Below, in pieces: positions 1-64,000 of a stretch of 64,000 bases of DNA. The notes under the pieces were generated by a model. That model was not told where the DNA came from, did not search any database, and worked only from the letters and a program-made list of their open reading frames with translations. The translations under genes were made by a program, and so were the position numbers. Positions within the stretch are counted from its first letter, which is position 1. Every line of letters starts with the position of its first letter. This stretch comes from Centroscyllium fabricii (lineage: Eukaryota): contig JBNRSN020000089.1 of NCBI GenBank assembly GCA_051313645.2, positions 2,542,001-2,606,000 of the forward strand, in the 5' to 3' direction.

Positions 1-239
1 GTACATCAGACAATGTCCATCTGTGTACAATACATCAGAAAATGCCCATCTGGGAACAATACATAAGACATTATACATCTGTGTACAATACATCAGACAT
101 TATCCATCTGTGTGCAATACATCAGAAAATGTCCATCTGTGAACAATAGATAAGACATTATGCATCTGTGTACAATACATCAGACATTATGCATCTGTGA
201 ACAATCCATCAGACCATATCCATCTGTGTACAATACATC

Positions 240-3200
240 AGACATTATCCATCTGTGTGCAATACATCAGAAAATGTCCATCTGTGAACAATAGATAAGT
301 CATTATCCATCTGTGTACAATACATCAGATATTATGCATCTGTGAACAATACATCTGACAATATCCATCTGTGTACAAAACATCAGACAAATGTCCATCT
401 GTGTACACTACATCAGACAATATCCTTCAGTGTACAATACATCAGACAATGTCCATCTGTGTACAATACATCAGACAATATCCATCTGTGAATAATACAT
501 CAGACAATATCCATCTGTGTACAATGCAACTGACAACGTCCATCTGTGAACAATACATCAGACAATATCCATCTGCGTACAAAACATCAGACATTGTCCA
601 TCTGTGTACAATTCATCAGACAATATCCATCTATGTACATTACATCAGACATTGCCCGTCTGTGTACAATACATCAGACAATGTCCATCTGTGTACAATA
701 CATCAGACAATATCCATCTGTGAACAATACCTCAGACAATGTCCATCTGTGTACAATACATCAGAAAATGTCCATCTGTGAACAATCCATTAGACAATAT
801 CCATCTTTGTACAGTACATCAGACAAAGTCCATCTGTGTACAATACATCAGACAATGTCCATCTGTGAACAAAACATCAGACAATATCCATCTCTGAACA
901 ATACATCAGAGGATGTATATCTGTGTACAATACATCAGACAATATCCATCTGTGTACTATATATCAGACAATATCCATCTGTATACAATACATCAGACAT
1001 TACCCATCTGTGTACAATACATCAGACAATATCCATCTGTGAACAATACATCAGACAATGTCCATCTGTGTACAATACATCAGACAATGTGCAACTGTGT
1101 ACAATACTTAAGACAATGTCCATCTAGAGTGCAATACATCAGACAATGTCCATTTGTGTACAATACATCAGACAATGTCCATCTGTGAACAATACAACAG
1201 ACAATATCCATCTGTGAACAATACATCTGAAAATATCCATCTTTGTACAATACATCAGACATTGTCCATCTGTACAATACATCGGACAATGTCCATCTGT
1301 GTACAATACATCAGACATTATCCATCTGTGTACAATACATCAGACAATGTCCATCTGAGAACAATAAATCAGACAATATCCATCTGTAAATAATACATCA
1401 GACAATGTCCATCTGTGTACAATACATCAGACAATATCCATTTGTGTACAATATATCAGACAATATCCATCTGTGTACAGTATATCAGACAATGTCCATC
1501 TGTGTACAATACATCAGAAAATATCCATCTGTGTACAATACATCAGACAATGTCCATCTGTGAACAATACATCAGACAATGTCCATCTGTGTACAATACA
1601 TCAGACAATGTGCATCTGTGTACAGTACATCAGACAATTTCCATTTGTTTACAGTACATCAAACAATGTCCTTCTGTGTACAGTACATCAGAAAATGTCC
1701 ATCTGTGTACATTACATCAGACACTGTCCATCTGTGTACAATACATCAGAAAATGTCCATCTGTGAACAATACATCAGACAATATCCATCTGTATACAAA
1801 ACATCAGACATTTTCCATCTGTGTACAATACATCAGAGAATGTCCATCTGTGAACAATACACCAGACAATATCCATCGTGTACAAAACATCAGACATTGT
1901 CCATCTGTGTACAATACTTCAGACAATATTCATCTATGTACAATACATCAGAAAATGTCCATTTTTGAACAATAGATAAGACATTATCCATCTGTGTACA
2001 ATACATCAGACATTATGCATCTGTGAACAATACATCAGACAATATCCATCTGTGTACAAAACATCAGACATTGTCCCTCTGTGTACAATACATCAGACAA
2101 TATCCATCTATGTACAATACATCAGACATTGTCCGTCTGTGTACAATAAATCAGGCAATGTCCATCTGTGAACAATACATCAGACAATGTCCATCTGTGT
2201 ACAATACATCAGACAATGTCCATCTGTGAACAATATATAAGACAATATCCATCTGTGTACAGTACATCAGACAATGTCCATCTGTGTACAATACATCAGA
2301 AAATGCCCATCTGGGAACAATACATAAGACATTATACATCTGTGTACAATACATCAGACATTATCCATCTGTGTGCAATACATCAGAAAATGTCCATCTG
2401 TGAACAATAGATAAGACATTATGCATCTGTGTACAATACATCAGACATTATGCATCTGTGAACAATCCATCAGACCATATCCATCTGTGTACAATACATC
2501 AGACAAATGTCCATCTGTGTACAATACATCAGACAATCTCCATCAGTGTACAATACATCAGACAATGTCCATCTGTGAACACCACATCAGACAATAGCCA
2601 TCTGTGTACAAAACATCAGACATTGTCCATCTGTGTACAATACATCAGACAATATCCATCTATGTACAATACATCAGACATTGTCCGTCTGCGTACAATA
2701 AATCAGGCAATTTCCATCTGTGAACAATACATCAGACAATGTCCAACTGTGCACAATACTTCAGACAATGTACATATGTGAACAATATATCAGACAATAT
2801 CCATCTGTGTACAATACATCAGACAATGTCCATCTGTGAACAATACATCAGACAATTTGCATCTGTGAACAATACATCAGACATTGTCCATCTGTGAACA
2901 ATACATCAGACAATGTCCATCTGTGTACAATATATCAGACAATGTCCATCTTTGTACAATACATCAGACAACATCCAACTAATGACAATACATCAGACAA
3001 TGTCCATCTGTGTACAATATATCAGACAATATCCATCTGTGAACAATACATCAGACAATATCAATCTGTGTACAGTACATCAGAAAATGTCCATCTGTGT
3101 ACAATACATCAGACAATATCCATCTGTGTACAATATATCAGACAATGTCCAACTGTGAACAATACATCAGACAATGTCCATCTGTGTACAATACATCAGA

Positions 3201-6200
3201 CAATGTCCATCTGTGTACAATACATCAGACAATGTCCATCTGTGTACAATACGTCAGACAATGTCCCTCTGTGTCCAATACATCAGACAATATCCATCTG
3301 TGAACAATACATCAGAAAATAACCATCTTTGTACAATACATCAGACAATATCCAGCTGTGTACAATACATCACTACATGTCCATCTGTGTACAATACATC
3401 AGACAATATCCATCTGCATACAATACATCAGACATTATCCATCTGTGAACAATACATCAGACATTATCCATCTGTGTACAATACATCAGACATGGTCCAT
3501 CTGTGAACAAAACATCAGACAATATCCATCTCTGAACAATACATCAGAGGATGTCCATCTGTGTACAATACATCAGACAATATCAATCTGTGTACAATAT
3601 TTCAGACATTATCCATCTGTATACAATACATCAGACATTATCCATCTGTGTACAATACATCAGAAAATATCCATCTCTGAACAATACATCAGACAATGTC
3701 CATCTGTGTACAATACATCAGACAATGTCCAACTGTGTACAATACTTAAGACAATGTCCATATAGAGTGCAATACATCAGACAATGTCAATTTGTGTACA
3801 ATACATCAGACAATGTCCATCTGTGAACAATACATCAGTCAATATCCATCTGTGAACAATACATCAGACAATATCCATCTGTGTACAATACATCAGACAT
3901 TGTCCATCTGTACAATACATCGGACAATATCCATCTGTGTACAATACATCAGACATTATCCATCTGTGTACAATACATCAGACAATGTCCATCTGTGAAC
4001 AATAAATCAGACAATATCCTTCTGTAAACAGTACATCAGACAATGTCCATCTGTGTACAATACATCAGACAATATCCATCTGTGTACAATATATCAGACA
4101 ATATCCATCTGTGTACAGTATATCAGACAATGTCCACCTGTGTACAATACATCAGACAATATCCATCTGTGTACAATACATCAGACAATGTCCATCTGCG
4201 AACAATACATCAGGCAATGTCCATCTGTGTACAATACATCAGACAATGTCCATCTGTGTACAGTACATCAGACAATGTCCATCTGTTTACAGTATATCAG
4301 ACAATGTCCTTCTGTGTACAGTACATCAGAAAATGTCCATCTGTGTACAATACATCAGACACTGTCCATCTGTGTACAATACATCAGAAAATGTCCATCT
4401 GTGAACAATACATAAGACAATATCCATATGTGTAAAGTTCATCAGACAATGTCCGTCTTTGTACAGTACATCAGAAAATGTCAATCTGGGAACAATACAT
4501 AAGACATTATACATCTGTGTACAATACATCAGATATTATCCATCTGTGTGCAATACATCAGAAAATTTCCATCTGTGAACAATAGATAAGACATTATCCA
4601 TCTGTGTACAATACATCAGACATTATGCATCTGTGAACAATACATCAGACAATATCCATCTGTGTACAATACATTAGACAAATGTCCATCTGTGTACAAT
4701 ACATCAGACAATATCCATCAGTGTACAATACATCAGACAATGTCCATCTGTGTACAATACATCAGACAATATCCATCTGTGAACAATATATCAGAAAATG
4801 TCCTTCTGCGCACAATACACAAGACATTACCAATCTGTGTACAATCCAGCAGACATTATACATCTGTGTAGAATACATCAGACAATATCCATCTGTGAAT
4901 AATACATCAGAAAATGTCCATCTATGTACAATATATCAGACATTATCTATCTGTGAATAATACATCAGACAATATCCATCTGTGTACAATGCATCAGACA
5001 ATGTCCATCTGTGAACAATACATCAGACAATATCCATCTGTGTACAAAACATCAGACATTTTCCATCTGTGTACAATACATCAGACAAGATCCATCTATG
5101 TACAATACATCAGACATTGTCCGTCTTTGTACAATAAATCAGGCAATGTCCATCTGTGAACAATACATCAGTCAATGTCCATCTGTGTAGAATACATCAG
5201 ACAATGTCCATCTGTGCACAATACATAAGACAAAATCCATCTTTGTACAGTACATCAGCCAATGTCCATCTCTGTACAATACATCAGAAAATGCCCATCT
5301 GGGAACAATACATAAGACATTATACATCTGTTTACAATACGTCAGACATTATCCATCTGTGTGCAATACATCAGAAAATGTCCATCTGTGAACAATAGAT
5401 AAGTCATTATCCATCTGTGTACAATACATCAGACATTATGCATCTGTGAACATTACATCTGACAATATCCATCTCTGTACAAAACATCAGACAAATGTCC
5501 ATCTGTGTACACTACATCAGACAATATCCTTCAGTGTACAATACATCAGACAATGTCCATCTGTGTACAATACATCAGACAATATCCATCTGTGAATAAT
5601 ACATCAGACAATATCCATCTGTGTACAATGCAACAGACAACGTCCATCTGTGAACAATACATCAGACAATATCCATCTGCGTACAAAACATCAGACATTG
5701 TCCATCTGTGTACAATTCATCAGACAATATCCATCTATGAACAATACATCAGACATTGTCCGTCTGTGTACAATACATCAGACAATGTCCATCTGTGTAC
5801 AATACATCAGACAATATCCATCTGTGAACAATACAACAGACAATGTCCATCTGTGTACAATACATCAGAAAATGTCCATCTGTGAACAATCCTTTAGACA
5901 ATATCCATCTTTGTACAGTACATCAGACAAAGTCCATCTGTGTACAATACATCAGACAATGTCCATCTGTGAACAAAACATCAGACAATATCCATCTCTG
6001 AACAATACATCAGAGGATGTATATCTGTGTACAATACATCAGACAATATCCATTTGTGTACTATATATCAGACAATATCCATCTGTATACAATACATCAG
6101 ACATTATCCATCTGTGTACAATACATCAGACAATATCCATCTGTGAACAATACATCAGACAATGTCCATCTGTGTACAATACATCAGACAATGTGCAACT

Positions 6201-7650
6201 GTGTACAATACATCAGACAATGTCCATTTAGAGTGCAATACATCAGACAGTGTCCATTTGTGTACAATACATCAGACAATGTCCATCTGTGAACAATACA
6301 ACAGACAATCTCCATCTGTGAACAATACATCTGAAAACATCCATCTGTGTACAATACATCAGACATTGTCCATCTGTACAATACATCGGACAATGTCCAT
6401 CTGTGTACAATACATCAGACATTATCCATCTGTGTACAATACATCAGACAATGTCCATCTGTGAACAATAAATCAGACAATATCCATCTGTAAATAATAC
6501 ATCAGACAATGTCCATCTGTGTACAATACATCAGACAATATCCATTTGTGTACAATATATCAGACAATATCCATCTGTGTACAGTATATCAGACAATGTC
6601 CATCTGTGTACAATACATCATAAAATATCCATCTGTGTACAATACATCAGACAATGTCCATCTGTGAACAATACATCAGACAATGTCCATCTGTGTACAA
6701 TACATCAGACAATGTGCATCTGTGTACAGTACATCAGACAATTTCCATTTGTTTACAGTACATCAAACAATGTCCTTCTGTGTACAGTACATCAGAAAAT
6801 GTCCATCTGTGTACATTACATCAGACACTGTCCATCTGTGTACAATACATCAGAAAATGTCCATCTGTGAACAATACATCAGACAATATCCATCTGTTTA
6901 CAAAACATCAGACATTTTCCATCTGTGTACAATACATCAGAGATTGTCCATCTGTGAACAATACACCAGACAATATCCATCGTGTACAAAACATCAGACA
7001 TTGTCCATCTGTGTACAATACTTCAGACAATATTCATCTATGTACAATACATCAGAAAATGTCCATTTTTGAACAATAGATAAGACATTATCCATCTGTG
7101 TACAATACATCAGACATTATGCATCTGTGAACAATACATCAGACAATATCCATCTGTGTACAAAACATCAGACATTGTCCATCTGTGTACAATACATCAG
7201 ACAATATCCATCTATGTACAATACATCAGACATTGTCCGTCTGTGTACAATAAGTCAGGCAATGTCCATCTGTGAACAATACATCAGACAATGTCCATCT
7301 GTGTACAATACATCAGACAATGTCCATCTGTGAACAATATATAAGACAATATCCATCTGTGTACAGCACATCAGACAATGTCCATCTGTGTACAATACAT
7401 CAGAAAATGCCCATCTGGGAACAATACATAAGACATTATACATCTGTGTACAATACATCAGACATTATCCATCTGTGTGCAATACATCAGAAAATGTCCA
7501 TCTGTGAACAATAGATAAGACATTATGCATCTGTGTACAATACATCAGACATTATGCATCTGTGAACAATCCATCAAACCATATCCATCTGTGTACAATA
7601 CATCAGACAAATGTCCATCCGTGTACAATACATCAGACAATATCCATCAG
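240..7650. repeat. Higher-order duplication within the satellite, offset 5104 bp (~240-2550 recurs at ~5344-7650)
   Basis: Near-identical ORF-track entries at a constant offset (546/5650, 913/6017, 1473/6577, 2023/7127, 2168/7272), plus the rare variant GATAAGTCATT at both loci. Ends approximate. Confidence 0.88.
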
Positions 7651-8209
7651 TGTACAATACATCAGACAATTTCCATCTGTGTACAATACATCGGACAATA
7701 TCCATCTGTGAACAATATATCAGAAAATGTCCATCTGTGCACAATACATAAGAAATTATCAATCTGTGTACAATATATCAGACATTATCCATCTTTGTAT
7801 AATATATCAGACAATATCCATCTGTGAATAATACATCAGAAAATGTCTATCTGTGTACAATAAATCAGACATTATCTATCTGTGAATAATACATCAGACA
7901 ATATCCATCTGTGTACAATGCATCAGACAATGTCCATCTGTGAACACCACATCAGACAATAGCCATCTGTGTACAAAACATCAGACATTGTCCATCTGTG
8001 TACAATACATCAGACAATATCCATCTATGTACAATACATCAGATATTGTCCGTCTGTGTACAATAAATCAGGCAATTTCCATCTGTGAACAATACATCAG
8101 ACAATGTCCAACTGTGCACAATACTTCAGACAATGTACATATGTGAACAATATATCAGACAATATCCATCTGTGTACAATACATCAGAAAATGTCCATCT
8201 GTGAACAAT

Positions 8210-11200
8210 ACATCAGACAATTTGCATCTGTGAACAATACATCAGACATTGTCCATCTGTGAACAATACATCAGACAATGTCCATCTGTGTACAATATAT
8301 CAGACAATGTCCATCTTTGTACAATACATCAGACAACATCCAACTAATGACAATACATCAGACAATGTCCATCTGTGTACAATACATCTGACAATATCCA
8401 TCTGTATACAATACATCAGACAATATCCATCTGTGTACAGTACATCAGAAAATGTCCATCTGTGTACAATACATCAGACAATATCCATCGGTGTACAATA
8501 TATCAGACAATGTCCAACTGTGAACAATACATCAGACAATGTCCATCTGTGTACAATACATCAGACAATGTCCATCTGTGTACAATACATCAGACAATGT
8601 CCATCTGTGTACAATACGTCAGACAATGTCCATCTGTGTAGAATACATCAGACAATATCCATCTCTGAAAAATACATCAGACAATGTCCATCTGTGTACA
8701 ATACATCGGACAATATCCATCTGTGTACAATACATCAGACAATGTCCATCTGTGTACTATACATCAGACATTATCCATCTGTATACAATACATCAGACAA
8801 TGTCCATCTGTGAACAATACATCAGACAATATCCATCTATGAACAATACATCAGACAACATCCATCTGTGTACAGTACTTCAGACAATGTCCATCTGTGT
8901 ACAATATATCAGACAACACCCACCTGTGTACAGTACTTCAGACAATGTCCATCTGTGTACAATACATCAGACAATATCCATCTGTGTACAATATATCGGA
9001 AAATGTCCATCTGTGAACAATACATCAGACAATGTCCATCTGTGTACAATACATGAGACAATGTCCATCTGTGTACAATACATCAGACAATGTCCGTCTG
9101 TGTATAGTACATCAGACAATGTCCTTCTTTTAACAGTACATCAGACTATGTCCATCTGTGTACAATAAATCAGACACTTTCCATCTGTGTACAATACATC
9201 AGAAAATGTCCACCTGTGAACAATACATAAGAAAATATCCATCTGTGAACAGTACATCAGAGTATGACCAGCTGTGTACAATATATCAGAAAAAGTCCAT
9301 CTGTGAACAATACATAAGACATTATCCATCTGTGTAAAATATATCAGACATTATCCATCTGTGTACAATATATCAGACAATATCCATCTGCGTACAATAC
9401 ATCAGACATTATCCATCTGTGAACAATACATCAGACATTATCCATCTGTGTACAATACATCAGACAATATCCATCTGTGTACATTACATCAGACAATGTC
9501 AATCTGTGAACAATAAATCAGACAATTTCCATCTGTGTACAATATATCAGACAATGTCCATCTGTGTACAATACATCAGACAATATGCATCTGTGTACAA
9601 TATATCAGACAATGTCCATCTGTGTACAATACATCAGACAATTTCCATCTGTGAACAATACATCAGACAATTTCCCTCTGTGTACAATACATCAGACAAT
9701 GTCCATCTGTGCACAATACATCAGACAATGTCCATCTGTGAACAATGCATCAGACAATGTCCATCTATGTACAATACATCAGACATTGCCCATCTGTGTA
9801 CAATATATCAGACATTATCCATCTGTGTACAATACATCAGAAAATGTCCATCTGTGTACAATGCTTCAGACAATATCCATCTGTGAACAATACATCCGAC
9901 AATACCCATCGTGTAGAAAACATCAGACATTGTCAAACTGTGTACAATACATCAGACAATATCCATCTGTGTACAATAAATCAGACATTGTCCTTCTGTG
10001 TACAATACATCAGACAATGTCCGTCTGTGAACAATACATCAGACAATGTCCATCTGTGTACAATACATCAGAAAATGTCCATCTGTGAACAATACATCAG
10101 ACAATATCCATCTGTGTACAATATATCAGACAATGCCCATCTGTGAACAATACATCAGACAATGTCCATCTGTGAACAATACATCAGACATTGTCCATCT
10201 CTGTGCAATACTTCAGACATTGTCAAACTGTGTACAACACATCAGATATTGTCCATCTTTGTACAATACATCAGAAAATATCCATCTGTGTACAATACAT
10301 CCGACAATGTCCATCTGTGAACAATACATCAGACAATGTCCATCTTTGAACAATACATCAGACAATGTCCATCTGTGTACAATACATCAGAAAATGTCAA
10401 TCTGTGAACAATCCATTAGACAATATCCATCTTTGTACATTTCATCAGACAAAGTCCATCTGTGTACAATACATCAGACAATGTCCATCTGTGAACAAAA
10501 CATCAGACAATATCCAACTCTGAACAATATATCAGAGGATGTCCATCTGTGCACAATACATCAGACAATATCCATCTGTGTACAATATATCAGACATTAT
10601 CCATCTGTATACAATACATCAGACATTATCCATCTGTGTACAATACATCAGAAAATATCCATCTCTGAACAATACATCAGATAATGTCCATCTGTGTACA
10701 ATACATCAGACAATGTCCAACTGTGTACAATACTTAAGACAATGTCCATCTAGAGTGCAATACATCAGACAATGTCAATTTGTGTTCAATACATCAGACA
10801 ATGTCCATCTGTGAACAATACATCAGACAATATCCATCTGTGAACAATACATCAGACAATATCCATCTGTGTACAATACATCAGACATTGTCCATCTGAA
10901 CAATACATCGGACAATGTCCATCTGTGTACAATATATCAGACATTATCCATCTGTGTACAATACATCAGACAATGTCCATCAGTGATCAATAAATCAGAC
11001 AATATCCATCTGTAAACAGTACATCAGACAATGTCCATCTGTGTACAATACATCAGGCAATATCCATCTGTGTACAATATATCAGACTATATCCATCTGT
11101 GTACAGTATATCAGACAATGTCCATCTGTGTACAATACATCAGACAATGTCCATCTGTGTACAATACATCAGACAATGTCCATCTGTGTACAGTACATCA

Positions 11201-14200
11201 GACAATGTCCATCTGTTTACAGTACATCAGACAATGTCCTTCCGTGTACAGTACATCAGAAAATGTCCATCTGTGTACAATACATCAGACACTGTCCATC
11301 TGTGTACAATAGATCAGAAAATGTCCATCTGTGAACAATACATAAGACAATATCCATATGTGTACAGTACATCAGACAATGTCCATCTGTGTAAAGTACA
11401 TCAGAAAATGTCAATCTGGGAACAATACATAAGACATTATAAATCTGTGTACAATACATTAGACATTATCCATCTGTGTGCAATACATGAGAAAATGTCC
11501 ATCTGTGAACAATAGATAAGACATTATCCATCTGTGTACAATACATCAGACATTATGCATCTGTGAACAATACATCAGACAATATCCATCGGTGTACAAT
11601 ACATCAGACAATGTCCATCTGTGCACAATACATCAGAGAATGTCCATCTGTGAACAATGCATCAGACAATGTCCATCTATGTACAATACATCAGACATTG
11701 CCCATCTGTGTACAATATATCAGACATTATCCATCTGTGTACAATACATCAGAAAATGTAATCTGTGTACAATGCATCTGACAATATCCATCTGTGAACA
11801 ATACATCAGACAATACCCATCGTGTAGAAAACATCAGACATTGTCAAACTGTGTACAATACATCAGACAATATCCATCTGTGTACAATAAATCAGACATT
11901 GTCCTTCTGTGTACAATACATCAGACAATGTCCATCTGTGAACAATACATCAGACAATGTCCATCTGTGTACAATACATCAGAAAATGTCCATCTGTGAA
12001 CAATACATCAGACAATATCCATCTGTGTACAATATATCAGACAATGCCCATCTGTGAACAATACATCCGACAATGTCCATCTGTGAACAATACATCAGAC
12101 ATTGTCCATCTCTGTACAATACATCAGACATTGTCAAACTGTGTACAATACATCAGATATTGTCCATCTGTGTACAATACATCAGAAAATATCCATCTGT
12201 GTACAATACATCCGACAATGTCCATCTGTGAACAATACATCAGACAATGTCCATCTTTGAACAATACATCAGACAATGTCCATCTGTGTACAATACATCA
12301 GAAAATGTCAATCTGTGAACAATCCATTAGACAATATCCATCTTTGTACATTTCATCAGACAATGTCCATCTGTGTACAAGACATCAGACAATGTCCAAC
12401 TGTGTATAATACTTAAGACAATGTCCATCTAGAGTGCAATACATCAGACAATGTCAATTTGTGTTCAATACATCAGACAATGTCCATCTGAGAACAATAC
12501 ATCAGACAATATCCATCTGTGTACAATACATCAGAAAATATCCATCTGTGTACAATACATCAGACATTGTCCATCTGTACGATACATCGGACAATGTCCA
12601 TCTGTGTACAATATATCAGACATTATCCACCTGTGTACAATACATCAGACAATGTCCATCAGTGATCAATAAATCAGACAATATCCATCTGTAAACAGTA
12701 CATCAGACAATGTCCATCTGTGTACAATACATCAGACAATATCCATCTGTGTACAATATATCAGACAATATCCATCTGTGTACAGTATATCAGACAATGT
12801 CCATCTGTGTACAATACATCAGACAATATCCATCTGTGTACAATACATCAGACAATGTCCATCTGTGAACAATACATCAGACAATGTCCATCTGTGTACA
12901 ATACATCAGACAATGTCCATCTGTGTACAGTACATCAGACAATGTCCATCTGTTTACAGTACATCAGACAATGTCCTTCCGTGTACAGTACATCAGAAAA
13001 TGTCCATCTGTGTACAATACATCAGACACTGTCCATTTGTGTACAATACATCAGAAAATGTCCATCTGTGAACAATACATAAGACAATATCCATATGTGT
13101 ACAGTACATCAGACAATGTCCATCTGTGTAAAGTACATCAGAAAATGTCAATCTGGGAACAATACATAAGACATATTAAATCTGTGTACAATACATTAGA
13201 CATTATCCATCTGTGTGCAATACATCAGAAAATGTCCATCTGTGAACAATAGATAAGACATTATCCATCTGTGTACAATACATCAGACATTATGCATCTG
13301 TGAACAATAAATCAGACAATATCCATCGGTGTACAATACATCAGACAAATGTCCATCTGTGTACAATACATCAGACAATATCCATCAGTGTACAATACAT
13401 CAGACAATGTCCATCTGTGTACAATACATCAGACAATATCCATCTGTGAACAATATATCAGAAAATGTCCATTTGCGCACAATACACAAGACATTATCAA
13501 TCTGTGTACAATACAGCAGACATTATACATCTGTGTAGAATACATCAGACAATATCCATCTGTGAATAATACATCAGAATATGTCCAACTATGTACAAAA
13601 CATCAGACATTATCTATCTGTGAATAATACATCAGACAATATCCATCTGTGTACAATGCATCAGACAATGTCCATCTGTGAACAATATATCAGACAATAT
13701 CCATCTGTGTACAAAACATCAGACATTGTCCATCTGTGTACAATAAATCAGACAATATCCATCTATGTACAGTACATCAGACATTGTACGTCTGTGTACA
13801 ATAAATCAGGCAATGTCCATCTGTGAACAATACATCAGACAATGTCCATCTGTGTACAATACATCAGACAATGTCCGTCTGTGAACAATACATACGACAA
13901 TATCCATCTGTGTACAGTACATCAGACAATGTCCATCTGTGTACAATACATCAGAAAATGCCCATCTGGGAACAATACATAAGACATTTTACATCTGTTT
14001 ACAATACATCAGACATTATCCATCTGTGTGCAATACATCAGAAAATGTCCATCTGTGAACAATAGATAAGACATTATCCATCTGTGTACAATACATCAGA
14101 CAATATCCATCTCTGAACAATATATCAGAGGATGTCCATCTGTGTACAATACATCAGACAATATCCATCTGTGTACAATATATCAGACATTATCCATCTG

Positions 14201-17200
14201 TATACAATACATCAGACATTATCCATCTGTGTACAATACATCAGAAAATATCCATCTCTGAACAATACATCAGACAATGTCCATCTGTGTACAATACATC
14301 AGACAATGTCCAACTGTGTACAATACTTAAGACAATGTCCATCTAGAGTGCAATACATCAGACAATGTCAATTTGTGTTCAATACATCTGACAATCTCCA
14401 TCTGTGAACAATACATCAGAAAATATCCATCTGTGAACAATACTTCAGACAATATCCATCTGTGTACAATACATCAGACATTGTCCATCTGTACAATACA
14501 TCGGACAATGTCCATCTGTGTACAATATATCAGACATTATCCATCTGTGTACAATACATCAGACAATGTCCATCAGTGAACAATAAATCAGACAATATCC
14601 ATCTGTAAACAGTACATCAGACAATGTCCATCTGTGTACAATACATCAGACAATATCCATCTGTGTACAATATATCAGACAATATCCTTCTGTGTACAGT
14701 TTATCAGACAGTGTCCATCTGTGAACAATACATCAGACAATATCCATCTGTGTACAAAACATCAGACATTGTCCATCTGTGTACAATACATCAGACAATA
14801 TCCATCTATGTACAATACATCAGACATATTCCGTCTGTGTACAATAAATCAGGCAATTTCCATTTGTGAACAATACACCAGACAATGTCCATCTGTTTAC
14901 AATACATCAGACATAGTCCGTCTGTGTACAATAAATCAGGCAATTTCCATCTGTGAACAATACATCAGACAATGTCCATCTGTGTACAATACATCAGACA
15001 ATGTCCATCTGTGAACAATACATAAGACATTGTCCGTCTGTGTACAATACATCAGACAATGTCCATCTGTGTACAATACATCAGACAATATACATCTGTG
15101 AACAATACAACAGACAATGTCCATCTGTGTACAATACATCAGAAAATGTCCATCTGTGAACAATCCATTAGACAATATCCTTCTTTGTAAAGTACATCAG
15201 ACAAAGTCCATCTGTGTACAATACATCAGACAATGTCCATTTGTGAACAAAACATCAGACAATTTGCATCTGTGAACAATACATCAGACATTGTCCATCT
15301 GTGAACAATACATCAGACAATGTCCATCTGTGTACAATATATCAGACAATGTCCATCTTTGTACAATACATCAGACAACATCCAACTAATGACAATACAT
15401 CAGACAATGTCCATCTGTGTACAATACATCTGACAATATCCATCTGTGTACAATACATCAGACAATATCCATCTGTGTACAGTACATCAGAAAATGTCCA
15501 TCTGTGTACAATACATCAGACAATATCCATCGGTGTACAATATATCAGACAATGTCCAACTGTGAACAATACATCAGACAATGTCCATCTGTGTACAATA
15601 CATCAGACAATGTCCATCTGTGTACAATACATCAGACAATGTCCATCTGTGTACAATACGTCAGACAATGTCCATCTGTGTAGAATACATCAGACAATAT
15701 CCATCTCTGAAAAATACATCAGACAATGTCCATCTGTGTACAATACATCGGACAATATCCATCTGTGTACAATACATCAGACAATGTCCATCTGTGTACT
15801 ATACATCAGACATTATCCATCTGTATACAATACATCAGACAATGTCCATCTGTGAACAATACATCAGACAATATCCATCTATGAACAATACATCAGACAA
15901 CATCCATCTGTGTACAGTACTTCAGACAATGTCCATCTGTGTACAATATATCAGACAACACCCACCTGTGTACAGTACTTCAGACAATGTCCATCTGTGT
16001 ACAATACATCAGACAATATCCATCTGTGTACAATATATCGGAAAATGTCCATCTGTGAACAATACATCAGACAATGTCCATCTGTGTACAATACATGAGA
16101 CAATGTCCATCTGTGTACAATACATCAGACAATGTCCATCTGTGCATAGTACATCAGACAATGTCCTTCTTTTAACAGTACATCAGACTATGTCCATCTG
16201 TGTACAATAAATCAGACACTTTCCATCTGTGTACAATACATCAGAAAATGTCCACCTGTGAACAATACATAAGAAAATATCCATCTGTGAACAGTACATC
16301 AGAGTATGACCAGCTGTGTACAATATATCAGAAAAAGTCCATCTGTGAACAATACATAAGACATTATCCATCTGTGTAAAATATATCAGACATTATCCAT
16401 CTGTGTACAATATATCAGACAATATCCATCTGCGTACAATACATCAGACATTATCCATCTGTGAACAATACATCAGACATTATCCATCTGTGTACAATAC
16501 ATCAGACAATATCCATCTGTGTACATTACATCAGACAATGTCAATCTGTGAACAATAAATCAGACAATTTCCATCTGTGTACAATATATCAGACAATGTC
16601 CATCTGTGTACAATACATCAGACAATATGCATCTGTGTACAATATATCAGACAATGTCCATCTGTGTACAATACATCAGACAATTTCCATCTGTGAACAA
16701 TACATCAGACAATTTCCATCTGTGTACAATACATCAGACAATGTCCATCTGTGCACAATACATCAGACAATGTCCATCTGTGAACAATGCATCAGACAAT
16801 GTCCATCTATGTACAATACATCAGACATTGCCCATCTGTGTACAATATATCAGACATTATCCATCTGTGTACAATACATCAGAAAATGTCCATCTGTGTA
16901 CAATGCTTCAGACAATATCCATCTGTGAACAATACATCCGACAATACCCATCGTGTAGAAAACATCAGACATTGTCAAACTGTGTACAATACATCAGACA
17001 ATATCCATCTGTGTACAATAAATCAGACATTGTCCTTCTGTGTACAATACATCAGACAATGTCCGTCTGTGAACAATACATCAGACAATGTCCATCTGTG
17101 TACAATACATCAGAAAATGTCCATCTGTGAACAATACATCAGACAATATCCATCTGTGTACAATATATCAGACAATGCCCATCTGTGAACAATACATCAG

Positions 17201-20200
17201 ACAATGTCCATCTGTGAACAATACATCAGACATTGTCCATCTCTGTGCAATACATCAGACATTGTCAAACTGTGTACAACACATCAGATATTGTCCATCT
17301 TTGTACAATACATCAGAAAATATCCATCTGTGTACAATACATCCGACAATGTCCATCTGTGAACAATACATCAGACAATGTCCATCTTTGAACAATACAT
17401 CAGACAATGTCCATCTGTGTACAATACATCAGAAAATGTCAATCTGTGAACAATCCATTAGACAATATCCATCTTTGTACATTTCATCAGACAAAGTCCA
17501 TCTGTGTACAATACATCAGACAATGTCCATCTGTGAACAAAACATCAGACAATATCCAACTCTGAACAATATATCAGAGGATGTCCATCTGTGCACAATA
17601 CATCAGACAATATCCATCTGTGTACAATATATCAGACATTATCCATCTGTATACAATACATCAGACATTATCCATCTGTGTACAATACATCAGAAAATAT
17701 CCATCTCTGAACAATACATCAGATAATGTCCATCTGTGTACAATACATCAGACAATGTCCAACTGTGTACAATACTTAAGACAATGTCCATCTAGAGTGC
17801 AATACATCAGACAATGTCAATTTGTGTTCAATACATCAGACAATGTCCATCTGTGAACAATACATCAGACAATATCCATCTGTGAACAATACATCAGACA
17901 ATATCCATCTGTGTACAATACATCAGACATTGTCCATCTGAACAATACATCGGACAATGTCCATCTGTGTACAATATATCAGACATTATCCATCTGTGTA
18001 CAATACATCAGACAATGTCCATCAGTGATCAATAAATCAGACAATATCCATCTGTAAACAGTACATCAGACAATGTCCATCTGTGTACAATACATCAGGC
18101 AATATCCATCTGTGTACAATATATCAGACTATATCCATCTGTGTACAGTATATCAGACAATGTCCATCTGTGTACAATACATCAGACAATGTCCATCTGT
18201 GTACAATACATCAGACAATGTCCATCTGTGTACAGTACATCAGACAATGTCCATCTGTTTACAGTACATCAGACAATGTCCTTCCGTGTACAGTACATCA
18301 GAAAATGTCCATCTGTGTACAATACATCAGACACTGTCCATCTGTGTACAATAGATCAGAAAATGTCCATCTGTGAACAATACATAAGACAATATCCATA
18401 TGTGTACAGTACATCAGACAATGTCCATCTGTGTAAAGTACATCAGAAAATGTCAATCTGGGAACAATACATAAGACATTATAAATCTGTGTACAATACA
18501 TTAGACATTATCCATCTGTGTGCAATACATGAGAAAATGTCCATCTGTGAACAATAGATAAGACATTATCCATCTGTGTACAATACATCAGACATTATGC
18601 ATCTGTGAACAATACATCAGACAATATCCATCGGTGTACAATACATCAGACAATGTCCATCTGTGCACAATACATCAGAGAATGTCCATCTGTGAACAAT
18701 GCATCAGACAATGTCCATCTATGTACAATACATCAGACATTGCCCATCTGTGTACAATATATCAGACATTATCCATCTGTGTACAATACATCAGAAAATG
18801 TAATCTGTGTACAATGCATCTGACAATATCCATCTGTGAACAATACATCAGACAATACCCATCGTGTAGAAAACATCAGACATTGTCAAACTGTGTACAA
18901 TACATCAGACAATATCCATCTGTGTACAATAAATCAGACATTGTCCTTCTGTGTACAATACATCAGACAATGTCCATCTGTGAACAATACATCAGACAAT
19001 GTCCATCTGTGTACAATACATCAGAAAATGTCCATCTGTGAACAATACATCAGACAATATCCATCTGTGTACAATATATCAGACAATGCCCATCTGTGAA
19101 CAATACATCCGACAATGTCCATCTGTGAACAATACATCAGACATTGTCCATCTCTGTACAATACATCAGACATTGTCAAACTGTGTACAATACATCAGAT
19201 ATTGTCCATCTGTGTACAATACATCAGAAAATATCCATCTGTGTACAATACATCCGACAATGTCCATCTGTGAACAATACATCAGACAATGTCCATCTTT
19301 GAACAATACATCAGACAATGTCCATCTGTGTACAATACATCAGAAAATGTCAATCTGTGAACAATCCATTAGACAATATCCATCTTTGTACATTTCATCA
19401 GACAATGTCCATCTGTGTACAAGACATCAGACAATGTCCAACTGTGTATAATACTTAAGACAATGTCCATCTAGAGTGCAATACATCAGACAATGTCAAT
19501 TTGTGTTCAATACATCAGACAATGTCCATCTGAGAACAATACATCAGACAATATCCATCTGTGTACAATACATCAGAAAATATCCATCTGTGTACAATAC
19601 ATCAGACATTGTCCATCTGTACGATACATCGGACAATGTCCATCTGTGTACAATATATCAGACATTATCCACCTGTGTACAATACATCAGACAATGTCCA
19701 TCAGTGATCAATAAATCAGACAATATCCATCTGTAAACAGTACATCAGACAATGTCCATCTGTGTACAATACATCAGACAATATCCATCTGTGTACAATA
19801 TATCAGACAATATCCATCTGTGTACAGTATATCAGACAATGTCCATCTGTGTACAATACATCAGACAATATCCATCTGTGTACAATACATCAGACAATGT
19901 CCATCTGTGAACAATACATCAGACAATGTCCATCTGTGTACAATACATCAGACAATGTCCATCTGTGTACAGTACATCAGACAATGTCCATCTGTTTACA
20001 GTACATCAGACAATGTCCTTCCGTGTACAGTACATCAGAAAATGTCCATCTGTGTACAATACATCAGACACTGTCCATCTGTGTACAATACATCAGAAAA
20101 TGTCCATCTGTGAACAATACATAAGACAATATCCATATGTGTACAGTACATCAGACAATGTCCATCTGTGTAAAGTACATCAGAAAATGTCAATCTGGGA

Positions 20201-22305
20201 ACAATACATAAGACATATTAAATCTGTGTACAATACATTAGACATTATCCATCTGTGTGCAATACATCAGAAAATGTCCATCTGTGAACAATAGATAAGA
20301 CATTATCCATCTGTGGACAATACATCAGACATTATGCATCTGTGAACAATAAATCAGACAATATCCATCGGTGTACAATACATCAGACAAATGTCCATCT
20401 GTGTACAATACATCAGACAATATCCATCAGTGTACAATGCATCAGACAATGTCCATCTGTGTACAATACATCAGACAATATCCATCTGTGAACAATATAT
20501 CAGAAAATGTCCATTTGCGCACAATACACAAGACATTATCAATCTGTGTACAATACAGCAGACATTATACATCTGTGTAGAATACATCAGACAATATCCA
20601 TCTGTGAATAATACATCAGAATATGTCCAACTATGTACAAAACATCAGACATTATCTATCTGTGAATAATACATCAGACAATATCCATCTGTGTACAATG
20701 CATCAGACAATGTCCATCTGTGAACAATACATCAGACAATATCCATCTGTGTACAAAACATCAGACATTGTCCATCTGTGTACAATAAATCAGACAATAT
20801 CCATCTATGTACAATACATCAGACATTGTACGTCTGTGTACAATAAATCAGGCAATGTCCATCTGTGAACAATACATCAGACAATGTCCATCTGTGTACA
20901 ATACATCAGACAATGTCCGTCTGTGAACAATACATACGACAATATCCATCTGTGTACAGTACATCAGACAATGTCCATCTGTGTACAATACATCAGAAAA
21001 TGCCCATCTGGGAACAATACATAAGACATTTTACATCTGTTTACAATACATCAGACATTATCCATCTGTGTGCAATACATCAGAAAATGTCCATCTGTGA
21101 ACAATAGATAAGACATTATCCATCTGTGTACAATACATCAGACAATATCCATCTCTGAACAATATATCAGAGGATGTCCATCTGTGTACAATACATCAGA
21201 CAATATCCATCTGTGTACAATATATCAGACATTATCCATCTGTATACAATACATCAGACATTATCCATCTGTGTACAATACATCAGAAAATATCCATCTC
21301 TGAACAATACATCAGACAATGTCCATCTGTGTACAATACATCAGACAATGTCCCACTGTGTACAATACTTAAGACAATGTCCATCTAGAGTGCAATACAT
21401 CAGACAATGTCAATTTGTGTTCAATACATCTGACAATCTCCATCTGTGAAAAATACATCAGAAAATATCCATCTGTGAACAATACTTCAGACAATATCCA
21501 TCTGTGTACAATACATCAGACATTGTCCATCTGTACAATACATCGGACAATGTCCATCTGTGTACAATATATCAGACATTATCCATCTGTGTACAATACA
21601 TCAGACAATGTCCATCAGTGAACAATAAATCAGACAATATCCATCTGTAAACAGTACATCAGACAATGTCCATCTGTGTACAATACATCAGACAATATCC
21701 ATCTGTGTACAATATATCAGACAATATCCTTCTGTGTACAGTTTATCAGACAGTGTCCATCTGTGAACAATACATCAGACAATATCCATCTGTGTACAAA
21801 ACATCAGACATTGTCCATCTGTGTACAATACATCAGACAATATCCATCTATGTACAATACATCAGACATATTCCGTCTGTGTACAATAAATCAGGCAATT
21901 TCCATTTGTGAACAATACACCAGACAATGTCCATCTGTTTACAATACATCAGACATAGTCCGTCTGTGTACAATAAATCAGGCAATTTCCATCTGTGAAC
22001 AATACATCAGACAATGTCCATCTGTGTACAATACATCAGACAATGTCCATCTGTGAACAATACATAAGACATTGTCCGTCTGTGTACAATACATCAGACA
22101 ATGTCCATCTGTGTACAATACATCAGACAATATACATCTGTGAACAATACAACAGACAATGTCCATCTGTGTACAATACATCAGAAAATGTCCATCTGTG
22201 AACAATACATTAGACAATATCCTTCTTTGTAAAGTACATCAGACAAAGTCCATCTGTGTACAATACATCAGACAATGTCCATTTGTGAACAAAACATCAG
22301 ACAAT
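8210..22305. repeat. Near-perfect tandem duplication of a 7042-bp satellite block
   Basis: ORF-track entries from 8259 to 14953 recur exactly 7042 bp later (15301 to 21995). The TCTAGA landmarks at 10749/12428/14342 recur at 17791/19470/21384. Only scattered substitutions differ. Confidence 0.96.
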
Positions 22306-24339
22306 ATCCATCTCTGAAAAATACATCAGAGGATGTACATCTGTGTACAATACATCAGACAATATCCATCTGTGTACAATATATCAGACAATATCCATCT
22401 GTATACAATACATCAGACATTATCCATCTGTGAACAATACATCAGACAATATCCATCTGTGAACAATACATCAGACAATGTCCATCTGTGTACAATACAT
22501 CAGACAATGTCCAACTGTGTACAATACTTAAGACAATGTCCATCTAGAGTGCAATACATCAGACAATGTCCATTTGTGTACAATACATCAGACAATGTCC
22601 ATCTGTGAACAATACATCAGACAATATCCATCTGTGAACAATACATCAGAAAATATCCATCTGTGTACAATACATCAGACATTGTCCATCTGTACAATAC
22701 ATCGGACAATGTCCATCTGTGCACAATACATCAGACATTATCCATATGTGTACAATACATCAGACAATGTCCATCTGTGAACAATAAATCAGACAATATC
22801 CATCTGTAAACAATACATGAGACAATGTCCATCTGTGTACAATACATCAGACAATATCCATCTGTGTACAATATATCAGTCAATATCCATCTGTGTACAG
22901 TATATCAGACAATGTTCATTTGTGTACAATACATCAGAAAATATCCATCTGTGTAGAATACATCAGACTTTGTCCGTCTGTGTACAATAAATCAGGCAAT
23001 GTCCATCTGTGAACAATACATCAGACAATGTCCATCTGTGACAATACATAAGACGATATCCATCTGTGTACAGTACATCAGACAATGTCCATCTGTGTAC
23101 AATACATCAGAAAATGCCCATCTGGGAACAATACATAAGACATTATACATCTGTGTACAATACATCAGACATTATCCATCTGTGTGCAATACATCAGAAA
23201 ATGTCCATCTGTGAACAATAGATAAGACATTATCCATCTGTGTACAATACATCAGACATTATGCATCTGTGAACAATACATCAGACAATATCCATCTGTG
23301 TACAATAAATCAGACAAATGTCCATCTGTGTACAATACATCAGACAATATCCATCAGTGTACAATACCTCAGACAATGTCCATCTGTGTACAATACATCG
23401 GACAATATACATCTGTGAACAATTTATAGGAAAATGTCCATCTGTGCACAATACATAAGACATTATCAATCTGTGTACAATACAGCAGACATTATACATC
23501 TGTGTAGAATACATCAGACAATATCCATCTGTGAATAATACATCAGAAAATGTCCATCTATGTACAAAACATCAGACATTATCTATCTGTGAATAATACA
23601 TCAGACAATGTCCATCTGTGTACAATACATCAGACAATAACCATCTAATGACAATACATCAGACAATGTCCATCTGTGTACAATACATCAGACAATATCC
23701 ATCTGTGTACAATACATCAGACAATATCCATCTGTGTACAGTACATCAGAAAATGTCCATCTGTGTACAATCCATCAGACAATATCCATCTGTGTACAAT
23801 ATATCAGACAATGTCCATCTGTGAACAATATATCAGACAATGTCCATCTGTGTACAATACATCAGACAATGTCCATCTGTGTACAATACATCAGACAATG
23901 TCCATCTGTGTACAATAAGTCAGACAATGTCCATCTGTGTAGAATACATCAGACAATATCCATCTGTGAACAATACATCAGACAATGTCCATCTGTGTAC
24001 AACACATCAGAAAATATCCATCTGTGTACAATACATCAGACAATGTCCATCTGTGTACAATACGTCAGACAATGTCCATCTGTGAACAATACATCAGACA
24101 ATATCCATCTGTGAACAATACATCAGATAATATCCATCTGTGTACAATAAATCAGACAATGGCCATCAGTAAAATACGTCAGACAATGTCCATCTGTGTA
24201 CAATACATCAGACGTTATCCATCTGTATACAATACATCAGACAATGTCCATCTGTGAACAATACATCAGACAATATCCATCTATGAACAATACATCAGAC
24301 AACATCCATCTGTGTACAGTACTTCAGACAATGTCCATT

Positions 24340-27300
24340 TGTGCACAATACTTCAGACAATGTCCATCTGTGAACAATGCATCAGACAATGTCCATCTAT
24401 GTACAATACATCAGACATTGCCCATCTGTGTACAATATATCAGACATTATACATCAGTGTACAATACATCAGAAAATGTCCACCTGTTTACAATGCATCA
24501 GACAATATCCATCTGTGAACAATACATCAGACAATACCCATCGTGTAGAAAACATCAGACATTGTCAATCTGTGTACAATACATCAGACAATATCCATCT
24601 GTGTACAATACATCAGACATTGTCGCTCTGGGTACAATACATCAGACAATGTCCGTCTGTGAACAATACATCAGACAATGTCCATCTGTGTACAATACAT
24701 CAGACAATGTCCATCTGTGAACAATATATCAGACAATATCCATCTGTGTACAATACATCAGACAATGCCCATCTGTGAACAATACCTCAGACAATGTCCA
24801 TCTGTGAACAATACATCAGACATTGTCCATCTGTGTACAATACATCAGACATTGTCAAACTGTGTACAATACATCAGATATTGTCCATCTGTGTACAATA
24901 CATCAGAAAATATCCATCTGTGTACAATATATCCGACAATGTCCATCTGTGAACAATACATCAGACAATGTCCATCTTTGCACAATGCATCAGACAATGT
25001 CCATCAGTGTACAATACATCAGACAATGTCGATATGTGTACAATACATCAGACAATATACATCTGTGAACAATACAACAGACAATGTCCATCTGTGTACA
25101 ATACATCAGAAAATGTCCGTCTGTGAACAATCCATTAGACAATATCCTTCTTTGTACAGTACATCAGACAAAGTCCATCTGTGTACAATACATCAGACAA
25201 TGTCCATCTGTGAACAAAACATCAGACAATATCCATCTCTGAACAATACATCAGAGGATGTACATCTGTGTACAATACATCAGACAATATCCATCTGTGT
25301 ACAATATATCAGACAATATCCATCTGTATACAATACATCAGACATTATCCATCTGTGTACAATACATCAGACAATATCCATCTGTGAACAATACATCAGA
25401 CAATGTCCATCTGTGTACAATACATCAGACAATGTCCAACAGTGTTCAATACTTAGGACAATGTCCATCTAGAGTGCAATACATCAGACAATGTCCATTT
25501 GTGTACAATATATCAGACAATGTCCATCTGTGTACAATACATCAGACATTGTCCATCTGTACAATACATCGGACAATGTCCATCTGTGTACAATACATCA
25601 GACATTATCCATCTGTGTACAATACATCGGACAATGTCCAACTGTGAACAATAAATCAGACAATATCCATCTGTAAACAATACATCAGACAATGTCCATC
25701 TGTGTACAATACATCAGACAATATCCATCTGTGTACAATATATCAGACAATATCCATCTGTGTACAGTATATCAGACAATGTCCATTTGTGTACAATACA
25801 TCAGAAAATATCCATCTGTGTACAATACATCAGACATTGTCCGTCTGTGTACAATAAATCAGGCAATGTCCATCTGTGAACAATACATCAGAGAATGTCC
25901 ATCTGTGAACAATACATAAGACAATATCCATCTGTGTACAGTACATCAGACAATGTCCAGCTGTGTACAATACATCAGAAAATGCCCATCTGGGAACAAT
26001 ACATAAGACATTATACATCTGTGTACAATACAACAGACATTATCCATCTGTGCGCAATACATCAGAAAATGTCCATCAGTGTACAATACCTCAGACAATG
26101 TCCATCTGTGTACAATACATCAGAAAATGTCCATCTGTGTACAATACATCAGACAATGTCCATCTGTGTACAATACGTCAGACAATGTCCATCTGTGTAG
26201 AATACATCAGACAATATCCATCTCTGAACAATACATCAGACAATGTCCATCTGTGTACAAATACATCAGAAAATATCCATCTGTTTACAATACATCAGAC
26301 AATGTCCATCTGTGTACAATACGTCAGACAATGTCCATCTGTGTACAATACATCAGACAATATCCATCTGTGAACAATACATCAGATAATATCCATCTGT
26401 GTACAATACATCAGACAATGGCCATCAGCACAATACATCAGACAATGTCCATCTGTGTACAATACATCAGACATTATCCATCTGTATACAATACATCAGA
26501 CAATGTCCATCTGTGAACAATACATCAGACAATATCCATCTATGAACAATACATCAGACAACATCCATCTGTGTACAGTATTTCAGACAATGTCCATTTG
26601 TGTACAATATATCAGACAACATCCATCTGTGTACAGTACTTCAGACAATGTCCATCTGTTTACAATACATCAGACAATATCCATCTGTGTACAATATATC
26701 AGACAATGTCCATCTGTGAACAATACATCAGACAATGTCCATCTGTGTACAATACATGAGACAATGTCCATCTGTGTACGGTACATCAGACAATGTCCAT
26801 CTGTGTATAGTACGTCAGACAATGTCCTTCTTTTAACAGTACATCAGACTATGTCCATCTGTGTACAATAAATCAGACACTGTCCATCTGTGTACAATAC
26901 ATCTGAAAATGTCCACCTGTGAACAATACATAAGGAAATATCCATCTGTGTACAGTACATCAGAGTATGTCCATCTGTGTACAATACATCAGAAAATGTC
27001 CATCTGTGAACAATACATAAGACATTATCCATCTGTGTACAATACATCAGACATTATCCATCTGTGTACAATACATCAGAAAATGTCCATCTGTGAACAA
27101 TACATAAGACATTATCCATCAGTGTACAATACATCAGATATTATCTACCTGTGAGCAATACATCAGACAATATCCATCTGTGTACAATACATCAGACAAA
27201 TGTCCATCTGTGTACAATACATCAGACAATATCCATCTGTGTAAAATACATCAGACAATGTCCATCTGTGTCCAATACATCAGACAATATCCATCTGTGA

Positions 27301-30300
27301 ACAATACATCAGACAACAACCATCTGTGTACAATACATCAGACAATATCCATCTGTGTACAATACATCACTAAATGTCCATCTGTGTACAATAAATCAGA
27401 CAATATCCATCTGCGTACAATACACCAGACATGGTCCATCTGTGAACAATACATCAGTCATTATCCATCTGTGTACAAACCATCAGACAACATCCATCTG
27501 TGTACAATACATCAGAGAATGTCCGTCTGTGTACAATATATCAGACAATATCCATCTGTGTACATTACATCAGACAATGTCAATCTGTGAACAATACATC
27601 AGACAATGTCCATCTGTGTACAATATATCAGACAATGTCCATCTGTGTACAATACATCAGACAATATGCATCTGTGTGCAATATATCAGACAATGTTTAT
27701 CTGTGTACAATACATCAGACAATATCCATCTGTGAACAATACATCAGACAATTTCCATCTGTGTACAATACATCAGACAATGCCCATCTGTGCACAATAC
27801 TTCAGACAATGTCCATCTGTGAACAATGCATCAGACAATGTCCATCTATGTACAATATATCAGACATTGCCCATCTGTGTACAATATATCAGACATTATC
27901 CATCTGTGTACAATACATCAGAAAATGTCCATCTGTATACAATGCATCAGACAATATCCATCTGTGAACAATACATCAGACAATACCCATCGTGTAGAAA
28001 ACATCAGACATTGTCAATCTGTGTACAATACATCAGACAATATCCATCTGTGCACAATACATCAGACATTGTCCTTCTGCGTACAATACATCAGACAATG
28101 TCCATCGGTGAACAATACATCAGACAATGTCCATCTGTGTACAATACATCAGACATTGTCCATCTGTGTACAATACATCAGACATTGTCAAACTGTGTAC
28201 AATACATCAGATATTGTCCATCTGTGTACAATACATCAGAAAATATCCATCTGTGTACAATACATCCGACAATGTCCATCTGTGAACAATATATCAGACA
28301 ATGTCCATCTTTGAACAATACATCAGACAATGTCCATCTGTGTACAATACATCAGACAATGTCCATATGTGTACAATACGTCAGACAATATCCATCTGTG
28401 AACAATACATCAGACAATGTCCATCTGTGTACAATACATCAGAAAATGTCCATCTGTGAACAATCCATTAGACAATATCCATCTTTGTACAGTACATCAG
28501 ACAAAGTCAATCTGTGTACAATACATCAGACAATGTCCATCTGTGAACAAAACATCAGACAATATCCATCTCTGAACAATACATCAGAGGATGTCAATCT
28601 GTGTACAATACATCAGACAATATCCATCTGTGTACAATATATCAGACATTATCCATCTGTATACAATTCATCAGACATTATCCATCTGTGTACAATACAT
28701 CAGAAAATATCCATCTCTGAACAATATATCAGACAATGTCCATCTGTGTACAATATATCAGAGAATGTCCAACTGTGTACAATACTTAAGACAATGTCCA
28801 TCTAGAGTGCAATACATCAGACAATGTCAATTTGTGTACAATACATCAGACATTATCCATCTGTGTACAATACATCAGACAATGTCCATCTGTGAACAAT
28901 AATTCAGACAATATCCATCTGTAAACAGTACATCAGACAATGTCCATCTCTGTACAATACATCAGACAATATCCTTCTGTGTACAATATATCAGACAATA
29001 TCCATCTGTGTACAGTATATCAGACAATGTCCATCTGTGTACAATACATCAGAAAATATCCATCTGTGTACAATATATCAGACAATGTCCATCTGTGTAC
29101 AATACGTCAGACAATGTCCATCTGTGAACAATACATTAGACAATATCCATCTGTGAACAATACATCAGATAATATCCATCTGTGTACAATAAATCAGACA
29201 ATGGCCATCAGTAAAATACATCAGACAATGTCCATCTGTGTACAATACATCAGACGTTATCCGTCTGTATACAATACATCAGACAATGTCCATCTGTGAA
29301 CAATACATCAGACAATATCCATCTATGAACAATACATCAGACAACATCCATCTGTGTACAGTACTTCAGACAATGTCCATTTGTGTACAATATATCAGAC
29401 AACATCCATCTGTGTACAGTACTTCAGACAATATCCATCAGTGTACAATACATCAGACAATATCCATCTGTGTACAATATATCAGACAATGTCCATCTGT
29501 GAACAATACATCAGACAATGTCCATCTGTGTACAATACATGAGACAATGTCCATCTGTGTACGGTACATCAGACAATGTCCATCTGTGTATAGTACGTCA
29601 GACAATGTCCTTCTTTTAACAGTACATCAGACTATGTCCATCTGTGTACAATAAATCAGACACTGTCCATCTGTGTACAATACATCAGAAAATGTCCACC
29701 TGTGAACAATACATAAGGAAATATCCATCTGTGTACAGTACATCAGAGTATGTCCATCTGTGTACAGTACATCAGAAAATGTCCATCTGTGAACAATACA
29801 TAAGACATTATCCATCTGTGTACAATACATCAGACATTATCCATCTGTGTACAATATATCAGAAAATGTCCATCTGTGAACAATACATAAGACATTATCC
29901 ATCAGTGTACAATACATCAGACATTATCTACCTGTGAACAATACATCAGACAATATCCATCTGTGTACAATACATCAGACAAATGTCCATCTGTGTACAA
30001 TACATCAGACAATATCCATCTGTGTAAAATACATCAGACAATGTCCATCTGTGTCCAATACATCAGACAATATCCATCTGTGTACAATACATCAGACAAT
30101 ATCCATCTGTGTACAATACATCACTAAATGTCCATCTGTGTACAATAAATCAGACAATATCCATCTGCGTAAAATACACCAGACATGGTCCATCTGTGAA
30201 CAATACATCAGTCATTATCCATCTGTGTACAAACCATCAGACAACATCCATCTGTGTACAATACATCAGAGAATGTCCATCTGTGTACAATACATCAGAC

Positions 30301-33300
30301 AATATACATCTGTGTACATTACATCAGACAATGTCAATCTGTGAACTATACATCAGACAATGTCCATCTGTGTACAATATATCAGACAATGTCCATCTGT
30401 GTACAATACATCAGACAATATGCATCTGTGTGCAATATATCAGACAATGTCCATCTGTGTACAATACATCAGACAATTTCCATCTGTGAACAATACATCA
30501 GATAAATTTCCATCTGTGTACAATACATCAGACAATGTCCATCTGTGCACAATACTTCAGACAATGTCCATCTGTGAACAATGCATCAGACAATGTCCAT
30601 CTATCTACAATACATCAGACATTGCCCATCTGTGTACAATATATCAGACATTATCCATCTGTGTACAATACATCAGAAAATGTCCACCTGTATACAATGC
30701 ATCAGACAATATCCATCTGTGAACAATACATCAGACAATACCCATCGTGTAGAAAACATCAGACATTGTAAATCTGTGTACAATACATCAGACAATATCC
30801 ATCTGTGTACAATACATCAGATATTGTCGTTCTGCGTACAATACATCAGACAATGTCCGTCTGTGAACAATACATCAGACAATGTCCATCTGTGTACAAT
30901 ACATCAGACAATGTCCATCTGTGAACAATATATCAGACAATATCCATCTGTGTACAATACATCAGACAATGCCCATCTGTGAACAATACCTCAGACAATG
31001 TCCATCTGTGAACAATATATCAGACATTGTCCATCTGTGTACAATACATCAGACATTGTCAAACTGTGTACAATACATCAGATATTGTCCATCTGTGTAC
31101 AATACATCAGAAAATATCCATCTGTGTACAATATATCCGACAATGTCCATCTGTGAAAAATACATCAGACAATGTCCATCTTTGAACAATTCATCAGACA
31201 ATGTCCATCAGTGTACAATACATCAGACAATGTCGATATGTGTACAATACATCAGACAATATACATCTGTGAACAATACAACAGACAATGTCCATCTGTG
31301 TACAATACATCAGAAAATGTCCATCTGTGAACAATCCATTAGACAATATCCTTCTTTGTACAGTACATCAGACAAAGTCCATCTGTGTACAATACATCAG
31401 ACAATGTCCATCTGTGAACAAAACATCAGACAACATCCATCTCTGAACAATACATCAGAGGATGTACATCTGTGTACAATACATCAGACAATATCCATCT
31501 GTGTACAATATATCAGACAATATCCATCTGTATACAATACATCAGACATTATCCATCTGTGTACAATACATCAGACAATATCCATCTGTGAACAGTACAT
31601 CAGACAATGTCCATCTGTGTACAATACATCAGACAATGTCCAACAGTGTACAATACTTAAGACAATGTCCATCTAGAGTGCAATACATCAGACAATGTCC
31701 ATTTGTGTACAATACATCAGACAATGTCCATCTGTGAACAATACATCAGACAATATACATCTGTGAACAATACATCAGAAAATATCCATCTGTGTACAAT
31801 ACATCAGACATTGTCCATCTGTACAATACATCGGACAATGTCCATCTGTGTACAATACATCAGACATTATCCATCTGTGTACAATACATCAGACAATGTC
31901 CACCTGTGAACAATAAATCAGACAATATCCATCTGTAAACAATACATCAGACAATGTCCATCTGTGTACAATACATCAGACAATATCCATCTGTGTACAA
32001 TATATCAGACAATATCCATCTGTGTACAGTATATCAGACAATGTCCATTTGTGTACAATACATCAGAAAATATCCATCTGTGTACAATACATCAGACATT
32101 GTCCGTCTGTGTACAATAAATCAGGCAATGTCCATCTGTGAACAATACATCAGAGAATGTCCATCTGTGAACAATACATAAGACAATATCCATCTGTGTA
32201 CAGTACATCAGACAATGTCCAGCTGTGTACAATACATCAGAAAATGCCCATCTGGGAACAATACATAAGACATTATACATCTGTGTACAATACATCAGAC
32301 ATTATCCATCTGTGTGCAATACATCAGAAAATGTCCATCAGTGTACAATACCTCAGACAATGTCCATCTGTGTACAATACATCAGAAAATGTCCATCTGT
32401 GTACAATACATCAGACAATGTCCATCTGTGTACAATACGTCAGACAATGTCCATCTGTGTAGAATACATCAGACAATATCCATCTCTGAACAATACATCA
32501 GACAATGTCCATCTGTGTACAAATACATCAGAAAATATCCATCTGTTTACAATACATCAGACAATGTCCATCTGTGTACAATACGTCAGACAATGTCCAT
32601 CTGTGTACAATACATCAGACAATATCCATCTGTGAACAATACATCAGATAATATCCATCTGTGTACAATACATCAGACAATGGCCATCAGTACAATACAT
32701 CGGACAATGTCCATCTGTGTACAATACATCAGACATTATCCATCTGTATACAATACATCAGACAATGTCCATCTGTGAACAATACATCAGACAATATCCA
32801 TCTATGAACAATACATCAGACAACATCCATCTGTGTACAGTATTTCAGACAATGTCCATTTGTGTACAATATATCAGACAACATCCATCTGTGTACAGTA
32901 CTTCAGACAATGTCCATCTGTTTACAATACATCAGACAATGTCCATCTGTGTACAATACATGAGACAATGTCCATCTGTGTACGGTACATCAGACAATGT
33001 CCATCTGTGTATAGTACGTCAGACAATGTCCTTCTTTTAACAATACATCAGACTATGTCCATCTGTGTACAATAAATCAGACACTGTCCATCTGTGTACA
33101 ATACATCTGAAAATGTCCACCTGTGAACAATACATAAGGAAATATCCATCTGTGTACAGTACATCAGAGTATGTCCATCTGTGTACAATACATCAGAAAA
33201 TGTCCATCTGTGAACAATACATAAGACATTATCCATCTGTGTACAATACATCAGACATTATCCATCTGTGTACAATACATCAGAAAATGTCCATCTGTGA

Positions 33301-35135
33301 ACAATACATAAGACATTATCCATCAGTGTACAATACATCAGACATTATCTACCTGTGAGCAATACATCAGACAATATCCATCTGTGTACAATACATCAGA
33401 CAAATGTCCATCTGTGTACAATACATCAGACAATATCCATCTGTGTAAAATACATCAGACAATGTCCATCTGTGTCCAATACATCAGACAATATCCATCT
33501 GTGAACAATACATCAGACAACAACCATCTGTGTACAATACATCAGACAATATCCATCTGTGTACAATACATCACTAAATGTCCATCTGTGTACAATAAAT
33601 CAGGCAATATCCATCTGCGTACAATACACCAGACATGGTCCATCTGTGAACAATACATCAGTCCTTATCCATCTGTGTACAAACCATCAGACAACATCCA
33701 TCTGTGTACAATACATCAGAGAATGTCCGTCTGTGTACAATATATCAGACAATATCCATCTGTGTACATTACATCAGACAATGTCAATCTGTGAACAATA
33801 CATCAGACAATGTCCATCTGTGTACAATATATCAGACAATGTCCATCTGTGTACAATACATCAGACAATATGCATCTGTGTGCAATATATCAGACAATGT
33901 TTATCTGTGTACAATACATCAGACAATTTCCATCTGTGAACAATACATCAGACAATTTCCATCTGTGTACAATACATCAGATAATGTCCATCTGTGCACA
34001 ATACTTCAGACAATGTCCATCTGTGAACAATGCATCAGACAATGTTCATCTATGTACAATACATCAGACATTGCCCATCTGTGTACAATATATCAGACAT
34101 TATCCATCTGTGTACAATACATCAGAAAATGTCCATCTGTATACAATGCATCAGACAATATCCATCTGTGAGCAATACATCAGACAATACCCATCGTGTA
34201 GAAAACATCAGGCATTGTCAATCTGTGTACAATACATCAGACAATATCCATCTGTGTACAATACATCAGACATTGTCCTTCTGCGTACAATACATCAGAC
34301 AATGTCCATCGGTGAACAATTCATCAGACAATGTCCATCTGTGTACAATACATCAGACATTGTCCATCTGTGTACAATACATCAGACATTGTCAAACTGT
34401 GTACAATACATCAGATATTGTCCATCTGTGTACAATACATCAGAAAATATCCATCTGTGTACAATACATCCGACAATGTCCATCTGTGAACAATATATCA
34501 GACAATGTCCATCTTTGAACAATACATCAGACAATGTCCATCTGTGTACAATACATCAGACAATGTCCATATGTGTACAATAGGTCAGACAATATCCATC
34601 TGTGAACAATACATCAGACAATGTCCATCTGTGTACAATACATCAGAAAATGTCCATCTGTGAACAATCCATTAGACAATATCCATCTTTGTACAGTACA
34701 TCAGACAAAGTCAATGTGTGTACAATACATCAGACAATGTCCATCTGTGAACAAAACATCAGACAATATCCATCTCTGAAAAATACATCAGAGGATGTCA
34801 ATCTGTGTACAATACATCAGACAATATCCATCTGTGTACAATATATCAGACATTATCCATCTGTATACAATTCATCAGACATTATCCATCTGTGTACAAT
34901 ACATCAGAAAATATCCATCTCTGAACAATACATCAGACAATGTCCATCTGTGTACAATACATCAGAGAATGTCCAACTGTGTACAATACTTAAGACAATG
35001 TCCATCTAGAGTGCAATACATCAGACAATGTCAATTTGTGTACAATACATCAGACATTATCCATCTGTGTACAATACATCAGACAATGTCCATCTGTGAA
35101 CAATAATTCAGACAATATCCATCTGTAACAGTACA
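24340..35135. repeat. Higher-order duplication, offset 6204/6262 bp (~24340-28930 recurs at ~30545-35135), with a partial third copy at offset 2783
   Basis: ORF pairs 24377/30581, 24678/30882, 26861/33065, 27606/33810 and 28591/34795 (6204); 25692/31954 and 26455/32717 (6262); 26455/29238 and 26861/29644 (2783). TCTAGA landmarks 25468/31672 and 28801/35005. Confidence 0.9.
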
Positions 35136-38100
35136 TCAGACAATGTCCATCTCTGTACAATACATCAGTCAATATCCATCTGTGTACAATATATCAGACA
35201 ATATCCATCTGTGTACAGTATATCAGACAATGTCCATCTGTGTACAATACATCAGACAATATCCATCTGTGTACAATACATCAGACAATGTCCATCTGTG
35301 AACAATACATCAGACAATGTCCATCTGTGTACAATACATCAGACAATGTCCATCTGTGTACAGTACATCAGACAATGTCCATCTGTTTACAGTACATCAG
35401 ACAATGTCCATCTGTGTAAAGTACATCAGAAAATGTCCATCTGTGTACAATACATCAGACACTGTCCATCTGTGTACAATATATCAGAAAATGTCCATCT
35501 GTGAACAATACATAAGACAATATCCATATGTGTACAGTACATCAGACAATGTCCATCTGTGTACAGAACATCAGAAAATGTCAATCTGGGAACAATACAT
35601 AAGACATTATACATCTGTATACAATACATCAGACATTATCCATCTGTGTGCAATACATCAGAAAATGTCCATCTGTGAACAATAGATAAGAATTATCCAG
35701 CTGTGTACATTACATCAGACATTATGCATCTGTGAACAATACATCAGACAATATCCATCTGTGTACAATACATCAGACAAATGTCCATCTGTGTACAATA
35801 CATCAGACAATGTCCATCTGTGTACAATACATCAGACAATATCCATCTGTGAACAATATGTCAGAAAATGTCCATCTGCGCACAATACACAAGACATTAT
35901 CAATCTGTGTACAATACAGCAGACATTATACATCTGTGTAGAATACATCAGACAATATCCATCTGTGAATAATACATCAGAAAATGTCCATCTATGTACA
36001 AAACATCAGACATTATCTATCTGTGAATAATAAAACAGACAATATCCATCTGTGTACAATGCATCAGCCAATGTCCATCTGTGAACAATACATCAGACAA
36101 TATCCATCTGTGTACAAAACATCAGACATTGTCCATCTGTGTACAATACATCAGACAATATCCATCTATGTACAATACATCAGACATTGTCCGTCTGTGT
36201 ACAATAAATCAGGCAATGTCCATCTGTGAACAATACATCAGACAATGTCCATCTGTGTACAATACATCAGACAATGTCCATCTGTGAACAATACATAAGA
36301 CAATATCCATCTGTGTACAGTACATCAGACAATGTCCATCTGTGTACAATACATCAGAAAATGCCCATCTGGGAACAATACATAAGACATTATCCATCTG
36401 TTTACAATACATCAGACATTATCCATCTGTGTGCAATACATCAGAAAATGTCCATCTGTGAACAATAGATAAGACATTTTCCATCTGTGTACAATACATC
36501 AGACATTATGCATCTGTGAAAAATACATCGGACTATATCCATCTGTGTACAATACATCAGACAAATGTCCATCTGTGTACACTACATAAGACAATATCCT
36601 TCAGTGTACAATACATCAGACAATGTCCATCTGTGTACAATACATCAGACAATATCCATCTGTGAACAATATATCAGAAAATGTCCATCTGTGCACAATA
36701 CATAAGACATTATCAATCTGTGTACAATACATCAGACATTATCCATCTGTGTAGAATACATCAGACAATATCCATCTGTGAATAATACATCAGAAAATGT
36801 CCATCTGTGTACAATACATCAGACATTATCTATCTGTGAATAATACATCAGACAATATCCATCTGTGTACAGTGAAACAGACAATGTCCATCTGTGAACA
36901 ATACATCAGACAATATCCATCTGTGTACAAATCATCAGACATTGTCCATCTGTGTACAATACATCAGACAATATCCATCTATGTACAATACATCAGACAT
37001 TGTCCGTCTGTGTACAATACATCAGACAATGTCCATCTGTGTACAATACATCAGACAATATCCATCTGCGAACAATACATCAGACAATGTCCATCTGGGT
37101 ACTATACATCAGAAAATGTCCACCTGTGAACAATCCATTAGACAACATCCATCTTTGTACAGTACATCAGACAAAGTCCATCTGTGTACAATACATCAGA
37201 CAATGTCCTTCTGTGAACAAAACATCAGACAATATCCATCTCTGAACAATACATCAGAGGACGTACATCTGTGTACAATACATCAGAAAATATCCATCTG
37301 TGTACAATATATCAGAAAATATCCATCTGTATACAATAGATCAGACATTATCCATTTGTGTACAATACATCAGACAATATCCATCTGTGAGCAATACATC
37401 AGACAATGTCCATCTGTTTACAATACATCAGACAATGTCCAACTGCGTACAATAATTAAGACAATGTCCATCTAGAGTGCAATACATCAGACAATGTCCA
37501 TTTGTGTACAATACATCAGACAATGTCCATCTGTGAACAATACATCAGACAATATCCATCTGTGAACAATGCATCAGAACATATCCGTCTGTGTACAATA
37601 CATCAGACATTGTCCATCTGTACAATACATCGGACAATGTCCATCTGTGTACAATACATCAGACATTATCCATCTGTGTATAATACATCAGACAATGTCC
37701 ATCTGTGAACAATAAATCAGACAATATCCATCTGTAAACAATACATCAGACAATGTCCATCTGTGTACAATATATCAGACAATATCCATCTGTGTACAAT
37801 ATATCAGACAATATCCATCTGTGTACAGTATATCAGACAATATCCATCTGTGTACAATACATCAGAAAATATCCATCTGTGTACAATTCATCAGAAAATG
37901 TCCATCTGTGAACAATACATCAGACAATGTCCATCTGTGTACAATACATCAGACAATGTCCATCTGTGTTCAGTACATCAGACAATTTCCATGTGTTTAC
38001 AGTACATCAGACAATGTCCTTCTGTGTACAGTACATCAGAAAATGTCCATCTGTGTACATTACATCAGAAACTGTCCATCTGTGTACAATACATCAGAAA

Positions 38101-41100
38101 ATGTCCATCTGTGAACAATACATCAGACAATATCCATCTGTGTATAAAACATCAGACATTGTCCATCTGTGTACAATATATCAGAGAATGTCCATCTGTG
38201 AACAATACATCAGACAATATCCATCGTGTACAAAATATCAGACATTGTCCATCTGTGTACAATACATCAGACAATATTCATCTATGTACATTACATCAGA
38301 AAATGTCCATTTGTGAACAATAGATAAGACATTATCCGTCTGTGTACAATATATCAGACATTATGCATCTGTTAGCAATACATCAGACAATATCCATCTG
38401 TGTACAAAACATCAGACATTTTCCATCTGTGTACAATACATCAGACAATATCCATCCATGTACAATACATCAGACATTGTCCGTCTTTGTACAATAAATC
38501 AGGCAATGTCCATCTGTGAACAATACATCAGACAATGTCCATCTGTGTACAATACATCAGACAATGTCCATCTGTGAACAATACATAAGACAATATCCAT
38601 CTGTGTACAGTACATCAGACAATATCCATCTGTGTACAATACATCAGAAAATGCCCATCTGGGAACAATACATAAGACATTATACATCTGTGTACATTAC
38701 ATCAGACATTATCCATCTGTGTGCAATACATCAGAAAATGTCCATCTGTGAACAAAAGATAAGACATTATCCATCTGTGTACAATACATCAGACATTATG
38801 CATCTGTGAACAATACATCAGACAATATCCATCTGTGTACAATACATCAGAGAAATGTCCATCTGTGTACAATACATCAGACAATATCCATCAGTGTACA
38901 ATACATCAGACAATGTCCATCTGTTTACAATACATCGGACAATATCCATCTGTGAACAATATATCAGAAAATGTCCATCTGTGCACAATACATAAGACAT
39001 TATCAATCTGTGTACAATATATCAGACATTATCCATCTGTGTAGAATACATCAGACAATATCCATCTGTGAATAATACATCAGAAAATGTCCATCTGTGT
39101 AGAATACATCAGACATTATCTATCTGTGAATAATACATCAGACAATATCCATCTGTGTACAATGCATCAGACATTGTCCATCTTTGAACACCACATCAGA
39201 CAATATCCATCTGTGTACAAAACATCAGACATTGTCCATCTGTGTACAATACATCATACAATATCCATCTATGTACAATACATCAGACATTGTCCGTCTG
39301 TGTACAATAAATCAGGCAATGTCCATCTGTGAACAATACATCAGACAATGTCAATCTGTGTACAATTCTTCAGACAATGTACATCTGTGAACAATATATC
39401 AGACAATATCCATCTGTGTACAATACATCAGACAATGTCGATCTGTGAACAATACATCAGACAATGTGCATCTGTGAACAATACATCAGATATTGTCCAT
39501 CTGTGAACAATACATCAGACAATGTCCATCTGTGTACAATACATCAGACAATGTCCAGCTGTGTACAATACATCAGACAATATGCATCTGTGTACAATAC
39601 ATCAGACAATGTCCATCTGTGTACAATACATCAGAAAATTTCCATCTGTGAACAATACATCAGACAATATCCATCTGTGTACAATACATCAGACAATGTC
39701 CATCTGTGCACAATACATCAGACAATGTCCAACTGTGAACAATGCATCAGACAATGTCCACCTGTGTACAATACATCAGACATAGTCTATCTGTGTACAA
39801 AATATCAGAAATTATCCATCTGTGTACAATACATCAGAAAATGTCCATCTGTGTACAATGCATCAGACAATGTCCATCTGTGAACAATACATCAGACAAT
39901 ACCCACCGTGTACAAAACATCAGACATTGTCCATTTGTGTACAATACATCAGACAATATACATCGGTGTACAATACATCAGACATTGTCCGTCTGTGTAC
40001 AATACATCAGACAATGTCCATCTGTGAACAATACATCAGACAATGTCCATCTGTGTACAATACATCAGACAATGTCCATCTGTGAACAATACATCAGACA
40101 ATATCCATCTGTGTACAATACATCAGACAATGTCCATCTGTGAACAATACATCAGACAATGTCCATCTGTGAACAATACATCAGACATTGTCCATCTGTG
40201 TACAATACATCAGACATTGTCCATCTGTGTACAATACATCATACATTGTCCATCTGTGTACAATACATCAGAAAATATCCATCTGTGTACAATACATCCG
40301 ACAATGTCCATCTGTGAACAATACATCAGACAATGTCCATCTGTGAACAATACATCAGACAATGTCCACCTGTGTACAACACATCAGACAATGTCCATCT
40401 GTGTACAATACATCAGACAATATCCATCTGTGAACAATACATCAGACAATGTCAATCTGTGTACAATACATCAGAAAATGTCCATCTGTGAACAATCCAT
40501 TAGACAATATCCAACTTTATACAAAACATCAGACACAGTCCATCTGTGTACAATACATCAGACAATGTCCATCTGTGAACAAAACATCAGACTACATCCA
40601 TCTCTGAACAATACATCAGAGAATGTCCATCTGTGTACAATACATCAGACAATATCCATCTGTGTACAATATATCAGACAATATCCATCTGTGAACAATA
40701 CATCAGACAATGTCCATCTGTGTACAATACATCAGACAATGTCCAACTGTGTACAATACTTAAGACAATGTCCATCTAGAGTGCAATACATCAGACAATG
40801 TCCATTTGTGTACAATACATCAGACAATGTCCATTTGTGAACAATACATCAGGCAATATCCATCTGTGAACAATACATCAGACAATATCCATCTGTGTAC
40901 AATACATCAGACAATGTCCATCTGTACAATACATCGGACAATGTCCATCTGTGTACAATACATCAGACATTATCCATCTGTGTACAATAAATCAGACAAT
41001 GTCCATCTGTGAACAATACATCAGACAATATCCATCTGTGTACAGTATATCAGATAATGTGCATCTGTGTACAATACATCAGACAATATCCATCTGTGTA

Positions 41101-42019
41101 CAATACATCAGACAATGTCCATCTGTGATCAATACATCAGACAATGTCCATCTGTATACAATACATCAGACAATGTCCATCTGTGTACAGTACGTCAGAC
41201 AATGTCCATCAGTTTACAGTACATCAGACAATGTCCTTCTGTGTACAGTACATCAGACAATGTCCATCTGTGTACAATACATCAGACACTGTCCATCTGT
41301 GTACAATACATCAGAAAATGTCCATCTGTGAACAATATATCAGACAATATCTATCTGTGTACAATACATCAGACAATGTCCATCTGTACAATACATCAGA
41401 CAATGTCCATCTGTGTACAATACATCAGACATTATCCATCTGTGTACAATACATCAGACAATGTCCATCTGTGAACAATATATCAGACAATACGCATCTG
41501 TGAACAATGCATCAGACAATGTTCATCTGTGTACAATACATCAGACAATATCCATCTGTGTACAATACATCAGACAATATCCATCTGTGTTCAGTACATC
41601 AGACAATGTACATCTGTGAACAATATATCAGACAATATCCATCTGTGTACAATAAATCAGACAATGTCCATCTGTGAACAATACATCAGACAATGTCCAT
41701 TTGTGTACAATACATGAGACAATGTCCATCTGTACAATATATCAGACAATGTCCATCTGAGTACAATACATCAGACATTATCCATCTGTGTACAATACAT
41801 CAGACAATGTCCATCTGTGAACAATAAATCAGACAATATCCATCTGTAAACAATACATCAGACAATGTCCATCTGTGTACAATACATCAGACAATATCCA
41901 TCTGTGTACAAAAGTTCGAACAATATCCATCTGTGTACAGTATATCAGACAATGTGCATCTGTGTACAACACATCAGACAATATCCATCTGTGTACAATA
42001 CATCAGACAATGTCCATCT

Positions 42020-45000
42020 GTGATCAATACATCAGACAATGTCCATCTGTGTACAATACATCAGACAATGTCCATCTGTGTACAGTACGTCAGACAATGT
42101 CCATCTGTTTACAGTACATCAGGCAATGTCCTTCTGTGTACAGTACATCAGACAATGTCCATCTGTGTACAATACATCAGACACTGTCCATCTGTGTACA
42201 ATACATCAGAAAATGTCCATCTGTGAACAATACATCAGACAATATCTATCTGTGTACTATACATCAGACAATGTCCATCTGTACAATACATCAGACAATG
42301 TCCATCTGTGTACAATACATCAGACATTATCCATCTGTGTACAATACATCAGACAATGTCCATCTGTGAACAATATATCAGACAATACGAATCTGTGAAC
42401 AATATATCAGACAATGTTCATCTGTGTACAATACATCAGACAATATCCATCTGTGTACAATACATCAGACAATATCCATCTGTGTACAGTACATCAGACA
42501 ATGTACATCTGTGAACAATATATCAGACAATATCCATCTGTGTACAATACATCAGACAATGTCCACCTGTGAACAATACATCAGACAATGTCCATCTGTG
42601 TACAATACATCAGACAATGTCCATCTGTACAATATATCAGACAATGTCCATTTGTGTACAATTCATCAGACATTATCCATCTGTGTACAATTCATCAGAC
42701 AATGTCCATCTGTGAACAATACATCAGATAATATCCATCTGTGAACAATACACCAAACAATGTCCATCTGTGTACAATACATCAGACAATATCCATCTGT
42801 GTACAATACATCAGACAATATTCATCTGTGTACAGTACATCAGACAAAGTCCATCTGTGTACAGTACATCAGACAATGTCCTTCTGTGTACAGTATATCA
42901 GACAATGTCCATCTGTGTACAATACATCAGACTCTGTCCATCTGTGTACAATACATCAGAAAATGTCCATCTGTGAACAATACATCAGACAATATCCATC
43001 TGTGTACAATACATCAGACAATGTCCATCTGTACAATACATCAGACAATGTCCATCTGTGTACAATACATCAGACATTATCCATCTGTGTACAATACATC
43101 AGACCATGTCGATCTGTGAACAATACGTCAGACAATATCCATCTGTGAACAATACATCAGACAATGTCCATCTGTGTACAATACATCAGACAATATCCAT
43201 CTGTGTACAATACATCAGACAATATCCATCTGAGTACAGTACATCAGACAATGTCCATCTGTGTACAGTACATCAGACAATGTCCTTCTGTGTACAGTAT
43301 TTCAGACAATGTCCATCTGTGTACAATACATCAGACTCTCTCCATCTGTGTACAACACATCAGAAAATGTACATCTGTGAACAATACATCAGACAATATC
43401 CATCTGTGAACAATACATCAGAAAATGTCCATCTGTGCACAATACATAAGACATTATCAATCTGTGAACAATACATCCGACATTATCTATCTGTGTACAA
43501 TACATCAGACAATATCCATCTGTGAACAATACATCAAACAATAACCATCTGTGTACAATACATCAGACAATATCCATTTGTGTACAATACATCAGAAAAT
43601 GTCCAATTGTGTACAATACATCAGACAATATCCATCTGTGTACAATACTTCAGACATTATCCATCTTTGAACAATACATCAGACATTATCCATCTGTGTA
43701 CAATACATCAGATATGGTCCATCTGTGAACAATACATCAGACATTATCCATCTGTATACAAAACATCAGAAAATATCCAACTGTGTACTATATATCAGAC
43801 AATGTCCATTTGTGTACAATACGTCAGACAATATCCATCTGTGTACAATACATCAGACAATGTCCATCTGTGTACAATATATCAGACAATGTCCATCTGT
43901 GAACAATACATCAGACAATATCCATCTGTGAACAATACATCAGACAATATCCATCTGTGTAAAATACATCAGACAATGTCCATCTGTACAATACATCAGA
44001 CAATGTCCATCTGTGTACAATACATCAGACATTATCCATCTGTGTACAATACATAAGGCAATGTCCATCTGTGAACAGTAAATCAGAAAATATCCATCTG
44101 TGAACAATACATCAGACAATGTCCATCTGTGTACAATACATCAGTCAATATCCACCTGTTTACAATACATCAGACAATATCCATCTGTATACAGTATATC
44201 AGACAATGTCCATCTGTGTACAATATATCAGGCACTATCCATCTGTGTATAATACATCAGACAATGTCAATCTGTGAACAATACATCAGACATTGTCCAT
44301 CTGTGTACAATACATCAGACAATGTCCATCTGTGTACAGTACATCAGACAATGTCCATCTGTGCACAGAACATCAGACAATGTATTTCTGTGTACAGTAC
44401 ATCAGACAATGTCCATCTGTGTACAATACATCAGACAATGTCCATCTGTGTGCAATATATCGGACAATGTCCATCTGTGAACAATACTTCAGACAATATC
44501 TATCTGTGAACAATACATCAGACAATATCCATCTGTGTACAATACATCAGACAATGTCCACCTGTACAATACATCAGACAATATCCATCTGTGAACTATA
44601 CATCAGACAATGTCCATCTGTGAACAATACATCAGACAATATCCATCTGTGTACAATACATCAGGCAATATCCATCTGTATACAGTATATCAGACAATGT
44701 CCATCTGTGTACATTACATCAGATAATATCCATCTGTGTACAATACATCAGACAATGTCCATCTGTGAACAATACACCAGACAATGTCCATCTGTGTACA
44801 ATACATCAGACAATGTCCATCTGTACAATATATCAGACAATGTCCATCTGAGTACAATACATCAGACATTATCCATCTGTGTACAATAAATCAGACAATG
44901 TCCATCTGTGAACAATACATCAGATAATATCCATCTGTGAACAATACATCAGACAATGTCCATCTGTGTACAATACATCAGACCATGTCGATCTGTGAAC

Positions 45001-48000
45001 AATACGTCAGACAATATCCATCTGTGAACAATACATCAGACAATGTCCATCTGTGTACAATACATCAGACAATGTCCATCTGTGTACAATACATCAGACA
45101 ATGTCCATCTGTGTACAGTACGTCAGACAATGTCCATCTGTTTACAGTACATCAGGCAATGTCCTTCTGTGTACAGTACATCAGACAATGTCCATCTGTG
45201 TACAATACATCAGACACTGTCCATCTGTGTACAATACATCAGAAAATGTCCATCTGTGAACAATACATCAGACAATATCTATCTGTGTACTATACATCAG
45301 ACAATGTCCATCTGTACAATACATCAGACAATGTCCATCTGTGTACAATACATCAGACATTATCCATCTGTGTACAATACATCAGACAATGTCCATCTGT
45401 GAACAATATATCAGACAATACGAATCTGTGAACAATATATCAGACAATGTTCATCTGTGTACAATACATCAGACAATATCCATCTGTGTACAATACATCA
45501 GACAATATCCATCTGTGTACAGTACATCAGACAATGTACATCTGTGAACAATATATCAGACAATATCCATCTGTGTACAATACATCAGACAATGTCCACC
45601 TCTGAACAATTCATCAGACAATGTCCATCTGTGTACAATACATCAGACAATGTCCATCTGTACAATATATCAGACAATGTCCATTTGTGTACAATACATC
45701 AGACATTATCCATCTGTGTACAATTCATCAGACAATGTCCATCTGTGAACAATACATCAGATAATATCAATCTGTGAACAATACACCAAACAATGTCCAT
45801 CTGTGTACAATACATCAGACAATATCCATCTGTGTACAATACATCAGACAATATTCATCTGTGTACAGTACATCAGACAAAGTCCATCTGTGTACAGTAC
45901 ATCAGACAATGTCCTTCTGTGTACAGTATATCAGACAATGTCCATCTGTGTACAATACATCAGACTCTGTCCATCTGTGTACAATACATCAGAAAATGTC
46001 CATCTGTGAACAATACATCAGACAATATCCATCTGTGTACAATACATCAGACAATGTCCATCTGTACAATACATCAGACAATGTCCATCTGTGTACAATA
46101 CATCAGACATTATCCATCTGTGTACAATACATCAGACCATGTCGATCTGTGAACAATACGTCAGACAATATCCATCTGTGAACAATATTTCAGACAATGT
46201 CCATCTGTGTACAATACATCAGACAATATCCATCTGTGTACAATACATCAGACAATATCCATCTGTGTACAGTACATCAGACAATGTCCATCTGTGTACA
46301 GTACATCAGAAAATGTCCTTCTGTGTACAGTATTTCAGACAATGTCCATCTGTGTACAATACATCAGACTCTGTCCATCTGTGTACAACACATCAGAAAA
46401 TGTTCATCTGTGAACAATACATCAGACAATATCCATCTGTGAACAATACATCAGAAAATGTCCATCTGTGCACAATACATAAGACATTATCAATCTGTGT
46501 ACAATATATCCGACATTATCTATCTGTGTACAATACATCAGACAATATCCATCTGTGAACAATACATCAAACAATAACCATCTGTGTACAATACATCAGA
46601 CAATATCCATTTGTGTACAATACATCAGAAAATGTCCAATTGTGTACAATACATCAGACAATATCCATCTGTGTACAATACATCAGACATTATCCATCTG
46701 TGAACAATACATCAGACATTATCCATCTGTGTACAATACATCAGATATGGTCCATCTGTGAACAATACATCAGACATTATCCATCTGTATACAAAACATC
46801 AGAAAATATCCAACTGTGTACTATATATCAGACAATGTCCATTTGTGTACAATACGTCAGACAATATCCATCTGTGTACAATACATCAGACAATGTCCAT
46901 CTGTGTACAATATATCAGACAATGTCCATCTGTGAACAATACATCAGACAATATCCATCTGTGAACAATACATCAGACAATATCCATCTGTGTACAATAC
47001 ATCAGACAATGTCCATCTGTACAATACATCAGACAATGTCCATCTGTGTACAATACATCAGACATTATCCATCTGTGTACAATACATAAGGCAATGTCCA
47101 TCTGTGAACAGTAAATCAGAAAATATCCATCTGTGAACAATACATCAGACAATGTCCATCTGTGTACAATACATCAGTCAATATCCACCTGTTTACAATA
47201 CATCAGACAATATCCATCTGTATACAGTATATCAGACAATGTCCATCTGTGTACAATATATCAGGCACTATCCATCTGTGTATAATACATCAGACAATGT
47301 CAATCTGTGAACAATACATCAGACATTGTCCATCTGTGTACAATACATCAGACAATGTCCATCTGTGTACAGTACATCAGACAATGTCCATCTGTGCACA
47401 GAACATCAGACAATGTATTTCTGTGTACAGTACATCAGACAATGTCCATCTGTGTACATTACATCAGACAATGTCCATCTGTGTGCAATATATCAGACAA
47501 TGTCCATCTGTGAACAATACTTCAGACAATATCCATCTGTGAACAATACATCAGACAATATCCATCTGTGTACAATACATCAGACAATGTCCATCTGTAC
47601 AATACATCAGACAATATCCATCTGTGAACTATACATCAGACAATGTCCATCTGTGAACAATACATCAGACAATATCCATCTGTGTACAATACATCAGGCA
47701 ATATCCATCTGTATACAGTATATCAGACAATGTCCATCTGTGTACATTACATCAGATAATATCCATCTGTGTACAATACATCAGACAATGTCCATCTGTG
47801 AACAATACACCAGACAATGTCCATCTGTGTACAATACATCAGACAATGTCCATCTGTACAATATATCAGACAATGTCCATCTGAGTACAATACATCAGAC
47901 ATTATCCATCTGTGTACAATAAATCAGACAATGTCCATCTGTGAACAATACATCAGATAATATCCATCTGTGAACAATACATCAGACAATGTCCAACTGT

Positions 48001-48100
48001 GTACAATACATCAGACCATGTCGATCTGTGAACAATACGTCAGACAATATCCATCTGTGAACAATACATCAGACAATGTCCATCTGTGTACAATACATCA
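42020..48100. repeat. Tandem duplication of a 3033-bp satellite block
   Basis: ORF pairs 42308/45341, 42741/45774, 43522/46555, 44129/47162, 44293/47326 and 44937/47970 all have offset 3033. Ends approximate. Confidence 0.92.
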
Positions 48101-49870
48101 GACAATATCCATCTGTGTACAATACATCAGACAATATCCATCTGTGTACAGTACATCGGACAATGTCCATCTGTGTACAGTACATCAGACAATGTCCTTC
48201 TGTGTACAGTATTTCAGACAATGTCCATCTATGTACAATACATCAGACTCTGTCCATCTGTGTACAATACATCAGAAAATGTTCATCTGTGAACAATACA
48301 TCAGACAATATCCATCTGTGAACAATACATCAGAAAATGTCCATCTGTGCACAATACATAAGACATTATCAATCTGTGTACAATACATCCGACATTATCT
48401 ATCTGTGTACAATACATCAGATAATATCCATCTGTGAACAATATATCAAACAATAACCATCTGTGTACAATACATCAGACAATATCCATTTGTGTACAAT
48501 ACATCAGAAAATGTCCAATTGTGTACAATACATCAGACAATATCCATCTGTGTACAATACATCAGACATTATCCATCTGTGAACAATATATCAGACATTA
48601 TCCATCTGTGTACAATACATCAGATATGGTCCATCTGTGAACAATACATCAGACATTATCCATCTGTATACAAAACATCAGAAAATATCCAACTGTGTAC
48701 TATATATCAGACAATGTCCATTTGTGTACAATACGTCAGACAATATCCATCTGTGTACAATACATCAGACAATGTCCATCTGTGTACAATATATCAGACA
48801 ATGTCCATCTGTGAACAATACATCAGACAATATCCATCTGTGAATAATACATCAGACAATATCCATCTGTGTACAATACATCAGACAATGTCCATCTGTA
48901 CAATACATCAGACAATGTCCATCTGTGTACAATACATCAGACATTATCCATCTGTGTACAATACATAAGGCAATGTCCATCTGTGAACAGTAAATCAGAA
49001 AATATCCATCTGTGAACAATACATCAGACAATGTCCATCTGTGTACAATACATCAGTCAATATCCACCTGTTTACAATACATCAGACAATATCCATCTGT
49101 ATACAGTATATCAGACAATGTCCATCTGTGTACAATATATCAGGCACCATCCATCTGTGTATAATACATCAGACAATGTCAATCTGTGAACAATACATCA
49201 GACATTGTCCATCTGTGTACAATACATCAGACAATGTCCATCTGTGTACAGTACATCAGACAATGTCCATCTGTGCACAGAACATCAGACAATGTATTTC
49301 TGTGTACAGTACATCAGACAATGTCCATCTGTGTACAATACATCAGACAATGTCCATCTGTGTGCAATATATCAGACAATGTCCATCTGTGAACAATACT
49401 TCAGACAATATCCATCTGTGAACAATACATCAGACAATATCCATCTGTGTACAATACATCAGAAAATGTCCATCTGAACAATACATCAGACAATATCCAT
49501 CTGTGAACTATACATCAGACAATGTCCATCTGTGAACAATACATCAGACAATATCCATCTGTGTACAATACATCAGGCAATATCCATCTGTATACAGTAT
49601 ATCAGACAATGTCCATCTGTGTACATTACATCAGATAATATCCATCTGTGTACAATACATCAGACAATGTCCATCTGTGAACAATACACCAGACAATGTC
49701 CATCTGTGTACAATACATCAGACAATGTCCATCTGTACAATATATCAGACAATGTCCATCTGAGTACAATACATCAGACATTATCCATCTGTGTACAATA
49801 AATCAGACAATGTCCATCTGTGAACAATACATCAGATAATATACATCTGTGAACAATACATCAGACAATG
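46120..49870. repeat. Tandem duplication of an 1879-bp satellite block, overlapping the 3033-bp duplication
   Basis: ORF pairs 46197/48076, 46555/48434, 46613/48492, 47162/49041 and 47307/49186 have offset 1879. Confidence 0.9.
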
Positions 49871-50289
49871 TCCATCTGTGTACAATACATCAGACAATAT
49901 CCATCTGTGTACAATACATCAGACAATATCCATCTGTGTACAGTACATCAGACAATGTCCATCTGTGTACAGTACATCAGACAATGTCCTTCGGTGTACA
50001 GTATATCAGACAATGTCCATCTGTGTACAATACATCAGACTCTGTCCATCTGTGTACAATACATCAGAAAATGTCCATCTGTGAACAATAAATCAGACAA
50101 TATCCATCTTTGTACAATACATCAGACAGTGTCCATTTGTACAATACATCAGACAATGTCCATCTGTGTAGAATACATCAGACATTATCCATCTGTGTAC
50201 AATACATCAGGCAATGTCCATCTGTGAACAATAAACCAGACAATATCCATCTGTAAACAATACATCAGACAATGTCCATCTGTGTACAA

Positions 50290-52130
50290 TACATCAGACA
50301 ATATCCATCTGTGTACAGTATATCAGACAATGTGCATCTGTGTACAATACATCAGACAATATCCATCTGTGTACAATACATCAGACAATGTCCATCTGTG
50401 ATCAATACATCAGACAATGTCCATCTGTGCACAATACATCAGACAATGTCCATCTGTGTACAGTACGTCAGACAATGTCCATCTGTTTACAGTACATCAG
50501 GCAATGTCCTTCTGTGTACAGTACATCAGACAATGTCTATCTGTGTACAATACATCAGACACTGTCCATCTGTGTACAATACATCAGAAAATTTCCATCT
50601 GTGAACAATACATCAGACAATATCTATCTGTGAACAATACATCAGACAATGTCCATCTGTACAATACATCAGACAATGTCCATCTGTGTACAATACATCA
50701 GACATTATCCATTTGTGTACAATACATCAGACAATGTCCAACTGTGAACAATATATCAGACAATACGAATCTGTGAACAATACATCAGACAATGTTCATC
50801 TGTGTACAATACATCAGACAATATCCATCTGTGTACAATACATCAGACAATATCCATCTGTGTACAGTACATCAGACAATGTAAATCTGTGAACAATATA
50901 TCAGACAATATCCATCTGTGTACAATACATCAGACAATGTCCATCTGTGAACAAAACATCAGACAATGTCCATCTGTGTACAATACATCAGACAATGTCC
51001 ATTTGTACAATATATCAGACAATGTCCATTTGTGTACAATACATCAGACATTATCCATTTGTGTACAATACATCAGACAATGTCCATCTGTGAACAATAC
51101 ATCAGATAATATCCATCTGTGAACAATACACCAAACAATGTCCATCTGTGTACAATACATCAGACAATATCCATCTGTGAACAATACATCAGACAATATT
51201 CATCTGTGTACAGTACATCAGACAAAGTCCATCTGTGTACAGTACATCAGACAATGTCCTTCTGTGTACAGTATATCAGACAATGTCCATCTGTGTACAA
51301 TACATCAGACTCTGTCCATCTGTGTACAATACATCAGAAAATGTCCATCTGTGAACAATACATCAGACAATATCCATCTGTGTACAATACATCAGACAAT
51401 GTCCATCTGTACAATACATCAGACAATGTCCATCTGTGTACAATACATCAGACATTATCCATCTGTGTACAATACATCAGACCATGTCGATCTGTGAACA
51501 ATACGTCAGACAATATCCATCTGTGAACAATACATCAGACAATGTCCATCTGTGTACAATACATCAGACAATATCCATCTGTGTACAATACATCAGACAA
51601 TATCCATCTGTGTACAGTACATCAGACAATGTCCATCTGTGTACAGTACATCAGACAATGTCCTTATGTGTACAGTATTTCAGACAATGTCCATCTGTGT
51701 ACAATACATCAGACTCTGTCCATCTGTGTACAATACATCAGAAAATGTTCATCTGTGAACAATACATCAGACAATATCCATCTGTGAACAATACATCAGA
51801 AAATGTCCATCTGTGCACAATACATAAGACATTATCAATCTGTGTACAATACATCCGACATTATCTATCTGTGTACAATACATCAGACAATATCCATCTG
51901 TGAACAATACATCAAACAATAACCATCTGTGTACAATACATCAGACAATATCCATTTGTGTACAATACATCAGAAAATGTCCAACTGTGTACAATACATC
52001 AGACAATATCCATCTGTGTACAATACATCAGACATTATCCATCTGTGAACAATACATCAGACATTATCCATCTGTGTACAATACATCAGATATGGTCCAT
52101 CTGTGAACAATACATCAGACATTATCCATC
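50290..52130. repeat. Further copy of the ~41910-43750 satellite block (offset 8378)
   Basis: ORF pairs 42039/50417, 42308/50686, 42741/51119, 43058/51436 and 43522/51900; shared rare variants TACGAATC and CACCAAAC. Confidence 0.87.
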
Positions 52131-54652
52131 TGTGTACAATACATCAGACCATGTCCATCTGTGAACAATACATCAGACAATATCCATCTGTGAACAATAC
52201 ATCAGACAATGTCCATCTGTGTACAATACATCAGAAAATATCCATCTGTGTACAATACATCAGACAATATGCATGTGTGTACAGTACATCAGACAATGAC
52301 CATCTGTGTACAATACACCAGACAATATCCATCTGTGTACAATACCTCAGACAATGTCCATCTGTGAACAATACATAAGACATTATCAATCTGTGTACAA
52401 TACATCAGACATTATCCATCTGCGTACAATACATCAGACAATATCCATCTGTGAATAATACATCAGAAAATGTCCGTCTGTGTACAATACATCAGACATT
52501 ATCCATCTGTGAACAATACATCAGACAATAACCATCTGTGTACAATACATCAGACAATATCCATCGGTGTACAATATATCAGAAAATGTCCATCTGTGTA
52601 CAATACATCAGACAATATCCATATGTGTACAGTACATCAGACAATGTCCATCTGTGTACAATACATCAGACACTGTCCATCTGTGTACAATATATCAGAC
52701 AATGTCCATCTGTGAACAATACATCGGACAACATCCATCTGTGAACAATACATCAGACAATATCCAGCTGTGTACAATACATCAGACAATGTCCATCTGT
52801 ACAATACATCAGACAATGTCCATCTGTGTACAATACATCAGACATTATCCATCTGTGTACAATACATAAGACAATATACATCTGTGAACAATAAATCAGA
52901 CAATATCCATCTGTGAACAATACATCAGACCATGTCCAACTGTGTACAATACATCAGGCAATATCAATCTGTGTACAATACATCAGACAATATCCATCTG
53001 TATACAGTATATCAGACAATGTCCATCTGTGTACAATACTTCAGACAATATCCATCTGTGTACAATATATCAGACAATATCCATCTGTGAACAATACATC
53101 AGACAATGTCCATCTGTGTACAATACATCAGACAATGTCCATCTGTACAATACATCAGACAATGTCCATCTGTGTACAATACATCAGACATTATCCATCT
53201 GTGTACAATACATCAGACAATGTCCATCTGTGAACAATACATCAGATAATATCCATCTGTGAACAATACATCAGACAATTTCCATCTGTGTACAATACAT
53301 CAGACAATATCCATCTGTGTACAATACATCAGACAAATTTCATCTGTGTACCGTACATCAGACAATGTCCATCTGTGTACAGTACATCAGAAAATGTCCT
53401 TCTGTGTACAATACATCAGACTCTGTCCATCTGTGTACAATATATCAGAAAATGTCCATCTGTGAACAATACATGAGACAATATCCATCTGTGTACAATA
53501 CATCAGACAATGTTCATCTGTACAATACATCAGACAATGTCCATCTGTGTAAAATACATCAGACATTATCCATCTGTGTACAATACATCAGACCATGTCC
53601 ATCTGTGAACAATACATCAGGCAATATCCATCTGTGAACAATGCAGCAGACAATGTCCATCTGTGTACAATACATCAGAAAATATCCATCTGTGTACAAT
53701 ACATCAGACAATATCCATGTGTGTACAGTACATCAGACAATGACCATCTGTGTACAATACATCAGACAATATCCATCTGTGTACAATACATCAGACAATG
53801 TCCATCTGTGAACAATACATAAGACATTATCAATCTGTGTACAATACATCAGACATTATCCATCTGTGTACAATATATTAGACAATATCCATCTGTGAAT
53901 AATACATCAGTAAATGTCCATCTGTGTACAATACATCAGACATTATCCATCTGTGAACAATACATCAGACAATAACCAACTGTGTAACATACATCAGAAA
54001 TGTCCATCTGTGTACAATACATCAGACAATATCCATCTGTGTACAATACATCAGAAATTATCCATCTGTGAACAATACATCAGACATTATCCATCTGTGT
54101 AAAATACATCAGACATGGTCCATCTGTGAACAATACATCAGACATTATCCATCCTTGTACAATACATCAGACAATATCCATCTGTGTACAATCCATCAGA
54201 CAATATCCATCTGTGTACAAAACATCAGAGAATGTCAATCTGTGTACAAAACATCAGACAATGTCCATCTGTGAACAATACATCAGACAATATCCATCTG
54301 TGAACCATATATCAGACAATATCCATCTGTGAACAATACATCAGACAATGTCCATCTGTACAATGCATCAGACAATGTCCATCTGTGTACAATACATCAG
54401 ACATTATCCATCTGTGTACACTACATCAGACAATGTCCATCTGTGAACAATAAATCAGACAATGTCCATCTGTACAATACATCAGACAATGTCCATCTGT
54501 GTACAATACATCAGAAATTATCCATCTGTGTACACTACATCAGACAATGTCCATCTGTGAACAATAAATCAGACAATATCCATCTGTGAACAATAATTCA
54601 GACAATGTCCATCTGTGAACAATACATCAGACAATATCCATCTGTGTACAAT

Positions 54653-57600
54653 ACATCAGACAATGTTCATCTGTACAATACATCAGACAATGTCCATCTT
54701 TGTACAATACATCAGACATTATCCATCTGTGTACAATACTTCAGACCATTTCCATCTGTGAACAATTATTCAGGCAATATCCATCTGTGAACAATACCTC
54801 AGACAATGTCCATCTGTGTACAATACATCAGAAAATATCCATCTGTGTACAATACATCAGACAATATCCATGTGTGTACAGTACATCAGACAATGACCAT
54901 CTGTGTACAATACATCAGACAATATCCATCTGTGTACAATACATCAGACAATGTCCATCTGTGAACAATACATAAGACATTATCAATCTGTGTACAATAT
55001 ATCAGACATTATCCATCTGTGTACAATACATCAGACAATATCCATCTGTGAATAATACATCAGAAAATATCCATCTGTGTACAATACATCAGACATTATC
55101 CATCTGTGAACAATACATCAGACAATAACCATCTGTGTAACATACATCAGAAATGTCCATCTGTGTACAATACATCAGACAATATCCATCTGTGTACAAT
55201 ACATCAGAAATTATCCATCTGTGAACAATACATCAGACATTATCCATCTGTGTAAAATACATCAGACATGGTCCATCTGTGAACAATACATCAGACATTA
55301 TCCATCCTTGTACAATACATCAGACAATATCCATCTGTGTACAATACATCAGACCATGTCCATCTGTGTACAATCCATCAGACAATATCCATCTGTGTAC
55401 AAAACATCAGAGAATGTCCATCTGTGTACAAAACATCAGACAATGTCAATCTGTGAACAATACATCAGACAATATCCATCTGTGAACAATATATCAGACA
55501 ATATCCATCTGTGTACAATACATCAGACAATGTCCATTTGAACAATACATCAGACAATTTCCATCTGTGTACAATACATCAGACAAATTTCATCTGTGTA
55601 CCGTACATCAGACAATGTCCATCTGTGTACAGTACATCAGAAAATGTCCTTCTGTGTACAATACATCAGACTCTGTCCATCTGTGTACAATATATCAGAA
55701 AATGTCCATCTGTGAACAATACATGAGACAATATCCATCTGTGTACAATACATCAGACAATGTTCATCTGTACAATACATCAGACAATGTCCATCTGTGT
55801 ACAATACATCAGACATTATCCATCTGTGTACAATACATCAGACCATGTCCATCTGTGAACAATACATCAGGCAATATCCATCTGTGAACAATGCAGCAGA
55901 CAATGTCCATCTGTGTACAATACATCAGAAAATATCCATCTGTGTACAATACATCAGACAATATCCATGTGTGTACAGTGCATCAGACAATGACCATCTG
56001 TGTACAATACATCAGACAATATCCATCTGTGTACAATACATCAGACAATGTCCATCTGTGAACAATACATAAGACATTATCAATCTGTGTACAATACATC
56101 AGACATTATCCATCTGTGTACAATATATTAGACAATATCCATCTGTGAATAATACATCAGAAAATGTCCATCTGTGTACAATACAACAGACATTATCCAT
56201 CTGTGAACAATACATCAGACAATAAACAACTGTGTAACATACATCAGAAATGTCCATCTGTGTACAATACATCAGACAATATCCATCTGTGTACAATACA
56301 TCAGAAATTATCCATCTGTGAACAATACATCAGACATTATCCATCTGTGTAATATACATCAGACATGGTCCATCTGTGAACAATACATCAGACATTATCC
56401 ATCCTTGTACAATACATCAGACAATATCCATCTGTGTACAATACATCAGACCATGTCCATCTGTGTACAATCCATCAGACAATATCCATCTGTGTACAAA
56501 ACATCAGAGAATGTCCATCTGTGTACAAAACATCCGACAATGTCCATCTGTGAACAATACATCAGACAATATCCATCTGTGAACCATATATCAGACAATA
56601 TCCATCTGTGTACAATACATCAGACAATGTCCATCTGTACAATGCATCAGACAATGTCCATCTGTGTACAATACATCAGACATTATCCATCTGTGTACAC
56701 TACATCAGAAAATGTCCATCTGTGAACAATAAATCAGACAATGTCCATCTGTACAATACATCAGACAATGTCCATCTGTGTACAATACATCAGAAATTAT
56801 CCATCTGTGTACACTACATCAGACAATGTCCATCTGTGATCAATAAATCAGACAATATCCATCTGTGAACAATAATTCAGACAATGTCCATCTGTGAACA
56901 ATACATCAGACAATATCCATCTGTGTACAATACATCAGACAATGTTCAACTGTACAATACATCAGACAATGTCCATCTGTGTACAATACATCAGACATTA
57001 TCCATCTGTGTACAATACATCAGACCATTTCCATCTGTGAACAATACATCAGGCAATATCCATCTGTGAACAATACCTCAGACAATGTCCATCTGTGTAC
57101 AATACATCAGAAAATATCCATCTGTGTACAATACATCAGACAATATCCATGTGTGTACAGTACATCAGACAATGACCATCTGTGTACAATACATCAGACA
57201 ATATCCATCTGTGTACAATACATCAGACAATGTCCATCTGTGAACAATACATAAGACATTATCAATCTGTGTACAATATATCAGACATTATCCATCTGTG
57301 TACAATACATCAGACAATATCCATCTGTGAATAATACATCAGAAAATATCCATCTGTGTACAATACATCAGACATTATCCATCTGTGAACAATACATCAG
57401 ACAATAACCATCTGTGTAACATACATCAGACAATGTCCATCTGTGTACAATACATCAGACAATATCCATCTGTGTACAATACATCAGAAATTATCCATCT
57501 GTGAACAATACATCAGACATTATCCATCTGTGTAAAATACATCAGACATGGTCCATCTGTGAACAATACGTCAGACATTATCCATTCTTGTACAATACAT

Positions 57601-60600
57601 CAGACAATATCCATCTGTGTACAATACATCAGACCATGTCCATCTGTGTACAATCCATCAGACAATATCCATCTGTGTACAAAACATCAGAGAATGTCCA
57701 TCTGTGTACAAAACATCAGACAATGTTCATCTGTACAATACATCAGACAATGTCCATCTGTGTACAATACATCAGACATTATCCATCTGTGTACAATACT
57801 TCAGACCATTTCCATCTGTGAACAATTATTCAGGCAATATCCATCTGTGAACAATACCTCAGACAATGTCCATCTGTGTACAATACATCAGAAAATATCC
57901 ATCTGTGTACAATACATCAGACAATATCCATGTGTGTACAGTACATCAGACAATGACCATCTGTGTACAATACATCAGACAATATCCATCTGTGTACAAT
58001 ACATCAGACAATGTCCATCTGTGAACAATACATAAGACATTATCAATCTGTGTACAATATATCAGACATTATCCATCTGTGTACAATACATCAGACAATA
58101 TCCATCTGTGAATAATACATCAGAAAATATCCATCTGTGTACAATACATCAGACATTATCCATCTGTGAACAATACATCAGACAATAACCATCTGTGTAA
58201 CATACATCAGAATTGTCCATCTGTGTACAATACATCAGACAATATCCATCTGTGTACAATACATCAGAAATTATCCATCTGTGAACAATACATCAGACAT
58301 TATACATCTGTGTAAAATACATCAGACATGGTCCATCTGTGAACAATACATCAGACATTATCCATCCTTGTACAATACATCAGACAATATCCATCTGTGT
58401 ACAATACATCAGACCATGTCCATCTGTGTACAATCCATCAGACAATATCCATCTGTGTACAAAACATCAGAGAATGTCCATCTGTGTACAAAACATCAGA
58501 CAATGTCCATCTGTGAACAATACATCAGACAATATCCATCTGTGAACAATATATCAGACAATATCCATCTGTGTACAATACATCAGACAATGTCCATTTG
58601 AACAATACATCAGACAATTTCCATCTGTGTACAATACATCAGACAAATTTCATCTGTGTACCGTACATCAGACAATGTCCATCTGTGTACAGTACATCAG
58701 AAAATGTCCTTCTGTGTACAATACATCAGACTCTGTCCATCTGTGTACAATATATCAGAAAATGTCCATCTGTGAACAATACATGAGACAATATCCATCT
58801 GTGTACAATACATCAGACAATGTTCATCTGTACAATACATCAGGCAATGTCCATCTGTGTACAATACATTAGACATTATCCATCTGTGTACAATACATCA
58901 GACCATGTCCATCTGTGAACAATACATCAGGCAATATCCATCTGTGAACAATGCAGCAGACAATGTCCATCTGTGTACAATACATCAGAAAATATCCATC
59001 TGTGTACAATACATCAGACAATATCCATGTGTGTACAGTGCATCAGACAATGACCATCTGTGTACAATACATCAGACAATATCCATCTGTGTACAATACA
59101 TCATACAATGTCCATCTGTGAACAATACATAAGACATTATCAATCTGTGTACAATACATCAGACATTATCCATCTGTGTACAATATATTAGACAATATCC
59201 ATCTGTGAATAATACATCAGAAAATGTCCATCTGTGTACAATACAACAGACATTATCCATCTGTGAACAATACATCAGACAATAACCAACTGTGTAACAT
59301 ACATCAGAAATGTCCATCTGTGTACAATACATCAGACAATATCCATCTGTGTACAATACATCAGAAATTATCCATCTGTGAACAATACATCAGACATTAT
59401 CCATCTGTGTAAAATACATCAGACATGGTCCATCTGTGAACAATACATCAGACATTATCCATCCTTGTACAATACATCAGACAATATCCATCTGTGTACA
59501 ATACATCAGACCATGTCCATCTGTGTACAATCCATCAGACAATATCCATCTGTGTACAAAACATCAGAGAATGTCCATCTGTGTACAAAACATCCGACAA
59601 TGTCCATCTGTGAACAATACATCAGACAATATCCATCTGTGAACCATATATCAGACAATATCCATCTGTGTACAATACATCAGACAATGTCCATCTGTAC
59701 AATGCATCAGACAATGTCCATCTGTGTACAATATATCAGACATTATCCATCTGTGTACACTACATCAGACAATGTCCATCTGTGAACAATAAATCAGACA
59801 ATGTCCATCTGTACAATACATCAGACAATGTCCATCTGTGTACAATACATCAGAAATTATCCATCTGTGTACACTACATCAGACAATGTCCATCTGTGAT
59901 CAATAAATCAGACAATATCCATCTGTGAACAATAATTCAGACAATGTCCATCTGTGAACAATACATCAGACAATATCCATCTGTGTACAATACATCAGAC
60001 AATGTTCATCTGTACAATACATCAGACAATGTCCATCTGTGTACAATACATCAGACATTATCCATCTGTGTACAATACATCAGACCATTTCCATCTGTGA
60101 ACAATACATCAGGCAATATCCATCTGTGAACAATACCTCAGACAATGTCCATCTGTGTACAATACATCAGAAAATATCCATCTGTGTACAATACATCAGA
60201 CAATATCCATGTGTGTACAGTACATCAGACAATGACCATCTGTGTACAATACATCAGAGAATATCCATCTGTGTACAATACATCAGACAATGTCCATCTG
60301 TGAACAATACATAAGACATTATCAATCTGTGTACAATATATCAGACATTATCCATCTGTGTACAATACATCAGACAATATCCATCTGTGAATAATACATC
60401 AGAAAATATCCATCTGTGTACAATACATCAGACATTATCCATCTGTGAACAATACATCAGACAATAACCATCTGTGTAACATACATCAGACAATGTCCAT
60501 CTGTGTACAATACATCAGACAATATCCATCTGTGTACAATACATCAGAAATTATCCATCTGTGAACAATACATCAGACATTATCCATCTGTGTAAAATAC

Positions 60601-60786
60601 ATCAGACATGGTCCATCTGTGAACAATACATCAGACATTATCCATCCTTGTACAATACATCAGACAATATCCATCTGTGTACAATACATCAGACCATGTC
60701 CATCTGTGTACAATCCATCAGACAATATCCATCTGTGTACAAAACATCAGAGAATGTCCATCTGTGTACAAAACATCAGACAATGT
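54653..60786. repeat. Tandem duplication of a 3060-bp satellite block built from ~0.8-1.2 kb subunits
   Basis: The lines starting 54661 and 57721 align in register. ORF pairs 55221/58281, 55511/58571, 56164/59224, 56979/60039 and 57501/60561 have offset 3060. Subunit starts at 54068, 55221, 56318, 57501, 58281, 59378 and 60561. Confidence 0.93.
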
Positions 60787-61172
60787 CCATCTGTGAACAA
60801 TACATCAGACAATATCCATCTGTGAACAATATATCAGACAATATCCATCTGTGTACAATACATCAGACAATGTCCATCTGTATGTAACCTGGGTCTGAAA
60901 CCCAGAGTCAGGGAGAATCTCCCTAAAGGGTTAAAAATCTAGGGATCCAGTGGTCTGAGGTCAGTTGACCTCTTCGGTGCCAGTTTGTCTGGAAGTTTGA
61001 TCACAAGGGGGTTGTTGACCAGGTGTGAGTATGGACAATGTTTCAGACAGGCTGGGCTGCCATGGAAACCAGCACTCGGCTCCGGCCAGTCTGGAAAAAC
61101 AAGGGGTCTTGCAGGTGGGGGCTGTGTGATTGCTTTGCGATAGGCTGGCTAAAAGTGGGGTGAGTTACTGGA

Positions 61173-61196
61173 GGGTGGAGCCAGGACAGGATAAAT
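61173..61196 (+). promoter_or_regulatory. Candidate LTR core promoter (GT/CACCC box plus TATA-like GATAAA element)
   Basis: GGGTGGAGCC at 61173, followed by GATAAAT at 61190 (GATAAAA in LTR2 at 63147), about 300 bp into the LTR. Motif-level inference only. Confidence 0.35.
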
Positions 61197-61336
61197 GGCT
61201 AGACACGCCTAGAGACAGGATTATTAAGATTGAGCTGGAGGAAGATAGAGCGCAGGAGGAAGAGAGAAGATTGAGCAGGAGGTTAGATGGAGAGAAGATC
61301 CAGGAAAGATCCAGAGAAGCCACGAGAGAGGCAGTT

Positions 61337-62082
61337 CCAAGAGCCGTCGTTATCTCCCTGGGGATGAGGAGGCTGTAGTGTACGGTCCTCATTGTCGAGC
61401 CCTGTTTGGACAGTCGTGAGTAGTGACTACTGAGAGAAGGGCTTGGGGAAGACGAGTTTGCAGGAAGCAGAGGGTGGAGAAGTGTGTTTGATGCCCACTG
61501 CTGGAAGATGCTGGAGGCTTTCGTGTTAAAAGGACTGAGAGACAGTCCCAAGAGCCGTCGTTGTTTCCCTTGGGATGAGTAGGCTGTAGTGTACGGTACT
61601 CATTGCCGAGCCCTATTCGGACAGTCGTGAGTAGCACTTACTGAGAGAAGGGCTTGGGGAAGACGAGGTTGCAGGAAGCAGAGGGTGGAGAAGTGTGTGC
61701 GACGCCCACTGCTGGAGGATGCTGGAGGCTTTCATGTTAAAAGGACTGAGAGACAGTCCCAAGAGCCGTCGTTGTTTCCCTTGGGATGAGTAGGCTGTAG
61801 TGTACGGTACTCATTGTCAAGCCCTGTTCGGACAGTCGTGAGTGGCGGCTACTGAGAGAAGGGCTTGGGGAAGACGAGGTTGCAGGAAACAGAGGGTGGA
61901 GAGCTGTGTGCGACGCCCACTGCTGGAAGATGCTGGAAGCTTTCGTGTTAAAAGGACAGAGGCAGATCCAAGAGCCGTCGTTGTCTCCCTTGAGATGAGG
62001 AGACTGTAGTGTACGGTCCTCATTTTCAAGCCCTATTCGGACAGTCGTGAGTAATAACTTCTGAGAAAAGGGCTTGGGGAAC
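61337..62082 (+). repeat. ~3.5 tandem copies of a 209-211-bp unit inside the 5' LTR
   Basis: The anchor CCAAGAGCCGTCGTT starts at 61337, 61548, 61759 and 61968; the fourth copy stops after GGGCTTGGGGAA. Confidence 0.97.
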
Positions 62083-62086
62083 AAGG

Positions 62087-62371
62087 TGTAAGGGTGCTAA
62101 AGTGGATGCCTTGCCATTGTAAATTGCTGATTGAAATGTGTTCTGTAAGGGTGCTAAAGCGAATGCCTTGCCATTGTAAATTGCTGATTGAAATGTGTTC
62201 TGTAAGGGTGCTAAAGCGAGTGCCTTGCCATTGTAAATTGCTGATTGAAATGTGTTCTGTAAGGGTGCTAAAGCGAGTGCCTTGCCAGTGTAAATTGCTG
62301 ATTGAAATGTGTTCTGGAAGGGTGCTAGAGCGAGTGCCTTGCCATTATAAAGTTCTGATTGAAGTGTGTTC
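62087..62371 (+). repeat. Five tandem copies of a 57-bp minisatellite inside the LTR
   Basis: Unit TGTAAGGGTGCTAAAGCGAGTGCCTTGCCATTGTAAATTGCTGATTGAAATGTGTTC starts at 62087, 62144, 62201, 62258 and 62315; the outer copies are the most diverged. Confidence 0.97.
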
Positions 62372-62519
62372 TTGGGAGTGGTTGTGAGCTGAATGAATGT
62401 GTAAATGATTTGTTGTATGACATTAATGCTGCTTTCTATTTGTGTATGCAGTTGCTAGTTGTTTAACACTGTTTGTATTTAAACTCTATCTCCCATCACT
62501 GTTATTAAAGTTTGTAAAT

Positions 62520-62525
62520 AATAAA
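62520..62525 (+). terminator. Candidate LTR polyadenylation signal
   Basis: AATAAA (with ATTAAA at 62504) in the AT-rich segment near the LTR 3' end, followed by T/GT-rich sequence. Confidence 0.55.
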
Positions 62526-62695
62526 TTTTGTCTCTGATTCATCTCTCTCAAGTTAAAAGGGTTACATTTGGGTGGAGGTCACAGAATTCTACACGTGGGG
62601 TACGTTCAGAACCTACGGGGTAATTGGTATTAACCTAACCCCCCCATTCTCAGTAAAGGAGAGGGGGGGGGGGCAATCGTAAAAAGGGTTACATT

Positions 62696-62715
62696 TGGGG
62701 GCTCGTTTCCGGGAT
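62696..62715 (+). other. Primer-binding site complementary to the 3' end of tRNA-Pro, with a 2-nt insertion
   Basis: TGGGGGCTCGTTTCCGGGAT versus the canonical tRNA-Pro PBS TGGGGGCTCGTCCGGGAT. It sits in the classic CA-TT-TGG spacing after the LTR end. Confidence 0.92.
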
Positions 62716-62772
62716 ACTGTGACTTCCAGTTTCATACCCTAGTGGAGTGAACCCATTGTTGCCGAGAGAGAG

Positions 62773-62802
62773 ATGGACGTGAGCACGGTTACTTAGTGGT
62801 GT
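62773..62802 (+). pseudogene. Possible remnant of the first 10 codons of a Gypsy gag (PNMA/Ma-type N-terminus)
   Basis: First ATG after the PBS, in a good Kozak context (GAGATGG). It reads MDVSTVT*WC, and an early WC motif recalls the N-terminus of PNMA-like Gag proteins. Very short, so weak. Confidence 0.4.
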
Positions 62803-62829
62803 AGTCATGAGGACATGACTAGGTTTGGT

Positions 62830-62839
62830 AAGGGGGGAG
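62830..62839 (+). other. Polypurine tract
   Basis: AAGGGGGGAG directly abuts the TG start of the second LTR. Confidence 0.9.
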
Positions 62840-64000
62840 TGTAACCTGGGTCTGAAACCCAGAGTCAGGGAGAATCTCCCTAAAGGGTTAAAAATCTAGG
62901 GATCCAGTGGTCTGAGGTCAGGTGACCTCTTCGGTGCCAGTTTGTCTGGAAGTTTGATCACAAGGGGGTTGTTGACCAGGTGTGAGTATGGACAATGTTT
63001 CAGACAGGCTGGGCTGCCATGGAAACCAGCACTCGGCTCCGGCCAGTCTGGAAAAACAAGGGGTCTTGCAGGTGGGGGCTGTGTGATTGCTTTGCGATAG
63101 GCTGGCTAAAAGTGGGGTGAGTTACTGGAGGGTGGAGCCAGGACAGGATAAAAGGCTAGACACGCCTAGAGACAGGATTATTAAGATTGAGCTGGAGGAA
63201 GATAGAGCGCAGGAGGAAGAGAGAAGATTGAGCAGGAGGTTAGATGGAGAGAAGATCCGGGAAAGATCCAGAGAAGCCACGAGAGAGGCAGTTCCAAGAG
63301 CCGTCGTTATCTCCCTGGGGATGAGGAGGCTGTAGTGTACGGTCCTCATTGTCGAGCCCTGTTTGGACAGTCGTGAGTAGTGACTACTGAGAGAAGGGCT
63401 TGGGGAAGACGAGGTTGCAGGAAGCACAGGGTGGAGAAGTGTGTTTGATGCCCACTGCTGGAAGATGCTGGAGGCTTTCGTGTTAAAAGGACTGAGAGAC
63501 AGTCCCAAGAACCGTCGTTGTTTCCCTTGGGATGAGTAGGCTGTAGTGTACGGTACTCATTGCCGAGCCCTATTCGGACAGTCGTGAGTAGCACTTACTG
63601 AGAGAAGGGCTTGGGGAAGACGAGGTTGCAGGAAGCAGAGGGTGGAGAAGTGTGTGCGACGCCCACTGCTGGAGGATGCTGGAGGCTTTCGTGTTAAAAG
63701 GACTGAGAGACAGTCCCAAGAGCCGTCGTTGTTTCCCTTGGGATGAGTAGGCTGTAGTGTACGGTACTCATTGTCAAGCCCTGTTCGGACAGTCGTGAGT
63801 GGCGGCTACTGAGAGAAGGGCTTGGGGAAGACGAGGTTGCAGGAAACAGAGGGTGGAGAGCTGTGTGCGACGCCCACTGCTGGAAGATGCTGGAAGCTTT
63901 CGTGTTAAAAGGACAGAGGCAGATCCAAGAGCCGTCGTTGTCTCCCTTGAGATGAGGAGACTGTAGTGTACGGTCCTCATTGTCAAGCCCTATTCGGACA
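62840..64000 (+). repeat. 3' (second) LTR, partial
   Basis: Copy of 60883-62043 with 8 substitutions and no indel found by eye over 1161 bp (~99.3%). Preceded directly by the polypurine tract. Confidence 0.95.
63294..64000 (+). repeat. Same 209-211-bp tandem units inside the second LTR (truncated)
   Basis: Copy of 61337-62043 at offset 1957. Confidence 0.96.

Follow-up and report, generated by a model that had tools for sequence, protein, structure and literature searches.

The element at the end of the window (the whole 64,000 nt of Centroscyllium fabricii DNA that we analyzed) is very probably a copy of a numerous non-coding element that derives by deletion from a Ty3/Gypsy retrotransposon, and this parent also exists in full-length form in the genome. 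The LTR of the deleted element likely drives its transcription, and the RNA is then likely packaged together with the parental RNA and copied by the parental reverse transcriptase and integrase. The element is 3765 bp long and lies, like all features given coordinates here, on the forward strand. A 5' LTR of 1811 bp starting with TG and ending with CA (60883..62693) is followed by a core of 146 bp (62694..62839) and a 3' LTR of 1808 bp, of which the first 1161 bp are in the window (62840..64000) and which is complete past it, its final base being G000:C1477:2606647. The insertion target, outside the element, is a host satellite array at 1..60882 (TRF period of 29 bp, about 2103 copies, 86% matches), which continues for about 420 bp 3' of the element. 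The 4-bp target-site duplication TGTA stands at 60879..60882, and the same bases follow the 3' LTR (G000:C1477:2606648). These boundaries agree with the original prediction, made from the letters of this stretch, of an 1811-bp LTR, TT, a primer-binding site (PBS), a polypurine tract (PPT), and a second LTR. We also recovered its eight substitutions between the LTRs over the 1161 bp in the window; over the complete LTRs there are 13 in 1808 columns (0.72%). Ten of these 13 differences are transversions.

Approximately the first 335 bp of the LTR (60883..61217) are the predicted U3, which is conserved across the short (deleted) and long (undeleted) forms of the family. A putative TATA-like motif (61189..61198) has one base changed in the 5' LTR and is intact in the 3' LTR at 63146; within the searched interval, 66 of 86 LTRs of the short form and 13 of 29 of the long form have the exact motif. 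Further into the 5' LTR are a 211-bp tandem repeat (3.6 copies, 61326..62081) and a 57-bp tandem repeat (5 copies, 62087..62372). Candidate polyadenylation hexamers at 62504 and 62520 (62504..62525) may mark the end of R, and the first is at about -190 in all four LTRs among those listed. A sequence resembling the LTR end lies within the LTR at 62545..62566, 127 bp short of the actual end, and long elements have it too.

The core opens, after TT, with a PBS for tRNA-Pro (62696..62715). The assignment to tRNA-Pro holds, since the ungapped form of the site matches the ends of host tRNA-Pro genes, but the match in this copy is imperfect, with two extra bases after position 11. The PBS is imperfect in 794 of 1198 counted copies, and we assume that their priming would work as in the parallels from plants, mouse, and yeast. 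All coding sequence had been thought lost; there is indeed no capacity to encode transposition, but the start codon of the parental gag (62773) and its first codons remain (62773..62801), with a stop at codon 8 (62794-62796). Gag codon 10 is fused to the 3' end of pol at a junction with 2 bp of microhomology (62802..62803). The deletion, of 5067 bp relative to one long copy, took nearly all coding sequence and halts at the base of a pre-PPT hairpin (62802..62821), which is retained as predicted and comes from the untranslated 3' end of the parent; the PPT itself is at 62830..62839. The whole core does not fold more stably than its shuffles (z +1.44), and a 36-nt segment chosen around the hairpin has a z of -2.45, with 7 of 200 shuffles equally stable. 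The only open reading frames of at least 120 codons in the element are antisense frames within the LTRs. With TG...CA LTRs, a target duplication, a PBS, a PPT, and no coding capacity for transposition, the element counts among the non-autonomous LTR retrotransposons.

This copy belongs to a large family. The short junction has 894 exact matches genome-wide, on many contigs, and the long, undeleted junction has 437, with none for the control in either case. A separate target duplication flanks 74 of 76 sampled short copies and 26 of 28 sampled long ones, and targets of the pyrimidine-purine type are preferred. The LTRs to be catalogued number roughly 3500 in all. These are many independent insertions of one deleted form, as had been anticipated from copies sharing the internal junction but not flanks and duplications. 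The original prediction had itself named a one-off deletion at this locus, or the collapse of a full-length element during assembly, as grounds for rejecting it. This copy does lie in a satellite array that is hard to assemble, and the 10 transversions among its 13 LTR differences could also be taken to favor collapsed full-length elements, or a deletion that occurred once after insertion and was then multiplied by segmental duplication. Yet the flanks are different at every locus, the duplications stand exactly at the element ends, and the junctions are spread over many contigs; duplication and collapse are thus both refuted for the family and have next to no probability.

The family is young. 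LTR divergence has a median of 0.10% in the 76 sampled short copies, 25 of which have no LTR substitution at all, and the two LTRs are equal in length within 10 nt in 70 of the 76, yet widely different in length among copies. The recent insertion proposed earlier is therefore true of the family; this copy, at 0.72%, is among the older ones and older than most of those sampled. In public runs, contigs of X2, X4, and X6 span the short junction without differences, with fewer than 31 letters on at least one side, and X1 showed only long-form ends. Because of these short flanks, and because X2 and X4 are perhaps from the source sample, we do not count the X2, X4, and X6 contigs as support.

The Gypsy helper that had been postulated was found as full-length elements that share their LTR ends, leader, and 3' end with the short form. 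Their internal region of 5.2 kb has just two long sense frames and no env. In Pfam searches, gag matched PNMA_N, PNMA, and a zinc knuckle, and the two pol proteins scanned matched reverse transcriptase, RNase H, and integrase in Gypsy order, with no dUTPase match in these two. Both frames are open in 24 of 29 sampled long copies. Judged by these domains, the parent belongs to Ty3/Gypsy and its gag is of the PNMA type.

We propose a single origin of the junction, through a template jump during reverse transcription at the 2-bp microhomology. Alternatively, the short copies might be dead ends, with full-length elements repeatedly making an identical deletion at a hot spot. In both LTR trees the short copies are interspersed with long ones rather than grouped as a single clade (10 and 7 changes; FastTree alone), a pattern that recombination explains and that repeated origin could explain too, and all main PBS variants are common to both forms. 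However, variants beside the junction occur only in short copies: 71 of 96 short cores have the codon-8 stop and 82 of 96 have a 3' variant, neither of which was seen in any of 29 long copies. The 57-bp unit is likewise present in 2-5 copies in 31 of 36 short elements and single in all 29 long ones. Moreover, the microhomology is merely 2 bp, and the other deletions that we found (L099, L163, L181) are each of a different size. This largely refutes repeated deletion, which we regard as very improbable. A single origin is thus preferred. All 41 short cores among those listed are 144-147 bp long. Splicing was rejected as the origin of the junction: motifs resembling a donor and an acceptor adjoin the breakpoints, but four bases that splicing would remove are still there, and the exactly spliced form has no match.

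The LTRs of the short form are longer, with a median of 1482 bp (36 elements) versus 1236 bp in the long form (29 elements) and a minimum of 1146 bp among those sampled; as copies are related, the p value of 1e-10 for this difference overstates their independence. The 211-bp repeat marker is single in 28 of 29 long elements, and the median number of upstream ATGs in R-U5 is 15 in short and 5 in long elements. If transcription starts near LTR position +335, as we propose, R would be long and would contain the repeats. R-U5 would then be the 5' leader of the parental gag message, so that its growth might be tolerated in the non-coding form and not in the parent.

The two forms have also exchanged LTR segments. 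In 29 of 43 cases, tracts common to short and long LTRs stop between +304 and +335, although the sequence after about +335 is hypervariable (34 distinct 20-mers versus 7 before it, in 93 LTRs), so that alignment breaks would cluster there even without strand transfer. The U3 of L036, L039, and L046 is that of the long copy L159, identical over 316 bp. Conversely, L133 and L144 carry about 900 bp each of parent-type R-U5 (99.6% and 99.0% identity), which begins at parental position +341 but short-LTR position +411 in the first and at +337 but +380 in the second, and in L113 a parent-type LTR is flanked by two short cores. In a comparison of 66 short copies, the core goes more closely with U3 (Mantel r of 0.44 and 0.39) than with U5 (0.22 and 0.01), values that overstate independence for the same reason of relatedness. 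Sharing measured from the LTR 3' end gave no clear boundary, with 34 of 115 LTRs passing the anchor and 8 pairs. Exchange near the predicted transcription start points to particles shared by short and long forms. The first strand transfer may often switch between different co-packaged RNAs and sometimes land in the wrong register on a GA-rich module of similar sequence; this would yield both mosaics and longer LTRs.

The mosaics and arrays of this family could instead come from gene conversion or ectopic recombination at the DNA level, between genomic copies or cDNA circles. Three observations lean that way. The LTRs are unequal in 6 of 76 short copies, in three by about one 211-bp unit and in one by a 57-bp unit, which indicates change after insertion; L133 has two identical inner LTRs with a 6-bp join resembling a two-LTR circle junction; and papers on plants attribute tandem arrays to homologous recombination (10.1101/010850; PMC13570524). 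Against this, the two mosaic LTRs of an element differ little or not at all (0 differences in L108 and L113, 3 in L133), hence the mosaic is older than the last reverse transcription, and the breakpoints coincide with the predicted boundary of U3 and R. A host mRNA without introns at the same position requires, in addition, an RNA template. We therefore hold the DNA-level account to be unlikely and favor template switching in particles.

That host mRNA is IGF1. In one subfamily, to which this copy does not belong, each LTR carries spliced host IGF1 with an open frame of 112 codons just 3' of the predicted promoter, and we counted 127 such LTRs, solo LTRs included. The frame is unbroken, with a start codon, a signal peptide, and the whole mature hormone. 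Two host exon junctions are joined, and the insert lacks the host introns, which measure 911 and 23,679 bp; loss of introns is a feature that it has in common with LTR-mediated retrocopies. Possible stretches of similarity are visible at both ends of the insert. Four synonymous fixed differences and one non-synonymous one separate the LTR-borne IGF1 from the host gene, and the frame has a C-terminal tail that the LTR encodes. The message may have been captured through two switches of the proposed kind near the start of R, which would place it in both LTRs and let it survive in solo LTRs. Distinct changes in the frame after capture (3 synonymous, 9 non-synonymous) are as expected without selection. 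It is conceivable, though improbable, that more than 100 promoter-IGF1-polyA cassettes yield secreted IGF1, drive the division of host cells, and thereby favor spread of the element, persisting as solo LTRs. Such cassettes would resemble an oncogene-transducing retrovirus, but in a non-infectious retrotransposon, and they would outlive the element as solo LTRs. The subfamily shows how an entire secreted growth factor can be multiplied by means of a mobile promoter and retained once only a solo LTR is left. Expressed copies would add to the dosage of a growth-regulator gene, and unexpressed ones will still inflate IGF1 counts in the annotation of the genome.

The partners of non-autonomous families are seldom traced: 10 of 115 beet families were confidently assigned in PMC13570524, and 11 of 289 plant TRIM subfamilies in 10.1101/010850. 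The parent in this case is young and abundant, as is its parasite, and the two have visibly swapped parts. Hence, the pair delimits the smallest internal sequence required in cis (about 110 bp of leader plus 38 bp ahead of the LTR) and documents the growth of LTRs. LARDs have a long non-coding internal region, and the mouse element ETn also keeps a long one.

TRIMs are defined as under 1 kb (more widely 1.5 kb), with LTRs averaging 198 bp. They have two LTRs, a tiny non-coding core built from the 5' and 3' internal ends of the parent, a PBS, and a PPT, all as here; they depend on an autonomous partner, as this element likely does, and they too can form tandem arrays (Gao et al., 10.1101/010850). 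This element has the short core with PBS and PPT but is too large for a strict TRIM, with 3765 bp and 1.8-kb LTRs, and differs in having an abundant partner with which it exchanges sequence. It shares a 4-bp target duplication with the fish element Helenus/LTR-11_DR (Kojima, PMC10886601). ARAGORN found no tRNA gene in the LTR and the best Rfam match was a sub-threshold lncRNA (E 0.067), hence it is not Helenus or Cassandra; more generally, the tRNA- or 5S-derived LTR sequence required for Cassandra, Helenus, or Ajax (TRIMp3) is absent. LARDs exceed 4 kb (PMC13570524), compared with 3.77 kb and a 146-bp core here. The original prediction that the element fits neither class is thus right by size, but families of 1.5-4 kb, the "long-TRIMs", have already been reported in sugar beet (PMC13570524), so that fitting neither class does not by itself make a new one. 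As presented in that paper, these families are also non-coding, intermediate in size between TRIMs and LARDs, with long LTRs and comparatively short internal regions, and have tandem copies and template-switch chimeras. They are from a plant, whereas this element is from an animal; their long-LTR families have a ratio of up to 1.75, apparently length/(2 x LTR) from the worked example, and this element has 1.04.

In the mouse ETn/MusD pair (PMC7472051), as here, the non-coding element outnumbers its coding helper and most PBS copies mismatch the primer tRNA; these are endogenous retroviruses, whereas here the helper is Gypsy and the core is 146 bp. The domains of the parental gag resemble those of metaviruses with an RBD-capsid-nucleocapsid gag related to the PNMA ancestor, such as zebrafish Gypsy-12 (PMC10516033). 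Our search of mostly open literature, Repbase Reports excluded, found no animal family with kilobase LTRs and a core of about 150 bp, nor IGF1 captured in an LTR. The IGF1 subfamily resembles the LTR-mediated retrocopies of Tan et al. 2016 (PMC5131818) in its spliced partial host mRNA and its further amplification; those retrocopies are joined to the element at short similar stretches, a feature that the ends of the IGF1 insert may share. The retrocopies described there replace internal sequence between the LTRs, whereas the IGF1 cargo is inside the LTR, two per element. Neither non-autonomous LTR families nor gene capture mediated by LTRs is new in kind; the unusual part is the cargo within the LTR.

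As predicted, the window element consists of two LTRs around a 146-bp core: the 5' LTR spans 60883-62693 and the core 62694-62839, and the part of the second LTR inside the window differs from the first at 8 of 1161 positions. Once the sequence past the window (G000:C1477:2542001-2606000) is included, the second LTR runs to its full 1808 bp, TGTA is found on both sides of the element, and the full-length comparison of the LTRs gives 13 differences in 1808 positions (0.72%). Long and short forms alike have, 127 bp before the true LTR end, a sequence that resembles this end and runs into a G-rich stretch (62545-62566 in the window). The remainder of the window (1-60882) consists of 29-bp satellite repeats with long exact internal duplications, the strongest at an offset of 7042 bp and others at 3033 and 3060 bp. 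It stops around 420 bp past the element and is followed, just beyond the window, by a LINE (L031:6065-10000). The 5' end of this LINE holds tandem repeats of around 240 bp; its ORF1 is of the GDSL-esterase type, and its endonuclease ORF2 is broken.

The window copy is an ordinary member of its family. The 7.2-Gb host genome contains 894 exact matches to a 32-base pattern across the short junction and 437 to the identical 5' side with the undeleted continuation (reversed controls: 0 for each). The internal junction thus recurs at other loci, and 74 of the 76 sampled short copies have their own 4-bp target duplication, as do 26 of 28 long copies. A pattern at the LTR start has 3478 matches, leaving room for several hundred solo LTRs. 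Our sample comprised the 38 best matches to the window core, 15 loci picked for long or tandem structure, and, on contig C1, 40 short copies plus 20 long ones picked outside the list of perfect primer binding sites (PBS). Counts of target duplications and divergence leave out L047, L050, L107, L109, L125, and L150, together with L122, L128, and L132, whose LTR ends were not parsed. The median LTR-LTR difference is 0.10% in short copies and 0.09% in long ones, and 25 of the 76 short copies have LTR pairs without any substitution. The recent insertion put forward in the original prediction holds for the family; the window copy is among the older ones, since only L134 and L135 are more diverged in our sample. 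Across 100 insertion sites, the duplication prefers pyrimidine-purine alternation, with A or T at the third base beyond it (98/100 and 100/100 sites); the satellite unit contains a site of this type.

The family is a young, non-autonomous Gypsy family whose helper, expected from the short form, we could identify. On C1, 8 of the first 30 loci with a perfect PBS have a long internal region. Such copies have around 5.2 kb between the LTRs and carry gag (PNMA_N, PNMA, and zinc knuckle domains) and pol (RT, RNase H, and integrase), with both frames open in 24 of 29 sampled copies. This gag layout is like that of metaviruses related to PNMA genes, as described in parts of PMC10516033. The short core joins, at TA, the first ~108 bases of the parent's internal region to its last 38. 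Relative to the sampled locus L101, the deletion removed 5067 bp, cutting within gag codon 10 and, on the other side, at the pol stop codon of L101-type copies, where the pre-PPT hairpin begins. Splicing was rejected as the source of the junction, the exactly spliced form having 0 matches. Of 96 short cores, 71 have a stop at codon 8 and 82 a 3' core variant, versus none of 29 long copies for either. These short-only variants argue for a single self-propagating lineage.

We searched 87 short-form LTRs for their best near-identical tract in 29 long-form LTRs. Among the 5'-anchored tracts, 29 of 43 end at LTR positions +304 to +335, and 8 of the 27 others begin at parent +332 to +341. Anchoring at the 3' end instead yielded 8 usable pairs, in which no clear boundary stands out. 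In L133, L144, and L108, a parent-type R-U5 (99.0-99.6% identity) begins at parent +337 to +341 but lies 43 to 413 bases deeper in the short LTR. In L113, a parent-type LTR stands between two short cores, and its U3 matches the outer LTRs of the same locus. The short copies do not group as one clade in the FastTree phylogeny of either end of the LTR (10 and 7 changes). We read these patterns as strand transfer between co-packaged RNAs, which would occur at the predicted U3/R border and at times out of register; the copies behind these statistics are related, not independent. LTR positions 1-335 are conserved, with a TATA-like motif at +307, and hypervariable sequence starts around 25 bases past this motif; such a tract would anyway produce alignment breaks near the border without any strand transfer. 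The leader and 3' core variants track U3 more than U5 (66 short copies; 15 rows dropped). Besides the proposed strand transfer, recombination at the DNA level is clearly also at work, with unequal LTRs in 6 of 76 short copies and, in L133, a pair of inner LTRs separated by just 6 bp, much as they would be in a two-LTR circle. The tandem arrays (L108, L113, L231, L047 with L174, and L133) have matching outer LTRs and inner LTRs from other subfamilies, in the patterns A-B-A, A-B-C-A, and A-B-B-C-A.

Short-form LTRs have also grown. The first LTR has a median length of 1482 bp (1146-1950) in 36 short copies on C1 versus 1236 bp (1071-1351) in 29 long copies, and inner LTRs of tandem arrays reach 2703 bp. 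A 57-bp unit is single in 29/29 long copies and multiple in 31/36 short ones. The median number of ATGs in R-U5 is 15 (72 short LTRs) versus 5 (21 long LTRs), which fits, without proving it, a short form freed from having to translate gag. In Brachypodium, long LTRs and short internal regions favour the formation of solo LTRs, according to parts of PMC7497039.

In one subfamily of the short form, each LTR carries a spliced copy of a host gene. When 174 short-form LTRs were screened against long-form LTRs for unmatched stretches of at least 40 bases, 13 (7 loci) had one, every time the same 337 bp from +361 to +698. Its frame of 112 residues matches the insulin/IGF family, with human IGF1 as best match (E 1e-39), and comprises the whole mature peptide behind a hydrophobic leader (e.g., L046:2446-2802). 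The host has one IGF1 locus (G000:C1001:81986-57062, minus strand); the insert joins the last part of one exon to two others, without the introns of 911 and 23,679 bp, and the exact exon junction is found in 127 LTRs. The insert is absent from the window copy and from 29/29 first-sampled long copies. We examined 48 IGF1 loci, a sample skewed to close matches (16 identical to the query, 24 found via an exact 30-mer), comprising 30 short elements, 17 solo LTRs, and one full-length tandem. All 48 loci keep an open frame and its six disulfide cysteines. The ATG of the frame follows the TATA-like motif by 63-65 bases, without an upstream ATG in 46 of the 47 loci scored. These open frames may simply reflect the youth of the copies. 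Over codons 1-99, the fixed differences from host IGF1 comprise 4 synonymous changes and a single non-synonymous one; the p of 0.012 for this ratio is conditional on all having arisen on a neutral element branch, and the changes cannot be polarised. Later changes among copies (3 synonymous to 9 non-synonymous) fit the neutral expectation and give no sign of selection.

The proline PBS said to be kept is indeed present in the window copy (62696-62715), but with 2 extra bases; it is the ungapped form that complements the ends of host tRNA-Pro genes. Nine loci with the PBS-complement motif were scanned for tRNAs: four tRNA-Pro genes in total were called at the motif in 3 of them, a further locus was classed as tRNA-Arg, and nothing was called in the other five. 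Genome-wide, 404 PBS copies are ungapped, 604 have two extra bases, and 190 have one. Insertions of 1-3 bases after position 10-12 affect the majority of copies in both forms, and long copies share the variants of the short ones. The PBS thus seems to be passed on through element RNA instead of being renewed from the tRNA, like that of Ty1 and Ty3, where the primer tRNA is not the template for the PBS (parts of PMC5371799), so that gapped variants could persist. We infer that these are able to prime. In mouse ETn/MusD, too, a mismatched PBS is the common form (parts of PMC7472051).

In its way of working, the window element resembles a TRIM, but it is too large for that class, and it is not a LARD, so it fits neither, as originally predicted. 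Identity with Helenus/Cassandra was rejected. No matching report was found in the literature searched; Repbase or Dfam may already have a name for the family. In sugar beet, many non-autonomous families lie between TRIMs and LARDs (parts of PMC13570524), and these may include equally extreme LTR ratios; fish have TRIMs that form tandem arrays (parts of PMC10886601). Capture of host mRNA via LTR elements is established, with the cargo between the LTRs in the cases described in parts of PMC5131818. The added interest of the present family lies in its LTR mosaics and in LTRs that themselves bear a possibly expressed IGF1 insert.

What the first reader, a model, noticed from the sequence alone, without database searches (positions are those of the whole stretch)
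61347..62082. Tandem LTR units fold into a three-way-junction RNA with a compensatory base-pair swap
Seen in each 211-bp unit, three stems. (1) ATGAGGA...TCCTCAT in copies 1 and 4 (61364-61392, 61995-62023) becomes ATGAGTA...TACTCAT in copies 2 and 3 (61575-61603, 61786-61814), a G-C to U-A double change. It encloses CTGTA-GTG-TACGG. (2) CGAGCCCT/AGGGCTTG (61396-61445) becomes CAAGCCCT/AGGGCTTG in copies 3-4, G-U to A-U. (3) An outer stem TCGTT..CCC/GGGAAGACGA closes the junction in copies 1-3. Inference: an amplified structured RNA module (packaging, dimerisation, export, or an unrecognised self-cleaving motif, by analogy with retrozymes). No hammerhead core (CUGANGA/GAAA) is visible on either strand. 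The swap may be a single historical event, and an alternative stem TCCCAAG/CTTGGGA competes.
Basis: partly seen in the sequence, partly recalled or inferred. Interest (0 to 1): 0.7.

Follow-up and report, generated by a model that had tools for sequence, protein, structure and literature searches.

The report
Hairpin repeats in a Gypsy LTR
The 211-base repeats sit in the end repeat of a young, protein-less jumping gene and carry two predicted RNA hairpins that likely serve as a weak signal on the element's own RNA, but the 'compensatory swap' passes through a common mismatched form, no known ribozyme core was found, and the same end repeat duplicates many other pieces too.

Summary
The stems are at the stated coordinates and the three-way fold is the predicted minimum for all four copies (z -1.7 to -2.9). 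The array lies in the 1,811-bp LTR of an LTR-146 bp-LTR deletion derivative of a young Ty3/Gypsy family with PNMA-type Gag. Genome-wide the 'swap' pair has four states: G-C 3,222, U-A 2,387, U·C 1,184, G·A 23. U·C is the usual state of single-module, full-length elements, and there the hairpin is predicted to slip register. So the swap is two single steps, and it is the only double change among 46 pairs. The long outer stem is made by the duplication junction. Signs of constraint are weak: the module is kept in 45 of 45 LTRs sampled without it as bait, and pair-keeping transitions outnumber pair-breaking ones 11:4, but controls skew too (38:23) and an energy test passes on 1 of 3 backgrounds. 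The LTR carries many other tandem duplications. No Rfam hit, no ribozyme core, no RNA data. One lead: paired or multiplied modules ride on short elements (21/21), U·C on full-length ones (17/17). The scan noted a similar LTR hairpin array in another genome.

The parts
2..60881 (.). 29-bp satellite (about 2,100 copies) into which the element inserted
   Evidence: TRF; the satellite resumes after the element
60879..60882 (+). 4-bp target-site duplication TGTA (second copy just past the 3' LTR, beyond the window end)
60883..62693 (+). 5' LTR, 1,811 bp, TGTAACC...GGTTACA; 99.1% identical to the 3' LTR
61190..61196 (+). TATA-like candidate 1 (GATAAAT here, GATAAAA in the 3' LTR and in 40 of 45 sampled LTRs); if used, the array lies in a long R region
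   Evidence: function inferred
61326..62081 (+). 211-bp array = [module + spacer] x3 + module
61364..61392 (+). hairpin 1, copy 1 (G-C state), predicted with a 2-nt bulge on the 5' side
61396..61445 (+). stem 2, copy 1
61575..61603 (+). hairpin 1, copy 2 (U-A state)
61607..61656 (+). stem 2, copy 2; apical part 61630-61640 is the most variable stretch of the module
61786..61814 (+). hairpin 1, copy 3 (U-A state)
61818..61867 (+). stem 2, copy 3
61995..62023 (+). hairpin 1, copy 4 (G-C state)
62027..62076 (+). stem 2, copy 4; the long outer stem cannot form here
62087..62372 (+). second tandem array in the same LTR, 57 bp x 5, not predicted to fold better than shuffles
62476..62483 (+). TATA-like candidate 2 (TATTTAAA, 33 of 45 sampled LTRs); if used, the array lies in U3
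   Evidence: function inferred
62504..62509 (+). ATTAAA, likely polyadenylation signal (45 of 45 sampled LTRs); the AATAAA at 62520 is not conserved
62694..62839 (+). 146-bp internal region: primer-binding site (tRNA-Pro type, recalled), the first about 109 bp of the full-length element's inside joined to its last 39 bp, polypurine tract 62830-62839
62840..64000 (+). 3' LTR with the second copy of the array (63283-64000); runs on 647 bases past the window

Best explanation
The repeats are tandem copies of a piece of the LTR of a Ty3/Gypsy retrotransposon with PNMA-type Gag, likely multiplied by reverse-transcriptase template switching at a short look-alike sequence, and each copy carries two predicted hairpins that likely act as a weakly constrained signal on the element's own RNA, most likely a Gag-binding or packaging site. 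Shown: the element's anatomy, its derivation from a full-length family, the copy-number range (1 to 6), the four states of the swap pair, the junction origin of the long outer stem. Predicted: the folds. Inferred: transcription of the module (it lies upstream of the conserved ATTAAA, so it would be in the RNA at least in the 3' LTR under either promoter model), the duplication mechanism, and the function. The functional unit would be the two hairpins, not a fixed three-way junction.
For: Element and family: LTR-146 bp-LTR with 4-bp TSD (TSD in 11 of 12 elements printed); full-length relatives with PNMA, PNMA_N, zf-CCHC, RT, RNase H and integrase domains. Origin: single-module LTRs have spacer+module once, and module end and spacer start share a GA-N-(A/G)AGGT look-alike that sits at the window's junction; RNA stem-loops raise template switching between direct repeats in retroviruses (PMC3187697, passages). 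Constraint: module kept in 45 of 45 complete LTRs sampled by PBS or PPT rather than by the module, while every 25-bp bin from 326 to 675 of the reference LTR is missing in 3 to 12 of them; all 11 hairpin-1 haplotypes shared by 2 or more insertions still fold a hairpin, -7.2 to -13.7 kcal/mol, including the U·C form (slipped register) and a 10-nt deletion; pair-keeping transitions at 11 of 32 Watson-Crick positions against pair-breaking at 4 of 32, one-sided p=0.037, favouring the + strand; shared substitutions less destabilising than matched random ones on the window copy, p=0.016, with 12 control windows at p 0.09-0.96. Packaging lead: a 146-bp inside suffices for spread, so cis signals must lie in the LTR or those 146 bp; 5'-terminal Gag-bound structures are known for Ty1 (PMC4974528, passages); in the first 269 Mb of contig C1, 21 of 21 two-LTR elements with only paired states are short and 17 of 17 with only U·C and short-or-full spacing are full-length.
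Against: Only 1 of 46 pairs has a change on both sides; shuffles reach that count 500 of 500 times. The same wobble test on 11 overlapping control windows also skews (38:23; single windows 5:1 and 6:2), so 11:4 is not clearly above background. The energy test fails on the two single-module backgrounds (p=0.13 and 0.44) and is also near threshold on the minus strand of the window copy (p=0.047). The autonomous U·C form folds only at z -1.4 to -2.0 and does not stand out in its LTR. The two reciprocal rare states are equally rare (U·C with G bulge 20, G·A 23), so there is no sign that the unpaired one is purged. The LTR holds tandem duplications of many other periods and places, including the non-folding 57-mer. 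The region 3' of the module is kept almost as well as the module. The short/full-length split reflects one or a few lineage events, and exceptions exist both ways (L034, L035, L166 full-length with three modules; L110, L111, L113, L121, L123 short with one). No homolog outside this family was found.
Confidence: 0.5

Rival explanations
1. The array is a DNA-level promoter/enhancer repeat or a neutral slippage product; the fold is incidental. If the TATTTAAA at 62476 is the promoter, the array lies in U3, where tandem enhancer repeats are common, and hairpin 1 could reflect an inverted pair of TGAG(T/G)A motifs.
For: Many other duplications in the same LTR (periods 10-72 besides 211), including a 72-bp spacer duplication without the module and the non-folding 57-mer; second TATA candidate in 33 of 45 LTRs; tandem repeats are often found in U3 and R borders cannot be set without RNA data (PMC3601003, passages); LTR enhancer repeats vary in copy number (PMC3187697, passages); weak, background-dependent structure statistics.
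Against: + strand wobble asymmetry reverses on the minus strand for all four copies; hairpin 1 survives in all 11 shared haplotypes; GATAAAA upstream is better kept (40 of 45) than the second candidate.
Confidence: 0.38
2. The module is a nuclear-export or RNA-stability element like the retroviral CTE or the avian direct repeats, which work better in several copies (recalled).
For: Long bulged stem, tandem copies, position in the RNA near the 3' end under either promoter model (inference); earlier scan notes raised the same analogy for fungal elements (unchecked).
Against: No Rfam match; no test of sequence motifs against a known export element was possible; the element has no shown intron whose retention would need such a signal.
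Confidence: 0.09
3. The module is a self-cleaving ribozyme of an unrecognised type and the short element is a retrozyme-like RNA.
For: Non-coding two-LTR element with PBS and PPT resembles plant LTR retrozymes in outline (PMC4918200, abstract); a three-way fold is predicted; a UCCCAAG loop superficially like twister L4 (recalled motif) occurs in copies 2-3.
Against: No Rfam family at E<0.05; no hammerhead, pistol, twister-sister or hairpin core; the twister-like loop varies at five positions among insertions; the one HDV-like descriptor hit spans the variable loop and has a mismatch in P1; junction-closing pairs are not conserved; autonomous elements carry the module as well.
Confidence: 0.03

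Closest known systems
TRIMs (terminal-repeat retrotransposons in miniature; Kojima 2024, PMC10886601, passages)
   Same: Two LTRs, PBS and PPT at the ends of a tiny non-coding inside, 4-bp TSD like animal Helenus, derived by internal deletion from an autonomous Gypsy partner, tandem LTR-internal-LTR chains seen (L044).
   Different: About 3.8 kb long because of 1.8-kb LTRs, against under 1 kb for TRIMs; no tRNA- or 5S-derived part found.
[quoted passage not shown]
   Same: The full-length partner's Gag hits PNMA_N (35.4 bits, cut-off 27), PNMA and zf-CCHC, followed by PR-RT-RH-IN order.
   Different: That paper lists reptile, amphibian and bony-fish genomes and names no RNA target for the domain; it does not discuss LTR structure in the passages read.
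Tandem direct repeats in retroviral LTRs and their template-switch instability (PMC3187697 and PMC3601003, passages)
   Same: Copy number varies between insertions (1-6), units are mosaics of each other, both LTRs of an element usually agree.
   Different: Units are longer (211 bp) than the 50-75-bp enhancer repeats cited, carry predicted hairpins, and may lie in R rather than U3.
Ty1 5'-terminal pseudoknot / Gag-binding region (PMC4974528, passages)
   Same: A structured cis region of an LTR retrotransposon RNA that mini-elements must keep in order to use helper proteins.
   Different: Ty1 is Copia-type, the signal is single-copy and reaches into gag; here nothing is tested and the module is in the LTR in up to six copies.
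Plant LTR retrozymes (PMC4918200, abstract)
   Same: Non-autonomous, Gypsy-type PBS/PPT, structured LTR.
   Different: No hammerhead in the LTR; the element is a plain deletion derivative of its helper.

Membership tests
Ty3/Gypsy (Metaviridae), PNMA-Gag lineage, non-autonomous derivative | TG...CA LTRs, PBS, PPT, short TSD | tested here: met
Ty3/Gypsy (Metaviridae), PNMA-Gag lineage, non-autonomous derivative | Same LTR on full-length elements with PNMA-type gag and RT-RH-IN order | tested here: met
   L034, L035:
TRIM | No coding capacity; PBS and PPT at the ends of a short inside | tested here: met
   146-bp inside
TRIM | Total length under about 1 kb | tested here: not met
   about 3.8 kb; criterion from PMC10886601
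TRIMp3 (Cassandra, Helenus, Ajax) | tRNA- or 5S-derived sequence in the LTR | tested here: not met
   ARAGORN 0 genes; Rfam no tRNA/5S hit to E=10
LTR retrozyme | Hammerhead ribozyme in each LTR | tested here: not met
   no CUGANGA on either strand; no Rfam hammerhead
LTR retrozyme | Circular RNA from LTR-to-LTR self-cleavage | not testable with these tools
   no RNA run listed
Other small self-cleaving ribozymes (twister, twister-sister, pistol, hairpin, HDV-like) | Conserved catalytic core motifs and pseudoknots | tested here: not met
   Rfam and a scan with recalled core motifs; candidate loop variable; hatchet and VS covered only by Rfam
Conserved structured RNA (covariation standard) | Several independent two-sided changes | tested here: not met
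   1 of 46 pairs in 31 distinct haplotypes of 92% mean identity; power is low
Conserved structured RNA (covariation standard) | Substitutions biased towards keeping pairs | tested here: inconclusive
   11:4 against control 38:23; energy test p 0.016, 0.13, 0.44
Packaging / Gag-binding signal | Bound by Gag and needed for encapsidation | not testable with these tools
   no RNA-protein tool; only the indirect short-versus-full-length pattern

The most novel reading that the evidence does not exclude
The bulged hairpin module is the RNA target of the RRM-like N-terminal domain of PNMA-type Gag, a domain with no known ligand, and the protein-less element has stabilised and multiplied this site to outcompete its helper's RNA for packaging, much as defective interfering genomes do. 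The family would then be a natural series (one weak, one stable, up to six stable copies) for finding what PNMA-family RNA-binding domains recognise.
Probability: 0.1. Interest if true: 0.72.

Novelty: new member of a known kind. Interest (0 to 1): 0.3.

Why it matters
As it stands this is a well-resolved example of LTR sub-repeats in a young Gypsy family, and a caution: an apparent compensatory swap among tandem copies dissolved into two single steps once genome-wide states were counted. It would matter more if the hairpins are a real Gag-binding signal, because cis signals of vertebrate metaviruses are poorly defined and the RNA target of the PNMA N-terminal domain, kept in domesticated human genes, is stated to be undemonstrated (PMC11011659).

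Tried and rejected
Rfam at E<=10: only TCL6_1 (23 bits, gathering 60) and mir-3747 (18, gathering 63), both rejected. Ribozyme core scan: nothing credible. tRNA scan: none. Distant homologs: a profile HMM over all loci then held and a covariance model over 26 loci of other families or non-family matches, 81 kb (best E 0.45) found none; PBS- and PPT-anchored genome patterns returned this family, one unrelated LTR family and chance hits; DNA and protein searches returned only near-identical copies because only the best 40-150 candidates are scored. Expression: no RNA holder listed; the four runs laid are contigs of unrecorded kind, show the same variants and say nothing on transcription; parts without cover in X5 and X6 were not used. 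The rival stem TCCCAAG/CTTGGGA has probability 0.00 on the + strand in context. A kissing-loop dimerisation site is unlikely because the stem-2 apex is the most variable part and is not self-complementary (inspection). A PDB sequence search with the Gag N-terminus found nothing. R-scape is not available here. Literature: 10 searches listed no paper on this element or on a structured LTR repeat in PNMA-type Gypsy elements; the library lacks most subscription papers and Repbase/Dfam were not searchable, so the family may already be catalogued. No supplements were read.

Full report
Setting. The window is 60.9 kb of a 29-bp satellite followed by an insertion. The insertion is LTR (60883-62693), 146 bp, LTR (62840 to 647 bases past the window), flanked by the 4-bp duplication TGTA; the LTRs are 99.1% identical over 1,811 bp. 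The genome has 7.2 Gb; earlier scan notes call it a shark (not tested here). The same LTR bounds full-length elements of about 7.9 kb whose two frames hit PNMA_N, PNMA, zf-CCHC and RT, RNase H, integrase. The 146-bp inside equals the first 109 and last 39 bases of their inside. So this is a non-autonomous deletion derivative of a young Ty3/Gypsy family with PNMA-type Gag; at least 111 near-identical RT copies exist.

The observation. The three-way fold is the + strand MFE for all four copies with z -1.7 to -2.9. In an 896-nt context stem 2 is near certain in all copies, hairpin 1 in copies 2-4, and the rival stem is not populated. Significance depends on trimming: z -2.1 to -4.9 for most paired-state haplotypes on the 99-nt core, -1.9 for one, and -1.4 to -2.0 for the four U·C haplotypes; on a fixed grid the best module windows (-2.2 to -2.8) are matched by windows elsewhere in this and two other LTRs.

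How the array arose. LTRs carry 1 to 6 modules. In single-module LTRs spacer and module occur once, and the end of the module resembles the start of the spacer; that look-alike is the junction in the window. Among 87 distinct complete LTRs, TRF finds further tandem duplications with periods of about 10, 11, 13, 17, 22, 24, 37, 47, 51, 57 and 72. One, 51 bp x 4-5 in three insertions of my sample, repeats hairpin 1 and half of stem 2 and occurs in full-length elements too; another repeats the spacer alone. Template switching during reverse transcription, which stem-loops promote, is the established route to such changes (PMC3187697, passages); that it made this array is inference. The same review notes that direct repeats are lost at high rates, so lasting arrays may be favoured, but the non-folding 57-mer lasts as well.

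The swap. In 274 distinct modules from 77 insertions the pair is G-C in 115, U-A in 108, U·C in 40 and deleted on one side in 11 (this sample was partly baited with the module). Exact genome-wide patterns give G-C 3,222, U-A 2,387, U·C 1,184, G·A 23. U·C lies one step from each paired state and is the usual state of single-module LTRs. There the hairpin is predicted to slip by two bases and keeps 11 pairs (-9.8 kcal/mol against -10.5 for U-A and -12.0 for G-C). So the double change resolves into two single changes, neither of which destroys the hairpin. It is the only two-sided change among 46 pairs in 31 distinct haplotypes (the alignment held the 31 of 103 haplotypes shared by two or more insertions plus the window copy). 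The reciprocal rare forms are equally rare (20 and 23).

Is the fold under selection? For: the module is kept in 45 of 45 LTRs sampled by PBS or PPT, while the 350 bases upstream are lost piecewise in 3-12 of them; all 11 shared hairpin-1 haplotypes still fold; pair-keeping transitions 11 of 32 against pair-breaking 4 of 32 (p=0.037), with the skew reversed on the minus strand; shared substitutions cost 0.70 against 1.32 kcal/mol expected on the window copy (p=0.016). Against: the same skew test on 11 control windows gives 38:23; stems 1+2 alone give p=0.10; the energy test gives p=0.13 and 0.44 on two single-module copies; sequence 3' of the module is kept about as well; several shared variants break pairs (61588, 61642, 61652, 61640). 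With 92% mean identity and no outgroup power is low. I put RNA-level function at about even odds.

Where in the RNA? Two TATA candidates exist: GATAAAA at LTR base 308 (40 of 45) and TATTTAAA 28 bases before the conserved ATTAAA (33 of 45). The first makes a long R holding the array, the second a short R with the array in U3. Borders need RNA data (PMC3601003, passages). Under either model the 3' LTR copy would be transcribed (inference). No RNA run is listed, which says nothing either way.

What it might do. Ribozyme cores and Rfam families are absent, and the retrozyme test fails on its defining feature (PMC4918200, abstract). The best functional lead is packaging: a 146-bp inside suffices for spread, Ty1 mini-elements depend on Gag-bound 5' structures (PMC4974528, passages), and in the first 269 Mb of contig C1 (263 sites, 76 elements; 35 seen with one LTR and 3 of mid or mixed type left out of the table) 21 of 21 two-LTR elements with only paired states are short and 17 of 17 with only U·C are full-length. 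This is one or a few lineage events, with exceptions both ways, not 38 independent trials. The partner Gag has the N-terminal RRM-like domain whose RNA-binding function is stated to be undemonstrated (PMC11011659, section read whole), which gives the bold reading in the section on the most novel reading.

Verdict. Observation confirmed, interpretation partly supported. It works like other LTR sub-repeats, possibly with a structured cis signal; it is a member of the PNMA-Gag Gypsy lineage as a TRIM-like derivative that exceeds the TRIM size limit (PMC10886601, passages); it is not a retrozyme. Ten literature searches listed nothing on this element (see Tried and rejected). The scan's notes hold a similar hairpin array in a Gypsy LTR of another genome (unchecked). 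Interest 0.3.

Noticed in passing
window 62555-62572 and 62682-62700: The LTR-end motif AAAAGGGTTACATTTGGG occurs twice, 127 bases apart; TSDs show the second is the true end. It looks like an old LTR end left inside U5; one subfamily (L100, L103, L105) has other sequence at the inner copy.
   Followed up: partly
window 62696-62716: The primer-binding site carries two extra T's against the form seen in 548 genomic matches; the same 146-bp inside is 100% identical in L037, L038 and L044, so this variant has spread.
   Followed up: partly
L135:520-790, L148, L149, L167: A subfamily, including full-length elements, repeats a 51-bp piece of the module 4-5 times between two TGAGTAG motifs, multiplying hairpin 1 alone.
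   Followed up: partly
L099:714-800: Inside an LTR of a second PBS-Pro family lies an ATG-started 29-codon stretch that resembles the N-terminus of MCM7 (recalled; Pfam gave no hit): possibly a captured host 5' exon.
   Followed up: partly
L032:2340-8460: Two solo LTRs 8.0 kb apart sit in a 1,225-bp tandem array that also continues outside them; likely a duplicated block of a larger satellite.
   Followed up: no
L044; contig C1 near 34.95, 213.07 and 235.82 Mb: Chains of three LTRs with two short insides (LTR-int-LTR-int-LTR), as described for TRIM tandem arrays.
   Followed up: no
window 1-60881: The 29-bp satellite has higher-order repeats of about 7.0, 6.2 and 3.0 kb, visible as repeated ORF patterns.
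   Followed up: no
runs X5, X6 (organisms B, C): Low-depth contigs from two other coded organisms hold the G-C and U-A states and the 211-bp junction at 90% identity or more; could be close relatives, transfer or contamination.
   Followed up: no
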